Shown here: positions 1 to 64,000 of the stretch, one piece after another
Layout: every line of letters starts with the position of its first letter
Numbering within the stretch: the first letter of the stretch is position 1
Sequence record: NZ_CP119397.1
DNA from: a plasmid
Strand: one strand, 5' to 3'
DNA length: 64,000 nucleotides
Notes under the pieces: generated by a model
Told to the model about the DNA's origin: nothing
The model's database searches: none
The model's input: the letters and a program-made list of their open reading frames with translations, nothing else
Translations under genes and position numbers: made by a program

Positions 1-202
1 AAGGTTCTGGTTTTCCGCGTTTTCCGGCGTTTCGCCTGATGTTTTTTCGCGCATTTTTATCGGGCGTGCGGTGTGCGGCGGCTGAAAGGCGAGCTGCATA
101 CTGCTTAAAAAATATTCATCGCGCAACGGCCCGTTGCCTCTTGCCCGCTGTATTTATTTACAGTAATTTAGTGGTTTGACTACCCCCCACCGTGAAGACA
201 CT

Positions 203-982
203 ATGATTTACCTTAAATGGTTTAGTCTCTGTTACCTTTGTATCGTCTTTTTATCACTGGGATATAGCTTTGCCAGAGCCTCGCAGGACAGGGAAACCCC
301 GGCCGCCCAGAGCTGGGCGAGCGCCCGCCGCGACTCCGCCCGCCTGGCGCCGGACCCGGCCGCATTCAGTAAAATCGCCATTGTGCAAGTCTATGCCGCA
401 CCCACCTATGGCTGGCGCGGGAAGGTGGCGCTGCACCCGTGGATCATCTTTAAACGGGCGGGTGAAACCCAATACACTCGCTACGATGTGATCGGCTGGG
501 GCGGCAATAATGTGGTGCGTCGTAACTACGCGATCCCGGACGGCTTCTGGTTCGGCTCACAGCCTGCGCTGCTGGCCTCCCATCAGGGCGTGGATGCTGA
601 AGCGATGATCCCGCGGATTGAGGCGGCTATCGAACGTTATCCGTTCCCGCACACCTATCACGCCTGGCCCGGCCCCAACAGCAACACCTTTATGGCGCAC
701 ATTGGCCGGGAAGTGCCTGAACTGGCGCTGGATCTGCCGTCCAATGCCATCGGCAAGGATTACCGGCCGCTGCTTAGCCCGGTAGGGCTGCCGCCTTCCG
801 GCCGGGGGGTGCAGGTGTCGTTGCTGGGCGTGCTCGGCGTCACGGCCGGGGCGCAGGAAGGGCTGGAGTTCAACATCCTGGGCCTGAACCTTGGGGTGGA
901 CATCGCTTCGCCGGCGCTGCGCTTGCCGTTTATCGGCCGTGTCGGCTTCACCGGTACACCGGCCGTGGCCGGGAAGGAATAA
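203..982 (+). CDS. DUF3750-like membrane-anchored hypothetical protein
   Basis: ORF 176..982. Likely start at MIYLKWF, which gives an N-terminal hydrophobic segment (FSLCYLCIVFLSLGYSFA). Conserved-looking WGGNNVVRRNY and HxWPGPNSNTF blocks, typical of DUF3750 proteins as recalled. Confidence 0.45.
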   Translation: MIYLKWFSLCYLCIVFLSLGYSFARASQDRETPAAQSWASARRDSARLAPDPAAFSKIAIVQVYAAPTYGWRGKVALHPWIIFKRAGETQYTRYDVIGWGGNNVVRRNYAIPDGFWFGSQPALLASHQGVDAEAMIPRIEAAIERYPFPHTYHAWPGPNSNTFMAHIGREVPELALDLPSNAIGKDYRPLLSPVGLPPSGRGVQVSLLGVLGVTAGAQEGLEFNILGLNLGVDIASPALRLPFIGRVGFTGTPAVAGKE

Positions 983-1062
983 CGCCGGGCAGCCTTTTCT
1001 GCGCGGCTTTCCCCCAACTCCCTGTGAGCTGTTACACTTATATCACGTTCACAGGGGGTATA

Positions 1063-2031
1063 ATGAAACTAGGCTTTGCATGTAAATATCTTGATTCTGA
1101 CCTGAAACAGGCTTACCCGTTCCGGGCCACCACCCGCAAGCGTTTTCTCAGTTTACCTGCTGAAGAACAGAAAAAGCTGATTTATGATCTCTCCGTGGTT
1201 AATTTAACCAACCTCTATTTAACGCTGGAGCAATTGGCTTTATTACCGGAAGCCTTAAGGATGATGCGCATCGGCAGCGATCTTTTGCCGTTATATACCG
1301 TACCGGAAGCCACGCCGATATATAATGATTTCCTGCCGGAGCTATACCCGTTATTTACCCGCTGCGGCGAGATTGCCCGGCAGTATAATATCCGGCTCTC
1401 TTTCCACCCTGGGCAATATTCAGTGCTGGCATCGGATACGCCATTGGTGGTCGAGCGGGCGATTGAGGATGTCGAATACCATGCGCTGTGCGCAACCTTA
1501 ATGGGGTACGGCAAAACCTTCCAGGATTTTAAAATCAATATCCATATGAATGGCCGGAAAGGGTTTGCAGGATTCCAGGCAGCATTCGGGCAGCTCAGCG
1601 AAGCCGCGAGGCGGATGCTGACAGTGGAAAATGATGAGATCTCCTGCTCGCTGGATGACGTGCTGCAAGCGGCCCCTCTCTGCCCGATCGTGCTGGACAT
1701 CCACCACCACTGGGTAAAAGAGAATGAATTCATTATGCCGGATGATCCGCGCGTGGCGCAGGTGATTGCCTCCTGGCGCGGCGTCAGGCCGGTGCTGCAC
1801 TACTCCATTTCGCAGGAAGGCCTGATCCCGGAGCAGGGTTTCCCGGACCAGCTGGTGCTGGGGCTGCCAAAGACCAAACTGCGGGCGCACTCCGATTACT
1901 ACTTCAATAACACCCTGAATGACTGGGCGCTGTCGTTTGGTGAGTTCGACATTATGTGTGAGGTGAAAATGAAAAACCTCGCCAGAGACGGGCTGTATAA
2001 CCACGCGCAACGCCGCGGGATCATCCAGTAA
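1063..2031 (+). CDS. uvdE: UV-damage endonuclease UvdE/UvsE family
   Basis: Blocks RLSFHPGQYSVLAS, INIHMNG, TVENDE, LDIHHHW, HSDYY and FDIMCEVKMKN match the conserved UVDE motifs (B. subtilis UvsE: RTSFHPNQF / INIHIGG / TLENDD / FDFHHF / HADYV / IDFMIEAKQKD). Start placed at MKLGFACKYL. Confidence 0.65.
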   Translation: MKLGFACKYLDSDLKQAYPFRATTRKRFLSLPAEEQKKLIYDLSVVNLTNLYLTLEQLALLPEALRMMRIGSDLLPLYTVPEATPIYNDFLPELYPLFTRCGEIARQYNIRLSFHPGQYSVLASDTPLVVERAIEDVEYHALCATLMGYGKTFQDFKINIHMNGRKGFAGFQAAFGQLSEAARRMLTVENDEISCSLDDVLQAAPLCPIVLDIHHHWVKENEFIMPDDPRVAQVIASWRGVRPVLHYSISQEGLIPEQGFPDQLVLGLPKTKLRAHSDYYFNNTLNDWALSFGEFDIMCEVKMKNLARDGLYNHAQRRGIIQ

Positions 2032-2075
2032 TGCCCCACCGGGCCGACGCCGTGTCAGCCCGGTGGCCTGCGCCG

Positions 2076-3293
2076 TTACTCAACGGCGATCGGTTTTTCG
2101 TCCACCTGGACTTTCTCGTCACCCTGAATCCGGGTGATCCGCTGTTCCACCTGCTTCACCGCGTCAGCATCTTTCAGCAGTGAGTAGGTCAGCACAAATT
2201 CAGTGCTCTGCCCCGGCTGCAACTGCTTCACCCGGCCCTGCTCTTTCTCAATTGTCACCGGGTAGGCGTAGTTGGTGCCCGGCTCAATGCCGGTTACGTA
2301 GCCCTGCTTCTGGGTATCGGTGTTCTTCCACATCGTCAGCAGCGGCAACTGGCGGGTATCAAACTCAATTGCGGCACCTTTGTCCCCTTTGCTGTTCACC
2401 ACGGCCGCCACGGTTTTGCTGTTGCTGTCCGCTTTCGGCACCAGGTTAAACACCATTTCATCGAAATCTTTGGTCGGCGCGCCGTAGACATTCCAGTCCG
2501 CCAGCCCTTTTTTCGCATAGTCATTGAACGGCGACACCGATTTCAGCGGGGCCAGGAAACGCGCGTCTTTTTCCAGGATCGGCATCCCGAAGTTGCTGTG
2601 ATAAATAATCTGATAATCATGCGGATAGTCCGCTTTATTGGTCAGCACATCATGAAGGGTGAAGGAGTCCGCGCCCGGCACGTAGCGCAGCTCCGTCCAG
2701 GTTTCGAGTTTGGCTTTTTTAAATGTCGTCTCTTTCAGCAGGCCCCGGATACGGATTTCATGCGGTGCCTGGTCATCGACAATCACTTCGACTTTTGAGG
2801 CCGGGGTGTTGCCCGCTTTGCCGTGCAGGGTGTAGATCATGCCGTCTTTGGTGACCGGGTGGCCGGTCCACTCAAAGCCGCAACGCACCATCATCTCATT
2901 GAACCCTTCCAGCCAGCCCAGCCCGTTGCGGCTCTCCAGGTTGATATAGGCGGGGTTAACCACTTCATCCACCGGCGAATCCCAGCCGAGGCGCACGCCG
3001 TGGCCGTTCACATGCAACAGATCCATGCCGCGGGTCGGGCTGAGGGCGATGGTCAGGCCGTTTTCACTGGTGAGGGTCAGCACTTTTGAGCCTTCCTGCT
3101 TGCCGCCATGCAACACTTTCTGTTGCAGGCTGAAGGGCTCACCCGACAATTTCAGCTGTTGGCTGCTGACCTGCCAGTTTCCCAGCTCGGTACTGCTTTC
3201 AGCATCTGTCAGCACCCAGCTTTGTGCCGCCGCCTGCCCACTGATTGCCGCCATGATCATCCCTGCCAGACACGCTTTTTTCATTTTCTTCAC
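2076..3293 (-). CDS. secreted DUF4432-like (aldose-epimerase-like fold) protein
   Basis: N-terminal signal peptide MKKMKKACLAGMIMAAISGQAAAQS. About 400 aa, consistent in length with periplasmic DUF4432 proteins. Confidence 0.45.
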   Translation of the reverse strand: MKKMKKACLAGMIMAAISGQAAAQSWVLTDAESSTELGNWQVSSQQLKLSGEPFSLQQKVLHGGKQEGSKVLTLTSENGLTIALSPTRGMDLLHVNGHGVRLGWDSPVDEVVNPAYINLESRNGLGWLEGFNEMMVRCGFEWTGHPVTKDGMIYTLHGKAGNTPASKVEVIVDDQAPHEIRIRGLLKETTFKKAKLETWTELRYVPGADSFTLHDVLTNKADYPHDYQIIYHSNFGMPILEKDARFLAPLKSVSPFNDYAKKGLADWNVYGAPTKDFDEMVFNLVPKADSNSKTVAAVVNSKGDKGAAIEFDTRQLPLLTMWKNTDTQKQGYVTGIEPGTNYAYPVTIEKEQGRVKQLQPGQSTEFVLTYSLLKDADAVKQVEQRITRIQGDEKVQVDEKPIAVE

Positions 3294-3599
3294 CCTGTTG
3301 CTGAATTGATTTAGCTAACGAGCCGCAAGAGTACAAACAGCGGCCGGTGGAAAACGTGACTGGCATCACCGCACCCGGTATCCGGGCATTTTAGCGCTGA
3401 TAAACGTGAATGGTGTCACTTAACACCCTGAATCATTACTTTTTTGCAGCACTTTCTGTAACGTAAATCACTCTTTATTCACAGGATATTAAAACGATTC
3501 AGCCCGCTATCGCTGTTCGCGGCGGGCTTTCCCTGATGCGGATAACCGGCAATAAATGTTGATTAATCCGTTATATAAAGCCCGCAGGCCTGAAGGGCA

Positions 3600-3965
3600 C
3601 TAATCCGGTATACAGACCCGCAGCCGGTGGCCGTCCGGGTCACACGCCACAAAGGTTCGGCCAAATACCGCATCATGCGGCGGCTGTTCAATCTCCACCC
3701 CCAGCCCGGCCCAGCGGGCGTACAGCGCCTCAACCTCCTGCCGGTCTTTTACCATAATGCTCAGTTCGGTGGCCGGGCCGGGGCCACCTGAGGCAAAATC
3801 CCTGGCATGGGTCGACCACAGCCCCAGATGCAGGCCATTGTCAAAAGCAAAGGCGGCCCAGGTCGGCAGCACGACCTCGGGCGCGCGCTCAAACAATTTT
3901 TCATAAAAGGCACTGCTCGCCGGTGGGCTGGCAACATAGAGAATGAACAGGTTCGGCATTATCAT
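3600..3965 (-). CDS. VOC/glyoxalase-family protein
   Basis: Small (~120 aa) protein placed divergently from a YafY regulator. GGAG lies 8 nt upstream of the MIMPNLF start. VOC-like length and composition. Confidence 0.55.
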   Translation of the reverse strand: MIMPNLFILYVASPPASSAFYEKLFERAPEVVLPTWAAFAFDNGLHLGLWSTHARDFASGGPGPATELSIMVKDRQEVEALYARWAGLGVEIEQPPHDAVFGRTFVACDPDGHRLRVCIPD

Positions 3966-4021
3966 GGGGTTTTCTCCTTCAGGAATGGAGGCCACACTCT
4001 GTCACGGAGCAATGACAAAAC

Positions 4022-4729
4022 ATGTCAGCATCAGGCATTAACCGGGCGGAACGCCTGTTGAACCTGCTTCAGCATTTACGCCGCCGTCGTTACCCGGTCA
4101 GCGGGCAGCAGCTTGCCGGGGAACTGGGCATCAGCCTGCGTACCCTCTACCGGGATATCGCCTCCCTCAACGCGCAGGGCGCGGACATCCGCGGCGAAGC
4201 CGGGCTGGGCTACGTCCTGCATGCCGATAACCTGCTGCCGCCGATGATGTTTTCCCGTGATGAGATGGATGCGCTGCTGCTCGGCATCCATTGGGTGACG
4301 CGGCACGGCGACCCGGCCTTAAGCCTCGCCGCCCAGGATGCGCTGGCAAAAATTCACGCGGTGCTGCCGGAATGCGCCCGGCAGTCGGTGCATTCGCAAA
4401 GTGTGTTGGCCGGCCCGCCTGAACAGCCGGTGTCGACACGGTTCCAGGCTGAACTGCGCGAGGCGATCCACGGCCGCTATAAAGTGGCACTGATATACCG
4501 GACGGCGCAGGCTGAGGCGTCAGAGCGGGTGATCTGGCCGGTGACATTGGGCTATTTTGATGCTGCCACCCTACTGGTGGGCTGGTGTGAGTTGCGCCAG
4601 GCTTTCCGCCACTTCAGAACCGACAGAATAGACGCGCTGAGAGTGCTGGCGCAGCGCTACCCCAGCTCCCACCCGGCGCTGCTGCAGGCGTGGAAAACAC
4701 AACAGGGGATTGTAGTGGATGGGCCGTAG
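4022..4729 (+). CDS. YafY-family transcriptional regulator (HTH + WYL domain)
   Basis: N-terminal HTH (LRTLYRDIASL) and C-terminal WYL-like region (RYKVALIYRT...W). Classic YafY/VOC divergent pair. Confidence 0.7.
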   Translation: MSASGINRAERLLNLLQHLRRRRYPVSGQQLAGELGISLRTLYRDIASLNAQGADIRGEAGLGYVLHADNLLPPMMFSRDEMDALLLGIHWVTRHGDPALSLAAQDALAKIHAVLPECARQSVHSQSVLAGPPEQPVSTRFQAELREAIHGRYKVALIYRTAQAEASERVIWPVTLGYFDAATLLVGWCELRQAFRHFRTDRIDALRVLAQRYPSSHPALLQAWKTQQGIVVDGP

Positions 4730-4773
4730 CCGCATGGCCGCCCTGCGGCTGGTCACAGGGCGGCCTGACAGGA

Positions 4774-5871
4774 TCAGGACGGCAGCTCACTCTCTTTAAT
4801 GTCGGCGATTGGGCCGAGGATATCGCGGTTGAAATCACGCAGCGGCTCGCCCTGGCGGACGCGCTCAGGCCAGTCGTGGTTAGCCAGCGCGCCGCGGCCC
4901 AGTGCGATCAAATTCGCGCCCTGTTGCAGGCTTAGTTCCGCTTCCGCTACCTGATGCAGGCTGCCGTTGGCTATCAGCGTTACACCCGGCGCGAATTTAC
5001 GCGCCAGCGCCACCAGCGACAGCGGGTTGTCAGCAAACGCCGGCTTCCACGCCTCGTACTCCGTGAGGTGGATATAATCCACGCCAGACGCCGCCAGCAG
5101 CGTGAACACCGTGCAGGCATCCTCTTCGCCGTTCGCCCATTTATGGTGGAAATCATTCACCTTGCCCTGCGAAATGCGGATCCCGACCGGGATATCCTGG
5201 CCCACGCGGGCGCGGACAGCCTTGATCACCTCGAGGATCACGCGCAAACGCCCGGCGGTGTCACCGCCCCAGGCGTCGGTGCGCAGGTTGGTGTGCGCCG
5301 TCAGGAACTGGTCGAGCAAATAGCCGTTTGCGCCGTGAATTTCCACCCCGTCAAAGCCCGCTTCACGCACAGCCCGCTCTGCGGCATCGGCAAAATGCGT
5401 GATGATCGCCTGAATCTCTGCTTCCTCCAGTGCGCGCGGCACCGGGTAACGCCCCTCGCCGCGGTAAAAAGTGAGCTGCTCCCCGGCGGGCTGTACCGCT
5501 GAAGGGGCGACGCTGCCTGAACGGTGGGCGTTCCCTTGCGACAACGCACCGGCATGCTGGATCTGGGCAATGATCCGGCTGCCCTGCGCGTGGACGGCGT
5601 CGGTAATGCTGCGCCAGGCACCCGCCTGTTTGCTGGTGACCATGCCTGACTGGAACGCGTAAGTCTGCGACCATTCTGCGTCGATATAGATGCCTTCGCT
5701 GATCACCAGGCCAAAGCCGCCACGGGCGAAGTCCTGGTAATAGGCTTTCATCCGTTCACTGGCGATGCCGTCTTCCGAGGCGCTGACGCGGGTCATGGGC
5801 GCGACCACCAGGCGGTTTTTAAGCGGGCGGCCGTTCAGGATGAAGGGGCTGAAAAGGGGTGAAGCAGTCAT
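4774..5871 (-). CDS. NADH:flavin oxidoreductase, Old Yellow Enzyme family
   Basis: PLKNRLVVAPMTR, HAGA and GxDGVEIHGANGYLLDQF motifs. GGAGA RBS before MTASPLF. Confidence 0.8.
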   Translation of the reverse strand: MTASPLFSPFILNGRPLKNRLVVAPMTRVSASEDGIASERMKAYYQDFARGGFGLVISEGIYIDAEWSQTYAFQSGMVTSKQAGAWRSITDAVHAQGSRIIAQIQHAGALSQGNAHRSGSVAPSAVQPAGEQLTFYRGEGRYPVPRALEEAEIQAIITHFADAAERAVREAGFDGVEIHGANGYLLDQFLTAHTNLRTDAWGGDTAGRLRVILEVIKAVRARVGQDIPVGIRISQGKVNDFHHKWANGEEDACTVFTLLAASGVDYIHLTEYEAWKPAFADNPLSLVALARKFAPGVTLIANGSLHQVAEAELSLQQGANLIALGRGALANHDWPERVRQGEPLRDFNRDILGPIADIKESELPS

Positions 5872-5937
5872 GGTGTCTCCAGGGGTCTGATTTATCTCTC
5901 CCTGCAATATAATCCGTCCCGATCCCCGTTTGAATCT

Positions 5938-5951
5938 CCTATCCGGATAGG
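5938..5951. promoter_or_regulatory. perfect 14-bp palindrome cctatccggatagg (putative LysR-type operator)
   Basis: Seen in the intergenic region between the divergent OYE (-) and LysR (+) genes. The central part has a T-N11-A arrangement. Confidence 0.4.
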
Positions 5952-6016
5952 CCGGTATAACCTTTCACGTTATACTGGCCGCTCTTACCCTGTGATCTCC
6001 GGGAGCGTGTGACAAG

Positions 6017-6904
6017 ATGAACCTCAGCGATGTGCACCTGTTTCTGGTGATCGCCGAAAGCGGCAGTATGGCGCAGGCTGCGCGCCGCCTTAACCTGTCG
6101 CCGATGTCCGTTTCACGGCGGCTGGCGCTGCTGGAACACGAAGTGGGCAAGCGGCTGATCCAGCGCACCACCCGCGCCCTGTCGCTGACGCAGGAGGGCG
6201 AAGAGTTTATCCCTTACGCCAGGGTGATGACGGACGCCGAAGCCAGCGCCAAGGCCCTGTTTATGCCGGAAGCGCAGGGCGCGGGCGGGCTGTTGCGCAT
6301 CACAGCCCCTTCCGGGTTAGGCCGCCGGACGATAGTGCCGCTGATCCCCGATCTGCTGCTGAATAACCCGGAAATGCGGGTCGATTTGCAGCTCAATGAT
6401 GAAGTGGTGGACATCGTCAGCCGCGGTATTGATGTGGCCGTCCGGGTCGCCCCACTGCGGGACTCCAGCCTGGTGGCGCGGAAAATCGCGGATAACCCGC
6501 GCATCCTGTGCGCCTCGCCTGAGTACCTCGCCCGCCACGGCAAGCCGGGCGTCCTCAGCGATCTCCGCGCCCATAACTGCCTCAGGCTGACCAACGTGCT
6601 GAACTGGTCATTCGAGGTGGACAGGCAGATCATCAGCCACAGCGTGGACGGGCGCTTCACGTCCAGTAACGTTGAGGGCATCAGGGCGTTATGCATTCAG
6701 GGGCTGGGGCTTTCCCAGCTGACGTACTGGGATGTGAAAGAGGAGTTAAGCCAGGGCAGCCTGGTTGAGATTGCGTTGGGTGATGCCGCCCCGCAGCCGC
6801 TCTCCATCTGGGCCGTGTTACCCACCGCGCGTTATCTGCCGCGCCGGGTGACGCTGTTTATCGACGCCCTGAAAACCGCGCTGAGGCCGGTGGCCGGGGT
6901 ATAG
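6017..6904 (+). CDS. LysR-family transcriptional regulator
   Basis: N-terminal HTH (MAQAARRLNLSPMSVSRRLALLE) and LysR substrate-binding domain. Confidence 0.8.
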   Translation: MNLSDVHLFLVIAESGSMAQAARRLNLSPMSVSRRLALLEHEVGKRLIQRTTRALSLTQEGEEFIPYARVMTDAEASAKALFMPEAQGAGGLLRITAPSGLGRRTIVPLIPDLLLNNPEMRVDLQLNDEVVDIVSRGIDVAVRVAPLRDSSLVARKIADNPRILCASPEYLARHGKPGVLSDLRAHNCLRLTNVLNWSFEVDRQIISHSVDGRFTSSNVEGIRALCIQGLGLSQLTYWDVKEELSQGSLVEIALGDAAPQPLSIWAVLPTARYLPRRVTLFIDALKTALRPVAGV

Positions 6905-6993
6905 CCGAAAGTTGACTAAAATCAGGGATATCGTGAATCCCCGGCTGGTGCGTAAGGCGCTACCCTACAACAAACCACACAAAGGGCAATCGG

Positions 6994-8178
6994 ATGAAAA
7001 AGGTAGTCATCGCGCTGGCGATGGGGGCATTCGGGCTGGGTATGGCCGAATTCGGCATGATGGGCGTATTGACGGAGCTGGCGCACGACGTGCAGATCCC
7101 GATCCCTGACGCCGGGAATATGATTTCGTTTTACGCGCTCGGCGTGGTCATCGGCGCGCCGGTGATGGCGCTGGTTTCCAATAAGTTCTCGCTGAAAAGC
7201 CAGTTGCTGTTTCTGGTGGCGCTGTGCGTGCTCGGCAATGCGCTGTTCGCCTGCTCCTCCTCCTATCTGATGCTGGTGGTCAGCCGGCTGCTGTCGGGCT
7301 TTCCGCACGGGGCCTTCTTTGGCGTCGGGGCGATTATGCTGACGAAAGTCGCCCGCCCCGGCAGGGTCACCGCCGCGGTGGCGGGCATGGTCTCGGGGAT
7401 GACGCTGGCGAACCTGGTCGGCATTCCGCTCGGCACCTGGCTGAGCCATGAATTCAGCTGGCGCGCGCCGTTTTTGCTGATTGCGGCGTTCTTCCTCGCG
7501 GTATTGCTGGCGGTGATACGCTGGATCCCCACGCTCTCGGACACCTCCACGGCCAAACTCCGCGAACAGTTCCGGTTTTTGAAATCACCCGCGCCCTGGC
7601 TGATCTTTCTGGCCACCCTGTTGGGTAACGCCGGGGTGTTTGCCTGGTTCAGCTACATCAAACCGGTGATGCTGGGTGTCTCCGGCTTCGCGGAAGCGGC
7701 GATGCCGGCCATTATGATGCTGGCCGGGCTGGGCATGGTGCTGGGGAACCTGGCAAGTGCCCGATTATCTGCCCGTGTCCCGCCGCTGCGTATCGCGGTG
7801 ATTACCGACCTGGTGATTGTTATCTCGCTGGTGATGATTTTCTTCTTCTCCGCGCACCAGGCGGCCTCGCTCAGCTTCGCGTTTATCAGCTGCGCCGGGC
7901 TGTTTGCGCTCTCGGCACCGCTGCAAATCCTGCTGCTGCAAAATGCGAAAGGCGGTGAGATGCTCGGCGCGGCGGGCGGTCAGATCGCCTTCAACCTCGG
8001 CAGCGCGCTGGGCGCGTTCTGCGGCGGGCTGATGATCACCCTGGATTTCGCGTACAACTACGTCGCCCTGCCGGCGGCGCTGCTGTCGCTGTCGGCCATG
8101 CTGTCGTTAATGCTGTATGGGCGTTTGACTACCCCAAACCGCACAAATATCAACTCGCCGGCGCAGGAAAGGCACTAG
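6994..8178 (+). CDS. MFS transporter (YdhP/AraJ-like)
   Basis: 12-TM profile. N-terminal MKKVVIALAMGAFGLGMAEFGMMGVL is typical of DHA1 / YdhP-type exporters. Confidence 0.75.
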   Translation: MKKVVIALAMGAFGLGMAEFGMMGVLTELAHDVQIPIPDAGNMISFYALGVVIGAPVMALVSNKFSLKSQLLFLVALCVLGNALFACSSSYLMLVVSRLLSGFPHGAFFGVGAIMLTKVARPGRVTAAVAGMVSGMTLANLVGIPLGTWLSHEFSWRAPFLLIAAFFLAVLLAVIRWIPTLSDTSTAKLREQFRFLKSPAPWLIFLATLLGNAGVFAWFSYIKPVMLGVSGFAEAAMPAIMMLAGLGMVLGNLASARLSARVPPLRIAVITDLVIVISLVMIFFFSAHQAASLSFAFISCAGLFALSAPLQILLLQNAKGGEMLGAAGGQIAFNLGSALGAFCGGLMITLDFAYNYVALPAALLSLSAMLSLMLYGRLTTPNRTNINSPAQERH

Positions 8179-8237
8179 GCTGTTTGCCCTTGCCCATTTC
8201 ATCGGGCACGCTATTTCATGACAAAGAGAAGATAACG

Positions 8238-9338
8238 ATGGCTCAGCTATTTACACCGTTCACGCTGAAAAGCGTGACACTCAAAAACCGTATTGCCGTA
8301 CCCCCGATGTGCCAATACTCGGCGGTTGACGGTCTGGTAAATGACTGGCACCGGGTACACTACGCCGGGCTGGCACGCGGCGGCGCGGGTCTGGTGATCG
8401 TCGAGGCAACTGCGGTGGCCCCGGAAGGGCGCATCACCCCAGGGGATCTCGGCATCTGGAATGATGAGCAGGCGGCAGAGCTGGCGAACATCGCCAAAGC
8501 AATCAAAGAGGCGGGTGCCGTGCCGGGCATCCAGATCGCCCATGCCGGGCGTAAAGCCAGCGCGAATGCGCCGTGGGAAGGCGACGACCATATCCCGGAA
8601 GGCGATGCCCGTGGCTGGGAAACCCTGTCACCGTCTGCGGTCGCGTTCGGCAAAAACCTGCCGAAAGTGCCGAAAGCCATGACCAAAGCGGACATCCAGC
8701 GCGTCACGGAGGATTTCGTGGCAGCCGCGCGCCGCGCGCGTGATGCCGGGTTCGAGTGGCTGGAACTGCACTTCGCCCACGGCTATCTGGCACAGAGCTT
8801 CTTCTCAGTGCACGCCAACCAGCGTACCGACGAATACGGCGGTGATTTCACCGGCCGCAGCCGCTTCCTGATTGAAACCTTCGACGCCGTGCGCGCCGAG
8901 TGGCCGCAGGATCTGCCGCTGACCGCCCGTTTTGGTGTGATTGAGTATGACGGCCGCGACGAGGAAACCCTGTCGGAGGCGATTGCCCTGACCAACATCC
9001 TGCGCGAAAAAGGGCTGGATATGCTGAACGTCAGCGTCGGCTTCTCCACGCCGGACAGCAACATTCCGTGGGGGCCGGGCTTCCTGGCACCGGTGGCCCG
9101 CCGTGTTCGCAACGAAGCAGACCTGCCGGTTGCCTCCTCCTGGGGCGTGGAAGCGGCTTCCGTTGCGGAACGCTGCATTGCCGAAGGGGATATGGACCTG
9201 GTGATGATTGGCCGCGCCATGCTGGCTGACCCGCACTACAGCTACCGTCTGGCGCAGCAACTCCAGGTGGAGAAACCCTCCTGGGTGCTGCCGGCCCCTT
9301 ACGCACACTGGCTGGAACGTTACCGGATCGGCGAGTAA
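8238..9338 (+). CDS. NADH:flavin oxidoreductase, OYE family (YqjM/NemA-like)
   Basis: LKNRIAVPPMCQY, HAGRK and FEWLELHFAHGYL motifs. Start taken at MAQLFTPF. Confidence 0.8.
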   Translation: MAQLFTPFTLKSVTLKNRIAVPPMCQYSAVDGLVNDWHRVHYAGLARGGAGLVIVEATAVAPEGRITPGDLGIWNDEQAAELANIAKAIKEAGAVPGIQIAHAGRKASANAPWEGDDHIPEGDARGWETLSPSAVAFGKNLPKVPKAMTKADIQRVTEDFVAAARRARDAGFEWLELHFAHGYLAQSFFSVHANQRTDEYGGDFTGRSRFLIETFDAVRAEWPQDLPLTARFGVIEYDGRDEETLSEAIALTNILREKGLDMLNVSVGFSTPDSNIPWGPGFLAPVARRVRNEADLPVASSWGVEAASVAERCIAEGDMDLVMIGRAMLADPHYSYRLAQQLQVEKPSWVLPAPYAHWLERYRIGE

Positions 9339-9361
9339 TCGCCGCGATACGTGTATGCAGG

Positions 9362-9388
9362 GCGGCCGGTGGCCGCCCTTTTTTTTCG
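9362..9388. terminator. rho-independent terminator (gggcggccggtggccgccc + T8)
   Basis: GC-rich hairpin followed by a T-run, lying between convergent genes. Confidence 0.6.
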
Positions 9389-9391
9389 CCG

Positions 9392-10318
9392 TTAACACCC
9401 GGCGGCGATGAAATCCCCGTTGGCGCTGACCGGGATCACCGAGGTAAACAGCACCAGCGCAAACAGCATCAGCAGCGCGCCGCCGCACATCATCACGCCA
9501 CGGGCCACCGGCGGCAGGTAACGCCCTGCCAGCCCGCCCGGCGCGGCAATAATCCGCTCCCGCGCGTGGTGCACCAGCGTCGCCAGCAGTGTGACGGCCA
9601 GGGCCGTGCCGAGCGCCATCGCCATCACCGCGATCATGCCCCAGGTAAACATGCCGAGGGCATTGGCAAACACCAGGATCAGAATCGCGCCGCTGCAAGG
9701 CCGGATGCCGATGGCCGCGATCACCCACAGGGCGTTTTTCCCGCCGGTATCCGGCGGGTGAGAATGCCCGCAACCGCAGCCCGCGTCATGCTGCGCACTG
9801 CCGCGCCCATTCACCCCGGCGGCGCGCAGCATCACCACCAGCCCGAACGCGGCGATCAGCAATGCGCTGATTTTCTCCACCCAGTAGCGGCTGCGGCTGA
9901 GATCGCCCATCGAGAAATTAAACAGCACCGCCAGCACCAGCACGAACAGGATCGCGGTCACCCCCTGCGTCAGGCTGCCGAGCAGGGTGATGATCCGGCT
10001 GGTGTTCAGTTGCTGCCGGTGGCTGGCCAGATAGGTGGTGATAACAAATTTACCGTGGCCCGGCCCCACCGCGTGCAGCACCCCGTAGAGAAAACTGCAC
10101 AGCGTCAGCATCAGCCCGCCGCTGGCCTGGTGGTTATGCTGTTGCAGCAGATAGAGCACCAGAGAGCGGTGCAGGTAAATCTGCGCATTGAGGCAGGCCT
10201 GGATAAAGTCCGGCCAGTAGCGGCTGAGCAGCGCCGACGAGGCAGCCAGCAGGAGTGCGCCGGTCGCGAGCATGGCGAGGGCGGCAGGGTTGGCATTTTT
10301 CAGTGACAGACTCTTCAT
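9392..10318 (-). CDS. NicO/RcnA-family nickel/cobalt permease
   Basis: HAVGPGHGK signature and a Cys/His-rich loop (GCGCGHSHPPD). True start is MKSLSLKNA; the 447-aa ORF is an upstream extension. The ATG overlaps the stop of the ABC permease, so the two are translationally coupled. Confidence 0.7.
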   Translation of the reverse strand: MKSLSLKNANPAALAMLATGALLLAASSALLSRYWPDFIQACLNAQIYLHRSLVLYLLQQHNHQASGGLMLTLCSFLYGVLHAVGPGHGKFVITTYLASHRQQLNTSRIITLLGSLTQGVTAILFVLVLAVLFNFSMGDLSRSRYWVEKISALLIAAFGLVVMLRAAGVNGRGSAQHDAGCGCGHSHPPDTGGKNALWVIAAIGIRPCSGAILILVFANALGMFTWGMIAVMAMALGTALAVTLLATLVHHARERIIAAPGGLAGRYLPPVARGVMMCGGALLMLFALVLFTSVIPVSANGDFIAAGC

Positions 10319-12108
10319 CAGGCAGCCCCAATAGTGGTTGACCTGTTGACTATAGTTGCCCGTGCCCGTCTGCGCCGCCCCGCCAGCCCGGCGGTGGTCA
10401 CCGCCAGTACTGAAAACAGCACCAGCGCGCCACCGGGCGCAAGCACTGCCCAGCCTGCACGCTCGAGGTACGGCATCCCTTCGGCCAGCACCCGCCCCCA
10501 CTCCGGCGCGGGCGGCGGTGCGCCCAGCCCCAGGAAACCGAGCGCCGCCAGCGCCAGCACAATCCCCGGCAGCCGTAACATCGCATGGCGCAGCAACGGC
10601 CCGCTCAGCGCCGGGAGCAGATAACGCAGCGTCCGCCGCCACGGGCCGACCCCCAGCACCGGCAGAATGCGGATATGCGGCTGGGCGTTGATCTCGCTGA
10701 CCAGCGCGGCGGTGTGCGCCGCCAGCGGTGCCCAACTGGTGGCCATCACCGCCAGCGCCGCGCCCCCGGCGGTCGGGCCGTTCACCGCCGCCACCACCAG
10801 CCCGGCAATCACCGGCGGCATGGCGTTGGCGGCCTCCACCGGGCCGCTGCTCAGGCGCGGAAACAGCCCGGCCAGCAGCCCGATCGCCAGGCTGGCAAAC
10901 GTCACCGCCAGCGCCAGCGCACAGGTATGCAGCGCGCCATGCGCCACCCGCGCCAGCAGATCGCGCCCGGTGGCATCCGCCCCGAACGGCAGATCCCAGC
11001 CGGGCGGCTGCAAGCGCATAAACATCGGCGTGACAGGGTCACGCGGCAGGCCGGCGATAACCGTAATGAGCAGCAGCAGCGCACACGCAGCCGGGACGAT
11101 CCACGCCCCCGGCGGCAGGCGGGGCGCCGGCATGGCAGCCGGTAACGCCCCGGCGTGCAGTGCCGGGCCAAGCAGTGCGCGCCGTCCCAGATTGGCCGCT
11201 GCACCGACGCCACACGCCAGCAGCAACAGCAGCAGCAGGCCGGTCTGCAACGCCGGGAGATCCTGCGCCGCCACCGCGCCCAGTGTGGCGCGCCCCAGCC
11301 CCGGAATGGCGAACACTTTTTCCACCGCCATTGCCCCGCCGGTCAGCCCGATGATCACCAGCCCGACCTGTGACAGCAGCCCCGGCAGCGTGCGCCGGAA
11401 CACTGCCGCGGCAATCTGGCGGCGCGGCACACCGGCCATCTGCCAGGTCAACAGCCATTTCTCATGGAAGGTGGCGGCGAACGCATCAGAAAAGAGCCGC
11501 CCCAGCAGCCCCCCGGCCGGGATCCCCAGCGCCAGCGCCGGTAACACCGCATGGTGCAGGCTGCGCCAGCCAAAGGGCGGGAACGCCTGAAGCCAGACCG
11601 CCCCCACCAGCAACAACAGGGAGGCCAGCAAAAACTCCGGCAAGGCGGTCAGCGCGGCGGGCACGCTGCCGCCGGGGCGCTGCGCCCGGCCTTTCAGCCC
11701 GGCCAGAAACGGGCGCAGGCAGATAAGCCCGGCCACCAGCACGGCCACCAGCAGCGCAAACGCCATCAGCGTCAGGGAGACACCGGCTGCCTGCAACATC
11801 CCCGGCCCGACCGGCTGGCCGGACACCCAGGAGGTGCCGGCATCGCCGTGCAGCAGGCCGCGCAGCCACTGTTGCAGCAGTGCCGGCGGCCCTTGTTCCA
11901 GCCCGAGCGCCTCGCGGATGGCGTTGAGTGTCTCCGGTGTCGCCTCCTGATCGCCGGATCGCGCCCGCAGCAGCGCCAGCGCCGGATCGCGGCCGGAGAG
12001 CCACGGCAACATCCCCACCAGGGCCACCACCGCGCCCAGCGTGACGAGGCGTGACAGCAGCGGCAACAGCCTGTCTGCCCCCAGGCAGAATCGATGAAAA
12101 ACGCGCAC
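10318..12108 (-). CDS. ABC transporter permease, fused NikB-NikC/DppB-DppC-like double permease
   Basis: 596 aa. The N-half resembles DppB/NikB, and the C-half (PPGWDLPFGADATGRDLLARV...) resembles DppC/NikC. The two permease domains are fused in a single ORF. Confidence 0.75.
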   Translation of the reverse strand: MRVFHRFCLGADRLLPLLSRLVTLGAVVALVGMLPWLSGRDPALALLRARSGDQEATPETLNAIREALGLEQGPPALLQQWLRGLLHGDAGTSWVSGQPVGPGMLQAAGVSLTLMAFALLVAVLVAGLICLRPFLAGLKGRAQRPGGSVPAALTALPEFLLASLLLLVGAVWLQAFPPFGWRSLHHAVLPALALGIPAGGLLGRLFSDAFAATFHEKWLLTWQMAGVPRRQIAAAVFRRTLPGLLSQVGLVIIGLTGGAMAVEKVFAIPGLGRATLGAVAAQDLPALQTGLLLLLLLACGVGAAANLGRRALLGPALHAGALPAAMPAPRLPPGAWIVPAACALLLLITVIAGLPRDPVTPMFMRLQPPGWDLPFGADATGRDLLARVAHGALHTCALALAVTFASLAIGLLAGLFPRLSSGPVEAANAMPPVIAGLVVAAVNGPTAGGAALAVMATSWAPLAAHTAALVSEINAQPHIRILPVLGVGPWRRTLRYLLPALSGPLLRHAMLRLPGIVLALAALGFLGLGAPPPAPEWGRVLAEGMPYLERAGWAVLAPGGALVLFSVLAVTTAGLAGRRRRARATIVNRSTTIGAA

Positions 12109-12111
12109 GGC

Positions 12112-13617
12112 TTAGTCCGTTAACACTGTGGTGTCAGAGGTGACCAGCATCCGTTCACGCGGATCGCGCGCCGCCTCGCGTACGCCCGCCGCTTCGCCCT
12201 GGATAACCCGTTCATGCAGCAGCGGCAGGGCCGCATCAGAGGCCAGAATCAGCTGCTCGGCCGCCATGATCGCCTGCCGCCGTTCAGCCCCGGCCGGGAT
12301 GGCCGCCGCCTGCTCCAGCGCCTGATCGATGCGCGCATCACAGAGTTGCGACAGGTTAAACGACCCTTTACAGGCGAAATCGCTGTAGAGATAGGCCACA
12401 GGGTCGCCTGAGTCCAGCACCGTGGCGCGGGAGAGGATAAAGGCATCGAACTTGCCTGCCAGCGCGTCTGCTTCGATATGCGCGTACTCCCGCACCACCT
12501 GTTTCACCGTGAACCCGGCGGCGCTGAGTTGCTGGGCGAGATAGGTCGCGACTTCCGGCAGTTCGGCGCGGTCACTGAAGGTCGCCAGGGTGATGGTCGC
12601 GCCGTTGGGTGACGCCGGTGCAGTGGGTGCGGCCACCGGTTGACGCAACGCGGCCGCCCACGGCAGCGCCGGGCCAAGCAGCCCGTCGGCACGGTCAGCG
12701 CGGCGTTCATAGACGTTGTCGATCAGTTGCTGCCGGTTAAGTGCCTGACGTGCCGCCGCCCGCAATGCCGGGTCACGGAACGGGCCGGTGCGGGTGTTGA
12801 GGTACAGGGTATTGGTGCGCGGCATCGGCACTTCATGCACCCGTTGCGGGTCGAGCAGCGCCACCTGTGACACCGGCACCGCCTCGACGATGTCCGCGGT
12901 GTGGGTACGTAAGGCGGCGGCGCGCGCGGTGCCGTCCGGCACAAAGGCCACATCAATGCCCGCCGCGCGCGCTTTGGTGCCCCAGTAATGCGCAAAACGG
13001 TCGAGCCGGGCGCTGCTGGTGCCGTTGACCTGCGTCAGCACAAACGGCCCGGTGCCGGCTTTCACCGGGTTGACCACGCCGTTTTTGCCATAGGCGGAAG
13101 GCGCGAGGATGGCGAGTTGCGGGCTGGAGAGCCGCTGCGGGATCAGCGGGTCAGGCCGGGCGGTGGTGACGATCACGTTGTGATCACCGTCCGCCACCGC
13201 ATCCAGAGCTACGCCGTCGAGGATGCGCGGTTTCGGCGCGGCATGGGCGGCGGTGGTCAGCGCATTCACCACACTTTCGGCGGTCAGTGGGCTGCCGTCG
13301 TGGAACTGCACGCCTTCACGCAAGGTAAAACGCCAGCGCCGGGCATCAAGCTGTTGCCAGTGGGTCGCCAGCGCCGGTTGCGCCTCGCCTAATGGGTCCA
13401 GCGTCACCAGGGTTTCCGCCGTGCGCCAGCGGGAGAGCTTAAAGGCGTCGTCACTCAGCGGCGTCAGCCCGGAACGCGGCGGCTGAAGCATCGCCAGCCG
13501 GATCCGCGGCCCGTCGTCCTCCTGCGTTTCCGGCGGCGGTTCATTGAAACAGCCTGACAGCAACAGCATGCCGGCCAGCAGACCGGCCTTCGGCAGGGAA
13601 AAAAACGGGTTATTCAC
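12112..13617 (-). CDS. ABC substrate-binding lipoprotein, family 5 (NikA/DppA-like)
   Basis: GTG start with AAGGA RBS gives a signal peptide plus lipobox LLLSGC. Family-5 SBP length (~500 aa). Confidence 0.7.
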   Translation of the reverse strand: MNNPFFSLPKAGLLAGMLLLSGCFNEPPPETQEDDGPRIRLAMLQPPRSGLTPLSDDAFKLSRWRTAETLVTLDPLGEAQPALATHWQQLDARRWRFTLREGVQFHDGSPLTAESVVNALTTAAHAAPKPRILDGVALDAVADGDHNVIVTTARPDPLIPQRLSSPQLAILAPSAYGKNGVVNPVKAGTGPFVLTQVNGTSSARLDRFAHYWGTKARAAGIDVAFVPDGTARAAALRTHTADIVEAVPVSQVALLDPQRVHEVPMPRTNTLYLNTRTGPFRDPALRAAARQALNRQQLIDNVYERRADRADGLLGPALPWAAALRQPVAAPTAPASPNGATITLATFSDRAELPEVATYLAQQLSAAGFTVKQVVREYAHIEADALAGKFDAFILSRATVLDSGDPVAYLYSDFACKGSFNLSQLCDARIDQALEQAAAIPAGAERRQAIMAAEQLILASDAALPLLHERVIQGEAAGVREAARDPRERMLVTSDTTVLTD

Positions 13618-13637
13618 GGGATTGTCCTTTTTAACGC

Positions 13638-14414
13638 TCAGGAGGCGAGGCGCGGGGCCGTCAGCCGGGGAACCGCAGCCAGCAGGGCGCGGGTACAAGG
13701 GTGGGCCGGGCCGGCCAGTAACTGGGCGGTGGGGCGATCTTCCACGATCTGCCCCTGCTCCAGCACCACCATCCGCGGGCACAGGGCGGCCACGCAGGCC
13801 ATATCATGGGAGACCATCAGCATCCCCATGCCGGTTTCCGCCGCCAGGTGGGCGAACAGCGCGGTAATCTGCTCACGCAGCGGCAAATCCAGGCTGCTGA
13901 GCGGCTCATCCGCCAGCAAAAAGTCGGGCCGTAGGATGATGGCGCGGGCGATCGCCACCCGCTGCGCCTGCCCGCCCGAGAGCTGCCCGGCGCACTGGTG
14001 CGCGATGCTGCCCGCCAGCCCGACCTGATCCAGCACCTCGGCGATGCGTCGTGCCGGGTCACGTTCATGGCCCAACCGGCGCAACGGCTCAAGCAACAGA
14101 TCGCTGACGCGCATCTGTGGGTGCAGGCTGGTGGCCGGGTCCTGCGGGATGTATTGCACGCGGCGTCGGTAGTCGCGCAGCGAGCGCACCGACCCCGGCC
14201 GCACCGGCTGTTGTAAGCAGCAGATGGTGCCTTGCGTGGCCGGGGCCAGCGCCAGCAGCAGGTTCAGCAGTGTGGATTTGCCGCTGCCGGAGCGCCCCAC
14301 CAGCCCGATGCGCTCGCCCGCCTGCATATGCAGCGTGATGTCATGCAGCAGCGGCTGGGCGGTGTACGGCGGGCGGTAGCTTACGCCGTCCATTGTCAGG
14401 AAAGGCATCGTCAT
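13638..14414 (-). CDS. ABC transporter ATP-binding protein (NikE/DppF-like)
   Basis: Walker A GRSGSGKST, LSGGQAQR signature and Walker B LLLADEP. Confidence 0.8.
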   Translation of the reverse strand: MTMPFLTMDGVSYRPPYTAQPLLHDITLHMQAGERIGLVGRSGSGKSTLLNLLLALAPATQGTICCLQQPVRPGSVRSLRDYRRRVQYIPQDPATSLHPQMRVSDLLLEPLRRLGHERDPARRIAEVLDQVGLAGSIAHQCAGQLSGGQAQRVAIARAIILRPDFLLADEPLSSLDLPLREQITALFAHLAAETGMGMLMVSHDMACVAALCPRMVVLEQGQIVEDRPTAQLLAGPAHPCTRALLAAVPRLTAPRLAS

Positions 14415-15229
14415 AGCGCCCTCACCGCAGGCATCGCCGGGTGCAGCGGGGCAATCGCCTCCCCCGCGCGGCGGGCGGCGCTCACCAGCTCACGGGTATA
14501 GGGGTGTTGCGGGGCGTAAGTCAGCTGGTCAAAGGTGCCCTGCTCCACGATCCGCCCTTGCGCCATCACCAGCGCGCGTTGGCATAAATGGGCCGCGAGC
14601 GCGATATCATGGGTGATAAACAGCAGTGCAGGCGGTTCCGGTTGGGCGGTCAGGCGGGTCAGCGCGGCCACCACATGCTGCTGGGTGGTGAGATCCAGCG
14701 CGGTGGTCGGCTCATCGGCCACCACCAGCCGGTGGCGGCAGGCCAGCGCCAGCGCAATGCAGACCCGCTGGCGCTGGCCGCCGGAGAGTTGCATCGGGTA
14801 ACGGGACAGGATGGCCGCCGGGTCGTCAAAATCCACCTCGCGCAGCAGCGACGCAGCCCGCGCGGCGGCGTCGCCCGGCTGGGTCGCCAGCACCTTCATC
14901 AGTTGCTTCCCGACCGTCACCAGCGGGTTGAGCGCAGAGGCGGAGTCCTGAAAAATCGCGGCCACCCGCTGCCCTGCTGCGCGCCTGGCCGGGTGCAGCC
15001 CTGCTACCTCATGGCCGTCAAGGCGTACACTGCCGCGCCAGGTGGCCTCTGGCGGCAGCACGCCGAGCAGCGCCCCGGCCGTCAGGGATTTTCCGCAACC
15101 GGACGCGCCAATCAGCGCCACCCGCTCACCGGCCCGCAGGCTAAACGAGAGCGGCGACAGTTTTTCCTCACCGGCAATCGCCAGTGAAAACGCTGAAACA
15201 ACCAATAACTCTGCGGTTCCGTTCGCCAA
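14411..15229 (-). CDS. ABC transporter ATP-binding protein (NikD/DppD-like)
   Basis: Walker A GASGCGKS, LSGGQRQR and VVADEPTTALD. Probably a TTG start. Overlaps the next ATPase by 4 nt. Confidence 0.75.
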   Translation of the reverse strand: MANGTAELLVVSAFSLAIAGEEKLSPLSFSLRAGERVALIGASGCGKSLTAGALLGVLPPEATWRGSVRLDGHEVAGLHPARRAAGQRVAAIFQDSASALNPLVTVGKQLMKVLATQPGDAAARAASLLREVDFDDPAAILSRYPMQLSGGQRQRVCIALALACRHRLVVADEPTTALDLTTQQHVVAALTRLTAQPEPPALLFITHDIALAAHLCQRALVMAQGRIVEQGTFDQLTYAPQHPYTRELVSAARRAGEAIAPLHPAMPAVRAL

Positions 15230-15333
15230 AACGTCTGCCCTTTATCCAAATTCTGCTTCTTGATATGTAATAACATAACAATTTGTCCACAGAGCTTGCA
15301 ACCACGGCATACCGGAAAAGGCAAAATTCAGGC

Positions 15334-15360
15334 ATAAAAAAAGGGAGGCGATGCCTCCCT
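15334..15360 (-). terminator. rho-independent terminator (gggaggcatcgcctccc + T7 on minus strand)
   Basis: Lies immediately downstream of NicO gene 2. It separates the DUF1007-NicO operon from the ABC operon. Confidence 0.65.
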
Positions 15361-15367
15361 GTGGGGG

Positions 15368-16378
15368 TTAGCGCAGCAAGGGATTGCCGCTGCCGGTCAG
15401 CCCCGGCTGGGCGCTGAACCAGAGGAACAGCCCGGTCGCCAGCAGCAACAGCCCCCCGGCGAGGGTCAGGGAAGCGCGGCCGATACGTCGCCAGGCGGGC
15501 ACCGGGCCGCTGCGCAGGTTGCGCATCAACAGCCGCTGGAGGCTGTGCACGCCCAATGCCAGCAGCGAAATGGTCAGCGAGGTGCCGAACGCCATCACAA
15601 ACGCCGCCACCACGCCCCAGAGGTAAGCGCCGATCACCTTGGCGAACAGCAGCATCATGATGGCGCCCGAGCAAGGGCGCAGCCCCATCGATAGCACCAG
15701 CGCGACGCGGGTGCGCCAATCCCCCGCCGCTGCCAGTGCCTCATCGGTCGGCATATGGCGGTGGCCACAGCCGCAGTGTTCGCTGTGCACATGCGGCTCC
15801 CCCTTCAGCGGCCGCAATGCCCGGAACGGCTGCCGCAGGCTGTGCCAGTGCTGGCGCAGCGCCCTGAATGCGCGGCCCATCAACAGCACGCCCAGCCCCA
15901 TTACCAGCAGGTAACTGCCGCGCTCCAGCCAGAAACTGCTCTGGTGCAACTGGCGGGAGGAGAGATCAAACACGCCGAGCAGCAGCGTCACCAGCGCCAC
16001 TGCCACGCTGCCCTGTAACAGCGACGCGGCAAAGGTCAGGCACAGGCTACTTTTCAACCGGGAGGGGTGGGTCGCCAGATAGGTGGTGATCACCAGTTTG
16101 CCGTGCCCCGGCCCGGCTGCGTGGAGGATGCCGTACAACAGGCTGAACAGCACCAGAACCAGCCCGGCGCGTTGCGGCTCGGCCCTGACCTGCTGCATCA
16201 GCGCGGCGATCTGCCCGTTCAGGCTGCGCTGCCACTGGGTGCCCTGCCACAGCAGCGAGGGCCAGTGCTGCATCAGCCACAACCCGCCCAACAGCAGCAC
16301 GGCTGCCAGCAACAGCAGCGGCCAGAGCTGGAGCCAACGGCGGCGGCGTAAAGTCTGTGTCTGGGAAATCACTGGCAT
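15368..16378 (-). CDS. NicO/RcnA-family nickel/cobalt permease (second copy)
   Basis: HAAGPGHGK signature and HSEHCGCGHRH metal loop. Paralogous to gene 9392..10318. Confidence 0.7.
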   Translation of the reverse strand: MPVISQTQTLRRRRWLQLWPLLLLAAVLLLGGLWLMQHWPSLLWQGTQWQRSLNGQIAALMQQVRAEPQRAGLVLVLFSLLYGILHAAGPGHGKLVITTYLATHPSRLKSSLCLTFAASLLQGSVAVALVTLLLGVFDLSSRQLHQSSFWLERGSYLLVMGLGVLLMGRAFRALRQHWHSLRQPFRALRPLKGEPHVHSEHCGCGHRHMPTDEALAAAGDWRTRVALVLSMGLRPCSGAIMMLLFAKVIGAYLWGVVAAFVMAFGTSLTISLLALGVHSLQRLLMRNLRSGPVPAWRRIGRASLTLAGGLLLLATGLFLWFSAQPGLTGSGNPLLR

Positions 16379-16995
16379 GTCAGGGTCACCTTCTGGGCAA
16401 ACTGGCGGCCGAGATCCATGTCTTCCGGCGGCGCATCGGCTTTATCCAGCGACAGGGCATAGTTCTGGAGCGAGGCGTCAGGCGTTGGGGTGTCCAGCGT
16501 AATGGTGCAGGCGTCCATCTCCGGCGGGAGGTGCAGGCTGGCGGCGTTTTCATAATGCATATCAACGAAATAGGTCGGGTCAAAGGTGGAGAAGGTATAC
16601 GTCTGGCCTTTGAGCGGCTGCGGCGTGGCCAGCGGCAGCATATACTCCAGCACTGCCTTATGCCCTTCACGCAGCAGGCGGTAAGAGGGCGGCAGGTTAT
16701 GGAATTTGACCCGCTGGCCGTCATGGTAGAACTCGGTGAAATAGTGCTGGCCCAACACGTTGGCCATCACCTCAGCGGCGAGCTTTTTCCATACTTCCGA
16801 GTCGGGCGGCGCGTCCCCGGCGTCATACAGCAGATCGGCAGAAGTGATTTCATCCATCGTCCAGCGCATCTGCAGGCCGGTCAGCTGCGCATCCTGCTGG
16901 AGGAGCGTCGCCTGCATGGTGATAAAGCTGTGCGGGTGCGCCCACGCCAGCGGCGCGCAAACCGACAACAGCAGGGGCAGATAAGAGAGTCGCAT
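16369..16995 (-). CDS. DUF1007-family periplasmic protein (partner of NicO permeases)
   Basis: Signal peptide MRLSYLPLLLSVCAPLAWA. Overlaps the NicO start by 10 nt. DUF1007+NicO pairs are a recognised metal-transport module. Confidence 0.6.
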   Translation of the reverse strand: MRLSYLPLLLSVCAPLAWAHPHSFITMQATLLQQDAQLTGLQMRWTMDEITSADLLYDAGDAPPDSEVWKKLAAEVMANVLGQHYFTEFYHDGQRVKFHNLPPSYRLLREGHKAVLEYMLPLATPQPLKGQTYTFSTFDPTYFVDMHYENAASLHLPPEMDACTITLDTPTPDASLQNYALSLDKADAPPEDMDLGRQFAQKVTLTCQ

Positions 16996-17178
16996 AGTGC
17001 TACGGCGTCCTGGTTGTTAACCACAAGCGCGGACAATATCGGCTCCGGGCGGTGGTGGCAAGCGTGGGGAAAGCAGGCCCGCCGCCGCGGCGCCCTGTGC
17101 CATGTGGCACATCACCCGAATTTCTCGTTGCGCGTATGATACCCCGCAATTTATCCACATAGATTGCAAGGGATTCTT

Positions 17179-17676
17179 ATGCCGCAACACTACACCAATG
17201 CTCTGACCCCGGCCTTAGTGGCGTCGATAAATGAACCTGTGTTTACCGCTGCTCAGCTTGCGGAGATGAACGACGACGCCCGAGTGCTGATAGCCACCCA
17301 GGAAGCATTCCATCGCGCGCATCCGGTAACGGCCATTTACCGCCTCGCCGTGGCAGGCAGCCTGACCCGCCGCGGCGGCGTGGCCGATGAGTTTAACCCT
17401 GACCCAGAACAGGGCTATAAAATCCGGCTCAGTGACGGCCAATGGGTGAGTGTGCTGACAGAAGGCTGCACCGTCACCTACCCGGACGGCAGCACCGCGC
17501 GGATTATCAGCAGTGCCGGCAGCCTGCACATGTTTAAAGACCGGGGCGTGGCGCTGGTCGGCAGCCGCCTCGATAACGGCGATGAGATTATCAGCACGCC
17601 CCAGGGCAGCTGCTACCTCATCGCGCAGCAGGGCGTGCCGATGCCGGAGGATTTCCTGCTCGTCATCAGGGCGTAA
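17179..17676 (+). CDS. hypothetical protein upstream of PAAR-like toxin (possible adaptor/chaperone)
   Basis: ORF 17164..17676 with AAGGGA RBS before MPQHYTN. No recognisable motif. Position immediately 5' of the toxin gene, with a 4-nt gap. Confidence 0.4.
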   Translation: MPQHYTNALTPALVASINEPVFTAAQLAEMNDDARVLIATQEAFHRAHPVTAIYRLAVAGSLTRRGGVADEFNPDPEQGYKIRLSDGQWVSVLTEGCTVTYPDGSTARIISSAGSLHMFKDRGVALVGSRLDNGDEIISTPQGSCYLIAQQGVPMPEDFLLVIRA

Positions 17677-17679
17677 CCT

Positions 17680-19368
17680 ATGGGATACCGGCCCAATATT
17701 CTCGGGCGCGGCAAGGCGCTCTCCTGTGACAAAACCACCACCGGCGCACGGCTGCTCTCCTCGCTTCCGCTCACCCAGTACAACGTTTATGGCCACGCGG
17801 TTATCCGGCGCGGCGATGTCACCACCGACTGCCCTAAGTGCGGCCAGCGCGGCCGTGTGGTCGAGGGCGACACGCGCTTTACCATTCATGGCATCCCCGT
17901 CGCCGTTGACGGCGGGCAGGTAAGCTGCGGCTGCCCGCCCGGCACCAACCGCATCATCGCCCCGCTCGGGCAGTGGCTGGGGCGCGGCCCCTCGCCGCAA
18001 GAGGTGGCGCAGGAGAAGCACACCGCGATGCTGGCCGCCCAACAGGCGGAGCGGGAAGCCCAGGCGTTACAGCAGGCAGCAGCGCGCGAGCGCAACCGGG
18101 TGTTTGCCAAATCCTGTTTGCGCGGTGAGGGCTGTAACGATGCCGGGGACACCCCGGAGCCGCACACCCACTTTGCCGAGATGGGGATTTTCCAGGCGCT
18201 GCCGGAGGCGGACGTACCGCAGCACGCGCAGGCCGCAAAAAGAAAACCGCCCGCGCCGGAGGATATTCCAAAACCCAAAAAGCGCAGTGCGCTCTACCGC
18301 TGGCTGAACGGCAACCATGAGGAGAGGGACTATCAGGCGGCGGTTGCCGCCGCCAGCGCCGCCGCACGGGCACACACCGCCACCGCCGGGGCGGCGGTAC
18401 TTGAGCAGGTCGCGGGGCGCTTCACGCCCTACGGCACCTGGGCAGTACGCGCAGGCACGGTGGCCGCCGGGGGCTTTGGCGCGCCCGTCGCCGGGCTGCT
18501 GGTGGGGATGATGCCGGGGCGGCTCAATGACGGTGAGCAGGACTTTATCGACCGGATGCGCGCCGAACAGATGCGCACCGCCCCGAGCCGGGTGCGTTTC
18601 ACCTGGGAAAGCGATGCACAGGGCAACCCGGTGCCGCGCGGCTGGCACACGCCGCCGGGCCGGGACAGCGTGCGGGTGCGCAGCATGGACTGGGACAGCC
18701 AGCGGCAGGCGTATACCTTCACCACCGAGGAAGAACAGCCCGTCACGATTATCTGGACGCCGGACCGTTCCGGGGTGCATGTTCCCACGAACACCGGCAA
18801 CCCGAATCCTCCGAAGCTGCCAAACCCGGTGATGGTGAACCCGCTGCCCGACAGCACCGGTCTCCGGGCCACCACCAGCCCGTCCCCGGACGAGAAAAGT
18901 TTCGCGGATTACATCCTGATTCTGCCGGTGGCGGACATTCCGCCAATTTATATTTATCTGAGCAAGCCGCCGGTGGAATTTCTGGAGGTAAAACCGTACC
19001 GTGATTTTAACGGACGCTCCAGGCAGGGGCATTATCATGTGGATCACATGCCATCACGTCAGGCCGTAATTTTGTACTTACGGCGTAAGCATCCTGATTT
19101 ACGTGACAAGCAAATCAAAGAGATGGCCGATCAAGTGGCGGCAATTGCCATCCCTGAAAAAGTACACCGTCAGGAAAGCGCAACCTATGGTGGAAGAAAC
19201 CGCTCTCAAATGGAATTTGACTCTTATAACCTTCGGGCCGCTATCAATAAGGATTTTGACCAAATCAAACCGATATTGCTGGAAGAATATGGTGCGACAG
19301 AGGCAGAACTGGACGCCTGCAGAGAAGAAATGCACAGAATTAATACTGAACTGGGAATATACAAATGA
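17680..19368 (+). CDS. PAAR-like polymorphic toxin (PAAR-like N-term, S-type-pyocin-like middle, unassigned C-terminal toxin domain)
   Basis: N-term has Cys-containing PAAR-like repeats (VYGHAVIRRGDVTTDCPKCG / GIPVAVDGGQVSCGCPPG). Ala/Gln-rich linker. The middle region (PVPRGWHTPPGRDSVRVRSMDWDSQRQAYTFTT...IIWTPD) resembles the Pyocin_S domain. C-terminal ~150 aa contain GHYHVDHMPSRQ and have no confident family assignment. Stop overlaps the ATG of the next gene (ATGA). Confidence 0.6.
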   Translation: MGYRPNILGRGKALSCDKTTTGARLLSSLPLTQYNVYGHAVIRRGDVTTDCPKCGQRGRVVEGDTRFTIHGIPVAVDGGQVSCGCPPGTNRIIAPLGQWLGRGPSPQEVAQEKHTAMLAAQQAEREAQALQQAAARERNRVFAKSCLRGEGCNDAGDTPEPHTHFAEMGIFQALPEADVPQHAQAAKRKPPAPEDIPKPKKRSALYRWLNGNHEERDYQAAVAAASAAARAHTATAGAAVLEQVAGRFTPYGTWAVRAGTVAAGGFGAPVAGLLVGMMPGRLNDGEQDFIDRMRAEQMRTAPSRVRFTWESDAQGNPVPRGWHTPPGRDSVRVRSMDWDSQRQAYTFTTEEEQPVTIIWTPDRSGVHVPTNTGNPNPPKLPNPVMVNPLPDSTGLRATTSPSPDEKSFADYILILPVADIPPIYIYLSKPPVEFLEVKPYRDFNGRSRQGHYHVDHMPSRQAVILYLRRKHPDLRDKQIKEMADQVAAIAIPEKVHRQESATYGGRNRSQMEFDSYNLRAAINKDFDQIKPILLEEYGATEAELDACREEMHRINTELGIYK

Positions 19369-19832
19369 CAATGGATATTAAATCGCTGATATGCAGTTTA
19401 GAAGAACCCTATCAAGCTATTTGCGATGCGGGAATTATTACTTACCGAACGCCGCCGCAAGGCACACAGTGTGATCCTTATCTGACACTGGACATGAAAA
19501 ATGAAGGTGTTTTCTTGACCTTCACTAATGATGATAAAAAAGCACTTAGCGAGATCTCTTTAGAGCTTAAAACTGGCAGGAGAAAGGGGGTATATCCCAA
19601 TGAGCTTCTCGCCCCTTTAAAGCAGGATATGTCCCGTAGCTGGGTACATAAGGTCTTTGGATCACCGGATAAAAGCAACCCGCCAAAGATAGTTTTAAAA
19701 ACAGAAATTGGCTGGGTTGAGCGCTTTATGGTAGAGGGTTTTCATATTCCTATAGCGATGGTCTTTTACTATGACATGGAGGAAATGGCTGAGGCTGTCA
19801 CTTTCCTTCCGACCTCGAGATTGAGGTGGTAA
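19365..19832 (+). CDS. cognate immunity protein (family unknown)
   Basis: ATG overlaps the toxin stop. 155 aa. Two further paralogs lie downstream. Conserved WVHxxxGxP and C-terminal MPTSxLRW. Confidence 0.55.
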   Translation: MTMDIKSLICSLEEPYQAICDAGIITYRTPPQGTQCDPYLTLDMKNEGVFLTFTNDDKKALSEISLELKTGRRKGVYPNELLAPLKQDMSRSWVHKVFGSPDKSNPPKIVLKTEIGWVERFMVEGFHIPIAMVFYYDMEEMAEAVTFLPTSRLRW

Positions 19833-19911
19833 ATCCCGTCTGCCTGTATAGATTTCTGTGCAGGCAGAGTAATGGCAGGCAAGCCCTGCCGATATGAATA
19901 GGGCTGTACAA

Positions 19912-20379
19912 ATGACAGTAAACGTAGACGCCTTAATAAATAGCCTGGGGAAATCTTATAACGATATGCTTGAGGCTGAACTTATTCCCTATAAAACCCC
20001 CCCTACCGGATTTTCAGGTGATCCTGAGATCAGTCTGGATATGGCTAAAGAGGGGGTTTATCTGTCATTTAAGCGGGATGGGCGGATTTTACAGACTGTG
20101 ATCCTGAGCATTCAACATGACAAAGTAAGTAATTGGGTTTTCCCAAATGACCTGCCTTCCCCCCTACAAAAGATTATGTCAAGGCCATGGGTTCATGAAC
20201 ACATTGGTAAACCATTAAGAAGCGTACCTCCGAAAGTTATTATGAGACGAGCTTTTGGCTGGATGGATTTATACGAAGCTAAAGGTTGGGCAATCCCGAT
20301 CAGTATGCAAATCAGCTATGACGTGATGGATAATGTCAGAGCCGTCGCCTTTATGCCCACCGCCGAATTACGCTGGTAG
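19912..20379 (+). CDS. orphan immunity-protein paralog 2
   Basis: About 45% identity by eye to 19365..19832 and ~65% to 21198..21665. Start taken at MTVNVDALINS (the ORF-track start lies inside a duplicated CPCC-gene 3' fragment). Confidence 0.5.
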   Translation: MTVNVDALINSLGKSYNDMLEAELIPYKTPPTGFSGDPEISLDMAKEGVYLSFKRDGRILQTVILSIQHDKVSNWVFPNDLPSPLQKIMSRPWVHEHIGKPLRSVPPKVIMRRAFGWMDLYEAKGWAIPISMQISYDVMDNVRAVAFMPTAELRW

Positions 20380-20551
20380 CCTTATCACTTTTACCACCCC
20401 GCCCGCGCATGCCACTGCGCGGGCAGTGATGTGATTCAGTATCGTGTCGGTGAATTGTAATTAACACTTGAGCAACTTGATAAAAATGATGATATATTTT
20501 CACCACAATAAAACTCTATTAACTTAACTATAACGCGCTCAAAATATTTTT

Positions 20552-20731
20552 ATGGGAAAATTACACCTACGCCCTTGCTGTGGCGATAAAGAAATATATG
20601 AACCTGGATCATGTGAAATATGTGAGCGTTGTGGCTGGGAGGATGATCCAGCGCAGAGTAAGCATCCCGATACTTTACGGGGAGCGAACCATATGACGCT
20701 TAATGAAGCCAGGCAAGCCCTGCCGATATGA
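20552..20731 (+). CDS. CPCC-family cysteine-rich small protein
   Basis: 59 aa: MGKLHLRPCCGDKEIYEPGSCEICERCGWEDDPAQ... This matches the CPCC...C-x2-C-x-WEDD pattern of Cys_rich_CPCC proteins, which are often found in toxin/immunity loci. It falls below the length cutoff of the supplied ORF track. Confidence 0.5.
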   Translation: MGKLHLRPCCGDKEIYEPGSCEICERCGWEDDPAQSKHPDTLRGANHMTLNEARQALPI

Positions 20732-20886
20732 TAATCACCACATGGCAGCAAATATTCCGTTATTTTATATTTATTTACATACAAAGCCGCGGGAAACGAG
20801 TAGCCAGATGGAAAAATACCACGTGAAAATTTATGAATGGGATTCTCAACATGGTACTGTTGAAATATGAGAAAGGTTGAAAAGTA

Positions 20887-21138
20887 ATGATTTCTTATTC
20901 TATTGAGATATTTGATAAATGTAGTGAAGAGTTAATTAAAGAAATAAAAATACCTAATTATCAACTAGATCTAGTGATTGAGATCATGGGATTTGACACT
21001 ATAGAAAAAGAGTCCTTTATTAAGGGGGTGGGGGGTTTCAATGTTACAAAGGAACAGGCTGTCAAATTGGAATCCTTATTAATGGTAGAATTCCATTCAG
21101 AAAAATACATTATTCAGATTGCAGGTGGCGAGATATAA
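20887..21138 (+). CDS. hypothetical small protein (AT-rich, foreign-looking)
   Basis: 83-aa ORF with GAAAGG RBS, in a ~30% GC stretch between the CPCC gene and immunity paralog 3. Confidence 0.3.
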   Translation: MISYSIEIFDKCSEELIKEIKIPNYQLDLVIEIMGFDTIEKESFIKGVGGFNVTKEQAVKLESLLMVEFHSEKYIIQIAGGEI

Positions 21139-21197
21139 AAGCATTTATTTTCCCATTATTTTATGGATGGAATAAACAGTAAAATGGAATTTTATAA

Positions 21198-21665
21198 ATG
21201 ACCGTAAATGTTGATGCAATGATTAATAGCTTAGGAAAGAGTTACATTGAGCTTGTTGATTCAGGATTGATTGTGTACAAATCCCCGCCGAAAGGAGCGT
21301 CAGGCTCTCCTGTGCTTAGTCTGGAGATGGCATTAGAGGGAATTTTCTTATCCTTTAAACGTGATGGACGAATTTTAAAATCGATAACACTTCGGCTCCA
21401 ACATAATGAAAGTCATAATTGGGCTTTTCCTAATCAACTACCGCTTCCTTTACAAAATAATATGTCCCGCAGTTGGGTACATGAAAATATTGGGTCGCCA
21501 TTAAGAAGTGCGCCTCCCTACATTGTGATGAAACAGGCTTTTGGCTGGGCAGATCTGTATGAATCAAAAGGACGTCCTATACCCACCAATATGCAAATTA
21601 ACTATGACGTGATGGATAATGTAAGATCGGTCACCTTTATGCCCACGTCCGAACTTCGCTGGTAG
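21198..21665 (+). CDS. orphan immunity-protein paralog 3
   Basis: 155 aa: MTVNVDAMINSLGKSY...MPTSELRW. Clear paralog of the two genes above. Confidence 0.5.
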   Translation: MTVNVDAMINSLGKSYIELVDSGLIVYKSPPKGASGSPVLSLEMALEGIFLSFKRDGRILKSITLRLQHNESHNWAFPNQLPLPLQNNMSRSWVHENIGSPLRSAPPYIVMKQAFGWADLYESKGRPIPTNMQINYDVMDNVRSVTFMPTSELRW

Positions 21666-21682
21666 CGTCCCACACTTTACCC

Positions 21683-22739
21683 GGCTTTGTTGAATAAATC
21701 AGATTTCGGGTAAGTCTCCCCCGTAGCGGGTTGTGTTTTCAGGCAATACGCACGCTTTCAGGTATACCTGCTTTCGTCATTTTGTTCAGCGCTCGTACCA
21801 GGGCCATAGCCTCCGCAACCTGACCATCGTAGTCACGCAGCGTCAGTGAACCCCCGAACAGCTGTTTTACCCGGTACATCGCCGTTTCCGCTATCGAGCG
21901 ACGGTTGTAATCTGTTGTCCATTTCCACCGCGCATTACTCCCGGTCATTCGCTGATTAGCCACTGCACGGTTACGGTCTGCATATTCACCGGGCCAGTAA
22001 CCCGCACCTTTTCGGGGAGGGATAAGCGCGCTGATTTTCTTACGCCGCAGTTCATCGTGACATAGCCGGGTATCGTAAGCGCCATCGGCGGCGGCTGACC
22101 TGATTTTCCGGTGGGTTTGCCGGATTAACCCGGGGAAGGCCTCTGAGTCCGTAACGTTGTTCAGCGACAGGTCAGCGCAGATGATTTCATGTGTTTTACT
22201 GTCAACGGCGAGATGCAGCTTACGCCAGATACGGCGGCGTTCCTGGCCATGCTTTTTGACTTTCCACTCGCCTTCACCGAAGACCTTCAGCCCGGTGGAA
22301 TCAATTACCAGGTGTGCGATTTCACCCCGGGTGGGCGTTTTGAAACTGACATTAACCGACTTTGCCCGCCTGCTGACACAGCTGTAATCCGGGCAGCGTA
22401 GCGGAACGTTCATCAGAGAAAAAATGGAATCAATAAAGCCCTGCGCAGCCCGCAGGGTCAGCCTGAATACGCGTTTAATGACCAGCACAGTAGTGATGGC
22501 AAGGTCAGAATAGCGCTGAGGTCTGCCTCGTGAAGAAGGTGTTGCTGACTCATACCAGGCCTGAATAGCTTCATCATCCAGCCAGAAAGTTATGGAGCCA
22601 CGGTTGATGAGGGCTTTATTGTAGGTGGGCCAGTTGGTGATTTTGAACTTTTGCTTTGCCACGGAACGGTCTGCGTTGTCGGGAAGATACGTGATCTGAT
22701 CCTTCAACTCAGCAAAAGTTCGATTTATTCAACAAAGCC
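21683..22739 (-). mobile_element. IS903 (IS5 family), complete, 1057 bp
   Basis: 18-bp terminal inverted repeats ggctttgttgaataaatc at both ends. Flanked by the 9-bp direct repeat ACTTTACCC (21674..21682 and 22740..22748), a target-site duplication. The transposase is intact. Confidence 0.85.
21739..22707 (-). CDS. tnp: IS903 transposase (IS5 family, DDE)
   Basis: N-terminus MKDQITYLPDNADRSVAKQKFKITNWPTYNKALINRGS matches the IS903 transposase as recalled. Confidence 0.9.
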   Translation of the reverse strand: MKDQITYLPDNADRSVAKQKFKITNWPTYNKALINRGSITFWLDDEAIQAWYESATPSSRGRPQRYSDLAITTVLVIKRVFRLTLRAAQGFIDSIFSLMNVPLRCPDYSCVSRRAKSVNVSFKTPTRGEIAHLVIDSTGLKVFGEGEWKVKKHGQERRRIWRKLHLAVDSKTHEIICADLSLNNVTDSEAFPGLIRQTHRKIRSAAADGAYDTRLCHDELRRKKISALIPPRKGAGYWPGEYADRNRAVANQRMTGSNARWKWTTDYNRRSIAETAMYRVKQLFGGSLTLRDYDGQVAEAMALVRALNKMTKAGIPESVRIA

Positions 22740-22785
22740 ACTTTACCCCGACCCGCGCAGCTTATTGCGCGGGCGGGGTATGACA

Positions 22786-23667
22786 TCACTTTATGCTTTC
22801 ACCTGATGAATCTCGGCAATATAGCCGCCGGGGGAATTCGACCATCGCGGCGGGCGCGGTGGTATCGGCAGAACGCCAGAGGATTTTCGCATGGCTGGCC
22901 AGCGCCTTGTCCAGGGTTTGCTGGAGATCGGTGACACCGTAACCGGTGCGCTCATGGCCGAACGGGTAAGGCAGGTGGCCGTCGGTCACGAAAATCTTGA
23001 CCTTGCCGAAGGTGGAGGAGAGGTCCACTTCACGCACGGTGCCGCTGGTTTCGCCGATCAGGGCGGCGCTGACCTGCTGGTCACGGTCAACTTTGCCTTG
23101 TGAAAACTGCTGGTAGCTGCGGATGAAATCCTTCACCCGGTAGCGTGACAGGTAGACGCGGTTCTCCGGCACGCTGCTCAGCGGCGCGTAATCCGGCGCT
23201 TTGGTGTGCCAGTAAAGCTGCATATTCACGCCGCCCGGCCACTGGATCACCGCATCGCGGCCAATCGGGTCCGGGAACGGCTCGACCAGCACATCCGCCC
23301 CTGCCGCTTTCGCCTGCGCCACGGCCGCATCCATATCCCGCACCAGAAAACCGTTGCGCTCATCGCCGAACGGGTAAGGTGTTGGGGTCTGGAAATCAAA
23401 CACCGAGAAGCTGCCGACCGGTGTCAGCACCAGTTGGGAGAGCGTCTCGCTGGGGGTAGGGGTGACGTCGGCGGTGATGCGTTGGGTAGCCTTGCCGCCA
23501 AAGGTGTGCAGCAGGCTGTTGACGAAATCATCCATTTTGCCTGGCTGCACGTAAACATGGGTGGTGTCATATTGGGCACCCACCGCCAGGCTCTGGGCGG
23601 CCCAGGCCGCCGGGCACGCGCTCAGGGAGAGCGCCAAAGCGAGCACGCCAAACCGGGTTTTATTCAT
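22786..23667 (-). CDS. secreted two-repeat VOC/glyoxalase-like protein
   Basis: Signal peptide MNKTRFGVLALALSLSACPAAWA. Internal duplication (YPFGDERNGF / YPFGHERTGY). AGGAGAAGG RBS. Confidence 0.45.
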   Translation of the reverse strand: MNKTRFGVLALALSLSACPAAWAAQSLAVGAQYDTTHVYVQPGKMDDFVNSLLHTFGGKATQRITADVTPTPSETLSQLVLTPVGSFSVFDFQTPTPYPFGDERNGFLVRDMDAAVAQAKAAGADVLVEPFPDPIGRDAVIQWPGGVNMQLYWHTKAPDYAPLSSVPENRVYLSRYRVKDFIRSYQQFSQGKVDRDQQVSAALIGETSGTVREVDLSSTFGKVKIFVTDGHLPYPFGHERTGYGVTDLQQTLDKALASHAKILWRSADTTAPAAMVEFPRRLYCRDSSGESIK

Positions 23668-23767
23668 GACCTTCTCCTGTGGGCAATAACATCCCCGGCC
23701 TTCACCGGCCGGTTGCAGAACACCAGAAAAAGCAGGTGGCACCGGGCGGCACCACCTTCAGGCCGGG

Positions 23768-24589
23768 TTAACGGGATTGCAGGAACGCCAGCAGGTCTTC
23801 GTTCAGCTGATCCTGATGGGTGGCTGCAAAGCCGTGCGGGCCGTTGTCGTAGACTTTCAGCTCCGCGCCGGGGATCAGGTCTGCCGAGAGTTTGCCGGTC
23901 GCCTCGAACGGCACGATCTGGTCATTGCTGCCGTGGATCACCAGCGTCGGCACACTGGCTTTTTTGATGTCGTCGCGGAAATCCGTCTCAGAGAAGGCGG
24001 TCACGCAGTCGATGGTGCCTTTCAGCGAGGCGAGCAGCGCGATGTTCAGGGTCTGGGTCAGCACGCCCTCAGAGACGTTCTGCCCGGCATTCAGGCCGTA
24101 GAACGGCGTGGCGAAATCGCTGATAAACTGCGCACGGTCTTTGAGCAGGCCCTCTTTGATGCCGTCAAACACGCTCTGATCCACGCCCTGTGGATGGTCA
24201 TCCGTCTTGCCGAAAATCGGTGTCACCGCGCCCAGCAGCACCAGCGCGGCCACGCGGTCGCTGCCGTAACGGCCGATATAGCGCGTCACGTCCCCGCCGC
24301 CCATCGAGAAGCCCACCAGCGTCACCTCGTTGAGATCGAGTCCGGTGATCAGGTCGTTGATGTCAGAGGCGAAGGTGTCGTAGTCATACCCTTCCCACGG
24401 CTGGTCGGAACGGCCAAACCCGCGACGGTCAAAGGCGATGGCGCGGTAGCCGCGTTCCGCCAGGAAGTTCATCTGGCTGTCCCACATGTCCGCATCCAGC
24501 GGCCAGCCGTGGCTGAACAGTACCGGCTTGCCGGTGCCCCAGTCTTTGTAATAGATCTGCGTGCCGTCTTGGGTGGTGATGGTGCTCAT
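23768..24589 (-). CDS. alpha/beta hydrolase (non-haem haloperoxidase/arylesterase-like)
   Basis: HGWPLDADMWD, GFSMGGG nucleophile elbow, C-terminal HG. AGGAG RBS before MSTITTQDG. Confidence 0.75.
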   Translation of the reverse strand: MSTITTQDGTQIYYKDWGTGKPVLFSHGWPLDADMWDSQMNFLAERGYRAIAFDRRGFGRSDQPWEGYDYDTFASDINDLITGLDLNEVTLVGFSMGGGDVTRYIGRYGSDRVAALVLLGAVTPIFGKTDDHPQGVDQSVFDGIKEGLLKDRAQFISDFATPFYGLNAGQNVSEGVLTQTLNIALLASLKGTIDCVTAFSETDFRDDIKKASVPTLVIHGSNDQIVPFEATGKLSADLIPGAELKVYDNGPHGFAATHQDQLNEDLLAFLQSR

Positions 24590-24917
24590 GGCGATCTCCT
24601 GAACGTAGTGGATGAAAGGGTCCGGATAAAACAGGGTAAATACACGCCGGAACAGGCGTTGCCTCAGCGGCACCCTATCCGGCGTGATCAACATACTCAG
24701 CCGCCCCCGCCGGGCGTGTTGGCGCCCCGGCAGGATGTGGCCGGATTATGGTCAGCGGGGCAACGCAGCGTCTAGTTATACGTAGGGATAGGTATACCTA
24801 AAGATAATAGTGCCGCCGCTGCGCCCGCCCTACCATGCACCCTGAGAGTTATGACTGCGGCCGCGCCCTTTTGCCGGCTGCCTTTTCCTTGTTACACCAA
24901 CCTCAATGGGTACCGCT

Positions 24918-25604
24918 ATGACCAACACGAAACTTGAAGTCCTGACGCCGGACAATTGCCAGATGATCTTCATCGACCAGCAGCCGCAAATGGCCTTTGG
25001 GGTACAGTCCATCGACCGCCAGGTGCTGAAAAACAACACCGTTGCGCTGGCAAAAGCGGCGAAAGTCTTCAATATCCCGACCATCATCACCACGGTGGAA
25101 ACCGAGAGCTTCTCCGGCCATACCTACCCTGAACTGCTGGACGTGTTCCCGACCCACGACATCCTGGAGCGCACCTCCATGAACTCCTGGGATGACCAGA
25201 AAGTGCGTGATGCGCTGGCCGCGACCGGCAAGAAAAAAGTGGTGGTCTCCGGCCTGTGGACGGAAGTGTGCAACAACAGCTTCGCCCTGTGCGCGATGCT
25301 GGAAGGCGGCTATGAGATCTACATGGTGGCGGACGCCTCCGGCGGCACCACCAAAGAGGCGCATGATTTCGCCATGCAGCGCATGATCCAGGCGGGCGTG
25401 ATCCCGGTGACCTGGCAGCAGGTGATGCTGGAGTGGCAGCGTGACTGGGCGCACAAAGAGACTTACACCGCGGTGATGGACATCGTCCGGGAGCATTCCG
25501 GTGCCTACGGCATGGGCGTGGATTACGCCTACACCATGGTGCACAAAGCCGAAGCCCGCCTGCCGGGCGACCACCGCACGCTGTCGCCGGTACCGGCCCG
25601 CTAA
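24918..25604 (+). CDS. isochorismatase-family hydrolase (YcaC-like)
   Basis: MTNTKLEVLTPDNCQMIFIDQQ aligns with the YcaC N-terminus. Catalytic Cys in GLWTEVC. Confidence 0.75.
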   Translation: MTNTKLEVLTPDNCQMIFIDQQPQMAFGVQSIDRQVLKNNTVALAKAAKVFNIPTIITTVETESFSGHTYPELLDVFPTHDILERTSMNSWDDQKVRDALAATGKKKVVVSGLWTEVCNNSFALCAMLEGGYEIYMVADASGGTTKEAHDFAMQRMIQAGVIPVTWQQVMLEWQRDWAHKETYTAVMDIVREHSGAYGMGVDYAYTMVHKAEARLPGDHRTLSPVPAR

Positions 25605-25661
25605 GCCGCCTGCGCCGGCCGGTCACCCGCCCGGCCGGCCCTTTCCCACGGGAGATGTTCC

Positions 25662-25928
25662 ATGAGCACCTGGTTGCTTTCTTTTGGGGCCGGTATCCTT
25701 ATCGGCTTGCTTTACGCGCTGCTGAAGGTGCGGTCACCGGCGCCCCCGGCGATAGCGCTGACCGGCCTGCTCGGCATGGTGTTGGGCGGTGTGCTGGCGA
25801 CCCAGGGCAGCGCCCTGCTCGCACAAAACAGTGCACAGGCCAGCCACCCTGTTGCACAGCGCGCCGTTTCCCAACACGCCCCGGCGGCCGCGCCTGCGGC
25901 GGTCTCCCTTTCGCACCCGGAGGCATGA
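25662..25928 (+). CDS. XapX-domain (DUF1427) small membrane protein
   Basis: GxLxGLxYAxLxVxSPAPPxxALxGLLGM core. Commonly sits next to isochorismatase genes. Confidence 0.5.
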   Translation: MSTWLLSFGAGILIGLLYALLKVRSPAPPAIALTGLLGMVLGGVLATQGSALLAQNSAQASHPVAQRAVSQHAPAAAPAAVSLSHPEA

Positions 25929-26200
25929 TGCTGAAAGCTTATCTCGTTTCTCTGCTGACCGGCCTGTTGGCAGGGATGGTGTACGTCGCGATTGCCGTGC
26001 CGTCGCCCGCACCGCCGGTAGCGGCCTTGCTGGGGCTGTTCGGGATGCTGGTCGGGGAGCAGATTATTCCGGCGATCCGGCGGCTTATTAACCGCCAGCC
26101 ACTGACGATGGCCTGGTTCCGGCATGAGTGCGTGCCTAAAATCAGCGGCACCCCGCCGCCGGAAACGGGCACTGAACCGCCTGCTGCCCCGCCGCGTTAG
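25927..26200 (+). CDS. XapX-domain (DUF1427) small membrane protein, tandem copy
   Basis: MMLKAYLVSLLTGLLAGMVYVAIAVPSPAPPVAALLGLFGM. Overlaps the previous stop. Confidence 0.5.
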
Positions 26201-26211
26201 AGGACACCGGG

Positions 26212-26589
26212 ATGATGCCGCCGTGCATTGCCGTTATCGATGATGAACCCTCCGTCCGCCGCGGGCTGAGCAATCTGCTCCAGTCGGAGGGGTATAGTGT
26301 GGCGGTGTTTGCGTCAGCGGAAGCCTTTCTGCACGACGCCGGCACAGCGGCCAGCATCCTGGCGATTATTGATGTCAAACTCACGGGGATGAGCGGGTTT
26401 GAGCTGTTTGACCATCTGGCGCGTTACCACGCCCCGCCGCCGGTGATTTTTATCTCCGGTCACGGTGATGAACAGATGGAGCGCGCGGCCCTGGACCTTG
26501 GGGCCGTTGCTTTTTTACGTAAACCTATCAATATTGATACACTTTTAGAACATATCCAGCGCGTGCTTGACCGGCCTGACCGGAAATAA
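26212..26589 (+). CDS. single-domain response regulator (receiver only, FixJ/NarL-type REC)
   Basis: IAVIDDEP, phospho-acceptor Asp in IIDVKLTGMSG, FISGHGD. No output domain. GAGGA RBS. Confidence 0.75.
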   Translation: MMPPCIAVIDDEPSVRRGLSNLLQSEGYSVAVFASAEAFLHDAGTAASILAIIDVKLTGMSGFELFDHLARYHAPPPVIFISGHGDEQMERAALDLGAVAFLRKPINIDTLLEHIQRVLDRPDRK

Positions 26590-26649
26590 GCCAAGCGGCG
26601 CGGTTGACGGTGTGCCGCCCTACCGGGCACGGTATGCCGGAGGAACCCG

Positions 26650-29600
26650 ATGAGCAACAACGCCCCCCAGTCCGCCTGGCCCGCCCCGGATGACCCGGCT
26701 GACGAACCGGCCTTTACGCTGGATGAGCGCGTGGTGTTTATGCCGCTGGCCCAGGATGGCTGCCTCACCTGGTCATGGTGCCGGCACCCGGTCTGCGGCC
26801 GCGAATACATTCTGGCCACCGCCGCCGGGGAAGAGGCGGAGCCGCAGGCGACGCTGCTGCTGAAAAATGAGTTCGCCCTGCGCGGCCACCTCGCGCCGGA
26901 CTGGGCGGTGATCCCGGTGGCCACGGCGCTGTATCACGGCCGCTACGCGCTGCTCTATCGCCCTTTCCCGTTTGAAACCCTGACGCGCATCACCGGCACC
27001 CCGGCCGGGGACATGGCAGTCTTCCTGGATCTGGCGCTGAACCTCTGCGCGCCCTTGTTGCAGATGCACCAGCACGGCCTTATCCACGGCGACATCAAAC
27101 CCGGCAACCTGTTTATCAATAATGACGGCAGTTGCCGCCTCGGCGGCTTCGGGCTGGCATCGGGCGCGACCGGCACCGGCGCACGCACCACCGTCTCGGC
27201 AGCGGGCGGGACGCTTGCCTATATGTCACCGGAACATGCCGCCCGTACCCGGCGCGCCGTGGACCACCGCAGCGATCTCTACAGCCTCGGCATCGTGCTG
27301 TATGAGCTGCTGACCGGCAGCCTGCCGTTTGACCTGACCGAGGGCGGGCAGGCGGAGTGGGTGCATCACCATATCGCCTCCGAGCCGCGCCCGCCGCATC
27401 AGGTACGCCCCGGCACGCCGGATATCCTCTCGTCGATTATTCTGCGGCTGCTGGCCAAATCCCCGGAAAACCGTTACCAGACCACCGAAGGGCTGATGGC
27501 CGATCTCCGCCGCTGCCGCGCCACCGTCTCCCCGTCCGGCAGCCTTATGCCCTTTCCGCTGGGTTTGCAGGATCGCGCGGCCGCCCTGCCGCTCTCTGAC
27601 GCGCTGTTCACCGGCCATCCGCAGAGCCAGGCGCTGCTTGAGGCCTTCAGCGGGGTAAACCACCGCGGCACGCAGGCGCTGGTGGTCATCAGCGGGCCGT
27701 CCGGAATCGGGAAATCGTCACTGATCGCCTCGGCGCTGAGTGCGCTGCAACACCAGCCGGTGCTGCTGGCGGTGAGCCGTGTGGATCAGTACCAACCGGC
27801 GCTGCCCTATGCGGTGCTGACGTCCGCCTTCCGGTCACTGGCGCTGCATATTCTCGGGCTGCCGGCGGCGGAGATTGCCCGCTGGAAAGCGCGGCTCAGC
27901 CAGACACTCGGCAGTTATGCCGGGCTGGCGGTGAACCTGGTGCCGGAGCTGGGCCTGTTGCTGGCGCAACCCTCGTGGATCCCGCCGGATACGCTGTCGA
28001 TTGATGCCCGTGCGCGTTTCAACCACATGGTGCTCTGCCTGATCAAAGCGTTCGCCACGCCCTGCTGCCCGCTGGTGCTGATGATTGATGACATCCACTG
28101 GGTGGATGCGGCCAGCCTGCAACTGCTGGAATATGTGGTGAGCAACAGCACCACACTGCCGCTGCTGATGGTGGTGGCGTACCGCGACGACACCCACACC
28201 CACGGCGGGCCGCCGCTGGCCGGGTTACGGGCTGCCGCGGCGAAGGTCACTGAGATCCGGCCGGAACCGATGACGGTAAAGGGCGTCACGCGCTGGCTGG
28301 CAGACGCCTTCCAGACACGGGTAGCGGGCATTGCCTCCCTGGCGGCGCTGGTGCACGAAAAAACCGGCGGCAACCCGCTGTTCGTGCAGCAATTTGTGAA
28401 ACGCATCGTGGATGACGGGCTGGTGACCCACCATACCCCGCATAAAAAATGGCATTACGATCTGCCGGCCATCCGCGCGCGCCATTACACCGAGAATGTC
28501 GCCGGGCTGGTGCTGCAACAACTGGCGCAGATGCCGCCCGACACGCGGAAATTGCTCGGCAGCCTGGCCTGCCTGGGCAATGCCGGGAATCTGGCGGTGC
28601 TCACCCGCGTGCTGGGAACCGGCATCACTGAAATGTGCCGGGTGCTGCACCCGGCCGTGGCGGCCCAGTTGATCACGTTGTCCGTCAATGAGTACGCATT
28701 TACCCATAACCGGGTGCAGGAAGCCGCGTTTGCGCTGCTGGACCCGGCGGAAAAGAGCCACCTGCATCTGGCCACGGCCAGCCTGCTGGCGGAGATGTCG
28801 CAACAGGCGACCGGCAACGACACGCTGTTCCGGGCGGTTCACCATGTGGCATCGGCGATTGAGGCGATTGAACCGCTGCCGCAGCGCCGGATGTTCCGCG
28901 AACTGAGCCTGCTGGCGGCCCAGCGGGCCAAACGCACCGGCGATTCGCTCTCGGCGCTGGGTTACCTGCGCACCGCCCGCGCGCTGGCCGACAAAAATGC
29001 GCCGGACGATCACCAGCTCACCTTCACGCTGGATCTGGAAGAGGCGGAGTGCGAGTTTCTGCTCGGCAACCTCGCCACCGCGGCAAGGCTTTGTGCGCAA
29101 CTGGCGGGCCGGCCCGGCGGGCTGGCGGAAAAAGCGGTGGCTGCCTGCCTGCTGGCGGAGATCCACATGCGGCAATCGCACCGGCAACAGGCGCTGGAGA
29201 CGGCCATCGCCTGGCTGTCGGTGTTCGGCATTTCGCTCAGCCGCTACCCGGACGTGCGCGAATGCGACGACGCCCATGAGGCAATCGTCGCACGGGTAGG
29301 CGACGATCCGGCAGCGGTGTTCAAGGCCCTGCCGCGCATGGATGACCGGGATACCGAAGCGGTCATGAACCTGCTCGCCAGCGCCGGGATTTTCGCCAGT
29401 TTCTGCTGCCCGCGCCTGCATTTCCTGATCCTCTGCCGGATGCTGCACCTGACGCTCGACCACGGCATGACCGGGGCCGGGGCGACGGCGCTGGCCTGGT
29501 TCGGCGTGTTGATCGGCCACCGCTACGAGACGTACCAGCGTGGTTTCCGCTATGGCCTGCTGGCGCGGGAGCTGGTCAGCCGCCACGGCTACCTTAATGC

Positions 29601-32229
29601 CGAAGCGCGCATCCTGCTGCCGCTCGACCAGCTCAGCGTCTGGACGCAGCCGCTCAGTTTCACCGTCGAATGCGCCAAAGCCTGCTTTACGGCGGGCGTT
29701 ACCCACGGCGATCTGACCTCTGCCTGTTTCGCCACCTGCCATCAGGTGATCAATTTCCTGACGCGCGGCGACCACCTTGACGCCGTGCTGACCAGCATCG
29801 ACCGGGGGCTGGCGTTTGTGCGCAAGGCGCATTTCCAGGATGTGGAAACCATTCTGCTGATCCAACGGCATCTGGTGGAGCACCTGCGCGACCCGAACGC
29901 CGCCTCCCCCGCCGGGGCCGGTTTCCTGCCCGACACCCTGCTGCCGGGCACGCGTGACCCGATGCCGACGCTGATGTTCTGGTACTGGCTCTACAAGGCG
30001 CTGGCGCACTTCGCGGCCGGGGAGTTCGCCCAGGCCGCCGATGACCTCAGCACCGCCGGCACCCTGAGCTGGTCAGCGCCGGGGCATATCCACCTGCTGG
30101 ATTACCACCTGTTCAGCATTCTTTCCCTGACCCAGCAGCTGACGCCGGAGAGCATCACCCCGGCACACCGCCGCTGGCTGCAACCGCACTACCGCAAACT
30201 CGCGCTGTGGGCGCAGCTGAACCCCGGCACCTTCGCCGACAAAGAGGCGCTGGTGTATGCCGAGATGGCGCGGCTTGATGCGCACTACAGCCTGGCGATG
30301 AAGCTGTATGAGAAGGCGATCCGCCTCTCCCGCGAGGCCGCCTTTGATCACATCAACGGGCTGGCGCACGAACTGGCCGGGCGTTTTGTACAGGCACGCA
30401 GCTACCCCACGGCGGCTGATGCCCACTTCCGGGGCGCGATGGCGGCCTGGGGACGTTGCGGTGCGCAGGCCAGGGTGCGGCAGCTTGAGCGGCAGTACCC
30501 GCATCTGGTGGTGCCGCGGCACACCTCGCCTTACGACACCATCGCCTTTGCCCAGAATGAGGAGATCCGTGACTTGCAAAGCGTGATTAACGCCTCGCGC
30601 GCACTCTCTGAAGAGATCAACCTCGGGCGGTTGATCCAGATTCTGATGACCATGCTGCTGGAGCGCGCCGGGGCGCAGCGCGGGCTGCTGATCCGCGTGG
30701 CCGGGAACCACCTGCCGGAGATTGAGGCCTGTGCTGACACCACCTCCGGCGGTGTGCAGGTACAGATTGTGAAAGCGGTGCCGGGGGCGACCGATCTGCC
30801 GCTGTCGGTGCTTTCTGCGGTGATCCGCACCGGGCAGGAGATCCGCACCGGCAAGCCGGGCGAGTTCAGCCCGTTCAGCCAGGACCCCTATCTGGTCACG
30901 TCCGGCGCGGCAGTGATGTGCGTGCCGATGTTCAAACAGGCCCGGCTGGTGGGCGTGCTCTATCTGGAGAACCGGCTGATGCCGGAGGTGTTTACCGCGG
31001 AGCATTCAAAAATCATCGGCATTCTGGCGGCGCAGGCGGCGGTGTCGCTGGAAACCGCCCGGCTCTATGCGGAGCTGCTGGAGGAGAACATCCAGCGCCG
31101 CCGGGTCGAGAAAGAGCTGCGTGCCAGCCAGACGTCACTGATGCTGGGCGAGCAGATCAGCCACACCGGCACCTGGCGCTGGGATGTGCAGCAGGATCTG
31201 ATGGTGATTTCCGACGAGTACGGGCGCATTTTAGGGCTGCCGCCGAGCCAGAAAAGCATTTCGATGGCGGATTTCCTGACACGGGTTCATGTGGATGACC
31301 ACCCCCGCATCAGCACACTGGTGACGGAAAGCGTGCGTGACCATGTCACGATGCGCGCCGAGTTCCGCATTATCCGCGAAGATGGCGCTACCCGTTACCT
31401 GCTGGGGATCGGCAACCCGGTGCAGGCCGGGGCGGAGGTCAATGAGTATTTCGGCACCATCACCGACATCACCGCCCACCGGCAGGCGGAAGACGCCGCA
31501 CGGGTGGCGCAGGCCGATCTGGCGCGGGTGGCGCGCGCCACCACTGTCGGCCAGCTGACGGCCTCCATCGCCCATGAGATCAACCAGCCGCTGATGTCGA
31601 TTGTCTCCAACGCCGGGGCGAGCCTGCGCTGGCTGGGCCGTGACCCGGCGCAACTGGGCAACGCCCGCGCCGGGCTGGAGGAGATCATCACTGAAGGGCA
31701 GCGGGCCGGGGAAATCATCCGCAGTTTGCAGGCGCTGACGCGTAACCAGCCGCCCTCTTTCGCGCGCGTTGATCTGCACCAGATCGCCCACCACATCATG
31801 ATGCTGTCGCGCAGCGAACTGGAGCGCCAGCGGGTGGCCGTGGAGTACCAGTTACAGGCCGAACAGCCCGGTATCTGGAGTGACAGTGTGCAGATCCAGC
31901 AGGTATTGCTGAATCTGGTGGCCAACGCCATCGACGCGATGGCCGACATCACCGACCGCCCGCGCCTGCTGACGCTCTCCTCCAGCAACCCGGCACCGGG
32001 TTACCTGCGTTTTTGCATTGCGGATACCGGCATCGGCCTCGACCCGGCGGTGATGGCGCGGGTGTTTGACTCGTTCTACACCACCAAAAAACAGGGGATG
32101 GGCATGGGCCTGACCATCAGCCACGCGATCATCGAACGCCACCGCGGCAAACTCTCGGCAGAAGCCCGCCGCCCCTACGGCAGTTGCTTTACCTTTGTGT
32201 TGCCGACAGAGGGGGAACACCCTCAATGA
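26650..32229 (+). CDS. giant signalling protein: Ser/Thr-kinase-like domain, AAA/STAND ATPase, helical (TPR/MalT-like) repeats, GAF, PAS, HisKA, HATPase_c
   Basis: Kinase-like region ~26770..27520 (HGDIKPGN, GGFGLAS, SPE, DLYSLGIVLYELLTG). Walker A ISGPSGIGKS ~27690, Walker B LVLMIDDIHW ~28080. GAF ~30590..31080. PAS ~31120..31470. H-box SIAHEINQPL ~31560. N/G1/G2 boxes NLVANAIDAM / DTGIGLD / GMGMGL to the end. GGAGG RBS. Confidence 0.85.
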   Translation: MSNNAPQSAWPAPDDPADEPAFTLDERVVFMPLAQDGCLTWSWCRHPVCGREYILATAAGEEAEPQATLLLKNEFALRGHLAPDWAVIPVATALYHGRYALLYRPFPFETLTRITGTPAGDMAVFLDLALNLCAPLLQMHQHGLIHGDIKPGNLFINNDGSCRLGGFGLASGATGTGARTTVSAAGGTLAYMSPEHAARTRRAVDHRSDLYSLGIVLYELLTGSLPFDLTEGGQAEWVHHHIASEPRPPHQVRPGTPDILSSIILRLLAKSPENRYQTTEGLMADLRRCRATVSPSGSLMPFPLGLQDRAAALPLSDALFTGHPQSQALLEAFSGVNHRGTQALVVISGPSGIGKSSLIASALSALQHQPVLLAVSRVDQYQPALPYAVLTSAFRSLALHILGLPAAEIARWKARLSQTLGSYAGLAVNLVPELGLLLAQPSWIPPDTLSIDARARFNHMVLCLIKAFATPCCPLVLMIDDIHWVDAASLQLLEYVVSNSTTLPLLMVVAYRDDTHTHGGPPLAGLRAAAAKVTEIRPEPMTVKGVTRWLADAFQTRVAGIASLAALVHEKTGGNPLFVQQFVKRIVDDGLVTHHTPHKKWHYDLPAIRARHYTENVAGLVLQQLAQMPPDTRKLLGSLACLGNAGNLAVLTRVLGTGITEMCRVLHPAVAAQLITLSVNEYAFTHNRVQEAAFALLDPAEKSHLHLATASLLAEMSQQATGNDTLFRAVHHVASAIEAIEPLPQRRMFRELSLLAAQRAKRTGDSLSALGYLRTARALADKNAPDDHQLTFTLDLEEAECEFLLGNLATAARLCAQLAGRPGGLAEKAVAACLLAEIHMRQSHRQQALETAIAWLSVFGISLSRYPDVRECDDAHEAIVARVGDDPAAVFKALPRMDDRDTEAVMNLLASAGIFASFCCPRLHFLILCRMLHLTLDHGMTGAGATALAWFGVLIGHRYETYQRGFRYGLLARELVSRHGYLNAEARILLPLDQLSVWTQPLSFTVECAKACFTAGVTHGDLTSACFATCHQVINFLTRGDHLDAVLTSIDRGLAFVRKAHFQDVETILLIQRHLVEHLRDPNAASPAGAGFLPDTLLPGTRDPMPTLMFWYWLYKALAHFAAGEFAQAADDLSTAGTLSWSAPGHIHLLDYHLFSILSLTQQLTPESITPAHRRWLQPHYRKLALWAQLNPGTFADKEALVYAEMARLDAHYSLAMKLYEKAIRLSREAAFDHINGLAHELAGRFVQARSYPTAADAHFRGAMAAWGRCGAQARVRQLERQYPHLVVPRHTSPYDTIAFAQNEEIRDLQSVINASRALSEEINLGRLIQILMTMLLERAGAQRGLLIRVAGNHLPEIEACADTTSGGVQVQIVKAVPGATDLPLSVLSAVIRTGQEIRTGKPGEFSPFSQDPYLVTSGAAVMCVPMFKQARLVGVLYLENRLMPEVFTAEHSKIIGILAAQAAVSLETARLYAELLEENIQRRRVEKELRASQTSLMLGEQISHTGTWRWDVQQDLMVISDEYGRILGLPPSQKSISMADFLTRVHVDDHPRISTLVTESVRDHVTMRAEFRIIREDGATRYLLGIGNPVQAGAEVNEYFGTITDITAHRQAEDAARVAQADLARVARATTVGQLTASIAHEINQPLMSIVSNAGASLRWLGRDPAQLGNARAGLEEIITEGQRAGEIIRSLQALTRNQPPSFARVDLHQIAHHIMMLSRSELERQRVAVEYQLQAEQPGIWSDSVQIQQVLLNLVANAIDAMADITDRPRLLTLSSSNPAPGYLRFCIADTGIGLDPAVMARVFDSFYTTKKQGMGMGLTISHAIIERHRGKLSAEARRPYGSCFTFVLPTEGEHPQ

Positions 32230-32480
32230 AAATGGCACACAACGCCGCCGTTTTCCCGCCCCTGGCAATAACCGGCAACTTTTCTAACGCGCACCCCCAG
32301 CGATAATGTTGGGGGTCAGAGAAGGCGTGGCCCCCTACCTTAAATAATCAGTATCACTGGCAGGTGCTGCCTATAATGCATTAAATCAACAGGCAGAGTA
32401 TTTTCTTAGGGATTTTACAGGCACCGATCTTGTTGAATGTTCTTATCTGATTCTGGCTTGGAACGATGTATAATCATCCG

Positions 32481-33032
32481 TCAGATATAAGTTATCTCTT
32501 TTTTATTATACACCACTGAATTATCAGGAATATCCTTATTGACGAACGTCATCGCGCCGATGACCACGTTGCTGCCGATCCGTAAATTCTCACCAATTAT
32601 GCAGCTGTTTGCCCCAACCTCCACGTTATCACCAATATAGATTTTCCCCTCCTGATCATTTTTTCTGACACCGATAGTGACATTCTGTTTTATATAAAAA
32701 TCATCTCCAATGATGCAACAGTCAGCTATCACAATGCCCACATAATGTGAAATGCTGAGGCCTACGCCGATTTTGGCACCTAATTTAATGTCTAAACCGT
32801 ACTTATTCCGTAGATTACGATTTACCCTGACAGCATATTTTTTCATTTTACCATTAAGGTAAAGGTAGTTAGCCACACGCCACCAAAAATGAAAACGCCG
32901 ATCCGGGCACTTAATGGCTTTATAAATTGTTTTTAACCAGGAAAAATTTTTATCAGTCCTCATGACTTCAGCCCGAAGACAAGATTTTAGATGTTCAATA
33001 CTGTTGTGTTGACGTTCCAAATTAAAACCCAA
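32481..33032 (-). CDS. hexapeptide-repeat acyltransferase (WcaF/CysE/Maa-like)
   Basis: Left-handed beta-helix repeats (IGDNVEVGANSCIIG, IGSNVVIGAMTFV). Sits in a ~32% GC island (32230..33450) that contrasts with the ~65% GC flanks. Confidence 0.6.
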   Translation of the reverse strand: MGFNLERQHNSIEHLKSCLRAEVMRTDKNFSWLKTIYKAIKCPDRRFHFWWRVANYLYLNGKMKKYAVRVNRNLRNKYGLDIKLGAKIGVGLSISHYVGIVIADCCIIGDDFYIKQNVTIGVRKNDQEGKIYIGDNVEVGANSCIIGENLRIGSNVVIGAMTFVNKDIPDNSVVYNKKEITYI

Positions 33033-33456
33033 GAAGCAGAAGATTTAGTTATTTGCTCATCCTGTTTTAAGAATAAAGCCCCCTGTTTTTAAACTGCTAA
33101 TTTAAAACCACTTAATCGCTCATGGGCTAAATAACCCTTCAAGAGCATGATACTTAAAATACGCTTAACTTTTTATAAAAAATTGATTGATATCAACAAA
33201 ATGCATTAAAACCTTCTATAGCAGTACTCGAGCAAGAAAATTTCTATATTCAATTTTAAAGCTAATTATGTTGATGAAATAATTTTCAGGTGCTTTAGTA
33301 GAAAGCTGTCTTATTAAGATTTTTAGCAGGTTTCGGCATTGGATAGACCTTACCGGGATGATAAGTGCCATTATTTTATCCTTATCCAGCCTGGAACAAT
33401 AAAATATCAGCACGATGAAGAGGGGAAGTACGCCGCCCTAGGGCGGCGGGCGTGGC

Positions 33457-33792
33457 TCAGGCGGCCGGGTTACCCGGCAATGCGGCGAGGTGGCGGCGCA
33501 GTTCGCCGTGGGCCATCGCCACGGCGGGGGAATCCTGCAAGGCGGCGAGGTATTTCTGGTGGAACGCGCTGGGATTGTCCGCGCCGGGCGTCAGTTGCTG
33601 TTCGATGCGGCGTTGGTAATCCTGCACCGTGCTCTGTTCCACCCCCTGCTCTTTATCATCCAGCCGCTCATCCAGCCCCACCAGGATCTCAGAAATCTGC
33701 TGGAGCCAGGCGAATTGCGGGTGGCTGGTCAGCAGTTGCAACTGGTCAAACGCGCTGCCTGCCGGGCCAAACTGGGCCAGTTCACTCTCCAC
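33457..33792 (-). CDS. hypothetical protein (GTG start), downstream of LuxR-type regulator
   Basis: 111-codon high-GC ORF with host-like codon usage. No in-frame ATG, so a GTG start is needed. No recognisable motif. Confidence 0.3.
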   Translation of the reverse strand: MESELAQFGPAGSAFDQLQLLTSHPQFAWLQQISEILVGLDERLDDKEQGVEQSTVQDYQRRIEQQLTPGADNPSAFHQKYLAALQDSPAVAMAHGELRRHLAALPGNPAA

Positions 33793-33897
33793 CAGCGTTT
33801 TATGCAGCCTGCGCAGCGAGGGTTGACATCGTTCTCAGCTGCGCGCGCGGGTCAGGCGGGGTGTGGGTCGTCAAGGGCTTCTCCTTTGAGAACAGAA

Positions 33898-34518
33898 TTA
33901 ACGGCTTTGGGATTTCAGGATATTCAGGCGCTCCGCAGCCCGGACTAAATCCGCCAGCGAGCGCGCCTGCATTTTTTCCATCACACGGCGTTTATGCACT
34001 TTGGCGGTGATTTCACTGACGCCCAGCGCATTGGCGATCTGTTTATTCAGTAACCCGCCGATCGCCAGCTCCAGCACTTCGCACTCGCGCGGCGTCAGGG
34101 TCTGATGCCGCTGCCGCAGCGCCAGGTGCTCGCAGGAGAGCGTGAGGTTCTTCTCCGCCAACTGCAAGGCATCGGCCACCGCGTTCAACAGCTGGTCGGC
34201 CATCACCGGTTTGGTCAAAAACTCATGCGCCCCGGCTTTCATCGCCTTGACGGACATCGGAATGGTGCCGAAGCCGGTCAGGAAAATTATCGGGATGGCG
34301 TGGCCGTTGTTATGCAGCGTTTCGGCCACGTCAAAGCCATTGGCGACCGGCATATTCATATCAAGAATCAGGCAACTGGGTACCGGGCTGAAGGGGTGCG
34401 CCAGAAACGCCTCAGCAGAGGCGAAATCCGCCACCGTATACGCTGCTGACTCCAGCAAGCGGACAAGCGAACGCCTGACCGCCTCATCATCGTCCACCAC
34501 ATACACTATCTGATCCAT
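33898..34518 (-). CDS. LuxR/FixJ-family response regulator (REC + HTH)
   Basis: VYVVDDDEAVRRSL, D in LILDMNMP, K in LTKP. C-terminal LTPRECEVLELAIGGLLNKQIANALGVSEITAKVHKRRVMEKM is a LuxR-type HTH. AGGA RBS before MDQIVYV. Confidence 0.8.
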   Translation of the reverse strand: MDQIVYVVDDDEAVRRSLVRLLESAAYTVADFASAEAFLAHPFSPVPSCLILDMNMPVANGFDVAETLHNNGHAIPIIFLTGFGTIPMSVKAMKAGAHEFLTKPVMADQLLNAVADALQLAEKNLTLSCEHLALRQRHQTLTPRECEVLELAIGGLLNKQIANALGVSEITAKVHKRRVMEKMQARSLADLVRAAERLNILKSQSR

Positions 34519-34772
34519 CGTTAAGTCCTGTTTTTGCCGTGGGTCAGCCACACGGGCCGCCCAGCCAGAATTACCGCGATCATGAAGTCAGAACCACCAG
34601 ATTGATTTAGTAGGATATTATGACTTTATAATAATGAGTATGGATATAATGAGCGAATACTTTATTTCGTGAAGAATTAAGCAAAATGCCATAAGGAAAC
34701 CGGCCAGGTCTCCTTTTCAGCGGTTAACCTGACCGGATGGTCTCTTCCAACCTGCGCTGCTTGGGGCCTGCG

Positions 34773-35762
34773 TCAGCTTTTCAGCTGCGGCGGGACGGGC
34801 GGCGTGCCGTGGGTATGGAAGGTGTCGATGGTTTTCAGCCCCCAGGCCTGCCCTTTTTTCCGGTCAGCCTCTGTCCAGACCACGGTTTGCCAGTCCGGTG
34901 CCAGGATCAGCCGGGCGCCGGAGTTTGCCAGCTCCACGCGGTTGCCCGCCGGCTCCCAGACATACAGGAAAAAGGTGCCCTGAATCGCGTGTTTATGCGG
35001 GCCGGTCTCAATGTGGATGCCGTTTTCCAGAAAGATATCGGCGGCGCGCAGAATGTCTTCACGGCAGTCTGTGGCGTAGGTGACGTGGTGCAGGCGGCCG
35101 TTACCGCCGCCATGCTCTTCGGTACAGGCCAGATCATAAGTTTTATTGTTGACGGTAAACCAGCACCCGCCGATACGGCCGTTATCCAGTTGGATCATCT
35201 CTGTCACCCGCGAGCCGAGGCGGGTTTCCATGAATTTTTTAAATTCCGTCACATCGGCGGCCAGCAGATTAAGATGATCCAGGCGGCGCGGGCAGGCACC
35301 ACGGCTATGGTAGCGCTGCGCCAGATTTTTCAGCGACGGGCGTTCACCTGCTTCGGCCTGGTAGCGCACGGTATCGTAGTAAATCTCAAAAATGTGCCCA
35401 AACGGATCGGCAAAGCGGAAAGCGCGGCCGTGCCCCGGATCGTCATCCACCCAGCCGATCACCTCATAGCCACTGGCTTCAATCGCTGCGACACGGCGCA
35501 TCAGGGCGGCCTCAGACGAGGCGCGGTACGCGATATGCCCGACGCCGGTGGTGTGGTGGCGCGTGAGTTTCAGCGTATGGAATTCGTAATCATCCCAGGC
35601 GCGCAACCACGCATGGTGCTCTGTCCGGGCCGACACCGTCAGGCCATACACATTGACAAAGAAATCGAGGCTCTCTTCAAATTTGTCAGTGTAAAGCTCG
35701 ACGTGGGCCAGATGGGCAATATCAAAACAGGGTTCCGGCAGGGAATTTGTCATTGTCATCAT
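34773..35762 (-). CDS. extradiol ring-cleavage dioxygenase (catechol 2,3-dioxygenase family, two VOC modules)
   Basis: 329 aa. Twin VOC domains, and His/Glu ligand context (HVELYT, GVGHIAY, HHVTY, E near the C-terminus) typical of type I extradiol dioxygenases. Confidence 0.65.
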   Translation of the reverse strand: MMTMTNSLPEPCFDIAHLAHVELYTDKFEESLDFFVNVYGLTVSARTEHHAWLRAWDDYEFHTLKLTRHHTTGVGHIAYRASSEAALMRRVAAIEASGYEVIGWVDDDPGHGRAFRFADPFGHIFEIYYDTVRYQAEAGERPSLKNLAQRYHSRGACPRRLDHLNLLAADVTEFKKFMETRLGSRVTEMIQLDNGRIGGCWFTVNNKTYDLACTEEHGGGNGRLHHVTYATDCREDILRAADIFLENGIHIETGPHKHAIQGTFFLYVWEPAGNRVELANSGARLILAPDWQTVVWTEADRKKGQAWGLKTIDTFHTHGTPPVPPQLKS

Positions 35763-35924
35763 TCTCGTGGTGTAGGCATACAGCGTTAGACATTATGAAA
35801 AAGCAGGGTAACCGCCCGATGCCGGACGGGGCAGACGGTTTGACCTTATCGCGGTATGCGTTTTATTTATACTGTGATCGCGGTAACAGCACCGGCCTGC
35901 CGGACAACAGGCCAGTATGCGCCC

Positions 35925-36827
35925 TTACTCCTCCCCCTGCGCCTTCAGCCGCGCCTCTAAAAATGACAGGAAAACACGGGTAACCTCGCTGCGCTGGCGG
36001 TGCTGGGAGTAGAGCGCGTTCAGGCTCAGCGGCGCGGGGTGGTGCGCGGCCAGCACCGGCACCAGGTCGCCGCTTTTCAGCGCCGGGCCGACGATAAACG
36101 CCGGCAGCAGCACCAGCCCCAGCCCGGCGATCGCCGCGTCACGCAGCACTTCGCCGTTGTTGCTGATGATCGGCCCCTGCACATCGAGCATTTTGCGCTT
36201 GCCGTCCTGCACCAGTTCCCAGCCGGTCTGCCCTTCCCGTCCGTAACGCAGGCAGGCGTGCGCCAGCAGGTCCTCCGGCGTCTGCGGCTCCCCGGCACGC
36301 CTGAGGTAGGCGGGGCTGGCGCAGACCACCCGGCTGAGCCGGCCGAGGCGGCGGGCGATCAGCGTCGAGTCCGCCAGCGCGCCGATGCGGATGGCGATGT
36401 CAAACCCCTCACCAATCAGGTCCACCTGCCTGTCCCCCAGCTCCACCTGGAACCGCACCGCCGGGTGCAGGCTCAGGAATTCCGCAATCAGCGGCGAGAG
36501 GTGGCTCATGCCAAATGACATCGGCATGCTGATGCGGAACGTGCCGTGCAGCGCCTGGCGGCGTTCGCTGACGGCCTGTTCCGCCTCGTGGATGTCATCC
36601 AGAATGCGCTGCGCATGCTGGCCGAACACCTGCCCCGCCTCGGTCACCGAAAGCTTGCGGGTGTTGCGGATCAGCAGCCGCGCGCCCAGTGAGTCCTCCA
36701 GCGCCGCCATCCGGCGGCTGACGTACTGCTTTGACAGCAACAGCTGATCCGCTGCCGCGGTAAAGCTGCCGGCGCGGATCACGGTGATAAAAATACGAAG
36801 GTCTTCTATCTGCACATTGTCCACCAT
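35925..36827 (-). CDS. LysR-family transcriptional regulator
   Basis: HTH IEDLRIFITVIRAGSFTAAADQLLLSKQYVSRRMAALE. Divergent from the pirin gene. Confidence 0.8.
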   Translation of the reverse strand: MVDNVQIEDLRIFITVIRAGSFTAAADQLLLSKQYVSRRMAALEDSLGARLLIRNTRKLSVTEAGQVFGQHAQRILDDIHEAEQAVSERRQALHGTFRISMPMSFGMSHLSPLIAEFLSLHPAVRFQVELGDRQVDLIGEGFDIAIRIGALADSTLIARRLGRLSRVVCASPAYLRRAGEPQTPEDLLAHACLRYGREGQTGWELVQDGKRKMLDVQGPIISNNGEVLRDAAIAGLGLVLLPAFIVGPALKSGDLVPVLAAHHPAPLSLNALYSQHRQRSEVTRVFLSFLEARLKAQGEE

Positions 36828-36937
36828 ATTGTGACAGTGATTGTCATTACAGCCGATTGTTGGGCAAAACAGTTTACGTATACTTGTTCCCCATAGGAAG
36901 GGCAACCGCCTTTCACCCCATCACCAAGGAGAACACC

Positions 36938-37657
36938 ATGATCGAGCAAAGACTGTCTGAACAACGTGGCCAGGGTAATCACGGCTGGCTGAACTCATAC
37001 CACACCTTCTCGTTCGCGGGTTACTGGGATCCGAAACAGACCGGTTTCTCTGACCTGTTGGTGATTAATGATGACCGGGTTGCACCGTCACGCGGTTTCG
37101 GGGCGCACGCCCACAACAATATGGAGATCATCTCCTATGTGCTGGAAGGGGCGCTGGCGCACAAAGACTCCATGGGCACCGGCTCGGTGATTGTCCCTGG
37201 TGATGTGCAGCTGATGAGCGCCGGTGCCGGCGTCACGCACAGCGAGTTCAACCACTCCACCCGCGACGGCGTGCACTTCCTGCAAATCTGGATTGTGCCG
37301 GATGAAAAGAACACCACGCCGGGCTACCAGCAGGTGTCAGTACCGGACAGTGAAAAACGCGGCCAGCTGCGCCTGATCGTCTCGCCGGACGGCAGCAACG
37401 GGGCGCTGCGGGTGCGGCAGGATGTGAAAATCTACGCCGGGCTGTTTGATGGCGATGAGCAGCAGACGTTTGCGCTCGGGCAGAACCGCTACGCCTACAT
37501 CCATGTGGCACGCGGCAGCGTGAACATCAACGGTATCGCGTTTACCGCCGGTGACGGTGCGCGCGTCCGGGATGAGGCCTCGCTGACCTTCAGCGGCGGC
37601 GACCAGGCGGAAGTGCTGTTGTTTGACCTGCGCCCGCTGGAAGTCAATCACCCGTAA
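36938..37657 (+). CDS. pirin-family protein (YhhW-like, quercetinase-type cupin)
   Basis: GFGAHAHNNMEIISYVLEGALAHKDSMG matches the pirin N-terminal cupin HxHxxxE motif. About 240 aa. Confidence 0.8.
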   Translation: MIEQRLSEQRGQGNHGWLNSYHTFSFAGYWDPKQTGFSDLLVINDDRVAPSRGFGAHAHNNMEIISYVLEGALAHKDSMGTGSVIVPGDVQLMSAGAGVTHSEFNHSTRDGVHFLQIWIVPDEKNTTPGYQQVSVPDSEKRGQLRLIVSPDGSNGALRVRQDVKIYAGLFDGDEQQTFALGQNRYAYIHVARGSVNINGIAFTAGDGARVRDEASLTFSGGDQAEVLLFDLRPLEVNHP

Positions 37658-37715
37658 GTCTTGAGGCCTACCCGGCCACCCGCTGCAAAGCGGGTGGCTT
37701 TTTTATGCCCGGCGT

Positions 37716-38633
37716 TCACAGCCGGAAACCGCCCTGCTGCAACTCCGCTTCCACCCAGCGGATAAAGGTGCTGACGTTGGCGCTGCGCTCATTGCTGTGC
37801 GGCATCACCAGATGGTGGGCATTCACCGGCAGCGTGAACGCCTCCCCAAACACCGGCACCAGCAAACCGTCACGCACATAGCCCTGGCTCAGCATGGCGC
37901 TCTCCAGAATCACCCCCAGCCCCATCACCGCTGCCTCAAAACTCATGTATGACCGGTCAAAACTCAGCCCGTAATGCGAGGCGTAACGCGGCGTATTGTG
38001 GTACTCGAACCATTTCTCCCAGTTCAGCAGGGTGCTGGTGGAGTGGATAAGCTCACAGCCCAGCAGGTCATGCGGCGTCGCGACCGGGTGGCGGCGCAGA
38101 TAGTCCGGCGAGGCGAGCACCATCACCCGGTCATTCTTGATGGTCATCACGCGGTAGGCGTCCCAGTCGGGGATGCCGTGCCGGATATCAATATCGATAT
38201 TGTCGCGCGAAAATTGCAGGTTTTCATAAGAGCAGGAGAGATTAATCGTGATCTCCGGGTGCTGTTCCCGGAATGCGCCTAACCGCTTCATCAGCCAGAT
38301 TAAACCGAATGAAGGCGAGGAGTGAACCCGCAAGGTTTGCTGGGCACTGTCATTAATCAGCTGGTCGGTGGCCCGGCCAATAATACTCATTGCCCCGGAG
38401 ACCTCTTTTAAATATTTCTCTGCCGTTTTGGTCAGCGCAACCCCTTTTCCGTTACGGATAAAAAGTTTTTTCCCAATGAATTTTTCCAGGGCGGCAATCT
38501 GATGGCTGACGGCCGACGGCGTAATATTCAGCTGCTCCGCCGCGGTATGGATACTGAGCGTATTGGCGACTTCCAGGAATGACTGGATATTCCTGAGCGA
38601 GGGAAGCGGCAGGTTTTTTTGTCATGCGCTGTC
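37716..38633 (-). pseudogene. LysR/GcvA-like regulator interrupted by a 1-nt frameshift in a homopolymeric A7 tract (plus-strand T7 at ~38614..38620)
   Basis: C-terminal substrate-binding part = ORF 37716..38390. The HTH part (LPLPSLRNIQSFLEVANTLSIHTAAEQLNITPSAVSHQIAALE) is in the same frame upstream, but both candidate ATGs are out of frame by one base across the A7 run. Confidence 0.5.
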
Positions 38634-38911
38634 ATGGTTTACTCCGCTAAGCAATAAGCTGATGGCCGAGTGTGGTTGATTTCGCTGATAAAAGTCGCCT
38701 GCTTGACGCCAGAGTGTGACGCAATGCACAAAATAGCCGCCTGCGCCTTTTTACTCCGTTTTTATGACGCCGCTCATGCCTCAAATTTTTCTCAGCTATA
38801 AATGAGATTCCTTAACTTCTGTTTTAGCGCAATGCCGTTATATTCGTATTTCACGCTAATGAGCCGAACCGAAAATCATAAAAAACGGTTGTTCTTATTA
38901 AGAGGTAAACC

Positions 38912-40261
38912 ATGTCTCGCATAGAACACGCTGTCCCTTACACTGCTGCTAAAAAAACGAATTATCGGTTTGTGGTGCTGTCGCTGATTTTTATTGTGTA
39001 TGCGATTAATTACGCGGATCGCACAAACATCGGCGCGGTATTGCCTTTTATCATCGATGAATTCCATATCAATAATTTCGAGGCGGGTGCCATCGCCAGT
39101 ATGTTTTTCCTGGGCTATTCGCTCAGCCAGATCCCGGCCGGCTTTTTTATCGCGAAAAAGGGCATCCGGGATCTGGTGGCGCTGTCGGTGCTTGGTTTCT
39201 CCGCCTTCACCTGGCTGATGGGCACTGCCGGTTCCGTGCTGGGGCTGAAGTGCATCCGCCTCGGGCTGGGGCTGACCGAAGGCCCCTGCCCGGTGGGGCT
39301 GGCCTCCACCATCAACAACTGGTTCCCGGCCAAAGAGAAAGCCACCGCAACCGGCGTCTATATCGCGGCCACCATGTTCGCGCCGATTATCGTGCCGCCG
39401 CTGGCAGTCTGGATCGCCGTGACCTGGGGCTGGCGCTGGGTCTTTTTCTCCTTTGCCATTCCCGGCCTGATTGTGGCGGCAGCCTGGTACCTGCTGGTGA
39501 GAACCCGCCCGTCGGAGAGCCGGTTTGTGTCAGAGGCGGAGCAGGCGTTCATCAGTGACGAACAGGCGCACCACAGCACCGCACACCAGAACAGCACGGC
39601 GCGGCCGAACATCGTGACAGCGCCCCGTTTCACCCTGCTGGACAAGCTTATCCGCGTGAAGGCGCTGACGCCGGTGGCGACCGTGAAGGGGCTGTTTACC
39701 TCACGCAATATCCTGGGCGACTGCCTGGCCTATTTCATGATGGTCAGCGTGCTTTATGGGCTGCTGACCTGGATCCCGCTCTACCTGGTCAAGGAGAAAG
39801 GTTTCACCTTTATCAGCATGGGGCTGGTGGCGAGTATGCCGTGCATCGGCGGCTTTATCGGGGCGATCACCGGCGGGTTTATCTCAGACAAACTGCTGGG
39901 CCGCCGCAGAAAACCCACCATGATGTTCACCGCCGTAACGACCGTGGTGATGATGCTGATCATGCTGAATATCCCCGGCAGTACCGTCGCCGTCTGCACC
40001 GGGCTGTTCTTTGTCGGCTTCTGCCTGAACATCGGCTGGCCCGCCTTTACCGCCTACGGCATGGCGGTGGCGGACAGCAAAACCTACCCCATCGCCGCCT
40101 CCATCATCAACAGCGGCGGCAACCTCGGCGGCTTTGTGTCACCGATGGCGGCCGGTTTCCTGCTGGACTACACCGGCGGCTTCAACGCGGTCTTTATTTA
40201 CTTCGGCATCTGCGCCGCCCTCGGCCTGCTGATTATTTGCACACTCGACGAACCGAAATAA
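38912..40261 (+). CDS. MFS transporter, anion:cation symporter (ACS) family (ExuT/DgoT-like sugar-acid permease)
   Basis: Conserved ACS-family N-terminus (YRFVVLSLIFIVYAINYADRTNIGAVLPFI, GAIASMFFLGYSLSQIPAG). 12 TM. Confidence 0.8.
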   Translation: MSRIEHAVPYTAAKKTNYRFVVLSLIFIVYAINYADRTNIGAVLPFIIDEFHINNFEAGAIASMFFLGYSLSQIPAGFFIAKKGIRDLVALSVLGFSAFTWLMGTAGSVLGLKCIRLGLGLTEGPCPVGLASTINNWFPAKEKATATGVYIAATMFAPIIVPPLAVWIAVTWGWRWVFFSFAIPGLIVAAAWYLLVRTRPSESRFVSEAEQAFISDEQAHHSTAHQNSTARPNIVTAPRFTLLDKLIRVKALTPVATVKGLFTSRNILGDCLAYFMMVSVLYGLLTWIPLYLVKEKGFTFISMGLVASMPCIGGFIGAITGGFISDKLLGRRRKPTMMFTAVTTVVMMLIMLNIPGSTVAVCTGLFFVGFCLNIGWPAFTAYGMAVADSKTYPIAASIINSGGNLGGFVSPMAAGFLLDYTGGFNAVFIYFGICAALGLLIICTLDEPK

Positions 40262-40307
40262 CCGTCACTGATAACCCGTTCTTACTTTCTTTATCCGGAG
40301 CTTACTT

Positions 40308-41057
40308 ATGTTGTTAAAAGATAAAGTCGCCGTTATTACCGGCGCGGCCTCCCCACGCGGCCTGGGTTTTGCCACCGCCAGACTCTTTGCGGAACAGGGT
40401 GCCAACGTGGTGATTATCGACCTGGATGCCGCGGCCAGCCGGCAGGCCGCCGCGACGCTTGGCGACGCGCACCTGGGGCTGATGGCCAACGTGGCGGATG
40501 AGGCGCAGGTGAGCGCGGCCGTCGAGCAGGTGCTGGGCCGCTACGGCCGCATCGATATTCTGGTGAACAATGCCGGGATCACGCAGCCGATCAAAACCCT
40601 GGACATCAAACGCGACAACTACGACGCCGTGCTGGATGTCAGCCTGCGCGGCACGCTGCTGATGTCCCAGGCGGTGCTGCCGGCGATGCGCACGCAACAG
40701 GGCGGCAGCATCGTCTGCATCTCCTCGGTGTCCGCCCAGCGCGGCGGCGGGATCTTCGGCGGCCCGCACTACAGCGCGGCCAAAGCCGGGGTGCTGGGGC
40801 TGGCGCGCGCCATGGCGCGGGAGTTCGGCCCTGACAACATCCGGGTCAACTGCATCGCGCCGGGGCTGATTCAGACCGACATCACCGCCGGCAAACTCTC
40901 CGATGAGATGAAACAGACCATCCTGAGCGGCATCCCGCTCAACCGCCTGGGCGATGCACAGGATGTGGCGCGCGCCGCGCTGTTCCTCGGCAGCGATCTC
41001 TCTTCTTACTCCACCGGGATCACGCTGGACGTGAACGGCGGCATGTTAATCCACTAA
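40308..41057 (+). CDS. SDR-family oxidoreductase (FabG-like)
   Basis: TGAASPRGLG cofactor motif. YSAAK catalytic motif. Confidence 0.8.
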   Translation: MLLKDKVAVITGAASPRGLGFATARLFAEQGANVVIIDLDAAASRQAAATLGDAHLGLMANVADEAQVSAAVEQVLGRYGRIDILVNNAGITQPIKTLDIKRDNYDAVLDVSLRGTLLMSQAVLPAMRTQQGGSIVCISSVSAQRGGGIFGGPHYSAAKAGVLGLARAMAREFGPDNIRVNCIAPGLIQTDITAGKLSDEMKQTILSGIPLNRLGDAQDVARAALFLGSDLSSYSTGITLDVNGGMLIH

Positions 41058-41070
41058 GCGAGGCTGCACC

Positions 41071-41940
41071 ATGTCCCAGATTGATACCGAAAACACCGTG
41101 ACCGGCATTGAGGCGGTGGCCGCCGCCGCGTGGCGCATCCGCCGTTACGCCCTGCGGATGGGCGAAGTCCAGGGCCAGGGCTATATCGGCCAGGCGCTGG
41201 GTTACGCGGATGTGCTGGCGGCAGCCTTCAGCCACGCCATGACCTACCGCCCGGAGGAGCCGGCGTGGGAGGGGCGCGACCGTTTCCTGCTTTCCCACGG
41301 CCATTACGCCATCGCCTGTTATGCCGCGCTGATTGAGGCGGGCATCATCCCGGAAGCGGAGCTGGAGACCTACGGCTTTGATGACAGCCGCCTGCCGATG
41401 TCCGGCATGGCGACCTACACCCCCGGCATGGAGATCTCCGGCGGCTCGCTGGGCCAGGGGCTGACCATCGCGGTCGGCATGGCGCTGGGGCTGAAGCAGA
41501 AGCGCAGTGCCTCCTGGGTGATCAACTCCATGTCAGACGGCGAGCTGGACGAGGGCGCGGTCTGGGAAGCCGCGCTCTCAGCGGCGCACTACGGGCTGGA
41601 TAACCTTATCAACCTGGTGGACATCAACCGCCAGCAGGCGGACGGCGACTCACGCAAAATTCTGGGCTTCGAGCCGCTGGAGGAGAAGTGGGCTGCGTTT
41701 GGCTGGTATGTGCAGCGCGTCAACGGCAACGACCTGCCGGCGGTGATCCGGGCGTTTGATAACGCGAAACAGTGCCCGGAAAACCAGCCGCGGGTGATCC
41801 TGTGCGACACCCTGATGGGCAAAGGGGTGCCGTTCCTGGAGACCCGCGACAAGAACCACTTTATCCGTGTTGATGCCGATGAATGGCAAAAAGCCCTCGC
41901 GGTGCTGGATGCCAACACCCCCACAGGAGCGCACTTATGA
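41071..41940 (+). CDS. transketolase, N-terminal (TPP-binding) subunit
   Basis: GHYAIACYAALIEAG, GSLGQGL, SDGELDEG. Confidence 0.85.
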   Translation: MSQIDTENTVTGIEAVAAAAWRIRRYALRMGEVQGQGYIGQALGYADVLAAAFSHAMTYRPEEPAWEGRDRFLLSHGHYAIACYAALIEAGIIPEAELETYGFDDSRLPMSGMATYTPGMEISGGSLGQGLTIAVGMALGLKQKRSASWVINSMSDGELDEGAVWEAALSAAHYGLDNLINLVDINRQQADGDSRKILGFEPLEEKWAAFGWYVQRVNGNDLPAVIRAFDNAKQCPENQPRVILCDTLMGKGVPFLETRDKNHFIRVDADEWQKALAVLDANTPTGAHL

Positions 41941-42938
41941 GCCAGACCACCCAGACCAAACCCCGCCTGACCACCTCCGCGATGATTGCCTCGATTGCTG
42001 AAGAGGGGCAGGCCACGCGCGCGGCACCGTTCGGCCATGCGCTGGTGCAACTGGCGAAGCAGCACCCGGAGATTGTCGGCATGACGGCCGACCTGTCGAA
42101 ATATACTGACCTGCACATTTTCGCCCAGGCTTACCCGGAACGTTTTTTCCAGATGGGCATGGCGGAACAGTTGCTGATGGGGGCCGCGGGCGGCATGGCG
42201 AAAGAGGGGTTTATCCCGTTTGTCACCACTTATGCGGTGTTTGCCACCCGCCGCGCTTATGACTTTATCCACCAGGTGATCGCGGAAGAGCACCTGAATG
42301 TCAAAATCTGCGCGGCACTGCCGGGGCTGACCACCGGTTACGGCCCGAGCCACCAGGCGACGGAGGATCTGGCGATAATGCGCGGCATCCCGGGCATGAC
42401 AATCATCGACCCGTGCGATGCCCTGGAGATTGAGCAGGCCGTCCCGGCGATGGCCGCCCATGCCGGGCCGGTCTATATGCGTTTGCTGCGCGGCAAAGTG
42501 CCGGTAGTGCTGGACAAATACGACTACCGGTTTGAAATCGGCAAAGCGCGGCTGTTGGAAGAGGGAAATGATGTGCTGATCATCTCCTCCGGCATCATGA
42601 CCATGCGTGCGCTGGAGGCAGCGGAGAAACTGCGCAAAGACAACGTCAGCGTGGCGGTGCTGCACGTGCCGACCATCAAGCCGCTCGATGAGAAAACCCT
42701 CCTTGAACAGGCCGCCAGACCGGGGCGGCTGGTGTTGACGGCCGAAAACCACACCCAGCCAGGCGGGCTGGGCGAGGCGGTGGCTGCCCTGCTGATGCGC
42801 AATAAAGTCTGGGCGGATTTCGATGCCATCGGCCTGCCCGACGCGTTCCTCGATGCCGGCGCCCTGCCGACCCTGCACGACCGATACGGCATCTCCACTG
42901 CCCGCATGGTGGAGAAAATCAAACAGCGGCTGGGGTAA
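41937..42938 (+). CDS. transketolase, C-terminal (pyrimidine-binding) subunit
   Basis: ATGA overlap with the N-subunit. FQMGMAEQ motif. About 330 aa. Confidence 0.85.
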   Translation: MSQTTQTKPRLTTSAMIASIAEEGQATRAAPFGHALVQLAKQHPEIVGMTADLSKYTDLHIFAQAYPERFFQMGMAEQLLMGAAGGMAKEGFIPFVTTYAVFATRRAYDFIHQVIAEEHLNVKICAALPGLTTGYGPSHQATEDLAIMRGIPGMTIIDPCDALEIEQAVPAMAAHAGPVYMRLLRGKVPVVLDKYDYRFEIGKARLLEEGNDVLIISSGIMTMRALEAAEKLRKDNVSVAVLHVPTIKPLDEKTLLEQAARPGRLVLTAENHTQPGGLGEAVAALLMRNKVWADFDAIGLPDAFLDAGALPTLHDRYGISTARMVEKIKQRLG

Positions 42939-43062
42939 TCTCCCCGATTCTTTTTCCCCCGCGGCGGCGGGGGTTGTCATTCTCTTCGCCTCCCTCGCAA
43001 TGGCACCTCTGCTATAACACACAAACATTTTAAGGTTTTTCATGGCCGGACTGTTTCCTAAC

Positions 43063-43344
43063 GTGATAAAAAGTTAGAAACATAAGGGCTTACAAAAACT
43101 TTTTGAAAAAGGCGATACAAGCGGAGTCCAGGCAAAAGATGTGGATCGCATTAAACTCCGTTTGCTGGTACTTGATGAGGCGGCAACCATTGATGAATTT
43201 AAGCATTATCCCGGCTTTAAATTTCATTCGTTGAAGGGGGACAGACAAAACCTTTTTGCGATTACCGTCCGCGCCAATTGGCGGATCACCTTCGAATTTA
43301 AAGAGGGTGATGCCTATATACTTAATCTTGGGGACTACCACTGA
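43063..43344 (+). pseudogene. higB: higB-type (COG3549 'killer protein') toxin gene with premature TAG at codon 5
   Basis: Frame reads V-I-K-S-*(TAG 43075..43077)-KHKGLQKLFEKGDTSGVQAKDVDRIKLRL...RANWRITFEFKEGDAYILNLGDYH. It aligns with HigB MIKSFKHKGLKLLFEKG...RANWRITF...GDAYILNYEDYH, with TAG where F/Y is expected. Confidence 0.55.
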
Positions 43345-43374
43345 TGACCATGATTACCCCCCCATCCGGGCGGC

Positions 43375-43644
43375 TTGATCGCGGAATACCTGGAAGACTA
43401 TGGCGTCAGCCTCCGGGCCCTGGCGCGTGACCTGGATGTCTCTCCCTCGGCCTTGAGCAAGGTCGCGACAGGTAAAACGGCGATCAGTCCCGATATGGCC
43501 CTCCGCCTTGAGGCAGGGTTAGGCATTGCCGCTCGCCTGTGGCTGGCAATGCAGGCCGCCTATGACCTCAGCCGCGCCCGCGCCGTGCTCGACCTGTCGC
43601 GGGTTGTGCCCTCGCCCCACACGCACAATGCACTGACGCATTAA
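43375..43644 (+). CDS. higA: HigA-type HTH (XRE) antitoxin, N-terminus out of frame because of a C7 tract (43357..43363)
   Basis: ATG at 43344 overlaps the higB stop, but after MTMITP the frame is +1 relative to the conserved body (LIAEYLEDYGVSLRALARDLDVSPSALSKVATGKTAIS...). Removing one C restores MTMITPHPGGLIAEYLEDYG.., a typical HigA N-terminus. In the present frame only a TTG start is available. Confidence 0.55.
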   Translation: MIAEYLEDYGVSLRALARDLDVSPSALSKVATGKTAISPDMALRLEAGLGIAARLWLAMQAAYDLSRARAVLDLSRVVPSPHTHNALTH

Positions 43645-43652
43645 GCAAGAAG

Positions 43653-43676
43653 CCCGCGGTTATGCGGGCTTATTAA
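43653..43676 (+). terminator. hairpin aagcccgcggttatgcgggctt
   Basis: Stem-loop immediately after higA. Confidence 0.45.
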
Positions 43677-43846
43677 CGGATATCCTTAATGATTTCCTCC
43701 CGTCATCTCTGACATTTCATACCCTTCAGCATCTTCCCGCAGATAAAAGTGATAACGGACACGTTTGCACAGCCAGGATATAGGCAAGAGGCCTCTGTAA
43801 AATTATGCTTGGCACGCTGAGCAGGCGTAAGAATCAGGAGGGAAAC

Positions 43847-44077
43847 ATGAAAACCGACGCTATGTTTAAAAAGGGCAGTAACCGGGCGGTATGCCCTTCC
43901 CGGCATGTGAACAAGGAAGGTGGCGACGAAACTGAAATCATCCAGGGTGATGATTCCACTCTGTTGCCGCAGGCTAAACCCAGCTGGGGATCGTTTGCCA
44001 AAGAACGGCGCGCTGACGCAGACTTTATGACGACACGCGAGGATGTTATCAGCAACGCGGCGCGTGTTAATCGGTAA
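43847..44077 (+). CDS. hypothetical small protein
   Basis: 76-aa ORF with a strong AGGAGG RBS 7 nt upstream of ATG. No recognisable motif. Confidence 0.3.
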   Translation: MKTDAMFKKGSNRAVCPSRHVNKEGGDETEIIQGDDSTLLPQAKPSWGSFAKERRADADFMTTREDVISNAARVNR

Positions 44078-44236
44078 GCTCAGGGATACCCCCTCGCTGT
44101 TTTTATCATCGGTAGACACTTGTTCCCTGCCCCACCCATTCCCCATCACAGAACAACCCATTCATTATTATTCACTACAAAAGAACAATAATCAGTTTTA
44201 CAGTAGGCTCACACTCTTAAAACAGCGAGCCGAATC

Positions 44237-45625
44237 ATGCAAATGTCCTCCGATACCCACGCATTTTCTGTTAACCCCGCCAACGGTGAAAAGATTGCCG
44301 CCTATCCGTTTGTGACGGCTGACCAGATCGATCAGGCCGTTGAGAATAACTACCGCGCTTACCAGCAATGGCGCGCCCTGCCGCTGGCGGCGCGGGCGCA
44401 AAAGCTGCGCGATCTGGCCGTCTCACTGCGTGCCCATGCGGAACCGCTGGCGCTGATGATAACGCTGGAGATGGGCAAGCCGGTGAACCAGGCGCGCGCC
44501 GAGGTGGAGAAGTCCGCCGCACTGTGTGACTGGTATGCCGAGCATGGCCCGGCGATGCTGGCAACGGAACCGACCCTGGTGGAAAACCAGAACGCGGTGA
44601 TTGAATACCGCCCGCTTGGCCCGCTGCTGGCGGTGATGCCGTGGAACTTCCCGCTCTGGCAGGTGCTGCGCGGCGCGGTGCCGAGCCTGCTGGCAGGCAA
44701 CAGCTATGTACTGAAACATGCGCCGAATGTGCTCGGCAGCGCGCAACTGATTGAGAACATTTTCCTGCATGCCGGGTTCCCGGCCCATCTGTTTACCCAA
44801 CTGAACGCCACCAATGAAGGCGTGAGCCAAATCATCAACCATCCGCGCATTGCAGCGGTGATGGTGACCGGCAGCGGCCGGGCCGGCAGCGCCATTGCCG
44901 CCCAGGCGGGTGCCGCGCTGAAAAAATGCGTGCTGGAGCTTGGCGGTTCCGATCCGTTTATCGTCCTGAACGATGCCGATCTGGATGAGGCCGTGAAAGC
45001 CGCCGTCGCCGGGCGTTACCAGAACAGCGGTCAGGTGTGTGCGGCGGCCAAGCGCTTTATCGTGGAAGCCGGGATCGCCGCGCGCTTTACGGAGAAATTT
45101 GTTGCGGCAGTACGTGCCATCAAAATGGGCGACCCGCGCGAGGCTGAGCACTATGTCGGGCCGATGGCGCGTTATGACCTGCGTGACGAGCTGCATCAAC
45201 AGGTTCAGGACTCCCTGGCACAGGGCGCGACGTTGCTGCTCGGCGGTGACAAGCTGGCCGGCGCAGGCAACTACTACCTGCCGACGGTGCTGGGCAACGT
45301 GACCCCGGAGATGACCGCATTCCGTCAGGAGCTGTTCGGCCCGGTGGCCGCCATCAGCGTGGCGCAGGATGCCGACCACGCGCTGGCGCTGGCGAATGAC
45401 AGCGAGTTCGGCCTGATGGCGACGATTTACACCGCCGATGCGCAGCGCGCAGAACAGATGGCAGCCGCGCTGGAGTGCGGCGGCGTGTTCATCAACGGCT
45501 ACAGCGCCAGTGACCCGCGCGTGGCGTTCGGCGGCGTGAAGAAAAGCGGCTTTGGCCGGGAGCTTTCCCATTTTGGCCTGCATGAGTTCTGCAACATCCA
45601 GACCGTATGGAAAAACCGCCGTTGA
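44237..45625 (+). CDS. NAD(P)+-dependent aldehyde dehydrogenase (succinate-semialdehyde dehydrogenase-like, Sad/YneI type)
   Basis: ALDH superfamily. MPWNFP, GSGRAGSAIA, catalytic Cys in GQVCAAAKR, ELGGSDP. Confidence 0.85.
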   Translation: MQMSSDTHAFSVNPANGEKIAAYPFVTADQIDQAVENNYRAYQQWRALPLAARAQKLRDLAVSLRAHAEPLALMITLEMGKPVNQARAEVEKSAALCDWYAEHGPAMLATEPTLVENQNAVIEYRPLGPLLAVMPWNFPLWQVLRGAVPSLLAGNSYVLKHAPNVLGSAQLIENIFLHAGFPAHLFTQLNATNEGVSQIINHPRIAAVMVTGSGRAGSAIAAQAGAALKKCVLELGGSDPFIVLNDADLDEAVKAAVAGRYQNSGQVCAAAKRFIVEAGIAARFTEKFVAAVRAIKMGDPREAEHYVGPMARYDLRDELHQQVQDSLAQGATLLLGGDKLAGAGNYYLPTVLGNVTPEMTAFRQELFGPVAAISVAQDADHALALANDSEFGLMATIYTADAQRAEQMAAALECGGVFINGYSASDPRVAFGGVKKSGFGRELSHFGLHEFCNIQTVWKNRR

Positions 45626-45758
45626 CCGGTTGCCGGGGGTGCCGCGCCCCCGGATCGCATAAATGAATAATCCTCATAACAGCATTATCGCTAGGCTGCT
45701 AAGCGATAAGCCTGCGATTGCCTATACTTGGCAAAGTCTGTGTTAAAGGAGAGAGAAA

Positions 45759-45986
45759 ATGCCCCATGTGCTTGTAAAACTGGTACCCGGTAAAACCGAG
45801 GAGCAAAAACGCGCGTTGACCGACGCCATCTCCCAGAGCGTACAACAACATCTCGGCTCCACCGAGGATGAAGTCTCCGTGGCGTTTGAAGAGGTGCCGA
45901 TGGATCAATGGGCTGAGACGGTCTATCGCCCTGAAATCGTCGGCGCGGCGGATAAACTCTATAAAAAGCCCGGTTATACGCTGTGA
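45759..45986 (+). CDS. tautomerase-family protein (4-OT/PptA-like)
   Basis: 75 aa beginning MPHVLVKLVPG. N-terminal Pro1 after Met removal is characteristic of the family. AAGGAGAG RBS. Confidence 0.65.
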   Translation: MPHVLVKLVPGKTEEQKRALTDAISQSVQQHLGSTEDEVSVAFEEVPMDQWAETVYRPEIVGAADKLYKKPGYTL

Positions 45987-46097
45987 TCGTGGCCTGCCTG
46001 ACCGGGCAGGCACGCACAAACCTGATTCTTACATTACGCTGTATACGGGCGCCGCGAGGGTGTCCGTTTTCTTTTTTACATCAAGAGGTGGTAAACA

Positions 46098-47144
46098 ATG
46101 AAAACCCAGGGCTATGCAGCACTGAAAGCGGGCGCACCGCTGGTTCCTTTCTCCTTCGAGCGTCGTGCACTGCGTGACAACGATGTCGCCATGGAAATCC
46201 TGTTCTGTGGCGTCTGCCACTCTGACCTGCACCAGGCCCGCAATGACTGGGGTATGGGCAGCTACCCGATGGTACCGGGCCATGAGATCGTCGGCCGCGT
46301 GACTGACATCGGCGCGGGCGTCACCCGCTACAAAGCCGGTGACCTGGTGGCCGTAGGCTGTATGGTCGATTCCTGCCAGACCTGTGACCAGTGCCGTCAG
46401 GGCGAAGAGCAGTTCTGCCGCGAAGGCATGACCCCGACCTACGCCGGTCAGGATCGCATCACCCAGGAAACCACCCAGGGCGGCTACTCCAAGCACCTGG
46501 TGGTGCGTGAAGAGTTCGTGCTCTCCGTGCCGGAGACGCTGGAACTCTCTAAAGTTGCCCCGCTGCTGTGCGCCGGGATCACCACTTACTCCCCGCTGCG
46601 CACCTGGGGCGTTGGCCCCGGCAGCCGCGTCGCCGTGGTTGGCCTGGGCGGCCTCGGCCATATGGCCGTCAAACTGGCAGCCGGTATGGGCGCGACCGTG
46701 ACCGTTGTTGGCCGCAGCGCGGCGAAAGCCGACGATGCCCGCGCGCTGGGTGCTGACCACTACCTGATCTCTACCGATGAGCAGGCGATGCAGGAAGCGT
46801 ACAACAGCTTTGACGTGATCATCGACAGCATCCCGGTGCGCCACGACGTGTCGGTATACATGCCGCTGCTGGATGTGGACGGGACGCTGGTGATGGTTGG
46901 CCAGATTGGCCCAATCGACGAGCAGAACACCATGCCGATGGTGTTTGGCCGCCGTCGCCTGGCCGGCTCCCTGATTGGCGGCATCAAAGAAACCCAGGAA
47001 ATGCTGGATTTCTGTGGCCGTAAAAACATCCTGCCGGAGTGTGAAATCATCAACATCGATCAGATCAACGAAGCCTTCGAGCGCATGGAGCGTTCTGACG
47101 TGCGTTACCGTTTCGTGATCGACATGGCGTCCCTCTCTGCCTGA
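46098..47144 (+). CDS. Zn-dependent NAD(P)-alcohol dehydrogenase (YahK/cinnamyl-ADH type)
   Basis: GVCHSDLH Zn motif, CxxCxxC structural-Zn cluster (CQTCDQC), GLGGLGH Rossmann motif. Confidence 0.85.
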   Translation: MKTQGYAALKAGAPLVPFSFERRALRDNDVAMEILFCGVCHSDLHQARNDWGMGSYPMVPGHEIVGRVTDIGAGVTRYKAGDLVAVGCMVDSCQTCDQCRQGEEQFCREGMTPTYAGQDRITQETTQGGYSKHLVVREEFVLSVPETLELSKVAPLLCAGITTYSPLRTWGVGPGSRVAVVGLGGLGHMAVKLAAGMGATVTVVGRSAAKADDARALGADHYLISTDEQAMQEAYNSFDVIIDSIPVRHDVSVYMPLLDVDGTLVMVGQIGPIDEQNTMPMVFGRRRLAGSLIGGIKETQEMLDFCGRKNILPECEIINIDQINEAFERMERSDVRYRFVIDMASLSA

Positions 47145-47219
47145 TGCGTCACCCTGCCTGATGTCCCACGCTGCGCCCAGGGGCGCAGCGTTCTTTCGCT
47201 TCGTTTTCCCGCTCTCGCT

Positions 47220-47534
47220 CTATTTCATCCATCCGACCAATTGGCCCTCCTTCATCAACGCGACTTTGCCGGAACGGTAAATAATCACCTGGTTCAGCCC
47301 GCCAAAGTAAACCGTAGCCTGCGGCGTCTTCTCATCGATCGCCATCACCACCCCATCCAGCGTTACCCAATTGCCGCCATCTTTTACCACCACTACCCGG
47401 CCAAACCCTTTATAGGTTTTAACCGCCTTTGCGGCGTGGTGTGTGGCCTGCGGATCTTCTTTTGCCATTGCCACATGCTGTTGCGCGCATCCCACCAGCA
47501 GAACGGCAGCCATCATCATTTTACGCATGGTCAT
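47220..47534 (-). CDS. small lipoprotein, unknown function
   Basis: Signal peptide + lipobox MRKMMMAAVLLVGC. 104 aa. Confidence 0.45.
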   Translation of the reverse strand: MTMRKMMMAAVLLVGCAQQHVAMAKEDPQATHHAAKAVKTYKGFGRVVVVKDGGNWVTLDGVVMAIDEKTPQATVYFGGLNQVIIYRSGKVALMKEGQLVGWMK

Positions 47535-47558
47535 TTTCTCGTTGTTATTTACAGGTTA

Positions 47559-47696
47559 TTCAGCGGCGACCACGTAATAGCGCGAGGATGCCGAACATCA
47601 CGATCATGATCACGACCCCTGACAGATGGGCGAAGACAAAGGCAAAGAGGCGGCCAAGTGTCCAGCCAAAACCGCGCAGAAAATAAGCGATAAACA
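47559..47696 (-). CDS. possible 45-aa hydrophobic membrane peptide
   Basis: MFIAYFLRGFGWTLGRLFAFVFAHLSGVVIMIVMFGILALLRGRR. Sits between two co-oriented secreted-protein genes. Below the ORF-track cutoff, and coordinates are approximate. Confidence 0.25.
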
Positions 47697-47714
47697 TGTC
47701 AAAAATCCCGGCAA

Positions 47715-48323
47715 TTAATGATGTCCGTGACCATCAGCATTCATGCCCCCGCCCATCGCACCGGCGTGCGCATTGGCCGCGCCATTGTTCCGGGTGCTGG
47801 ATGCCGTTTCATGGCCCGGTTGGTGATGCTGCCCGCCGTTATGGGCGGTGTTAACGGGCATGGTAATTGCCGGGATATGCGGCACAGCGACTTGCGTCCC
47901 CGGCGGCAGCGCGGCGGCCGTCGTCTGCACCTGAACCCCATTTACAGCGGCACTCACGGGGGTGGTCCCCGGCAGGCTGCCAGCCGCCACATTGATAACC
48001 CCCATGACGCGCTGTTGCTGCATAGCGGCGGCAAGTTTCATGCTGGTCGCGTTGATGACGGCACCCTTACCCACGGCGTTCATTGCCCGTGCGGTTAACT
48101 GCGCAGCAGCGCGCTCATCGGCATAAGCCTGTGCACGCGCTGCCGCAGCGGCATTCAGGCGTTGTTCTGCCTCGCTGCCGTTCACGCCACTGCCAAGCTG
48201 GAAAGCTGCGTGATTATAGGCCGCCTGCGCGGCCGTCACGTTTATCTCAGCATGGCGGGAGTCCAGCGCAGCGCAGGCAGTATTCGTTACAAGCATAGCA
48301 ATGGCGATAAAGGTATTTTTCAT
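47715..48323 (-). CDS. secreted Ala/Gln-rich protein with His-rich C-terminus (possible periplasmic metal-binding protein)
   Basis: Signal peptide MKNTFIAIAMLVTNTACA. C-terminal ...GGQHHQPGHETASS...NAHAGAMGGGMNADGHGHH. Confidence 0.45.
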   Translation of the reverse strand: MKNTFIAIAMLVTNTACAALDSRHAEINVTAAQAAYNHAAFQLGSGVNGSEAEQRLNAAAAARAQAYADERAAAQLTARAMNAVGKGAVINATSMKLAAAMQQQRVMGVINVAAGSLPGTTPVSAAVNGVQVQTTAAALPPGTQVAVPHIPAITMPVNTAHNGGQHHQPGHETASSTRNNGAANAHAGAMGGGMNADGHGHH

Positions 48324-48568
48324 ACGCACTCTTAAATGAAAGATTTCAGCTTCGTTTCCGGCGCGCATCATGCCTTTGTTACCCGGCTTACAAATTGATC
48401 CCGATCATCACTGCCGCGGCTTATATTGAAATTTGTATGAATAAAAAACAGGAATTCATGGCACATATGAAATGGCGGCGGATCATGCCGGGCCGGGGCT
48501 GTCACCTTATTGAAACCGGCTTTTTCTCCAGGGTTGCTACACTTAACCCTTTAACCAAGGAGCCGCGA

Positions 48569-48895
48569 ATGAAATCTGTACGTCTGATTGAAACCCTGCT
48601 GATCGGGGAAGATGAACACCCGACCCATAAATATGAGATTTACGGGTCCGACAGCCAGACCCCGGAATACGCGCTGTTGTTTGAGCGGCAGGCTACCGGC
48701 AGCGGCGGCTGGGTGGAGAGTGAAGAGCGCATCAGCCTGGCGGTTGAACAGGAAAAACAGGAAGCGAGTTCCGTGATGGATTATGGCTACAGTGACAGCG
48801 CCGCCGCGCTGCGCGATCTGGTCAGTGACGCCATCACCCGCTGTGAGGAGCACTGGCAGGAGAGCCAGCACCCGGGGGAGAATGAGCGGCACTAG
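48569..48895 (+). CDS. hypothetical acidic cytoplasmic protein
   Basis: AAGGAG RBS before MKSVRLIETLL. The 5' part of ORF-track entry 48395..48895 lacks an RBS. Confidence 0.4.
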   Translation: MKSVRLIETLLIGEDEHPTHKYEIYGSDSQTPEYALLFERQATGSGGWVESEERISLAVEQEKQEASSVMDYGYSDSAAALRDLVSDAITRCEEHWQESQHPGENERH

Positions 48896-48909
48896 GCCGC
48901 TTTTTCCTT

Positions 48910-49680
48910 TTACCCTTGATACTCCCCGCGCCGCTGCGGGGAAAACGAGTCCGGGGAGTGGGTTAACAATGTCTCCGGGCGGATGCGGTGCAGGTGGTAA
49001 TCCACCTGATAATCGCGGGTATTACGGAACATCACGGAATAATTAAGAAACACGCCGCTGTCGCTATAAGAAAGTGACGTGATCCGCAGCAGCGGTGTGT
49101 GCTCAGGCACATTGAGAAAGCCGGCGAGCTGTTTATCCGCCAGGATCGGCGTCAGGCTTTCATAGTTGCCGCTGATCGTAATGCCGCACTCCTTCTCAAT
49201 ATAATCGAATTTTGACCCCTCCAGATGCACCAGCGACAGGTTCCGGAACAGCTTCACCGGCATGTAACTGTCCTCCAGCATCAGCGGTTTTCCCTCCACT
49301 GAACGTACACGGCGCGAAAAGTAGATCCGCTCGTGAACCTGGATGCGCAGCTGGCTGGCGATGGCGGGCGGCGCGGGCATCAGTTCAAACGCCAGCACCT
49401 TGCTGGACACGTTTTTCCCTTGCTGGCGCATCACCTCCACAAAACCGGTGAGGTTGGTGGTTTCGTGATGGACATCCTTACGCGCCACAAAGGTGCCGCT
49501 GCCGTGACGGCGTACCACTAATCCCCCGCCCACCAGCAAATCAATCGCCTTACGGATGGTCATCCGCGCCACGCCAAACTCCTGCGCCAGGGTTTTCTCG
49601 CCGGGCAGCGGGCTGCCAATATTGTAATCCGACGAATTCAGCCGCAGGCGTAACCGTTCTGCAATGGATTTATAGATCAT
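48910..49680 (-). CDS. GntR/HutC-family transcriptional regulator (wHTH + UTRA)
   Basis: EKTLAQEFGVARMTIRKAIDLLVGGGLVVRRHGSGTFVA HTH, followed by a UTRA-type effector domain. Divergent from the PTS operon. Confidence 0.8.
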   Translation of the reverse strand: MIYKSIAERLRLRLNSSDYNIGSPLPGEKTLAQEFGVARMTIRKAIDLLVGGGLVVRRHGSGTFVARKDVHHETTNLTGFVEVMRQQGKNVSSKVLAFELMPAPPAIASQLRIQVHERIYFSRRVRSVEGKPLMLEDSYMPVKLFRNLSLVHLEGSKFDYIEKECGITISGNYESLTPILADKQLAGFLNVPEHTPLLRITSLSYSDSGVFLNYSVMFRNTRDYQVDYHLHRIRPETLLTHSPDSFSPQRRGEYQG

Positions 49681-49901
49681 CTGTAGATCTCTCTGTGCCA
49701 GTTAACAGGGATAGTGCTGTTGAACATGTCCAGTTTATTGCAGAAAAGTAGACCTGAGCGCGGGAAATAAAACCATGAATGCGATCACGGATCACAGCGG
49801 CGCGCCATGTCGCCGGAACCGCGGCTCTCTATTCTTCAGGTCAGTCAGGATTACTACAAAAACCATTCACCCTACATTTGTTGTTTTATGAGGATGTAAA
49901 A

Positions 49902-52849
<2,948 letters not shown>

Positions 52850-52856
52850 TCCTGCG

Positions 52857-52883
52857 GGCCGGCAGCGTTCTGATACCGGCCCA
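52857..52883. terminator. bidirectional hairpin gggccggcagcgttctgataccggccc
   Basis: Lies between convergent GH4 and tehB genes. Confidence 0.5.
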
Positions 52884-52912
52884 GCGCTTTTCGTCTTTCG
52901 CTGTTGCCTGCC

Positions 52913-53815
52913 TTACCCCCGCCCTTTGCGCGCCAGCAGGGTGGCGAAACGCATTTTAATCCGCTCGCCCTGGGCGTTGGTTTTATGCAGCGCGCCGGGG
53001 TTCTCGTTATATTTCAGGATCTCCCAGCCTGCGTAGGCGTCCCGCAATTCCCCGGTGCGGAAGGTGAACGGGAACGGCATCACACAGGGGTAGTCTTCGC
53101 TGTCCATCGCCGCCACGATCAGGTTATAGCCGCCCGGCACGGTGGCCTGTTGCATCTGCTGTAACAGCGGCGCGATGCTTTCCGGTTGCAGGAACATCAT
53201 CACTACCGTCGACAAAATAAACGCATAGTGCCCTGTTATCACCGCGCCGTTCAGGTCGTGCTGCGCGGTGGTGATGCCGGATAACCCCTCGACGCTGACA
53301 ATCGTGTTCAGGCTGGCCAGGCTTTCGGCGTGTTTGTCCCACCCTTCTACCGTAAAGCCCTGTTGCTGCAAATAGAGCACATTGCGGCCGTTGCCGCAGC
53401 CCACATCCAGCGCCCGGCCCGGCGGGATGATCCCGGCGGCCTCGATCACCTCGGAATGGGGCAGCGTCAGCTGATATTTTTTATGGTAGTAGGCCGCCGG
53501 TTCGCAGTAGAACGCCAGACGGCAGGCGATGTCCGGGCTGAACGCCACAATGCGGTGCCACTGCTGCGGCGCGATGCGCGGCGGCTGGTGTTCCCGGTCA
53601 AAGGTAAAGCGCTGGGTCACGTCGCCCTGTTCAGTCAGCAGGGCAAACTCCAGCGTGCCGTTGAGGATCGTCAGCTGCGCCCAGGTGCCCGGCTGGGTAT
53701 TGTGCGGCTGCTGGAAAGCCGTGGGCAGCGTATCGTGGTGCCACACCGGCAGGGTTTTGTAGCAGACCAGCGTGTCGTCAGAAATCGGGGTGGTGTCGCA
53801 AATTACATCGTGCAT
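52913..53815 (-). CDS. tehB: tellurite-resistance methyltransferase TehB (long form with N-terminal extension)
   Basis: SAM-MTase motif LDVGCGNGRNVLYL. C-terminal half aligns with E. coli TehB. A ~100-aa N-terminal extension is present, as seen in some long TehB homologues as recalled. Confidence 0.7.
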   Translation of the reverse strand: MHDVICDTTPISDDTLVCYKTLPVWHHDTLPTAFQQPHNTQPGTWAQLTILNGTLEFALLTEQGDVTQRFTFDREHQPPRIAPQQWHRIVAFSPDIACRLAFYCEPAAYYHKKYQLTLPHSEVIEAAGIIPPGRALDVGCGNGRNVLYLQQQGFTVEGWDKHAESLASLNTIVSVEGLSGITTAQHDLNGAVITGHYAFILSTVVMMFLQPESIAPLLQQMQQATVPGGYNLIVAAMDSEDYPCVMPFPFTFRTGELRDAYAGWEILKYNENPGALHKTNAQGERIKMRFATLLARKGRG

Positions 53816-54960
53816 ACATGCCTCATGGGATCGGGTAACTGTTTCAATAACAGGAAAGCCTCTTTCATCCGGCCTTCGCTGACCACAAATGCCTGGAGCT
53901 GCTGCTGGTCATCCCTGCCGCAGGCGATAAGCCCGTCACGCCCCGCTTCCACCACCCAGTGCAGATCCGGGGCGGTGGCTTCCCCGGCCAGGTGCAGCGG
54001 CAGGTCCGGGGTTTTCACCTTGATCAGCATCGGCGGCAGGCGCAGGCTGTCCCGTGCGCCGGTGAGGTTTTTCGCAAGCGTCATGGCCGCCAGTTGTGCC
54101 GGTTGCAGGTAGGGCCACAGCCTGCCCTGGATTTCGGCGCAGTCACCCAGCGCAAAAATGGCCGGGTCGGAGGTCGTGAGATGCGCGTCCACCACGATGC
54201 CGTGGCGGGTCTGCAACCCGGCACCCTGCGCCAGCGCGATATTCGGCATCAGGCCGGTGGCGCAGACCACGGCGTCCGCGTGCAGCGTGCGGCCATCAGC
54301 CAGCGTCGCGGTAATCTGATCATCCTGGCGTGCCAGCGCGGCGGCTTCCGCATTGAAATACATCTGCACGCCGCTGCCGATCAGCCGGTGTTGCAGCCGG
54401 GCGCTCACCTCCGGCGGCATCAGCGTGGCGAGCAGGGCGGCGGCGCGATCCACCAGCATCACCTGTTTGCCCGCCCGGTTGAGGTCCATCGCCAGCTCGG
54501 TGCCAATCAGCCCGCCCCCCAGCAGCAGCACCCGCTGCGCGCCCTGCAACTCTGCCTCTGCCCGGCGGTATTCCTGCTGGCTGTTCAGGGTGTGCATCAG
54601 TTCCCGGCCGGGGATCGGCGGTATCCGCGCCTCCGCGCCCAGGGCCAGCACCAGATGACGGTAGGTGAACGTCCCGGCGTCGGTGACCACGCGCTGCGCC
54701 GCCCGGTCGATGCGCGTCACCGGCGTATGCGGGTGCAGCATCAGGTTATGGCTTTCGGCAAACGCCTGGGCAGGCAGGCGGGTAAGGTCCTCTGCCCGCT
54801 GGCGCTGGCTGAACACCTGGCTCAGCTCCGGTTTATGGTATTCATCACAGCTGTCGGCGGCGATTAACCTCAGGCTCAGGCGGCTGTCCAGCCGCCGCAG
54901 GTGTTTGACCAGCTGGCGCGCGGCAAAGCCTGCGCCGATGATAATGATGTCGTCGGTCAT
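53803..54960 (-). CDS. norW: NADH:flavorubredoxin reductase NorW
   Basis: MTDDIIIIGAGFAARQLVKHLR FAD motif. Immediately downstream of norV. Confidence 0.85.
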   Translation of the reverse strand: MTDDIIIIGAGFAARQLVKHLRRLDSRLSLRLIAADSCDEYHKPELSQVFSQRQRAEDLTRLPAQAFAESHNLMLHPHTPVTRIDRAAQRVVTDAGTFTYRHLVLALGAEARIPPIPGRELMHTLNSQQEYRRAEAELQGAQRVLLLGGGLIGTELAMDLNRAGKQVMLVDRAAALLATLMPPEVSARLQHRLIGSGVQMYFNAEAAALARQDDQITATLADGRTLHADAVVCATGLMPNIALAQGAGLQTRHGIVVDAHLTTSDPAIFALGDCAEIQGRLWPYLQPAQLAAMTLAKNLTGARDSLRLPPMLIKVKTPDLPLHLAGEATAPDLHWVVEAGRDGLIACGRDDQQQLQAFVVSEGRMKEAFLLLKQLPDPMRHVCTM

Positions 54961-54963
54961 CGC

Positions 54964-56424
54964 TCAGCCCTCCAGCGGGTCAAACACCGATTTGCCCAGC
55001 CCACACTCCGGGCAGAGAAAATCGTCCGGGACATCAGACCACACCGTGCCCGGCGCCACATTTTGCAGCGGTTCACCGAGCGCCGGGTCGTACACCCACT
55101 GGCAGACGCTGCACTGCATACACTGGCCGCCGGCCGTGCCTTCGCTCTCCGGCGCGGCATTGACCGCCAGATCGGCGGGCGTTGCCGCTTGCGCGCCCTG
55201 AACCGGCGGGGCCTTGACCGGCAGCGGTGACAGCGCCCACTGGCGGGCGATGGTGCGGCCATGCTCACGGCAGATTTCCAGCATATCGCCATCCGGCCGC
55301 CATTTGGCTTTCAGCGCCAGGGTGGTGTCGAACCCGGCATCCATCAACCGGGTCTGGATGCGGTCAACCGCCCCGCCGTTCCAGCCATAACTGCCGAAGG
55401 CGGAGGCTTTTTTGTTGCGGAAACGCAGGCCCGCCATCTCTTCCAGCATCCCCGCCACTTTCGGCATCATCACATTATTCATGGTAGAAGAGCCGACCAG
55501 GATCCCTTTCGAGAGGAACACCTGCGTCAGGATCTCGTTTTTGTCATGCCGCGACACATTATAGATTTTCACCGCCACGCGCGGGTCAGTCTCAATGATG
55601 CCCTGGGCGATCGCGTCCGCCATCATGCGGGTATTGTTGGACATGGTGTCATACAGCAGCGTGATGCGGTCTTCCTGATAATCCGCTGACCAGTTGAGGT
55701 AGTGCTGCACAATCTGTGTGGGGTTATCGCGCCAGACCACGCCGTGCGAGGTGGCAATCATGCTGACCGGCAGGTTAAAGCCGAGGATCTCATTAATTTT
55801 CGGCGTCACCAGCCGGCTGAACGGCGTCAGGATGTTGGCGTAGTAGCGCAGGCACTGCTCGAACAGCTCGTTCTGGTCGACTTCATCGTTAAACAGGTGC
55901 TCATCACAATAGTGCTGGCCGAAGGCGTCATTACTGAACAGCACTGCGTCGCCGGTCAGGTAGGTCATCATGCTGTCCGGCCAGTGCAGCATCGGCGTCT
56001 CGACAAAGATGAGCTGCTTGCCGTTACCGATCGCCAGTGTGTCGCCGGTTTTCACCACATGGAAATTCCACTCCGGGTGATGGTGGTGGCCGTTAATTGA
56101 ATCGATGGCGTTTTCAGTGCAATAGATGGGCGTGTCCGGGATGTGTGCCATCAGCGCCGTCAGCGCGCCGGCGTGATCCTCTTCCGCATGGTTAATCACG
56201 ATGTAATCGATCGTGGCCAGATCAATCTCCTGCATCAGGTTCAGCACAAAATTCCGGCTGAATTTATGGTCGACGGTATCGATCAGGACGTTCTTCTCCT
56301 CGCGGATCAGGTAGCTGTTATAGCTGCTGCCTTTCAACGTCTTGTATTCGGTACCGTGGAAGTCACGCACTTCCCAATCCCGTTGGCCGACCCAGGTGAT
56401 ATTGTTTTTGACGTGGATGCTCAT
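54964..56424 (-). CDS. norV: anaerobic nitric oxide reductase flavorubredoxin NorV
   Basis: [27 protein letters not shown]... flavodiiron core and C-terminal rubredoxin CxxC...CPxC. Confidence 0.9.
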
Positions 56425-56460
56425 GGAATGTCCTCTTCAGAGTAATCAGTTACCCTGAGA

Positions 56461-56478
56461 TTGCACAGCGCGTGCCAA
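56461..56478 (-). promoter_or_regulatory. sigma54 (-24/-12) promoter for norVW: TTGGCACgcgctGTGCAA on the minus strand
   Basis: GG and GC elements with canonical spacing ~40 nt upstream of the norV ATG. Upstream region 56520..56556 carries GT-N7-AC NorR-type sites (GTaaaaatgAC, GTatttttgAC). Confidence 0.55.
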
Positions 56479-56575
56479 TTTTTATCTTATTGAAATCTAA
56501 ACAATAAAAATAAGTCATTGTAAAAATGACACAGGAGGGATAGTGTATTTTTGACACGGTTATTGTGGAAAAGAC

Positions 56576-58096
56576 ATGATGAAAATGTCCGTTAACGGGC
56601 TGGCCGCGCTGGCGGTTGACATGCAGAACGGGCTGTCCCGGCCCGACCGGTTTGACCGGATGATCGGCAGCCTGCATCAGCTGTTGCAGTGTGATGCCAC
56701 CGCGCTGCTGCGCTTTGAGGGGCAACATTTCCGCCCGCTGGCCACCGCCGGGCTGGCACCGGATGTGATGGGTCGGCGGTTTCAGCTGGCGGCCCATCCC
56801 CGGCTGGAAGCGATTGCCCGCGCCGGGGACGTGGTGCGCTTTCCGGCGGACAGCGACCTCCCCGACCCCTATGACGGGCTGATCCCGGAACAGCAGGATC
56901 TGCACGTTCATGCCTGCGTCGGGTTGCCGCTGTTTTCCGGCCAGAACCTGATTGGGGCGCTGACGCTGGACGGCATGGACGCGCGGCAATTTGATGCCTA
57001 CCGCGATGAGGAGCTGCGCGTGGTGGCCTCGCTGGTGGCCGGGGCGCTCAACAATGCCCTGCTGATGGCGCAACTGGAGAAGCCGGGCCGCCGCCTGACG
57101 GTCGCGGATGACGCGCCGCATGAGGTGGATGACACCGAAATGGTGGGCGATTCTGCCGCCCTGCAACAGTTGCAACGGGAGATGGCGGTGGTGGCGCCCA
57201 CGGATCTGACGGTGCTGATCACCGGCGAGACCGGGGTCGGCAAAGAGCTGGTGGCGCAGGCGCTGCACCGGCACTCGGCCCGGGCGGCGAACCCGCTTAT
57301 CTACCTGAACTGCGCGGCGTTGCCGGAGTCGGTGGCCGAAAGCGAGCTGTTCGGCCACGTCAAAGGGGCGTTTACCGGCGCGATCCACGATCGCACCGGC
57401 AAATTCGAGATGGCCGACGGCGGTACGCTGTTTCTGGATGAGATTGGTGAGCTGTCGCTGCCGTTGCAGGCGAAACTGCTGCGGGTGTTGCAGTACGGCG
57501 ATCTGCAACGCGTCGGGGAAGACCGGCCGCTGCGGGTGGATGTGCGCATCCTGGCCGCCACCAATAAAGATCTGCGGCAGGCAGTGGCGCAGGGCGCGTT
57601 CCGTGCTGACCTCTACCACCGGCTGAGCGTGTTTCCGCTCCAGGTGCCGCCGTTGCGGGAGCGCGGTGATGACATCGTGCTGCTGGCCGGGTATTTCTGT
57701 GAAAAATGCCGGGTAAAATTCGGGCTGCGGCATCTGGCCCTCAGCGCAGCCGCCCGCGCCCGGCTGCGCGCCTATGCCTGGCCAGGCAATATCCGCGAGC
57801 TGGAACACGCCATCTACCGCGCCACGGTGGTCGCGCAGGCGGAAACCAGCGCGGCTGACCTGCTGCTGCTGCCCCACCATATTGCGCTGACGCCGCACAG
57901 CGACGCCCCGCAGGAGGAAATACCGGAAGACCCGCTGCCGCTGCAAAATTTACAGGCCGCCACGCGGGATTTTCAGCGCCGTTACATCCGCCGCGCCCTG
58001 GAGGCCAGCCATAACAACTGGGCCGCCTGCGCCCGTTGCCTGGAGATGGACCCCGGCAACCTGCACCGGCTGGCGAAGAAACTGGGGTTGAAATAG
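56576..58096 (+). CDS. norR: NO-responsive sigma54 activator NorR (GAF-AAA+-HTH)
   Basis: Extended identity to E. coli NorR as recalled ([30 protein letters not shown], ..[22 protein letters not shown]). GAFTGA sigma54-interaction motif. Confidence 0.9.
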
Positions 58097-58157
58097 GGGC
58101 AGATAAGCGTTTTACGGCGGGGCGGAGCCAGCTGACTCAGCCCCTAGACAGGTTACT

Positions 58158-58457
58158 TCAGAGGCGGTAAATACGGCCTGTGCCGGTCGGCATTTCAACA
58201 CTGAGGCTCAGGGTTCCGCCTAACGCCTCAATATATCGTTTCAGGCTGGCGAGTTTAATCTCTTCCCCGCGCGCTTCAATAGCCGCTATCGCAGGCTGGC
58301 TAATCCCCATCTTTTTCGCCAACTCTGTTTGGGACATCTCCAACTCTTCGCGTAGCTGGCGAAGCCGGATCTCAAGGATTTTCGCATCAGCTTTCTGCTG
58401 GATGCGCGCCTGTGATTCCGGGGAGCGCTTAGCGATTAATTCATTGAGTTTACTCAT
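58158..58457 (-). CDS. HTH (XRE-type) antitoxin of a RelE/HigB-like TA pair
   Basis: LREELEMSQTELAKKMGISQPAIAAIE HTH. 4-nt overlap with the upstream toxin gene. Confidence 0.7.
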   Translation of the reverse strand: MSKLNELIAKRSPESQARIQQKADAKILEIRLRQLREELEMSQTELAKKMGISQPAIAAIEARGEEIKLASLKRYIEALGGTLSLSVEMPTGTGRIYRL

Positions 58458-58846
58458 TTTACTGACTCCGGATAGTGTCTTTTTACGTCGGCGATTTTCA
58501 TTGCCTCAAGATGTTTTCTATACTCTTCTTCCGCGGTTTTTATCATATCTGCGTAAAATCGTTTTTCTTTAAGGCCAGTTTTGTCACCCGCGCATAACAC
58601 AATAGCCTGTCTTTTTGGGTCAAATACAAAGAACGCTCTGACAGGCCGACCGTTACTTTGCACCCTCAGCTCTTTCATGTTGGAAATTGTTGACCCCCTG
58701 ATGTGGTCAACCTCCGGCCTGCCCAGCATCGGTCCAAAATGCTCAAGCACCTTTAAGCCTGCCAACACATCTTCGATCATGTCAGTATCTTGCTCTTCCA
58801 ACCATTCATCAAAGTGTGCTGTGGTATCAACAATCCATCTTCCCAT
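58454..58846 (-). CDS. type II toxin, Gp49/HigB-2-like (RelE/ParE superfamily)
   Basis: 130 aa placed upstream of and overlapping an XRE antitoxin. Block ...RAFFVFDPKRQAIVLCAGDKTG... resembles the Gp49-type addiction-module killer core. Confidence 0.6.
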   Translation of the reverse strand: MGRWIVDTTAHFDEWLEEQDTDMIEDVLAGLKVLEHFGPMLGRPEVDHIRGSTISNMKELRVQSNGRPVRAFFVFDPKRQAIVLCAGDKTGLKEKRFYADMIKTAEEEYRKHLEAMKIADVKRHYPESVK

Positions 58847-58863
58847 CTTACCCGCCTGCTCCT

Positions 58864-58903
58864 ATAAACCATAGTTTATATTATATAACCTGTAGTTTAT
58901 ATA
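58864..58903. promoter_or_regulatory. two palindromic operator-like repeats TATAAACcataGTTTATA and TATATAACctgtaGTTTATATA upstream of the TA operon
   Basis: Inverted repeats in the AT-rich promoter region directly 5' of the toxin gene. Typical autoregulation architecture. Confidence 0.4.
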
Positions 58904-59189
58904 CCGATGTATGTGACCTCGCCCTGATCAAGGTCAGGTTTTAGGTATAGGGTGTGATCAAAAAGAGGAGGGTTTACAAAAGTGCACTTGTGAAGATAGG
59001 CTGGATGTAGCCGCACACAGCGCTTTTTTATTTTTGATTGGCGGAAAAATAAAAACCCCCGCGGCCAAAAGCACACGAGGGTTTTTATTTATGGGCGTAT
59101 TTCCCACAGCAAAATCTGCGCCCGGATCATTACACCTGAACAGGCTTTGCTGTGGGCCAATAAATAATAATGGAGAGAATAAAATTTGG

Positions 59190-59268
59190 AACGCCATCGA
59201 GGGATCGAACCCCGGACTGCCAACTTCTTGCTGAAATTGCCGCTCTTCCAACTGAGCTAATGACGTAT
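59190..59268 (-). tRNA. tRNA-like element: canonical acceptor stem, D-arm (TAGCTCAGTTGGAAGAGC), T-arm (GGTTCGATCC) and encoded CCA, but no canonical anticodon stem-loop
   Basis: Minus-strand sequence ACGTCATTAGCTCAGTTGGAAGAGCGGCAATTTCAGCAAGAAGTTGGCAGTCCGGGGTTCGATCCCTCGATGGCGTTCCA. The 27-nt central region cannot be folded into a 5-bp stem / 7-nt loop by eye. Possible pseudo-tRNA or integration remnant. Confidence 0.35.
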
Positions 59269-59278
59269 TTTCTTTACC

Positions 59279-59316
59279 CCGGCCGCTGTTAATTAAATAA
59301 CGGGCCGGGGTCATCA
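59279..59316 (-). terminator. hairpin ccccggccgc...gggccgggg downstream of the cspA-like gene
   Basis: 8-bp GC stem. Confidence 0.45.
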
Positions 59317-59392
59317 ACACCAGGCGGGAAAACGTATCTGCTCCGGGAAACCCATCATCGCTGTTGCACGTTACCCTGCCCGGTGTTTTAGC

Positions 59393-59605
59393 TTACAGCG
59401 CGACGACGTTCGCGGCTGATGGGCCTTTCATCCCTTGTTCGATGCTGAATTCAACCTGCTGGTTTTCTTCCAGGGTTTTGAAATCATTGCTCTGGATGGC
59501 AGAGAAGTGCACGAACACGTCTTTGCTGCCGTCAGCCGGAGAAATAAAACCAAAACCTTTACCCGCGTCGAACCATTTTACTGAACCTGTCATTTTAGTA
59601 GACAT
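59393..59605 (-). CDS. cold-shock protein, CspA family
   Basis: [38 protein letters not shown] with RNP1/RNP2 motifs. 70 aa. Confidence 0.9.
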
Positions 59606-60056
59606 AGAAATTTCCTTTCTGTTTTTTTAGGCCGCCATAATGGCGAAAGAGGTCTGTTTTTTTAGTGAGAAATTATGGGGCGCTAAAAGAAGAAATTTCG
59701 CTGAAGAAGGGGTATCTGAAGATATCGCTAAGACGGAGAATCGCTTGACTCAAATTGCTTTCAAAAATCTGTACTACAAACCGAGAACGCTATTTACACA
59801 TAATTAACAGGCATTAGCAAGCGCTATTTATTAAAGACTTTTTATACTGCCTGAAAATAACTGCGCGGCGCGTTATCCCTGCCCCCGCTTTTGCCCATGG
59901 CGGCAAAAGGTGCCATCGCCTTTTTTTCTGCCCGGCAAATTTGTTAAACGCCAGTGTTAAAGGCGGGATGCCTGAGGTTAATGTTAAAAGTATGTTGTAA
60001 CTATGGAGCAACACGTAAACGGGGATATTGCCCCGGCAACACCGGGGCACCGTCCC

Positions 60057-60497
60057 TTACGCCGGGATACGCAGTTTCTGGCCTGGATAGATTTTATCGG
60101 GGCTGGAAAGCATCGGCTTGTTGGCTTCGAAAATCTTGTTGTACTGGTTGGCATCACCGTACATTTTCTGCGAAATTTTGCTCAGCGTATCGCCGGACAC
60201 CACATTATAAAATTGCGACGCCGGTTCAGCCGCGGCGCTGGTCACCTGGTCTTCTACCTCGCTGATGCCGTGCACGTTACCGGCTGCCACCAGGATCTTC
60301 TCTTTCTGCTCCTGGGTCAGGCCGTCGCCGGTCACTACCGCTTTATTGCCGTCCACTTTCACATCTACTTTGTCACTGCCCGGCAGATTCAGTTCGTTGA
60401 TGTGTTTTTTCAGGGCATCACTGGCCTGCGATTCGTTGCCTTTTACCGCATCCCACAGTTTTTCACCCGCATCTTTCACAAAATCAAAAAGTCCCAT
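60057..60497 (-). CDS. kbp: potassium-binding protein Kbp/YgaU (BON + LysM)
   Basis: [18 protein letters not shown]...[22 protein letters not shown]...[50 protein letters not shown] is near-identical in pattern to E. coli YgaU as recalled. Confidence 0.8.
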
Positions 60498-60612
60498 GCC
60501 TTACTCCTGGTTATGACGAAGAGTGTTAAACGTAGCAAAGATTTACCCCTTCAGCCGGTTGGCGCGGCAAACCCGCGCCGTTTTCCGGAGGAATCTGACC
60601 CAGGGCCTGCCC

Positions 60613-61929
60613 TTACCCCGCCTGGTAAAGCGGGAACGCGCCGAACAGCAGGCCACCGGCCATCAGCGCCAGGCTGACCAGGATCCCCCACTTGATGGCG
60701 AACCGCTGGTGGTCACCGATGTCCACTTTCGCCAGCCCCACCAGCAGGTAAACCGACGGCACCAGCGGGCTGAGCAAGTGGAACGGCTGGCCGATAATCG
60801 AGGCGCGGGCGATCTGTTCCGGGGTAATGCCGTAGCTGGCGGCCGTCTGCGCGATCACCGGCAGGATGCCGAAATAGAAGGCGTCATTCGACATAAAGAA
60901 AGTGAACGGCAGGCTGACCAGCGCGGTAAACACCGCCAGATAGGGGCCGAAACTGTGGGGGATGATCGCCAGCAGGCTTTTGGCCATCGCGTCCACCATG
61001 CCGGTGCCGGAGAGGATACCGGTAAACACCCCGGCGGCGAAAATCAGTGAGGTGACGGCCAGCACATTCCCGGCATGGGCACTGATCCGCGCTTTTTGCT
61101 GCGCCAGGGAGGGGTAGTTCAGCATCACCGCAATCGCGAACGCCAGCATAAACAGGATCTGGATCGGCAGCAGCCCGACCACCAGCAGCACCAGCAGCAC
61201 CGTGGTCAGGACGAAGTTCGGCCAGAACATCCGCGGGCGGCGGTTGGCCTCGTTCTCTTCGGCATCGCCAAAGCCCAGATCGATGTTTTCCAAATGCTGG
61301 CTGTCGAGGCGCATCACCCCCAGCCGTTTGCGCTCACTTACGCCGAACAGCATCGCCAGCCCCACCAGCGTGACGCAGCCCAGGAGGATCGCCGGCAGCA
61401 TCGGGATGAAAATATCCAGCGCGTCAATGTTCAGCGCTGCCGCCGCGCGGGCCGTCGGCCCGCCCCACGGCGAGAGGTTCATGATGCCGCTGGCCAGGTT
61501 AATCAAACAGGTCATCGCCAGCACATTCATGCCGAGTTTGCGGTAAAGCGGTAAAAACGCCGCCACGGCGATCATATAGGTGGTGGAGCTGTCGCCGTCG
61601 AGGGAGACCAGCAGGGTTAAAATGGCGGTGCCCATCAGCACTTTCAGCGGGTCACCGCGCACTACCCGCAAAATGGCACGTACCAGCGGGTCAAATAACC
61701 CGGCATCAATCATCAAACCAAAATAGAGAATGGAGAACGTCAGCATCACGCCGGTCGGTGCCAGCGCCTTGACGCCGTTCAGCATCATCTCGCCCAGCCC
61801 GCTATAGAACCCACCCGCCAGTGCAAACAGGGTCGGCACAATAATCAGCGCAATCAGCGCTGACATCCGTTTTGTCATGATGAGATACATAAAGCAGGTC
61901 ACCATCGAAAAACCAAGTATCGTCAGCAA
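60613..61929 (-). CDS. CitMHS-family citrate:cation symporter
   Basis: 438 aa with ~12 TM. MLTILGFSMV...LIMTKRMSALIALIIVPTLFAL matches the CitM/CitH-type N-terminus. Confidence 0.75.
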   Translation of the reverse strand: MLTILGFSMVTCFMYLIMTKRMSALIALIIVPTLFALAGGFYSGLGEMMLNGVKALAPTGVMLTFSILYFGLMIDAGLFDPLVRAILRVVRGDPLKVLMGTAILTLLVSLDGDSSTTYMIAVAAFLPLYRKLGMNVLAMTCLINLASGIMNLSPWGGPTARAAAALNIDALDIFIPMLPAILLGCVTLVGLAMLFGVSERKRLGVMRLDSQHLENIDLGFGDAEENEANRRPRMFWPNFVLTTVLLVLLVVGLLPIQILFMLAFAIAVMLNYPSLAQQKARISAHAGNVLAVTSLIFAAGVFTGILSGTGMVDAMAKSLLAIIPHSFGPYLAVFTALVSLPFTFFMSNDAFYFGILPVIAQTAASYGITPEQIARASIIGQPFHLLSPLVPSVYLLVGLAKVDIGDHQRFAIKWGILVSLALMAGGLLFGAFPLYQAG

Positions 61930-62249
61930 AATCAGTTCCTCTTATCAGTGGCGAAATGGGCAACGAAACGGGGCGCGGCCGCGATGTTATGAAAATGTTT
62001 GTAAATAACCTTGTGATCGGTCATTTTATCGGCATTGGTTTACGGTTAACCCCTTGTTTATATTGAGTTAACCTCTTTGCAGCGTAGCAATGTTTTTTCG
62101 TGCAAACTTTTTTTAACAAAAAAAGGTGACAGCGATCATGCAGGAGAAAAGAATGAGGAAGGGAGTGTGACAGGGATCACGCATAAAAACGGCTAACGTC
62201 AGGCCTGCAGGGTGCCGGCCTGACAGCAGGTTGGAAACATCAAAAAGCC

Positions 62250-63002
62250 TTAAATCTGTACCAGGCCGCCATCCACAAACAGTTCAGCCCCGTTAATGTA
62301 GCTGGCGTCATCAGAGGCCAAAAACAGTACCGCGTTGGCGATCTCAGCCGGCTGGCCGACGCGCCCGGCCGGGATCGCCTCAACCATCTGCGCTTTGATC
62401 TCTGCGGCCTCCCCACCGCTGCCGAACAAGGTGTCCAGCCCGCTGGTGTCCGTCACGCCGGGGCTTATCACGTTGACCCGGATGCGGCGTGCCTTGAGGT
62501 CGAGGATCCAGCTGCGGGCAAAGTTGCGCACTGCCGCCTTGGTGGCCGAGTAGACGCTGAAGGCCGGGGTGCCGGCGATGCTGGTGGTTGACGAGGTCAG
62601 CACCACTGCCCCGCCGTCACGCAGCAGCGGCAGCGCCTTTTGCACCGTAAACAGCACCCCTTTCACATTGGTATCGAATGTCTGCTGATAGTGCGCTTCG
62701 GTAATCGCCCCCAGCGGCGCAAATTCCCCGCCCCCGGCGTTCGCCACCAGCACATCAATATGGTGATGTTTCTGCTGCACCGCGTCATATAACCGGTCAA
62801 GGTCGGCGAGCTGGCTGACATCCCCTTGCACCCCGGTCACATTACCGCCGATGGTTTTCACCGCGGCGGCCAGTGTTTCCTCACGGCGGCCGGTGATAAA
62901 CACCGCTGCGCCCTGGTCAGCAAAGGCTTTCGCGGTGGCCAGGCCGATACCGCTGGTGGCACCGGTCACCACGACCACTTTTTGAGCAAATGTCGTTTTC
63001 AT
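62250..63002 (-). CDS. SDR-family oxidoreductase
   Basis: VVTGATSGIGLA cofactor motif. YSATKAA catalytic motif. Confidence 0.8.
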   Translation of the reverse strand: MKTTFAQKVVVVTGATSGIGLATAKAFADQGAAVFITGRREETLAAAVKTIGGNVTGVQGDVSQLADLDRLYDAVQQKHHHIDVLVANAGGGEFAPLGAITEAHYQQTFDTNVKGVLFTVQKALPLLRDGGAVVLTSSTTSIAGTPAFSVYSATKAAVRNFARSWILDLKARRIRVNVISPGVTDTSGLDTLFGSGGEAAEIKAQMVEAIPAGRVGQPAEIANAVLFLASDDASYINGAELFVDGGLVQI

Positions 63003-63118
63003 CGTATTTCTCCGCTATCCGTTGGGTTGTTGAAAATGAGACTATCACCGCCACGACTGGGCAAAAAGCCAGCAAAAATGGGTTGTATCGTTCTGTTTAT
63101 GGAACACTGGGAGGGTGG

Positions 63119-64000
63119 GTGCGCAATGATCTGAATGACTACCGCTACTTTGCGGAGGTGGTGGCGCACGGCGGGTTCGCCGCCGCCGGGCGGGCATTGC
63201 AGGAGCCGAAATCCAAACTCAGCCGCCGCATCGCCAACCTGGAGACGCGCCTCGGAATACGGCTGATTGAACGTACCAGCCGCCGTTTCCGGGTCACCGA
63301 GGTGGGGCAGGCGTTTTACCTGCGCTGCCGGGCGATGTTGCTGGAGGCGGAACAGGCCGACGCGGTGATTGCCGAAACCCAGGCTGAGCCGCACGGCGTG
63401 GTGCGGTTCAGTTGCCCGACCGGCATGGTGGAGGTGGTGTCACCGCTTATCACGGCCTTTCTGCACCGTTACCCCAAAGTCAGGCTGCAACTGCTCGCGC
63501 TGGATCGTGCCGTGGATTTGATTGAGGAGCGGGTGGATGTGGCGCTGCGCATCCGCATCGCGCTGACCAGCGATGCCGAGCTGATCATGCGGTCGCTCGG
63601 GGAATCACGCCGTATTCTGGTGGCCGGTCGACAGTGGGCGAACCACGCCGGCAAGCCGATCAGCGCCCTCGCCGGCCTGCCGACCCTCGCCACCCAGGAT
63701 GAGCCGGGCGAGGTGGTGTGGGAACTGGAATCCACGGCAGGCGATACGCACACCCTGCGCCATGCCCCGCGCATGACCTGCAGTGATTTCGCGGCAGTGC
63801 GTGCGGCGGCCATTCAGGGGCTGGGCGTGGCGTTTCTGCCGGATCACAGCTGCCGTGAGGCACTGGCGCAGGGCGGGCTGATCCGCCTCTGGCCCGACTG
63901 GCACAGCCAGGCCGGGCGGGTGCACCTGGTGTTTACCACCCGCCGCGGGCTGCCCCCGGCAGTGCGGGCGTTTATCGACTGCCTCGCCGGGGGGTTCCCG
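63119..64000 (+). CDS. LysR-family transcriptional regulator (3' end beyond window)
   Basis: GTG start. HTH YRYFAEVVAHGGFAAAGRALQEPKSKLSRRIANLE. Divergent from the SDR gene. No stop before 64000. Confidence 0.6.
   Translation, partial: MRNDLNDYRYFAEVVAHGGFAAAGRALQEPKSKLSRRIANLETRLGIRLIERTSRRFRVTEVGQAFYLRCRAMLLEAEQADAVIAETQAEPHGVVRFSCPTGMVEVVSPLITAFLHRYPKVRLQLLALDRAVDLIEERVDVALRIRIALTSDAELIMRSLGESRRILVAGRQWANHAGKPISALAGLPTLATQDEPGEVVWELESTAGDTHTLRHAPRMTCSDFAAVRAAAIQGLGVAFLPDHSCREALAQGGLIRLWPDWHSQAGRVHLVFTTRRGLPPAVRAFIDCLAGGFP

Follow-up and report, generated by a model that had tools for sequence, protein, structure and literature searches.

Plasmid p251 of Chimaeribacter arupi DSM 115072 carries a polymorphic toxin gene that lies apart from T6SS core genes, which raises the questions of how the encoded protein could reach a target cell and what its C-terminal domain would do there. 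The answer favoured here, at a probability of roughly 0.8, is that the locus represents an auxiliary ('orphan') T6SS effector module. The window, i.e. the whole stretch of 64,000 nucleotides of p251 that was analysed, contains all three ORFs on which an earlier sequence-only reading had built its toxin–immunity proposal, at 17179..17676, 17680..19368 and 19365..19832. That reading had also reported the absence of VgrG and Hcp, and neither was found among the 27 window ORFs scanned (cassette, flanks and largest window ORFs). Likewise, no vgrG, hcp, DUF2169 or classical adaptor gene occurs near the toxin locus among the scanned window ORFs, and the placement of the cassette apart from T6SS core genes stands as first described. 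According to the genome paper of DSM 115072 (PMC10587679), the chromosome encodes a complete T6SS of 23 genes, vgrG and hcp among them, and also a second, partial cluster; the genome that harbours the toxin thus also harbours a T6SS with VgrG. The assignment of the window to this strain follows from proteins that match exactly (locus tag P0E69_22345).

Domain architecture and delivery of the toxin

From its ORF and Pfam matches, the 562-aa toxin (17680..19368, plus strand) is a specialised PAAR effector in which a PAAR domain, a linker, a Pyocin_S/IMT domain and a predicted TseN-type DNase domain follow one another. The PAAR domain occupies residues 17-86 (17728..17937, plus strand) and matches positions 3-67 of the 70-position profile PF05488 (PAAR_motif) at 43.2 bits (cutoff 27); an N-terminal PAAR domain is therefore present, as in specialised (evolved) PAAR T6SS effectors. 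It is this domain that would cap the VgrG spike. The Pyocin_S domain (PF06958) spans residues 295-426 (18562..18957, plus strand) with 108.6 bits against a cutoff of 22.5, and the toxin domain begins about 10 residues further on. Both domains score above their Pfam cutoffs, which sustains the initial description of a PAAR-led polymorphic toxin with a Pyocin_S centre.

[quoted passage not shown] In VPA1263 of Vibrio parahaemolyticus, to which toxin residues 226-429 show a weak NCBIfam match, and in Hcp-ET/Usp-type effectors, Pyocin_S/IMT is likewise preceded by a T6SS loading module and followed by a C-terminal nuclease; in these, however, the loading module is MIX or Hcp and the toxin an HNH DNase, whereas the window protein has PAAR in the loading position. 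The 562-aa protein would dock through its PAAR N-terminus onto the VgrG spike tip of the chromosomal T6SS and be fired into a neighbouring Gram-negative cell, a type of target implied by the fusion of PAAR with Pyocin_S/IMT, and the Pyocin_S/IMT domain would then carry the C-terminal domain across the target inner membrane.

Ppp1-3 of Enterobacter bugandensis, described in silico only, are likewise lone PAAR-Pyocin_S proteins (521-579 aa) whose genes lie outside T6SS clusters, and their C-terminal domains are unassigned or colicin-E3-like (PMC10763514); partner and immunity genes are not discussed in that description. YPK_0952 of Yersinia pseudotuberculosis has been shown experimentally to be a T6SS-3-secreted DNase (PMC11237486), and the YPK_0952/YPK_0953 pair resembles the window pair in its N-terminal PAAR and Pyocin_S domains and its small downstream immunity gene. 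A C-terminal domain shared with YPK_0952 was considered, the spacing F441-Y450 being the same as that of F443-Y452 here, and was rejected on the evidence of the cloning primers, which show that both C-termini differ: YPK_0952 ends in ...DKMDYWNDQ and YPK_0953 in ...QGRKVI, whereas the window toxin ends in ...GIYK and its immunity protein in ...SRLRW.

A different route of delivery would follow if the protein were a diffusible S-type bacteriocin (pyocin/colicin-like) that enters by receptor uptake at the outer membrane with no involvement of a T6SS. The plasmid-borne locus, its adjacent small immunity gene and the absence of T6SS genes nearby fit such an origin, as do the occurrence of the same C-terminal domain behind a Cloacin-type colicin N-terminus in protein P0070 and the contact-independent killing also reported for YPK_0952, although release of the latter still needed T6SS-3 (PMC11237486). 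The N-terminus, however, is PAAR above the Pfam threshold and contains no receptor-binding or Tol/TonB-box region, no lysis-protein-like ORF was seen in the cassette, and a LexA-box match is absent from 16456-21554 and hence from the region upstream of the operon. The hallmarks of colicins and S-type pyocins (receptor-binding/translocation N-terminus, lysis gene and SOS promoter) are accordingly missing from the locus. Furthermore, the PAAR-like partner encoded upstream accompanies PAAR effectors with lipase and other non-bacteriocin cargo, and a diffusible bacteriocin is considered very unlikely.

The C-terminal domain belongs to the TseN class

With T6SS-dependent delivery as the preferred reading, the nature of the cargo becomes the central issue. 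Toxin residues ~427-562 match no Pfam family, even at E <= 10, and a search of NCBIfam and a single-sequence search of the PDB returned nothing for the C-terminal region. The relationship to TseN came to light only once a family profile and a structure model were used. Compared with PDB sequences, a profile built from 25 C-terminal homologues matched TseN (9J9W chain B; E 5.3e-8, 36.5 bits), and the C-terminal toxin domain (127 aa, residues 436-562; 18985..19368, plus strand) has the same three-dimensional fold as that chain.

TseN has been shown to be a DNase that is inactivated by the H254A mutation, the only one among the conserved TseN residues mutated to abolish toxicity (PMC12574953). 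The profile alignment sets DHmPS opposite the DHTPS of TseN and the invariant His of 'IPxxVH' (H496, codon 19165-19167) opposite an Ala at chain position 78 of the crystallised TseN H254A mutant. H496 would accordingly be the counterpart of H254, on the assumption that the 156-residue chain spans residues 177-332, such that its residue 78 is 177+77=254. D455 and H456 of the DHxPS motif, H496, S500, T502 and N507 are invariant across the family alignments, and all family-invariant residues are retained in the window toxin; the active-site His and the DHxPS, S/T and RN motifs, invariant in the family, are common to TseN as well.

These results bear on two earlier suggestions. A His cluster (HYHVDH) had been taken as a hint of metal-dependent, possibly nuclease, activity: the cluster itself is not a conserved feature, H451 and H453 being variable, while H456, as part of DHxPS, and H496 are indeed invariant. 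The guess of a nuclease remains the best reading of the domain, now by way of homology to the TseN DNase, and the TseN-class domain, with His496 as the key catalytic residue, would be expected to degrade target DNA. The toxin family had also been thought possibly undescribed, which no longer holds, as it is a clear fold homologue of TseN, 9J9W, published in October 2025 (PMC12574953). The window toxin is therefore an additional member of an already known TseN/TsiN DNase toxin class that was first solved in 2025.

Nevertheless, the delivery context differs. TseN, described as antifungal, is a cargo effector that bears a FIX motif at its N-terminus together with nucleolar localisation signals, and its loading proceeds via VgrG5 together with a DUF2169 chaperone and PAAR5 as a separate protein (PMC12574953). 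No such context (FIX motif, nucleolar signal, VgrG5/DUF2169/PAAR5 neighbours) is found at the window locus, where the toxin domain is instead fused to its own PAAR and Pyocin_S/IMT domains and has no vgrG/DUF2169 neighbour. Given the PAAR and Pyocin_S domains at its N-terminus and the lack of vgrG/DUF2169 among the scanned window ORFs, the toxin domain is a TseN-family member, though not an orthologue of the TseN effector.

An exhaustive HMM search placed the C-terminal domain in 811 cluster representatives at 50% identity. In the representatives listed, it sits C-terminally in every case (150/150), and its carriers include PAAR-Pyocin_S, Rhs, CdiA (TPS/DUF637) and colicin-like proteins. An initial impression that the domain exists mainly as orphan fragments, drawn from a word-indexed search that returned only proteins of 76-236 aa, was overturned by the exhaustive search, in which full-length relatives (450-580 aa) are frequent. 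The TseN DNase fold thus occurs much more widely than was stated when it was first described; Pfam lacks a model for it but already has one for the immunity partner, namely DUF6392. A putative function can in this way be assigned to a widespread, unannotated toxin domain, and the TseN fold, first presented in an antifungal cargo effector from Acidovorax, proves to be a general polymorphic-toxin module, whose fusion to PAAR and an inner-membrane translocation domain in Enterobacterales points to antibacterial use.

The cognate immunity protein

The toxin stop overlaps the start of the downstream gene by 4 nt (...AAATGACAATGG; the toxin ends in AAA TGA and the immunity gene starts with ATG ACA), which confirms the ATGA overlap noted previously. 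The gene (19365..19832, plus strand) encodes a 155-aa protein that, by Pfam and fold search, combines a DUF6392/PF19929 match with a TsiN-like fold. PF19929 covers the full length (residues 1-151) with 183 bits against a cutoff of 25.9; the family is labelled CdiI_5 in precomputed annotation, and NCBI names homologues 'pyocin immunity protein'. Single-sequence and profile searches of the immunity protein against PDB sequences missed TsiN, and the fold search alone matched it (9J9W chain A; identity 16%). Judged from this comparison, made with a predicted structure, the DUF6392 protein appears to be a clear fold homologue of TsiN, so that the toxin and immunity folds of the window pair are both those of TseN-TsiN from Acidovorax citrulli AAC00-1. 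The idea that the immunity family may be undescribed has to be abandoned on two grounds, its existing entry as PF19929 and its clear fold homology to TsiN, and Pfam DUF6392 is now linked to a structurally characterised immunity protein.

Adjacency of toxin and immunity genes with a 4-nt overlap recurs in another locus (L002), and this conserved arrangement suggests that the adjacent DUF6392 protein neutralises the toxin. The producer would then be shielded by this TsiN-like DUF6392 protein, whose translation is coupled to that of the toxin and which, in the manner of TsiN, most likely occludes the active-site pocket.

Fold homology of toxin and immunity protein also bears on whether the delivered domain could act on a target other than DNA. 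Identity is low despite the fold match, at 23% between toxin and TseN and 16% between immunity protein and TsiN, and the substrate could therefore differ (DNA versus RNA). With delivery as proposed, the C-terminal domain might reuse the TseN fold as an RNase (tRNA/rRNA) or against another cytoplasmic target, in keeping with the 23% identity to TseN, with the rRNases and tRNases among IMT-linked toxins, with the rRNase found at the same position in a paralogue on sister plasmid p353, and with a TseN catalytic mechanism and metal dependence that are not established beyond H254 (PMC12574953). The invariance of the active-site His and of the DHxPS, S/T and RN motifs shared with TseN speaks against this, as does conservation of the immunity fold, which points to an active-site surface that is conserved as well. 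A target other than DNA is accordingly judged unlikely, and a DNase of the TseN class remains the preferred assignment.

A PAAR-like partner protein upstream

The least described part of the locus is the gene that precedes the toxin. Its product (17179..17676, plus strand, starting with ATG) is a 165-aa PAAR-like protein with an N-terminal extension of ~55 aa and a divergent PAAR-like domain, and 3 nt separate its stop from the start of the toxin gene. RefSeq names it 'hypothetical protein P0E69_22345', and no published description was found in the literature. The window copy gives a weak PAAR_motif match of 15.3 bits, the sole Pfam match at E <= 1, whereas classical T6SS adaptors (DUF4123/Tap, DUF1795/Eag, DUF2169) are not matched at that threshold; a profile of the partner family found no match among PDB sequences. 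Among its 232 homologues the distant ones are annotated as PAAR domain proteins, and 21 of the 37 homologues aligned match PF05488 (best E 2.5e-9).

The gene directly downstream of the partner homologue encodes a PAAR-fused effector in 59/65 species genomes, whatever the cargo, with Pyocin_S, Tle1-like lipase and Ntox44 represented and both DNase and rRNase among them. Across Enterobacterales and Pseudomonas, most loci have a gap of ~-14 to +12 nt between partner and effector, and one Xanthomonas locus has a wider one; for the 521-aa 'Cytotoxic' version of the Ppp proteins, the same 165-aa partner is encoded 3 nt ahead of the effector gene (loci L003-L005). In other genomes, ten large ORFs that precede partner-effector pairs were checked for VgrG, and none encodes it. 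The upstream ORF had been proposed as a dedicated adaptor, and this synteny upholds an accessory-like role, while the protein belongs to no classical adaptor family and is instead a divergent PAAR-like protein.

As a dedicated partner of the PAAR-effector class, it would probably assist folding, stabilisation or spike loading, perhaps as a chaperone or co-spike element, or by mimicking PAAR so that the effector's own PAAR stays loadable on VgrG. The partner gene is absent in L002 and deleted upstream of the p353 paralogue, and it is therefore not universally required in cis. Tentatively, at somewhat less than even odds, the partner may represent an undescribed T6SS accessory class, i.e. an extended PAAR-fold protein dedicated to one subclass of PAAR-fused effectors. 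The gene thereby provides a lead on the loading of lone PAAR effectors that are encoded far from vgrG.

Cassette exchange between sister plasmids

Plasmid p353_DSM_115072 of the same strain encodes a paralogue, WP_304483710.1, annotated as a colicin E3/pyocin S6 family cytotoxin, that shares 94% nucleotide identity over window positions 17601-18968 (PAAR, linker and Pyocin_S, up to residue ~429). Past residue ~429, the paralogue carries a colicin-E3 rRNase domain followed by an E3-type immunity gene. GC content in the window falls sharply near position 18900 (toxin residue ~407), from ~0.66-0.72 to ~0.43-0.50, which marks the swapped cassette. Two megaplasmids of one clinical C. arupi isolate display a natural toxin-cassette swap on a 94% identical chassis, with orphan immunity genes alongside.

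On p353, most of the partner gene is missing (window 17188-17600) and the DUF6392 gene is interrupted by a stop codon. Such erosion on the sister plasmid could suggest that the window locus is itself a decaying relic, no longer functional and, for example, unable to load without a VgrG partner; the IS903B insertion that adjoins the cassette and the predominance of short fragments (76-236 aa) among the word-indexed C-terminal homologues would be in line with decay. In the window, however, each of the three ORFs is intact, they are closely linked by a 3-nt gap and a 4-nt overlap, and the family-invariant residues are all present, and full-length relatives turned out to be common once the search was exhaustive. 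A relic is consequently regarded as highly improbable, and an intact orphan effector module remains the favoured interpretation.

The downstream immunity array

The toxin–immunity pair is followed by four orphan immunity-type genes and IS903B. The first encodes a 161-aa DUF6392 paralogue (19894..20379, plus strand; PF19929, 233 bits) that is 38% identical to the cognate immunity protein, and the last a second DUF6392 paralogue of 155 aa (21198..21665, plus strand; PF19929, 231 bits) that is 63% identical to the first orphan. When 25 family members were compared with the whole window by tblastn, no toxin remnants turned up ahead of these extra DUF6392 genes. Between them lie genes for a 59-aa Cys_rich_CPCC protein (20552..20731, plus strand; PF14206, 52.9 bits), which, judged solely by its position, is probably another orphan immunity-type gene, and for an 83-aa DUF7683 protein (20887..21138, plus strand; PF24731, 63.3 bits).

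By analogy with Enterobacter bugandensis, where loci L003-L005 have a DUF7683 gene directly after the PAAR-Pyocin_S-Cytotoxic effector with a 4-nt stop overlap, the window DUF7683 gene probably provides orphan immunity against colicin-E3-type ('Cytotoxic') PAAR-Pyocin_S toxins. Its product shows no similarity to the p353 colicin-E3 immunity protein (E 0.21). Together, the two extra DUF6392 genes and the DUF7683 and CPCC genes may serve as orphan immunity against related toxins of competitors. The sequence-only reading had overlooked the two further DUF6392 paralogues, the Cys_rich_CPCC and DUF7683 genes, IS903B and the GC drop.

The array is closed by IS903B of the IS5 family (21683..22739, minus strand), which is bounded by inverted repeats at 21683-21715 and 22707-22739 and contains a transposase gene at 21739..22707 (NCBIfam IS5 transposase, 357 bits). 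Thousands of plasmids carry IS903B copies with 99-100% identity to this one.

Evidence for a TseN/TsiN-type effector–immunity pair

Three co-directional, closely packed genes were delineated by ORF scan on the forward strand: a 165-aa partner ORF (17179, ATG, to 17676), a 562-aa toxin ORF (17680..19368) that follows after a 3-nt gap, and a 155-aa immunity ORF (19365..19832). These last two genes overlap in ATGA: the toxin frame closes with AAA TGA, and the immunity frame opens with ATG ACA. The toxin exactly matches WP_304483922.1 and the upstream protein P0E69_22345, both plasmid proteins of Chimaeribacter arupi. In the toxin, Pfam recognises Pyocin_S at residues 295-426 (108.6 bits) behind an N-terminal PAAR motif (residues 17-86; 43.2 bits, above the cutoff of 27); the last ~135 residues gave no Pfam match even at E <= 10, and the C-terminal region none in NCBIfam or a single-sequence PDB search. 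The three ORFs, both domains and the unassigned C-terminus described in the sequence-only reading were thereby reproduced.

Relatives of the C-terminal domain were recovered by a word-indexed search (59, all short, all from Enterobacterales) and by an exhaustive profile search of 1.84 billion cluster representatives (811 proteins with the domain at E <= 1e-3). The family profile also found, at the sequence level (E 5.3e-8), TseN, a T6SS effector of Acidovorax citrulli. TseN breaks down both plasmid and genomic DNA, the H254A substitution abolishes its toxicity and its activity, and it has been reported as a new DNase class without structural relatives (PMC12574953). The profile alignment sets DHmPS over DHTPS and pairs the invariant His of 'IPxxVH' with an Ala of the crystallised TseN chain (an H254A mutant); given a 156-residue chain spanning 177-332, chain position 78 would be TseN residue 254. 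Invariant across divergent carriers, in toxin numbering, are D455-H456 (DHxPS motif), H496, S500, T502 and N507. Within the 'His cluster' once taken as a hint of metal dependence, H451 and H453 are not conserved. With its ORFs intact and every invariant residue present, the locus is unlikely to have decayed. Identity to TseN is just 23%, and a TseN fold with a non-DNase activity is therefore possible.

The domain is C-terminal in all 150 of the 811 matches that were listed, and Pfam annotation of 65 of the longer carriers assigned Pyocin_S to 35, PAAR to 10, RHS repeats to four, CdiA-type DUF637, haemagglutinin and TPS domains to three, and a Cloacin-type colicin N-terminus to one. Such a position and carrier spread are the hallmark of a polymorphic-toxin C-terminal module. 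In two carriers (P0089, P0098), Col-Pyo_DNase (PF21431) lies between Pyocin_S and the TseN-like C-terminus, so that each may combine two nuclease-type domains in one toxin. Two features stand out in the PAAR–Pyocin_S linker of the toxin, at residues ~140-165 (window ~18097-18174) and 258-281 (18451-18522): a 'VFAKSCLRGxGC' motif, shared with unrelated carriers of this toxin domain (P0064, P0075, P0078, P0092), and a Gly/Ala-rich hydrophobic stretch, AGTVAAGGFGAPVAGLLVGMMPG, resembling a glycine-zipper membrane segment.

The immunity protein matches Pfam PF19929 (DUF6392; 183 bits) over its full length, and several of its homologues bear the NCBI name 'pyocin immunity protein'. The toxin and immunity protein independently match the two chains of one crystal structure, that of TseN/TsiN, which argues strongly for 17680..19368 and 19365..19832 being a TseN/TsiN-type effector–immunity pair. 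The earlier suggestion that both families might be undescribed is not supported: the folds are already known as TseN and TsiN, and Pfam has a model for the immunity family. This pairing recurs, again overlapping by 4 nt, beside a 549-aa PAAR-Pyocin_S relative at another locus (L002), and a Klebsiella preprint mentions one S-type pyocin protein clustered with three DUF6392 proteins. The accession PF19929 goes under the name DUF6392 in the Pfam copy searched, precomputed annotation of public contigs and related loci labels it 'CdiI_5', and the family may have been renamed; no paper was found using PF19929 or CdiI_5 for this family.

The chassis is known in silico (Ppp1-3; PMC10763514) and also experimentally through YPK_0952, a DNase secreted by T6SS-3 (PMC11237486) that shares the effector architecture but carries another C-terminal domain. 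The literature searched yielded no assignment of the enterobacterial C-terminal family and DUF6392 to TseN/TsiN, no account of the family's breadth (811 clusters; T6SS, CDI and colicin-like carriers; no Pfam model), and no mention of the conserved PAAR-like partner gene. The locus is a solid example of a PAAR-Pyocin_S TseN/TsiN-type pair, with one lead worth pursuing.

Cassette exchange between sister plasmids

The strain's other megaplasmid, p353 (NZ_CP119396.1), carries, at locus L001 (8001-10577, which takes in the DUF6392 ORFs given below), an effector paralogue that is 94% identical to window 17601-18968, i.e. up to toxin residue ~429. Past this breakpoint, which coincides with a GC drop and a nearly invariant LSKPPVEFLEV junction, the paralogue becomes a colicin E3/pyocin S6 cytotoxin followed by an E3-type immunity gene. 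In the window, GC falls from ~0.66-0.72 to ~0.43-0.50 near 18900, within the toxin coding region, and does not recover across the downstream array. A terminator-like hairpin (TGGCGGACATTCCGCCA then ATTTATATTT) lies inside the toxin coding sequence at 18927-18954, in the GC-drop zone and ~20-40 nt before the end of p353 homology (18968); its position near the cassette junction is probably coincidental. Further downstream, p353 retains a DUF6392 sequence that shares ~80% identity with the second copy in the window; a stop codon breaks it into two ORFs, 10063..10248 and 10252..10530.

A PAAR-like partner that follows the chassis

The upstream ORF, earlier proposed as a possible dedicated adaptor, belongs to none of the classical adaptor families, its sole Pfam signal being a weak PAAR_motif match (15.3 bits). 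Its 232 homologues measure ~160-168 aa, the more distant ones are annotated as PAAR domain proteins, and PF05488 matches 21 of 37 aligned homologues (best E 2.5e-9); on these grounds, the partner is a divergent PAAR-like protein with a ~55-aa N-terminal extension. Homologues precede a PAAR-Pyocin_S-Cytotoxic effector by 3 nt in Enterobacter bugandensis and a PAAR-Tle1-like lipase by 5 nt in Pantoea stewartii. Across 79 partner loci in Enterobacterales, Pseudomonas and Xanthomonas (one genome per species), a PAAR motif was present in 59 of the 65 downstream ORFs with a length of 200 aa or more, with cargoes including Pyocin_S (15), Tle1-like (8), Cytotoxic (7), Col-Pyo_DNase (4) and Ntox44 (3). 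None of the 10 large ORFs sampled just upstream of partner–effector pairs was VgrG; all were housekeeping genes. The partner thus follows the PAAR chassis rather than the toxin, and the module as a whole generally forms an orphan locus, as in the window. Because most of the partner gene is missing upstream of the p353 paralogue (window 17188-17600 absent) and the gene is absent from L002, the partner is not indispensable in cis; for the p353 paralogue, it is possibly supplied in trans from p251. No published description of this partner–effector pairing was found.

Genomic setting and proposed delivery

The source plasmid, p251_DSM115072, is a 250,769-bp record from a blood-culture isolate (PMC10587679). 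As the sequence-only reading had stated for the window, neither vgrG nor hcp occurs, here among the 27 window ORFs scanned. The chromosome is reported to encode a complete T6SS of 23 genes, vgrG and hcp among them, plus a second, partial cluster (PMC10587679), and absence from the window ORFs does not therefore imply a genome without a T6SS.

The domain content, the fold matches of both proteins, the cassette exchange and the partner synteny are direct results of the analysis, and the T6SS of the strain is known from its genome paper; every functional step is inferred. In the best-supported reading, the PAAR motif would attach the effector to a VgrG spike encoded on the chromosome, the T6SS would deliver it into an adjacent Gram-negative cell, the Pyocin_S/IMT domain would carry the toxin across the inner membrane, and the TseN-class domain would cut up target DNA, while the DUF6392 protein would guard the producer, probably by TsiN-like active-site occlusion. 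The Pyocin_S/IMT domain is needed for the FtsH- and TonB1-dependent cytoplasmic import of pyocin G and also occurs in T6SS nuclease effectors (PMC9040868). A free bacteriocin is disfavoured by the PAAR N-terminus, by the lack of a lysis gene in the cassette and of a LexA box between 16456 and 21554, and by the partner gene also accompanying lipase effectors.

The effector module is surrounded by metabolic genes, and its 5' side is without mobility genes. Divergently upstream lie genes for a NicO-type nickel/cobalt transporter and a DUF1007 protein (15368..16995, minus strand), adjoined by an ABC peptide/nickel transport operon (10318..15229). Further downstream, 26650..32229 (plus strand) encodes a 1859-aa multidomain sensor (Ser/Thr protein kinase, AAA_16 ATPase, GAF, PAS, HisKA, HATPase_c), and GC drops at 32001-33000, just past it.

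Putative orphan immunity genes and repeats downstream

An array absent from the sequence-only reading extends 3' of the immunity gene, comprising two extra DUF6392 genes (19894..20379 and 21198..21665), a Cys_rich_CPCC gene (20552..20731), a DUF7683 gene (20887..21138) and IS903B (inverted repeats 21683-21715 and 22707-22739). The extra DUF6392 proteins share 38-42% identity with the cognate immunity protein and 63% with each other, and tblastn of the window detected no toxin remnant 5' of their genes. As DUF7683 genes lie directly 3' of PAAR-Pyocin_S-'Cytotoxic' effectors in Enterobacter bugandensis, the window copy is, by analogy, best read as a putative orphan immunity gene against rRNase-type relatives.

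Moreover, a perfect 22-nt direct repeat, CAGGCAAGCCCTGCCGATATGA, occurs at 19876-19897, where it runs into the start codon of the first extra DUF6392 gene, and at 20710-20731, where it closes the Cys_rich_CPCC gene; the repeat resembles a cassette-shuffling scar in which an ATGA-type junction was kept. REP-like GC-rich hairpins, ACCCCGCCCGCGCATGCCACTGCGCGGG, in inverted orientation at 20396-20423 and 22752-22779, flank a segment made up of the CPCC, DUF7683 and third DUF6392 genes together with IS903B, and since p353 homology ends at 20426, this segment may be a later insertion.

Follow-up and report, generated by a model that had tools for sequence, protein, structure and literature searches.

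A conserved giant-kinase signalling cassette on a Chimaeribacter arupi megaplasmid and a probably separate, recent insertion that carries a phage-family acetyltransferase

Single-domain response regulators can act as phosphate sinks, as CheY1 does in Sinorhizobium, or as relay intermediates, as Spo0F does. In Caulobacter the single-domain receiver FixT joins the FixL-FixJ pair and inhibits FixL autophosphorylation directly (PMC7078487). The HstK-type 'dual protein kinases' of cyanobacteria combine a Ser/Thr kinase, GAF, PAS and a histidine kinase (PMC1262709). The locus described here lies on a megaplasmid of Chimaeribacter arupi. The window is the whole stretch of 64,000 nucleotides that was analysed.

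A sequence-only reading had described a receiver-only regulator, a giant histidine kinase and a LuxR-type regulator as one module split by a foreign insert. All of its features are found in the window, and its coordinates need minor corrections. We argue, with a probability of roughly 0.7, that the locus is two overlapping things: a conserved signalling cassette and a recent, separate insertion whose acetyltransferase stands outside the signalling module. The cassette and its neighbours are as follows.

24773..24808, plus strand: conserved operator/promoter of the operon (TAGKTATAC repeats at 24773 and 24789/24792, then a -10-like AGATAAT)
24906..25604, plus strand: isochorismatase-family (YcaC-like) hydrolase, operon gene 1 (PF00857, E 9e-28)
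25662..25928 and 25928..26200, plus strand: two tandem XapX/DUF1427 small genes (Pfam and NCBIfam matches)
26212..26589, plus strand: single-domain (REC-only) response regulator with a FixJ-type receiver, 125 aa (PF00072, E 2e-26)
26650..32229, plus strand: kinase-like / STAND NTPase / GAF-PAS / histidine kinase protein, 1859 aa (Pfam domains)
33457..33874, minus strand: homologue of a conserved 138-aa protein, frameshifted by an extra G at 33818
33898..34518 (or to 34551), minus strand: FixJ/NarL (LuxR)-type response regulator, convergent to the kinase (PF00072 and PF00196, REC and GerE)

The plus-strand genes would form an operon that runs from the operator/promoter through the isochorismatase-family hydrolase, the two XapX-like small proteins and the REC-only protein to the 1859-aa sensor. 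In 35 of 40 loci a cluster of the operator motif is found 75-230 bp 5' of the start of the isochorismatase gene; elsewhere there are only about 12 matches in about 680 kb. In C. coloradensis the motif immediately precedes the REC gene. The hydrolase is 87-92% identical between genera of Enterobacterales and scores 133 bits against NCBIfam YcaC, under the cut-off of 310. Gene calls on the 99.5% identical L082 likewise give two XapX genes. The REC-only gene lies 11 nt from the XapX stop and 60 nt from the kinase.

Relatives bear out the grouping of the REC-only protein, the giant kinase and the convergent LuxR-type regulator. Of 37 Enterobacterales loci, 34 keep all three linked, and a search among relatives for regulators unlinked from the kinase found that the linkage holds. 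The REC-only gene is 48-130 bp upstream of the kinase in every Enterobacterales locus with upstream flank available. The regulator is convergent downstream at 0-110 bp in 27 loci, at 191 bp in 1, and at 430-600 bp in 6 where the 138-aa gene intervenes. Such 138-aa homologues lie between kinase and regulator in Pseudescherichia, Franconibacter and C. coloradensis; the protein has no match in Pfam, NCBIfam, PHROG or PDB. In the window its frameshifted remnant is a 111-aa ORF (33457..33792, minus strand), which the sequence-only reading did not list. Three of the 37 loci, those of the C. californicus and Dryocola orthologues and of the C. arupi paralogue, lack the regulator, so its pairing with the kinase is not obligatory. 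Sixteen distant loci, among them ones in Shewanella, Bradyrhizobium, Burkholderia, Bordetella, Nannocystis and Acidobacteriota, also have a REC-only and LuxR pair next to a homologue of the kinase. Because of this distribution, near and far, we argue that the three-component unit is real and ancestral.

The kinase is like the HstK type in that one polypeptide fuses a Hanks-type kinase domain to GAF, PAS, HisKA and HATPase domains (PMC1262709). It differs by two added parts, a STAND NTPase (AAA_16) and a long helical region, and it belongs to a proteobacterial family whose REC-only and LuxR partners are fixed. Pfam matches Pkinase (C-lobe), AAA_16, GAF, PAS_3, HisKA and HATPase_c. Since only the C-lobe of the kinase-like domain is matched and GFG replaces DFG, which is another departure from HstK, this domain is probably a pseudokinase. 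The predicted architecture is that of a cytoplasmic sensor with a Ser/Thr-kinase-like domain that is degenerate, a P-loop NTPase of the STAND class, a helical region, GAF and PAS domains and a HisKA/HATPase transmitter of FixL type. Eighteen homologues show no variation in the H-box, the N, G1, F and G2 boxes or the P-loop. The window kinase is identical to a C. arupi plasmid protein (P0242).

The likeness to FixL-FixJ is in the signalling parts. The transmitter is best matched by FixL and both receivers by FixJ, the output regulator is a REC domain with a LuxR-type HTH, and a third, receiver-only protein joins the pair as in Caulobacter (PMC7078487). However, the scores are far under the equivalogue cut-offs (168.8 against 850 for the transmitter, 177.8 bits against 255 for the LuxR-type regulator with NCBIfam FixJ), and the 1859-aa cytoplasmic sensor, with its kinase-like, STAND, GAF and PAS modules, is not of the haem-PAS kind. 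Among 39 orthologues the REC-only protein has invariant D10, D11, D54 and K104, with S or T at position 82. The LuxR-type regulator has D64 (the phospho-acceptor), T92 and K114 invariant in its 39, and the acidic-pocket residues D20/D21/D22 are kept in 38-39 of them.

We argue from this domain content that the module is a branched FixL/FixJ-like two-component system and not a His-Asp-His-Asp relay. The kinase would autophosphorylate on its H-box histidine, and the phosphate would pass to two FixJ-like receivers, one of which, the LuxR-type regulator, would be the transcriptional output. The co-transcribed REC-only protein would be a sink or modulator, through competition for phosphate or through feedback on the kinase. 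This design of one kinase and two receivers is plausible, although linkage of genes is no proof that both receivers are substrates of the kinase. The REC-only protein is like the phosphate-sink regulators in that it stands alone, has an intact acceptor site and lies beside a kinase with another output regulator. Unlike CheY1 it does not belong to chemotaxis, and, known from its sequence, it could equally be an allosteric modulator. One can imagine that it acts instead like FixT, binding the kinase and blocking autophosphorylation with no drain of phosphate. The FixL/FixJ-like transmitter and receivers, the Caulobacter precedent and the co-transcription of kinase and REC-only protein speak for this. 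The four-Cys Fe-S motif on which FixT function depends is absent, though, as the REC-only protein has a single Cys, and its phospho-acceptor residues are invariant or conservatively substituted across the orthologues, which argues that phosphorylation matters. We consider a FixT-like inhibitor unlikely. A multi-step phosphorelay, which had been suggested from the window, would make the REC-only protein an intermediate carrier to the LuxR-type regulator. Single-domain intermediates do exist and the acceptor site is intact, but Pfam finds no receiver, hybrid receiver or HPt domain in the kinase, and no HPt domain or HPt-like protein is encoded in the conserved neighbourhood. The regulator also has a receiver of FixJ type like that of the REC-only protein, which fits parallel over serial transfer. 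With neither an HPt nor a hybrid receiver domain present we reject the relay, which is very improbable.

The insertion lies between the convergent kinase and regulator genes.

32218..33412 (or to 33426), no strand: strain-specific islet, 1.2 kb, absent from insert-free strains (homology to them resumes at 33427 by BLAST)
32228..32325, plus strand: structured left arm of the islet, GC-normal at 58.5% (plus-strand fold -36.2 kcal/mol, z -3.1)
32481..33032, minus strand: CysE/WcaB/EpsC-like hexapeptide O-acetyltransferase of a phage protein family (PF00132)
33033..33412, minus strand: AT-rich non-coding stretch (32.5% GC) 5' of the acetyltransferase gene, by composition
33413..33430, no strand: hypervariable right junction, where L001 differs from the window despite the shared insert
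33431..33448, no strand: native GC-rich hairpin between the convergent genes, cgccgccctagggcggcg (homologous hairpins in insert-free relatives)

The view that this block is foreign and strain-specific is upheld by insert-free versions in C. arupi 2016-Iso3 and C. coloradensis. Iso3 has an unrelated filler of 135 bp in place of 1209 bp, and its flanks are 99.5% and 99.1% identical to the window; C. coloradensis has 51 bp at the site. Between about 32250 and 33430 the GC content drops from 0.62-0.69 to 0.30-0.43, and the window has just one further stretch that is equally low (19.0-21.8 kb). A figure of about 32% had been given for 32230..33450. The GC content is indeed low there, but it measures 39.2%. 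It is 38.5% over 32218..33426, against about 60-66% in the surroundings, 36.3% over 32341..33426 and 32.5% in the non-coding part at 33033..33426.

The palindrome that had been placed at 33434..33452 and taken as the insert boundary is present 3-4 nt further left, and it does not bound the insert. The hairpin is native, since Iso3 and C. coloradensis, which are insert-free, each have one at the homologous place, with stems of 9 bp and 7 bp respectively. It has no U-tract, and the terminator scan makes no call there. At the right junction AGAGGGGAAG (33419..33428) is an imperfect repeat of AGAGGGGGAA (32208..32217) at the left junction. No recombinase or clear target-site duplication accounts for the insertion. 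The left edge of the islet, which the sequence-only reading also did not list, is within the final kinase codons: the last four including the stop (32218..32229, HPQ*) are insert-derived, which changes GK* to HPQ*. The kinase C-terminus in this cluster is GEGK in 8 of 10 distinct sequences and GEHPQ, the signature of the insert tail, in the other 2. Apart from this ending, one GEGK allele is the same as the window kinase, so the insertion is recent. An independent metagenome contig (L001) carries the same insert and is 99.7% identical across the islet.

The acetyltransferase has 183 aa if it starts at a TTG and 160 aa if it starts at the ATG at 32963. It matches PHROG 2154 with E 7e-56, and its NCBIfam scores are all under cut-off (EpsC 85 vs 150, CysE 81 vs 211, WcaB 70 vs 196). 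Its left-handed beta-helix catalytic domain aligns to CysE residues about 110-240, with an Asp and a His in the sequence that we take to be the counterparts of the CysE catalytic pair, but it does not have the SATase N-terminal domain. Homologues occur in temperate phages and prophages. In Citrobacter phage phiNP the homologue (sat, 57% identical, of the same PHROG family) neighbours hicAB and tail-fibre genes, P2-like phages have one beside integrase and Abi genes, and in a prophage of Erwinia amylovora the neighbours are Acyl_transf_3 and tail-fibre genes. The family is under strong purifying selection (pN 0.05-0.15 against pS 0.74-0.86). Acetylation of a surface polysaccharide, or of some other small acceptor, is the most likely reaction of the enzyme, in line with the activity supposed for phage-borne relatives beside tail-fibre genes.

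As in phage morons, the islet is a small low-GC unit convergent with its neighbour. Unlike them it adjoins no prophage, integrase or tail genes; it is alone in a plasmid-borne signalling locus, and its promoter and terminator are putative. By composition and layout only, it would be a self-contained transcription unit. The AT-rich region presumably holds the acetyltransferase's own promoter, and the left arm may be both the new kinase 3' UTR and the terminator region of the acetyltransferase, with a weak minus-strand terminator-like site at 32246..32234. Promoter and terminator scans inside the islet are not above shuffled expectation, and the region 33033..33412 has no Rfam match, nor its 65-aa ORF a PHROG hit. 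A search for a donor with DNA-level similarity outside the acetyltransferase coding sequence found none.

We propose that, in a minority of C. arupi strains, this self-contained, moron-like islet landed in the short gap between the two convergent genes. Only the last two codons of the kinase, its stop and its 3' UTR were exchanged, and the native hairpin and the regulator transcription unit stayed in place. It broke none of the module genes. It had been suggested that the insert disrupted an ancestral operon or 3' UTR. The 3' UTR was replaced, but no operon was split, because the flanking genes converge, as they do in all 34 linked loci. For the insert to have altered signalling in this strain by parting kinase and regulator, one would point to the new kinase end, the hairpin displaced about 1.2 kb from the kinase stop, possible antisense transcripts from an acetyltransferase that reads toward the kinase 3' end, and the frameshifted 138-aa gene. 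Yet the lost residues are beyond HATPase_c and vary between species (GK, EA, GG, HPQ), and the frameshift is 390 bp off the insert with no obvious connection to it, so this is quite unlikely. That the block is instead ancestral and was deleted in insert-free strains and species is hardly credible. The unrelated filler in Iso3 does mean that the site changed more than once, and a short repeat is at both flanks. However, the gap from kinase stop to regulator is 0-191 bp in 28 Enterobacterales loci and holds the acetyltransferase in none, GC is about 25 points under the flanks, the gene is of a phage family, synonymous sites are saturated between the window copy and the other Chimaeribacter copy, and one insert-free kinase allele matches that of the window in all else. 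Recruitment of the acetyltransferase as an output of the module, for example by read-through of the regulator/138-aa transcript across the hairpin, would draw on their shared orientation and the missing U-tract. The gene is in just 2 of 10 alleles, has unrelated contexts in other genomes and is separated from the hairpin by a 380-bp AT-rich spacer, and we give this scenario only a very slim chance.

The find as a whole is ordinary in kind. A literature search gave no biochemical data for any member of the 1859-aa kinase family. The signalling unit is unstudied, yet it is widespread among bacteria.

The elements that the sequence-only reading listed in this region were all found again by an ORF map, a composition profile and domain scans. 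The genes that matter for the argument are these, in window coordinates.

24906..25604, isochorismatase-family (YcaC-like) protein gene
26212..26589, stand-alone receiver protein of 125 aa (the receiver-only regulator), upstream of the giant kinase
26650..32229, plus strand, kinase of 1859 aa
32481..33032, minus strand, hexapeptide-repeat acetyltransferase ORF, within a low-GC block (the islet)
33457..33874, minus strand, conserved 138-aa gene
33898..34518, minus strand, LuxR-type regulator (receiver plus GerE domains), after the kinase
34773..35762, minus strand, catechol 2,3-dioxygenase-like (extradiol dioxygenase) gene

Two other gene calls were rejected. A plus-strand gene at 34737..35789 gives way to the extradiol dioxygenase, which is the real gene there, and a single 181-aa DUF1427 gene at 25655..26200 is actually two tandem genes.

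The two regulators and the kinase had been proposed to form one three-component module. To judge this we aligned 18 kinase homologues and from the alignment fetched 79 loci, one genome per species, in all of which homologues of the neighbouring genes were located. The Enterobacterales kinases are 52-90% identical, and the order there is isochorismatase-family hydrolase -> DUF1427/XapX -> receiver-only regulator -> kinase. The receiver-only gene ends 48-130 bp before the kinase in every Enterobacterales locus where the upstream flank is present. In 34 of 37 Enterobacterales loci the kinase is followed by a convergent LuxR-type regulator; Chimaeribacter californicus, Dryocola and a 53%-identical paralogue in Chimaeribacter arupi are the three without it. 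The spacing between kinase and regulator is 0-110 bp in 27 loci, 191 bp in one and 430-600 bp in six, each of which has a homologue of the 138-aa ORF in between. In 16 distant loci, including Shewanella, Bradyrhizobium, Bordetella, Burkholderia, Pseudomonas, Nannocystis and Acidobacteriota, the receiver-only and LuxR-type genes sit side by side and adjoin a kinase homologue. Since the linkage is seen both in the Enterobacterales and in these distant loci, the three-gene module is ancestral, and the idea that the regulators are unlinked to the kinase in relatives fails. The window's kinase is identical to a C. arupi plasmid protein, and the next accession on that protein's record is the acetyltransferase, which places the window on a C. 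arupi megaplasmid. C. arupi 2016-Iso3 (Iso3) also carries the paralogous locus, on contig PJZI01000017. The kinase there is 53% identical. The locus encodes an isochorismatase of its own (91% identical) and a receiver-only regulator, and no LuxR-type regulator.

What kind of signalling system is this? The kinase has Pkinase C-lobe, AAA_16, GAF, PAS_3, HisKA and HATPase_c domains. The transmitter matches PF00512 and PF02518 as expected of a two-component kinase, and its H, N, G1, F and G2 boxes (H1642, N1755/N1759, D1792-G1794-G1796, F1806/F1809, G1816-G1818-G1820) are invariant in the 18 homologues. Both receivers keep the acidic pocket, the phospho-acceptor Asp, the Thr/Ser and the Lys. In the receiver-only regulator D10, D11, D54 and K104 are present in 39/39 orthologues and position 82 is S in 38 and T in one. 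In the LuxR-type regulator D21, D64, T92 and K114 are present in 39/39, and D20 and D22 in 38/39. The best NCBIfam match of the transmitter is FixL and that of both receivers is the FixJ receiver, at scores far below the equivalogue cut-offs (168.8 vs 850 for FixL; 177.8 for the LuxR-type and 95.9 for the receiver-only regulator vs 255 for FixJ). Phosphotransfer from the kinase to both receivers is suggested by the conserved linkage.

The module had been read as either a phosphorelay or a phosphate-sink design. A His-Asp-His-Asp relay is unsupported because a scan of all 1859 aa of the kinase finds no Response_reg or Hpt domain, and the Hpt family is absent from the Pfam annotations of neighbouring genes called in related Chimaeribacter loci. 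A branched pathway is the best-supported reading, with a single kinase supplying both the output regulator and the receiver-only regulator that is co-transcribed with it. The latter would act as a phosphate sink or as a modulator of the kinase. It has the form expected of a sink, being a stand-alone receiver of 125 aa without an output domain, and it is conserved as such: the orthologous position allows an ORF of at most 129-175 aa, with a single exception of 260 aa. A putative sink role, with the receiver-only regulator competing with the output regulator for the kinase and speeding signal decay, is plausible. For the modulator role the closest characterised analogue is FixT of Caulobacter, which consists of a single receiver domain and inhibits autophosphorylation of FixL (PMC7078487). 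The four-Cys Fe-S motif of FixT described there is not found in the receiver-only regulator, which has a single Cys, C5.

The kinase also has a STAND P-loop NTPase (PF13191, E 1.5e-23) with a Walker A motif, GPSGIGKSS, whose G349, G352, G354, K355 and S356 are invariant in the 18 homologues. The N-terminus does not have the features of an active Hanks-type Ser/Thr kinase. The Pkinase Pfam match covers only profile positions 105-257, the C-lobe, and residues 30-75 have no recognisable GxGxxG or VAIK. HGD is present, while GFG stands in place of DFG with F167 and G168 invariant. These pseudokinase-like features (residues 1-300; 26650..27600) are conserved across the 18 homologues. With a match limited to the C-lobe and GFG for DFG, the domain is probably a pseudokinase with a sensor or scaffold role. 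In its overall fusion the protein is like the cyanobacterial HstK-type "dual kinases" (PMC1262709), with a STAND NTPase in addition. We rejected a defence-system reading of this protein, since the PADLOC matches (PD-T4-6, mad6) are generic kinase-domain matches.

The module also has a conserved upstream element. It is made of 2-4 TAGKTATAC repeats followed by AGATAAT, and in the window it is at 24773..24808. Of 40 loci, 35 have this operator at 75-230 bp before the isochorismatase gene, and there are nearly no matches elsewhere; the loci concerned fall within L002-L042, L061, L075 and L081. Shewanella and Herbaspirillum are among those that have it, and of the five without it two are contig-truncated. 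Three loci (L011, L016 and L023) have reverse-oriented copies on the regulator side; at L016, the C. arupi paralogue, the reverse cluster is about 90 bp past the kinase stop. A lone TATTTATAC at 35864 was rejected as a second operator because it is a single weak match. C. coloradensis lacks the isochorismatase and both XapX genes here (window 24849..26195 vs 5513..5561 of its locus), and its operator lies directly before the receiver-only gene. This arrangement identifies the element as the promoter/operator of the receiver/kinase operon, and it is a candidate site for binding by the LuxR-type regulator. Enterobacterales genera whose kinases share only 52-66% identity have isochorismatase-family proteins that are 87-92% identical, and identity is still 78-81% in Cupriavidus, Shewanella and Pseudomonas. 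Overall the adjacent kinase is only 32-66% identical. By these identities the conservation of the isochorismatase-family protein is unusually strong, near the level of ribosomal proteins.

We tentatively propose that the novelty of this region is in the host cassette and not in the insert, and that the cassette is a widely distributed, uncharacterised sensory regulon that stands out in four ways. We put the probability of this at about 0.3. A STAND-NTPase/pseudokinase fused to a FixL-type transmitter would let ligand-driven oligomerisation control a histidine kinase. The receiver-only and LuxR-type regulators would be its fixed partner pair, and a very strongly conserved isochorismatase-family enzyme would belong to it. 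The TAGKTATAC operator, possibly bound by the regulator, would give positive autoregulation of the kinase operon. Literature searches on the kinase family name, and on DUF1427 with isochorismatase, found nothing.

We now turn to the insert. It was described as a foreign, low-GC block carrying an acetyltransferase gene, and that description is sound. Its composition of about 32% GC needs correction: the value is 38.5% over the block and 39.2% over 32230..33450, the extent first drawn for it, and 32.5% holds for the non-coding part only. The window is 59.6% GC and the kinase gene 65.8%. A minus-strand ORF at 33457..33792, between the block and the regulator, had been overlooked. The insert-free arrangement exists in two relatives. 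Iso3 matches the window with 99.5% identity as far as 32217 and with 99.1% from 33427 on, and has an unrelated 135 bp in place of the window's 1209 bp. In C. coloradensis only 51 bp separate the stop of the kinase from that of the 138-aa gene. A sharp left junction falls within the kinase gene: Iso3 reads ...EGEGK* there and the window ...EGEHPQ*, so that the final three codons of the kinase and its stop come from the islet. Among 10 distinct sequences in the 90% kinase cluster, eight end in GEGK and two in GEHPQ. Apart from this ending, one GEGK allele matches the window's kinase exactly, which implies a recent insertion. An assembly artefact is excluded because an independent metagenome contig (L001) has the same islet at 99.7% identity. 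These comparisons support the insert being foreign.

The palindrome was thought to bound the insert on the right. This does not hold, and its position is corrected to 33431..33448. Iso3 has a hairpin at the homologous place (ACGCCGCC-cggc-GGCGGCGT), and so does C. coloradensis (CGCCGC-ctcacc-GCGGCG), which makes the palindrome a native hairpin between convergent genes. It folds as a 7-bp GC stem (-15.5 to -17.6 kcal/mol, z about -1.1). It lacks the form of an intrinsic terminator, with no T-run following on either strand, and the terminator scan makes no call. On this side the window and L001 agree to 33412, differ for about 18 nt, and then have the same hairpin. The stretch 33413..33431 is thus a hypervariable junction, completely different from L001 despite the shared islet and CTAG-loop hairpin. 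Differences between the window and Iso3 cluster at 33429-33494 and the alignment is clean beyond.

Could the islet be a mobile element in its own right? It has no terminal inverted repeats, recombinase ORF or attC-like site, as a transposon, IS or integron cassette would, and no other copy is found in the window. Next to both junctions there is an imperfect direct repeat of 9-10 nt (AGAGGGGGAA / AGAGGGGAAG), which is not conserved in L001. This repeat, AGAGGGG(G)AA, hints at microhomology-mediated illegitimate recombination. A blastn search with the 1209-bp block found no match in phages and, in plasmids, only one 67% match to the coding sequence. Viral contigs gave only relatives at 44-54% protein identity. 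The 24-mer at the left junction was not found in JGI metagenomes, and Rfam has no RNA family in 31900..34000.

The cargo gene, the acetyltransferase, matches PHROG 2154 over its full length (E 7e-56), and 64 phage records match. Like a phage moron it is from a family that temperate phages carry as accessory cargo, and it deviates in composition (38.5% GC). It is not within a prophage: its flanks are the kinase and regulator genes, and no phage genes are among the flanking genes examined at 22.8-36.9 kb. In the neighbourhoods read (two phage records and one prophage locus) the homologue is beside tail-fibre or integrase genes. In Citrobacter phage phiNP its neighbours are hicAB and tail-fibre genes, in P2-like phages integrase and Abi genes, and in an Erwinia amylovora prophage Acyl_transf_3 and tail-fibre genes. 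Promoter and terminator consensus scans of the islet gave no excess over shuffles, and there is one weak terminator-like site at 32246..32234. The protein resembles the catalytic beta-helix of CysE/WcaB/EpsC without the N-terminal domain of CysE (SATase_N), and its PDB matches cover only that helix. It scores below the NCBIfam cut-offs for EpsC (85.4 vs 150), CysE (81.4 vs 210.65) and WcaB (69.8 vs 196).

Iso3 has a second copy of this gene (L084, 6001..6486, contig PJZI01000005; 49% GC) with 91% amino-acid and 79% nucleotide identity. It is in an island with a phage integrase and CdiI-like and bacterial RNase-A-like toxin/immunity genes. Similarity to this copy, and to those of Nissabacter and elsewhere, ends at the limits of the coding sequence. 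Synonymous sites are saturated (pS 0.74-0.86; pN 0.05-0.15), so the Iso3 copy was acquired independently. The copies represent separate acquisitions of a functional, constrained gene.

It was also suggested that the insert disrupted an ancestral operon or 3' UTR. No operon was split, since the kinase and regulator genes are convergent. The 3' UTR of the kinase was indeed changed: it now runs into a structured stretch of normal GC, and a convergent acetyltransferase gene is present. The C-terminal residues that it replaced lie beyond the HATPase_c domain and differ from species to species. Relative to Iso3, an extra G at 33818, 390 bp away from the junction, puts the 138-aa gene out of frame; the gene may be a pseudogene, or the base a sequencing error. 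Its protein has no match in Pfam, NCBIfam, PHROG or PDB.

Other segments of the region vary too. At 17069..22797 there is a second variable, partly low-GC island (minimum 30% GC), reduced to about 180 bp in C. californicus. A PAAR/pyocin-S toxin and a DDE transposase (21739..22707, minus strand) are encoded there, together with three DUF6392 genes resembling an immunity array. A third indel is a 1.24-kb segment upstream of the regulator, at 34692..35930, which holds the catechol 2,3-dioxygenase-like gene and is in C. arupi and absent from C. coloradensis.

The insert is routine accessory-gene flux. Both components are of known kinds, the module being a two-component system that has an accessory receiver and the insert an accessory islet resembling a moron, and the overall interest is modest. 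If the acetyltransferase modifies surface polysaccharide, it would bear on phage susceptibility or serotype. Near-isogenic C. arupi plasmids with and without this 1.2-kb foreign gene are a natural experiment at a two-component locus, which could gauge the effects of the islet on termination, antisense transcription or H-NS-type silencing. The part worth following is the uncharacterised conserved cassette. The comparative data define a conserved six-gene system in many Enterobacterales, Enterobacter, Klebsiella, Cronobacter, Pantoea and Serratia among them, and its operator, its two receivers and an enzyme that is a candidate output are parts open to testing.

Follow-up and report, generated by a model that had tools for sequence, protein, structure and literature searches.

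A degenerate protein kinase-like domain fused to a predicted STAND NTPase and a FixL-type histidine kinase core within a conserved Enterobacterales gene module

The window analysed in this study is a 64,000-nucleotide stretch of the plasmid record NZ_CP119397.1, and the features discussed below are collected in Table 1. The central gene is an open reading frame with an ATG start and a GGAGGAA Shine-Dalgarno sequence 5–11 nt 5' of it, which encodes a protein of 1859 aa. This protein is 100% identical to WP_304483930.1, a deposited protein from a Chimaeribacter arupi plasmid, and has more than 2712 homologues at E ≤ 1e-10; the reading frame is therefore not a chance reading. From the N-terminus, it is composed of a kinase-like domain, an AAA_16/STAND module, about 800 aa of helical repeats, and GAF, PAS, HisKA and HATPase_c domains, the order that had been given in the initial annotation and that was reproduced by Pfam and, for the repeats, by an AF2 model; all the motifs quoted there were likewise found at the mapped positions. 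A search for transmembrane segments across the whole protein found none, the sole hydrophobic peak being the Walker B strand. The protein is a soluble cytoplasmic two-component sensor histidine kinase with multiple domains, and it carries the NCBI name [quoted passage not shown]. Cysteines at C289, C801 and C1424 are invariant, and those at C872, C929 and C1026 are near-invariant. Horizontal transfer was considered from the 65% GC content of the kinase gene; this value was uninformative, because the GC content of the window varies throughout (0.42–0.70).

Table 1. Features of the kinase locus in the window, with coordinates, strand and the basis of each assignment
Feature	Coordinates	Strand	Basis or remark
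Alpha/beta hydrolase	23774..24589	-	Divergently transcribed, member of conserved neighbourhood
Conserved non-coding footprint, divergent promoter region	24743..24797	.	Candidate operator
YcaC-family isochorismatase-like cysteine hydrolase	24906..25604	+	First gene of co-oriented cluster
Two small DUF1427 genes (25662-25928 and 25925-26200)	25662..26200	+	4-nt overlap
Stand-alone receiver response regulator, 125 aa	26212..26589	+	D10/D11, D54, S82, K103 by direct reading
Whole kinase gene	26650..32229	+	ORF, Pfam, homologues, identity to WP_304483930.1
Predicted pseudokinase domain, about residues 22-295	26713..27534	+	AF2/Foldseek fold, motif mapping, conservation, dN/dS
Predicted STAND-type P-loop NTPase core (AAA_16)	27622..28173	+	Pfam E 1.5e-23, Walker motif conservation
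Winged-helix region and about 30 helices, predicted TPR-like sensor/arm	28174..30549	+	AF2, Foldseek
GAF domain	30622..31050	+	Pfam, conservation, dN/dS
PAS domain (PAS_3)	31204..31425	+	Pfam
FixL-type DHp (HisKA) and HATPase_c	31549..32211	+	Pfam, conservation, closest solved sequences
FixJ/NarL-family response regulator (REC + GerE HTH), 217 aa	33898..34551	-	Convergent with kinase gene

The neighbourhood of the kinase gene was compared across related loci. In the window, the stand-alone receiver is co-oriented with the kinase gene and separated from it by a 60-nt gap, and in all 80 loci compared it is the immediate upstream neighbour of that gene. The FixJ-type regulator follows the kinase closely, in convergent orientation, in about 63 of the 80, and a few further loci carry it at another place; in the window, a 1.7-kb low-GC insert lies between the kinase and this regulator. 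This regulator is the probable DNA-binding partner of the kinase. The YcaC-like hydrolase was found in about 74 of the 80 loci with 82–93% identity, above that of the kinase itself, and the two DUF1427 genes are arranged alike in the Cronobacter plasmid pA84-1. The divergent promoter region contains a footprint composed of GGATTATG (24743–24750) and GTTATAC-N9-GGTATAC (24775–24797), whose columns are at least 80% conserved over 74 distinct orthologous upstream regions and whose motif is unique in the window. An MFS/DoxX/amidohydrolase block, present in related loci, was sought elsewhere in the window and is absent from it. The hydrolase/transport gene neighbourhood is conserved in at least 80 Enterobacterales species, in many of them on the chromosome. 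What is new here is this conserved Enterobacterales module, comprising the YcaC-like hydrolase, two DUF1427 genes, the stand-alone receiver, the kinase, the FixJ-type regulator and the upstream motif.

The C-terminal part of the protein was examined by Pfam, which placed GAF at residues 1325–1467, PAS_3 at 1519–1592, HisKA at 1634–1700 and HATPase_c at 1745–1854, the HisKA and HATPase_c matches exceeding the cut-offs. The H-box SIAHEINQPL (1639–1648, with the phospho-accepting H1642), the N box (1753–1764), the G1 box DTGIG (1792–1796) and the G2 box GMGMGL (1816–1821) are all present, and H1642, N1755/N1759, D1792-x-G-x-G, F1806/F1809 and G1816-x-G-x-G-L are invariant in 114 homologues, bearing out the earlier view that the histidine kinase is intact. 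The closest solved sequences to the DHp/CA region are FixL DHp/CA chimeras (E 2.5e-40), and both response regulators of the locus score best against FixJ. The scores, however, are far under the equivalog cut-offs (168.8 bits against 850 for FixL, NF041777, of which the DHp/CA part alone matches, and 178.7 against 255 for FixJ), no haem-PAS is indicated, and the sensor part is entirely different from that of FixL. Conservation in the protein peaks at residues 1401–1500 (mean identity 0.84–0.87), into which the C-terminal part of the GAF domain falls, and in the two comparisons with close Chimaeribacter sequences the GAF domain had the lowest dN/dS of the protein (0.07 and 0.13).

Directly after the kinase-like domain, Pfam matched AAA_16 at residues 325–508 (E 1.5e-23), with a Walker A motif GPSGIGKS (349–356) and a Walker B motif LMIDD (477–481). 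Across 114 homologues, G349, G352, G354 and K355 do not vary, D480 and D481 are kept in 105 and 107 of them, respectively, and a winged-helix GGNPL motif (573–577) is near-invariant. A PDB sequence search with residues 301–1327 gave no meaningful match, and the fold search alone found relatives: the AF2 model of the STAND/helical-arm region (pLDDT 77.3) gave as best PDB matches in Foldseek the STAND-TPR protein 6mfv (E 6.5e-9), MalT 8bob and Apaf-1 3shf. The global TM values against these structures were low (0.13–0.31), because the domain arrangement differs from theirs. In addition, a weak match to TPR_CHK1 (PF25503) was found at about residues 1138–1230 (E 0.019), and 8 of 26 wider relatives matched the same profile, with a best E of 1.9e-8. 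Judged from the predicted structure, the AAA_16 module is a STAND NTPase, as had been proposed; it shares with MalT, the PH0952-type STAND-TPR protein and Apaf-1 a P-loop NOD with Walker A and B motifs, a winged helix that carries a GxP-type motif, and an extended helical/TPR arm. The output of MalT is a LuxR HTH and that of Apaf-1 a CARD, whereas the predicted switch here lies between a kinase-like domain and a GAF-PAS-histidine kinase.

We also considered that the 1859-aa protein might be a STAND/NLR-like anti-phage defence sensor and not a housekeeping signalling kinase. A STAND NTPase with a TPR-like sensor would fit such a role, the kinase gene is plasmid-borne in C. arupi and Cronobacter, and the PADLOC models PD-T4-6 and mad6 match residues 126–296. 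However, the PADLOC matches, together with that of NCBIfam MADS6, are confined to the generic kinase-like domain, and the defence reading was therefore rejected as extremely unlikely. Further, the output consists of a canonical kinase of the FixL type and two response regulators, Pfam detected no nuclease or other effector domain in the protein, and the neighbourhood described above is widely conserved, unlike variable defence islands.

The fold and motifs of the N-terminal kinase-like domain were then compared with those of canonical kinases. The Pfam Pkinase match (residues 130–281) covers the C-lobe part of the profile only, and when the family N-terminus was aligned with PknB profile to profile, the C-lobe was again covered and the N-lobe left unaligned; the N-lobe, the most divergent part of the domain, was mapped from the predicted structure and from those phmmer alignments to canonical kinase domains other than PknB that extend into it. 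AF2 predicted a full bilobal Hanks-type fold (pLDDT 81.7) with beta1–beta5, alphaC and the C-lobe helices, for which PknB 1o6y was the best Foldseek match (E 1e-17, TM 0.83). The motif positions are HGDIKPGN (146–153) for the catalytic loop, RLGGFGLAS (163–171) and SPE (193–195). In the alignment to PknB, the HRD Arg is replaced by G147 and the DFG Asp by G166 (GFG, 166–168). The Gly-rich loop is AQDGCL (34–39), in which A34, D36 and L39 stand at the three glycines of GxGxxG and G37 alone is kept; the beta3 strand YILA takes the place of VAIK with A56 at the Lys position, and W41 stands at the beta2 Val position in the alignments to canonical kinase domains. Asp148, Lys150, Asn153, the alphaC E74, SPE and the C-lobe are kept.

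The same state was seen across the family. In 115 homologues, the DFG Asp column holds Gly in 102, Ser in 12 and Asn in 1, and the beta3 Lys column Ala in 111, Val in 2 and Thr in 2, so that neither Asp nor Lys occurs once at its position. No Lys occurs anywhere in columns 50–61 of the 115 homologues, Arg standing at column 51 in 5. The three Gly-loop columns are A86/G10, E93/D16 and I71/L25/V12, and the Mg-binding Asn column is Asn in 76, His in 27 and other residues in 12. Among wider-family representatives, Gly stands at the DFG Asp in 45 of 52, indicating that Gly for Asp is the norm across the wider proteobacterial family. These alignments sustain the initial annotation, which had described a degenerate Ser/Thr-kinase domain that lacks the DFG Asp, the VAIK Lys context and the Gly-loop and retains SPE and the C-lobe. 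By every sequence criterion applied, the kinase-like domain is catalytically degenerate, and a role as a scaffold that feeds into the histidine kinase may reasonably be proposed.

The loss of the canonical catalytic residues and the divergence of the N-lobe would also be expected of a decaying relic without a function of its own. We regard this as very unlikely. The dN/dS of the domain against close orthologues is 0.12–0.28, comparable to the rest of the protein, including the STAND and kinase modules, and the domain is therefore maintained by selection. Residues 201–250, with a mean identity of 0.73, are among the most conserved of the protein, and the 115 homologues show almost no variation in the C-lobe motifs GTxAYMSPEH, SDLYSLG and RYQT. 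Moreover, the full-length domain is kept in 115 of the 115 close homologues, as well as in the wider-family representatives, including named alpha- and beta-proteobacterial members.

Such strong selection on the whole domain would also fit a second alternative, that it is an atypical functional enzyme or a nucleotide sensor with non-canonical nucleotide binding and that the protein is truly "trifunctional", as its NCBI name has it. Mg-free Ser/Thr phosphorylation of the CASK type, substitute residues for the Lys and Asp, or a different reaction (compare SelO and SidJ) would be the options. D148, K150 and E74 are each kept in 112 of the 115 homologues, and the alphaC residues K72, N73 and R78 are nearly invariant. 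CASK is a kinase that is active despite having GFG for DFG. WNK, with its relocated Lys, is mentioned in a 2025 review in Biochem Soc Trans (PMC12599244), and some kinases of that kind are active. Given these precedents and the retention of D148, K150, N153 and E74, nucleotide binding or atypical catalysis is conceivable. According to the same review, ATP binding may persist in some pseudokinases of the CP1 family, and DLHK, a related family, was modelled with an alternative ATP-binding mode (PMC12599244). Against this, four ATP/Mg elements have been lost together, namely the Gly-loop, the beta3 Lys, the DFG Asp and the Mg-binding Asn (this last across the family). The acidic E/D36 at the second Gly of the phosphate-binding loop and the invariant W41 at the adenine-contacting beta2 Val would be expected to disfavour nucleotide binding, and K72, which is two residues ahead of E74 on the helix, would therefore face away from it. 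We consider an atypical enzyme or sensor unlikely, and the Ser/Thr-kinase part of the NCBI name is probably wrong for the Enterobacterales clade.

The initial annotation had regarded the architecture as a rare hybrid, which was not supported. Relatives of the kinase-like domain were found in at least 594 species-level genomes, and Pkinase, AAA_16 and GAF occur together in 26 of 26 diverse representatives, 24–25 of which also carry the kinase output domains. The family is abundant in Enterobacterales, with members in Enterobacter hormaechei, Klebsiella, Cronobacter, Pantoea and Serratia. The searched literature contained no experimental study of an Enterobacterales member, in agreement with the earlier statement on this point, and a literature search on COG3899 gave nothing experimental on the kinase family.

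Related architectures have been described in three settings. The CP1 family is rich in pseudokinases and occurs in cyanobacteria and proteobacteria; its members are cytosolic without a transmembrane segment, and in all of them the kinase-like domain is joined to a predicted ATPase of the COG3899 type, with GAF and PAS as frequent additions (PMC12599244). A large share of CP1 members have a degraded VAIK, HRD or DFG, and no function has been assigned to them (PMC12599244). The protein studied here is alike in being cytosolic and in having GAF and PAS and a proteobacterial host, C. arupi; its AAA_16 STAND module, directly after the kinase-like domain, may correspond to the COG3899-type ATPase. 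However, the listed CP1 examples from Leptospira have the motif states VLIK/HKS/DFS and KILR/HNQ/WLG, and the YILA/HGD/GFG of our protein resembles rather the AVLT/HRD/GFG listed for the sister family DLHK. The assignment to CP1 therefore rests on the architecture and not on the family's own classifier. The review leaves out the Enterobacterales clade, the histidine-kinase output, the partner regulators and the gene neighbourhood (PMC12599244).

Cyanobacterial "dual protein kinases" (cbSTKIII; HstK, Pkn40 and Pkn41 of Anabaena; PMC2176072) likewise combine a Ser/Thr-kinase domain at the N-terminus with one or more GAF domains and end in HisKA/HATPase_c. Their catalytic loop has H-K-D in place of H-R-D, as in most wider-family representatives, whereas the protein here has HGD. 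In most of them both the beta3 Lys and the DFG Asp are retained, the latter usually as DFS, which makes kinase activity plausible; both residues are lost here.

Hybrid histidine kinases of fungal group X feed an HPt phosphorelay. By description, these proteins of the C. albicans Chk1 type resemble ours in being large, in being cytosolic and in combining a GAF domain with a "Ser/Thr-kinase-related" domain at the N-terminus (PMC6324907), and TPR_CHK1 in the bacterial relatives is a further likeness. They have been linked to peroxide adaptation, morphogenesis and virulence and generally carry a C-terminal receiver (PMC6324907), which is absent from the protein here, with its separate regulators. 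No new category is opened: both the architecture (PMC2176072, PMC6324907) and the family's tendency towards the pseudokinase state have been described before.

Taken as a whole, the locus is probably best explained by a pseudokinase, a STAND switch and GAF/PAS domains that together set the output of a histidine kinase signalling to its partner regulators. The kinase-like domain would lack canonical Mg-ATP phosphotransfer and would act as a non-catalytic interaction or dimerisation module, and the STAND NTPase with its TPR-like arm would, by analogy with MalT, be an oligomerisation switch gated by nucleotide and ligand. The STAND switch, GAF and PAS would then set the autophosphorylation/phosphatase state of the C-terminal kinase dimer. 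Phosphate from the kinase would pass to the FixJ-type regulator, which probably controls the divergent YcaC-hydrolase/DUF1427 and alpha/beta-hydrolase genes via the conserved TATAC-repeat motif; phosphate would also pass to the stand-alone receiver, which would serve as a sink or for feedback. Homology and synteny are the grounds on which the oligomerisation switch, the partners in phosphotransfer and the regulon are proposed.

A further reading, which we hold to be speculative and rather improbable, is that the kinase domain has been repurposed as a small-molecule or protein-partner receptor, or as a non-canonical enzyme, that gates STAND-driven oligomerisation. The protein would then form a bacterial NLR/RAF-like "signalosome" whose induced assembly switches the histidine kinase on, and in many Enterobacterales its target would be a conserved hydrolase cluster of the detoxification type. 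Its mechanism may resemble that of the oxidant-sensing group X kinases of fungi, and the conserved cysteines (C289, C801, C1424, C872, C929 and C1026) could have a part in this.

If the mechanism of a pseudokinase and STAND switch setting the histidine-kinase output is true, the module would offer a genetically tractable bacterial system for pseudokinase and STAND control of a histidine kinase, and its conserved partners, neighbour genes and promoter motif make up a defined regulon hypothesis.

The kinase gene is one ATG-initiated open reading frame of 1859 codons with a ribosome-binding site (GGAGGAA) 5–11 nt 5' of its start, and its product is identical to WP_304483930.1/WKZ94724.1, deposited as 'AAA family ATPase (plasmid) [Chimaeribacter arupi]'. 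The window is thus most probably a piece of a C. arupi megaplasmid. At NCBI, other proteins of its 90% cluster are called 'trifunctional serine/threonine-protein kinase/ATP-binding protein/sensor histidine kinase'. No transmembrane segment was found in the 1859-aa protein. The Pfam domain order matched exactly that read in the initial annotation, and each motif string quoted there was located in the protein where it had been placed.

Positions of the kinase gene, its neighbours (window coordinates) and the domains and predicted elements of the kinase (residues)
Feature	Position	Strand	Context
alpha/beta hydrolase	23774-24589	-	divergent transcription
YcaC-family cysteine hydrolase	24906-25604	+	co-oriented cluster
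two DUF1427 genes	25662-25928 and 25925-26200	+	co-oriented cluster
125-aa stand-alone receiver	26212-26589	+	co-oriented cluster
kinase	26650-32229	+	co-oriented cluster
hexapeptide-repeat acyltransferase-like ORF	32481-33032	-	within 32230-33897
111-aa ORF	33457-33792	-	no Pfam match; within 32230-33897
FixJ/NarL-type regulator	33898-34551	-	convergent with kinase
329-aa ORF	34773-35762	-	adjoins FixJ-type regulator
LysR-type regulator ORF	35925-36905	-	adjoins FixJ-type regulator
beta1	residues 29-36		AlphaFold2 model
beta2	residues 39-45		AlphaFold2 model
beta3	residues 52-58		AlphaFold2 model
alphaC	residues 64-80		AlphaFold2 model
beta4 and beta5			present in N-lobe, AlphaFold2 model
Pkinase	residues 130-281		Pfam; profile positions 105-257, C-lobe only
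AAA_16	residues 325-508		Pfam
GAF	residues 1325-1467		Pfam
PAS_3	residues 1519-1592		Pfam
HisKA	residues 1634-1700		Pfam
HATPase_c	residues 1745-1854		Pfam

The alignment to structures of PknB, a canonical Hanks-type kinase, spanned residues 126–292 and placed HGDIKPGN opposite HRDVKPAN and GGFG opposite MDFG, with the HRD Arg replaced by G147, the DFG Asp by G166, and Asp148, Lys150 and Asn153 of the catalytic loop retained. A profile–profile comparison with PknB left the register of the C-lobe motifs unchanged and gave no sequence-level alignment of the N-lobe. An AlphaFold2 model of residues 1–325 (21 input homologues, mean pLDDT 81.7) predicted a normal N-lobe, and its top PDB match was the PknB catalytic domain (E 1e-17; TM 0.83, target-normalised). 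The N-lobe register, taken from several mutually agreeing canonical kinase domains in the representative search, set GxGGxGxV opposite A34-Q-D36-G37-C-L39-T-W41 and V-A-I-K opposite Y53-I-L-A56, and the beta3 Lys position is therefore Ala56. All three glycines of GxGxxG are substituted, one by an acidic residue, and the adenine-contacting beta2 Val is an invariant Trp; the SPE motif and the remaining C-lobe are near-canonical. The degenerate kinase domain claimed in the initial annotation was thus confirmed by alignment with canonical kinases, in which the DFG Asp falls at G166, VAIK at Y53–A56, and the Gly-loop is lost.

The conservation of these substitutions was assessed in 115 full-length relatives (53–100% identity) from Serratia, Leclercia, Enterobacter, Kosakonia, Cronobacter, Klebsiella, Mixta, Sodalis, Pantoea, Erwinia, and others. 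The DFG Asp column held Gly in 102, Ser in 12, and Asn in one; the beta3 Lys column Ala in 111, Val in two, and Thr in two; the HRD Arg column Gly in 93, Ser in 15, Asn in four, Cys in two, and Ala in one; and the Mg-binding Asn column Asn in 76, His in 27, Ser in seven, Ala in three, and Thr in two. Degeneracy is therefore no peculiarity of a single sequence. The predicted alphaC E74 was kept in 112/115, GTxAYMSPEH, SDLYSLG, and RYQT were near-invariant, and residues 201–250 were among the best-conserved stretches of the whole protein. The dN/dS values of both kinase lobes (0.12–0.28; Nei-Gojobori, versus two close Chimaeribacter orthologues) lay in the range of the STAND and kinase modules, and these selection data contradict the reading of the domain as a relic. 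Judging from these sequence comparisons, the kinase-like domain is under selection, but not for canonical catalysis. The main rival reading, that the domain, with its DFG Asp, beta3 Lys, and Gly-loop substituted, still binds nucleotide or has an atypical activity, is unlikely; the conservation of Asp148, Lys150, and Glu74 speaks for it, and CASK, with GFG, is a precedent for atypical kinase activity. A further precedent is the DLHK family, for which an alternative ATP pose was modelled (PMC12599244).

A phmmer search with residues 1–310 against 1.84 billion cluster representatives returned 4115 matches at E ≤ 1e-30, and 52 of the best 150 had just one kinase-like domain, located N-terminally and with its N-lobe included in the alignment. 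The DFG Asp position was Gly in 45 and Asp in three of these 52, the catalytic loop read H-K-D in 28 and H-R-D in 14, and the beta3 Lys was kept in 5 of the 29 with beta3 covered; other kinase stretches in the same match list had the DFG Asp in 191/243. Cupriavidus, Rhizobium leguminosarum, and Nannocystis supplied named members, of which that from Nannocystis retains both Lys and Asp. Loss of the Mg-binding Asp is therefore old and typical of a large family with mainly proteobacterial members; within it, the Enterobacterales clade, with HGD and without the beta3 Lys, is a more degraded branch. A Pfam scan of 26 long representatives found Pkinase, AAA_16, and GAF in all 26, HATPase_c in 25, HisKA in 24, PAS families (PAS, PAS_3) in 19, TPR_CHK1 in eight, a receiver domain in four, and GGDEF in one. 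With this uniform architecture, and with relatives encoded in at least 594 species genomes (at least 600 pattern matches, one genome per species), the designation 'rare hybrid' was wrong, and the pseudokinase idea restates a property already known for the family.

The STAND and histidine kinase modules are intact by sequence. Among 114 homologues, the Walker A residues G349, G352, G354, and K355 (GPSGIGKS) were invariant, Walker B D480 and D481 were present in 105 and 107, and the GGNPL motif was kept (G573 in 78, G574 and P576 in all, N575 in 112). An AlphaFold2 model of residues 310–1311 (pLDDT 77.3) comprised an alpha/beta P-loop core, small helical and winged-helix elements, and about 30 more helices. 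Its top Foldseek match in the PDB was 6mfv, a STAND protein that carries TPR repeats (E 6.5e-9); MalT (8bob) and Apaf-1 (3shf) came next, with the low global TM scores expected of flexible multi-domain proteins. A PDB sequence search with residues 301–1327 yielded no meaningful match. The kinase core is closest to FixL, and its H1642 and N, G1, F, and G2 boxes are invariant, as expected of the intact histidine kinase first proposed. The C-terminal part of the GAF domain falls within the best-conserved stretch of the protein. Cysteines 289, 801, and 1424 were invariant in the 114 homologues and cysteines 133, 872, 929, and 1026 present in 103–109; several of them, e.g., that of an EAECEF motif, are in the helical sensor region. 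They might indicate sensing of redox state or metals, in keeping with the connection of fungal group X kinases to oxidants.

Among the best 80 of the at least 594 loci, all from Enterobacterales except one MAG labelled Stenotrophomonas, a receiver gene lay directly 5' of the kinase gene in 80/80, a YcaC-like gene was found in about 74 (82–93% identity, better conserved than the kinase), DUF1427 in about 70, and a convergent FixJ-type regulator just 3' of the kinase in about 63, with a few more elsewhere in the locus. The YcaC-like hydrolase keeps this identity across genera (L002–L081) whose kinases are only 50–65% identical, a conservation that seems unusually strong for an accessory-looking gene. 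The Cronobacter plasmid pA84-1 is annotated with the same gene order and, in addition, an amidohydrolase-DoxX-MFS block adjoining the alpha/beta hydrolase. In related loci (e.g., L001, 4641–8554), such a block of about 4 kb separates the alpha/beta hydrolase from the YcaC-like gene; it is absent from the whole window (corresponding site 24590–24905) and from C. coloradensis, which also lacks the YcaC-like and DUF1427 genes. The segment 32230–33897, between the kinase and regulator genes, looks like an insertion, because the regulator abuts the kinase gene in pA84-1 and about half of the related loci; GC is 0.478 over 32001–34000, compared with 0.65 for the kinase gene. The 329-aa ORF resembles an extradiol/catechol 2,3-dioxygenase, this and the LysR likeness being judged by eye. 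Alignment of 74 distinct regions 5' of the YcaC-like gene revealed a conserved footprint, GGATTATG plus a repeated TATAC element (GTTATAC-N9-GGTATAC, occurring once in the window, at 24775–24797), a candidate operator for the FixJ-type regulator.

A second, divergent copy, 51% identical over the kinase-like domain, is present in the representative genome of C. arupi (NZ_PJZI01000017.1, match 10001–10975). A 5' receiver of its own and a YcaC-like gene with 91% identity accompany it, whereas a DUF1427 gene and a convergent FixJ-type regulator are missing. The species thus seems to possess two paralogous systems, of which one is plasmid-borne. Elsewhere in the window, a full-length cspA thermoregulator element (179 bits) lies at 59348–59785 (-), and an 80-nt ARAGORN tRNA-Cys call just 3' of it on the same strand (59187–59266) may be spurious because it overlaps the expected cspA coding region. 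GC is strongly uneven (0.42 at 20001–22000, 0.67–0.70 at 10001–16000), which suggests a mosaic, plasmid-like region.

Taken together, sequence and predicted structure show that the N-terminus is of pseudokinase type, that the STAND NTPase, which has a helical arm, and the FixL-type kinase are both intact, that GAF and PAS domains lie between them, and that two response regulators are conserved. The pseudokinase would act non-catalytically, as a surface for interaction or dimerisation, and the STAND module as a MalT-like, nucleotide- and ligand-gated assembly switch, with ligand input contributed by GAF and PAS. Assembly would govern trans-autophosphorylation of the kinase; phosphate may then pass both to the FixJ-type regulator, which would control the hydrolase genes next to it, and to the stand-alone receiver, which would be a sink or feedback element. 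The conserved setting, both two-component and metabolic, contradicts a role in defence; PADLOC matches of the kinase cover the generic kinase domain only.

Cyanobacterial 'dual protein kinases' (cbSTKIII; HstK, Pkn40, Pkn41) combine an N-terminal Ser/Thr kinase with GAF and histidine kinase domains and have H-K-D, mostly a retained Lys, and DFS (PMC2176072). Fungal group X hybrid histidine kinases, tied to peroxide adaptation, morphogenesis, and virulence, carry a 'Ser/Thr-kinase-related' domain and GAF (PMC6324907), and TPR_CHK1 connects them with the helical region of the bacterial relatives. A 2025 review describes CP1, a family found in cyanobacteria and proteobacteria whose members are all cytosolic; about 40% are pseudokinases, and every pseudokinase member is joined to a predicted ATPase of COG3899, in many cases together with GAF/PAS (PMC12599244). 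The kinase fits CP1 by architecture, on which the assignment is based; its motif states are also like those of the sister family DLHK. Our literature search found no experimental work on any Enterobacterales member and no description of the YcaC/DUF1427/receiver/kinase/FixJ-type module or of a conserved promoter motif 5' of the YcaC-like gene. The initial observation is thus borne out and its interpretation supported in part, the kinase belonging to a known kind and not to a new category of system. The 'trifunctional' annotation is likely to need correction, and the module is testable in medically and agriculturally relevant Enterobacterales.
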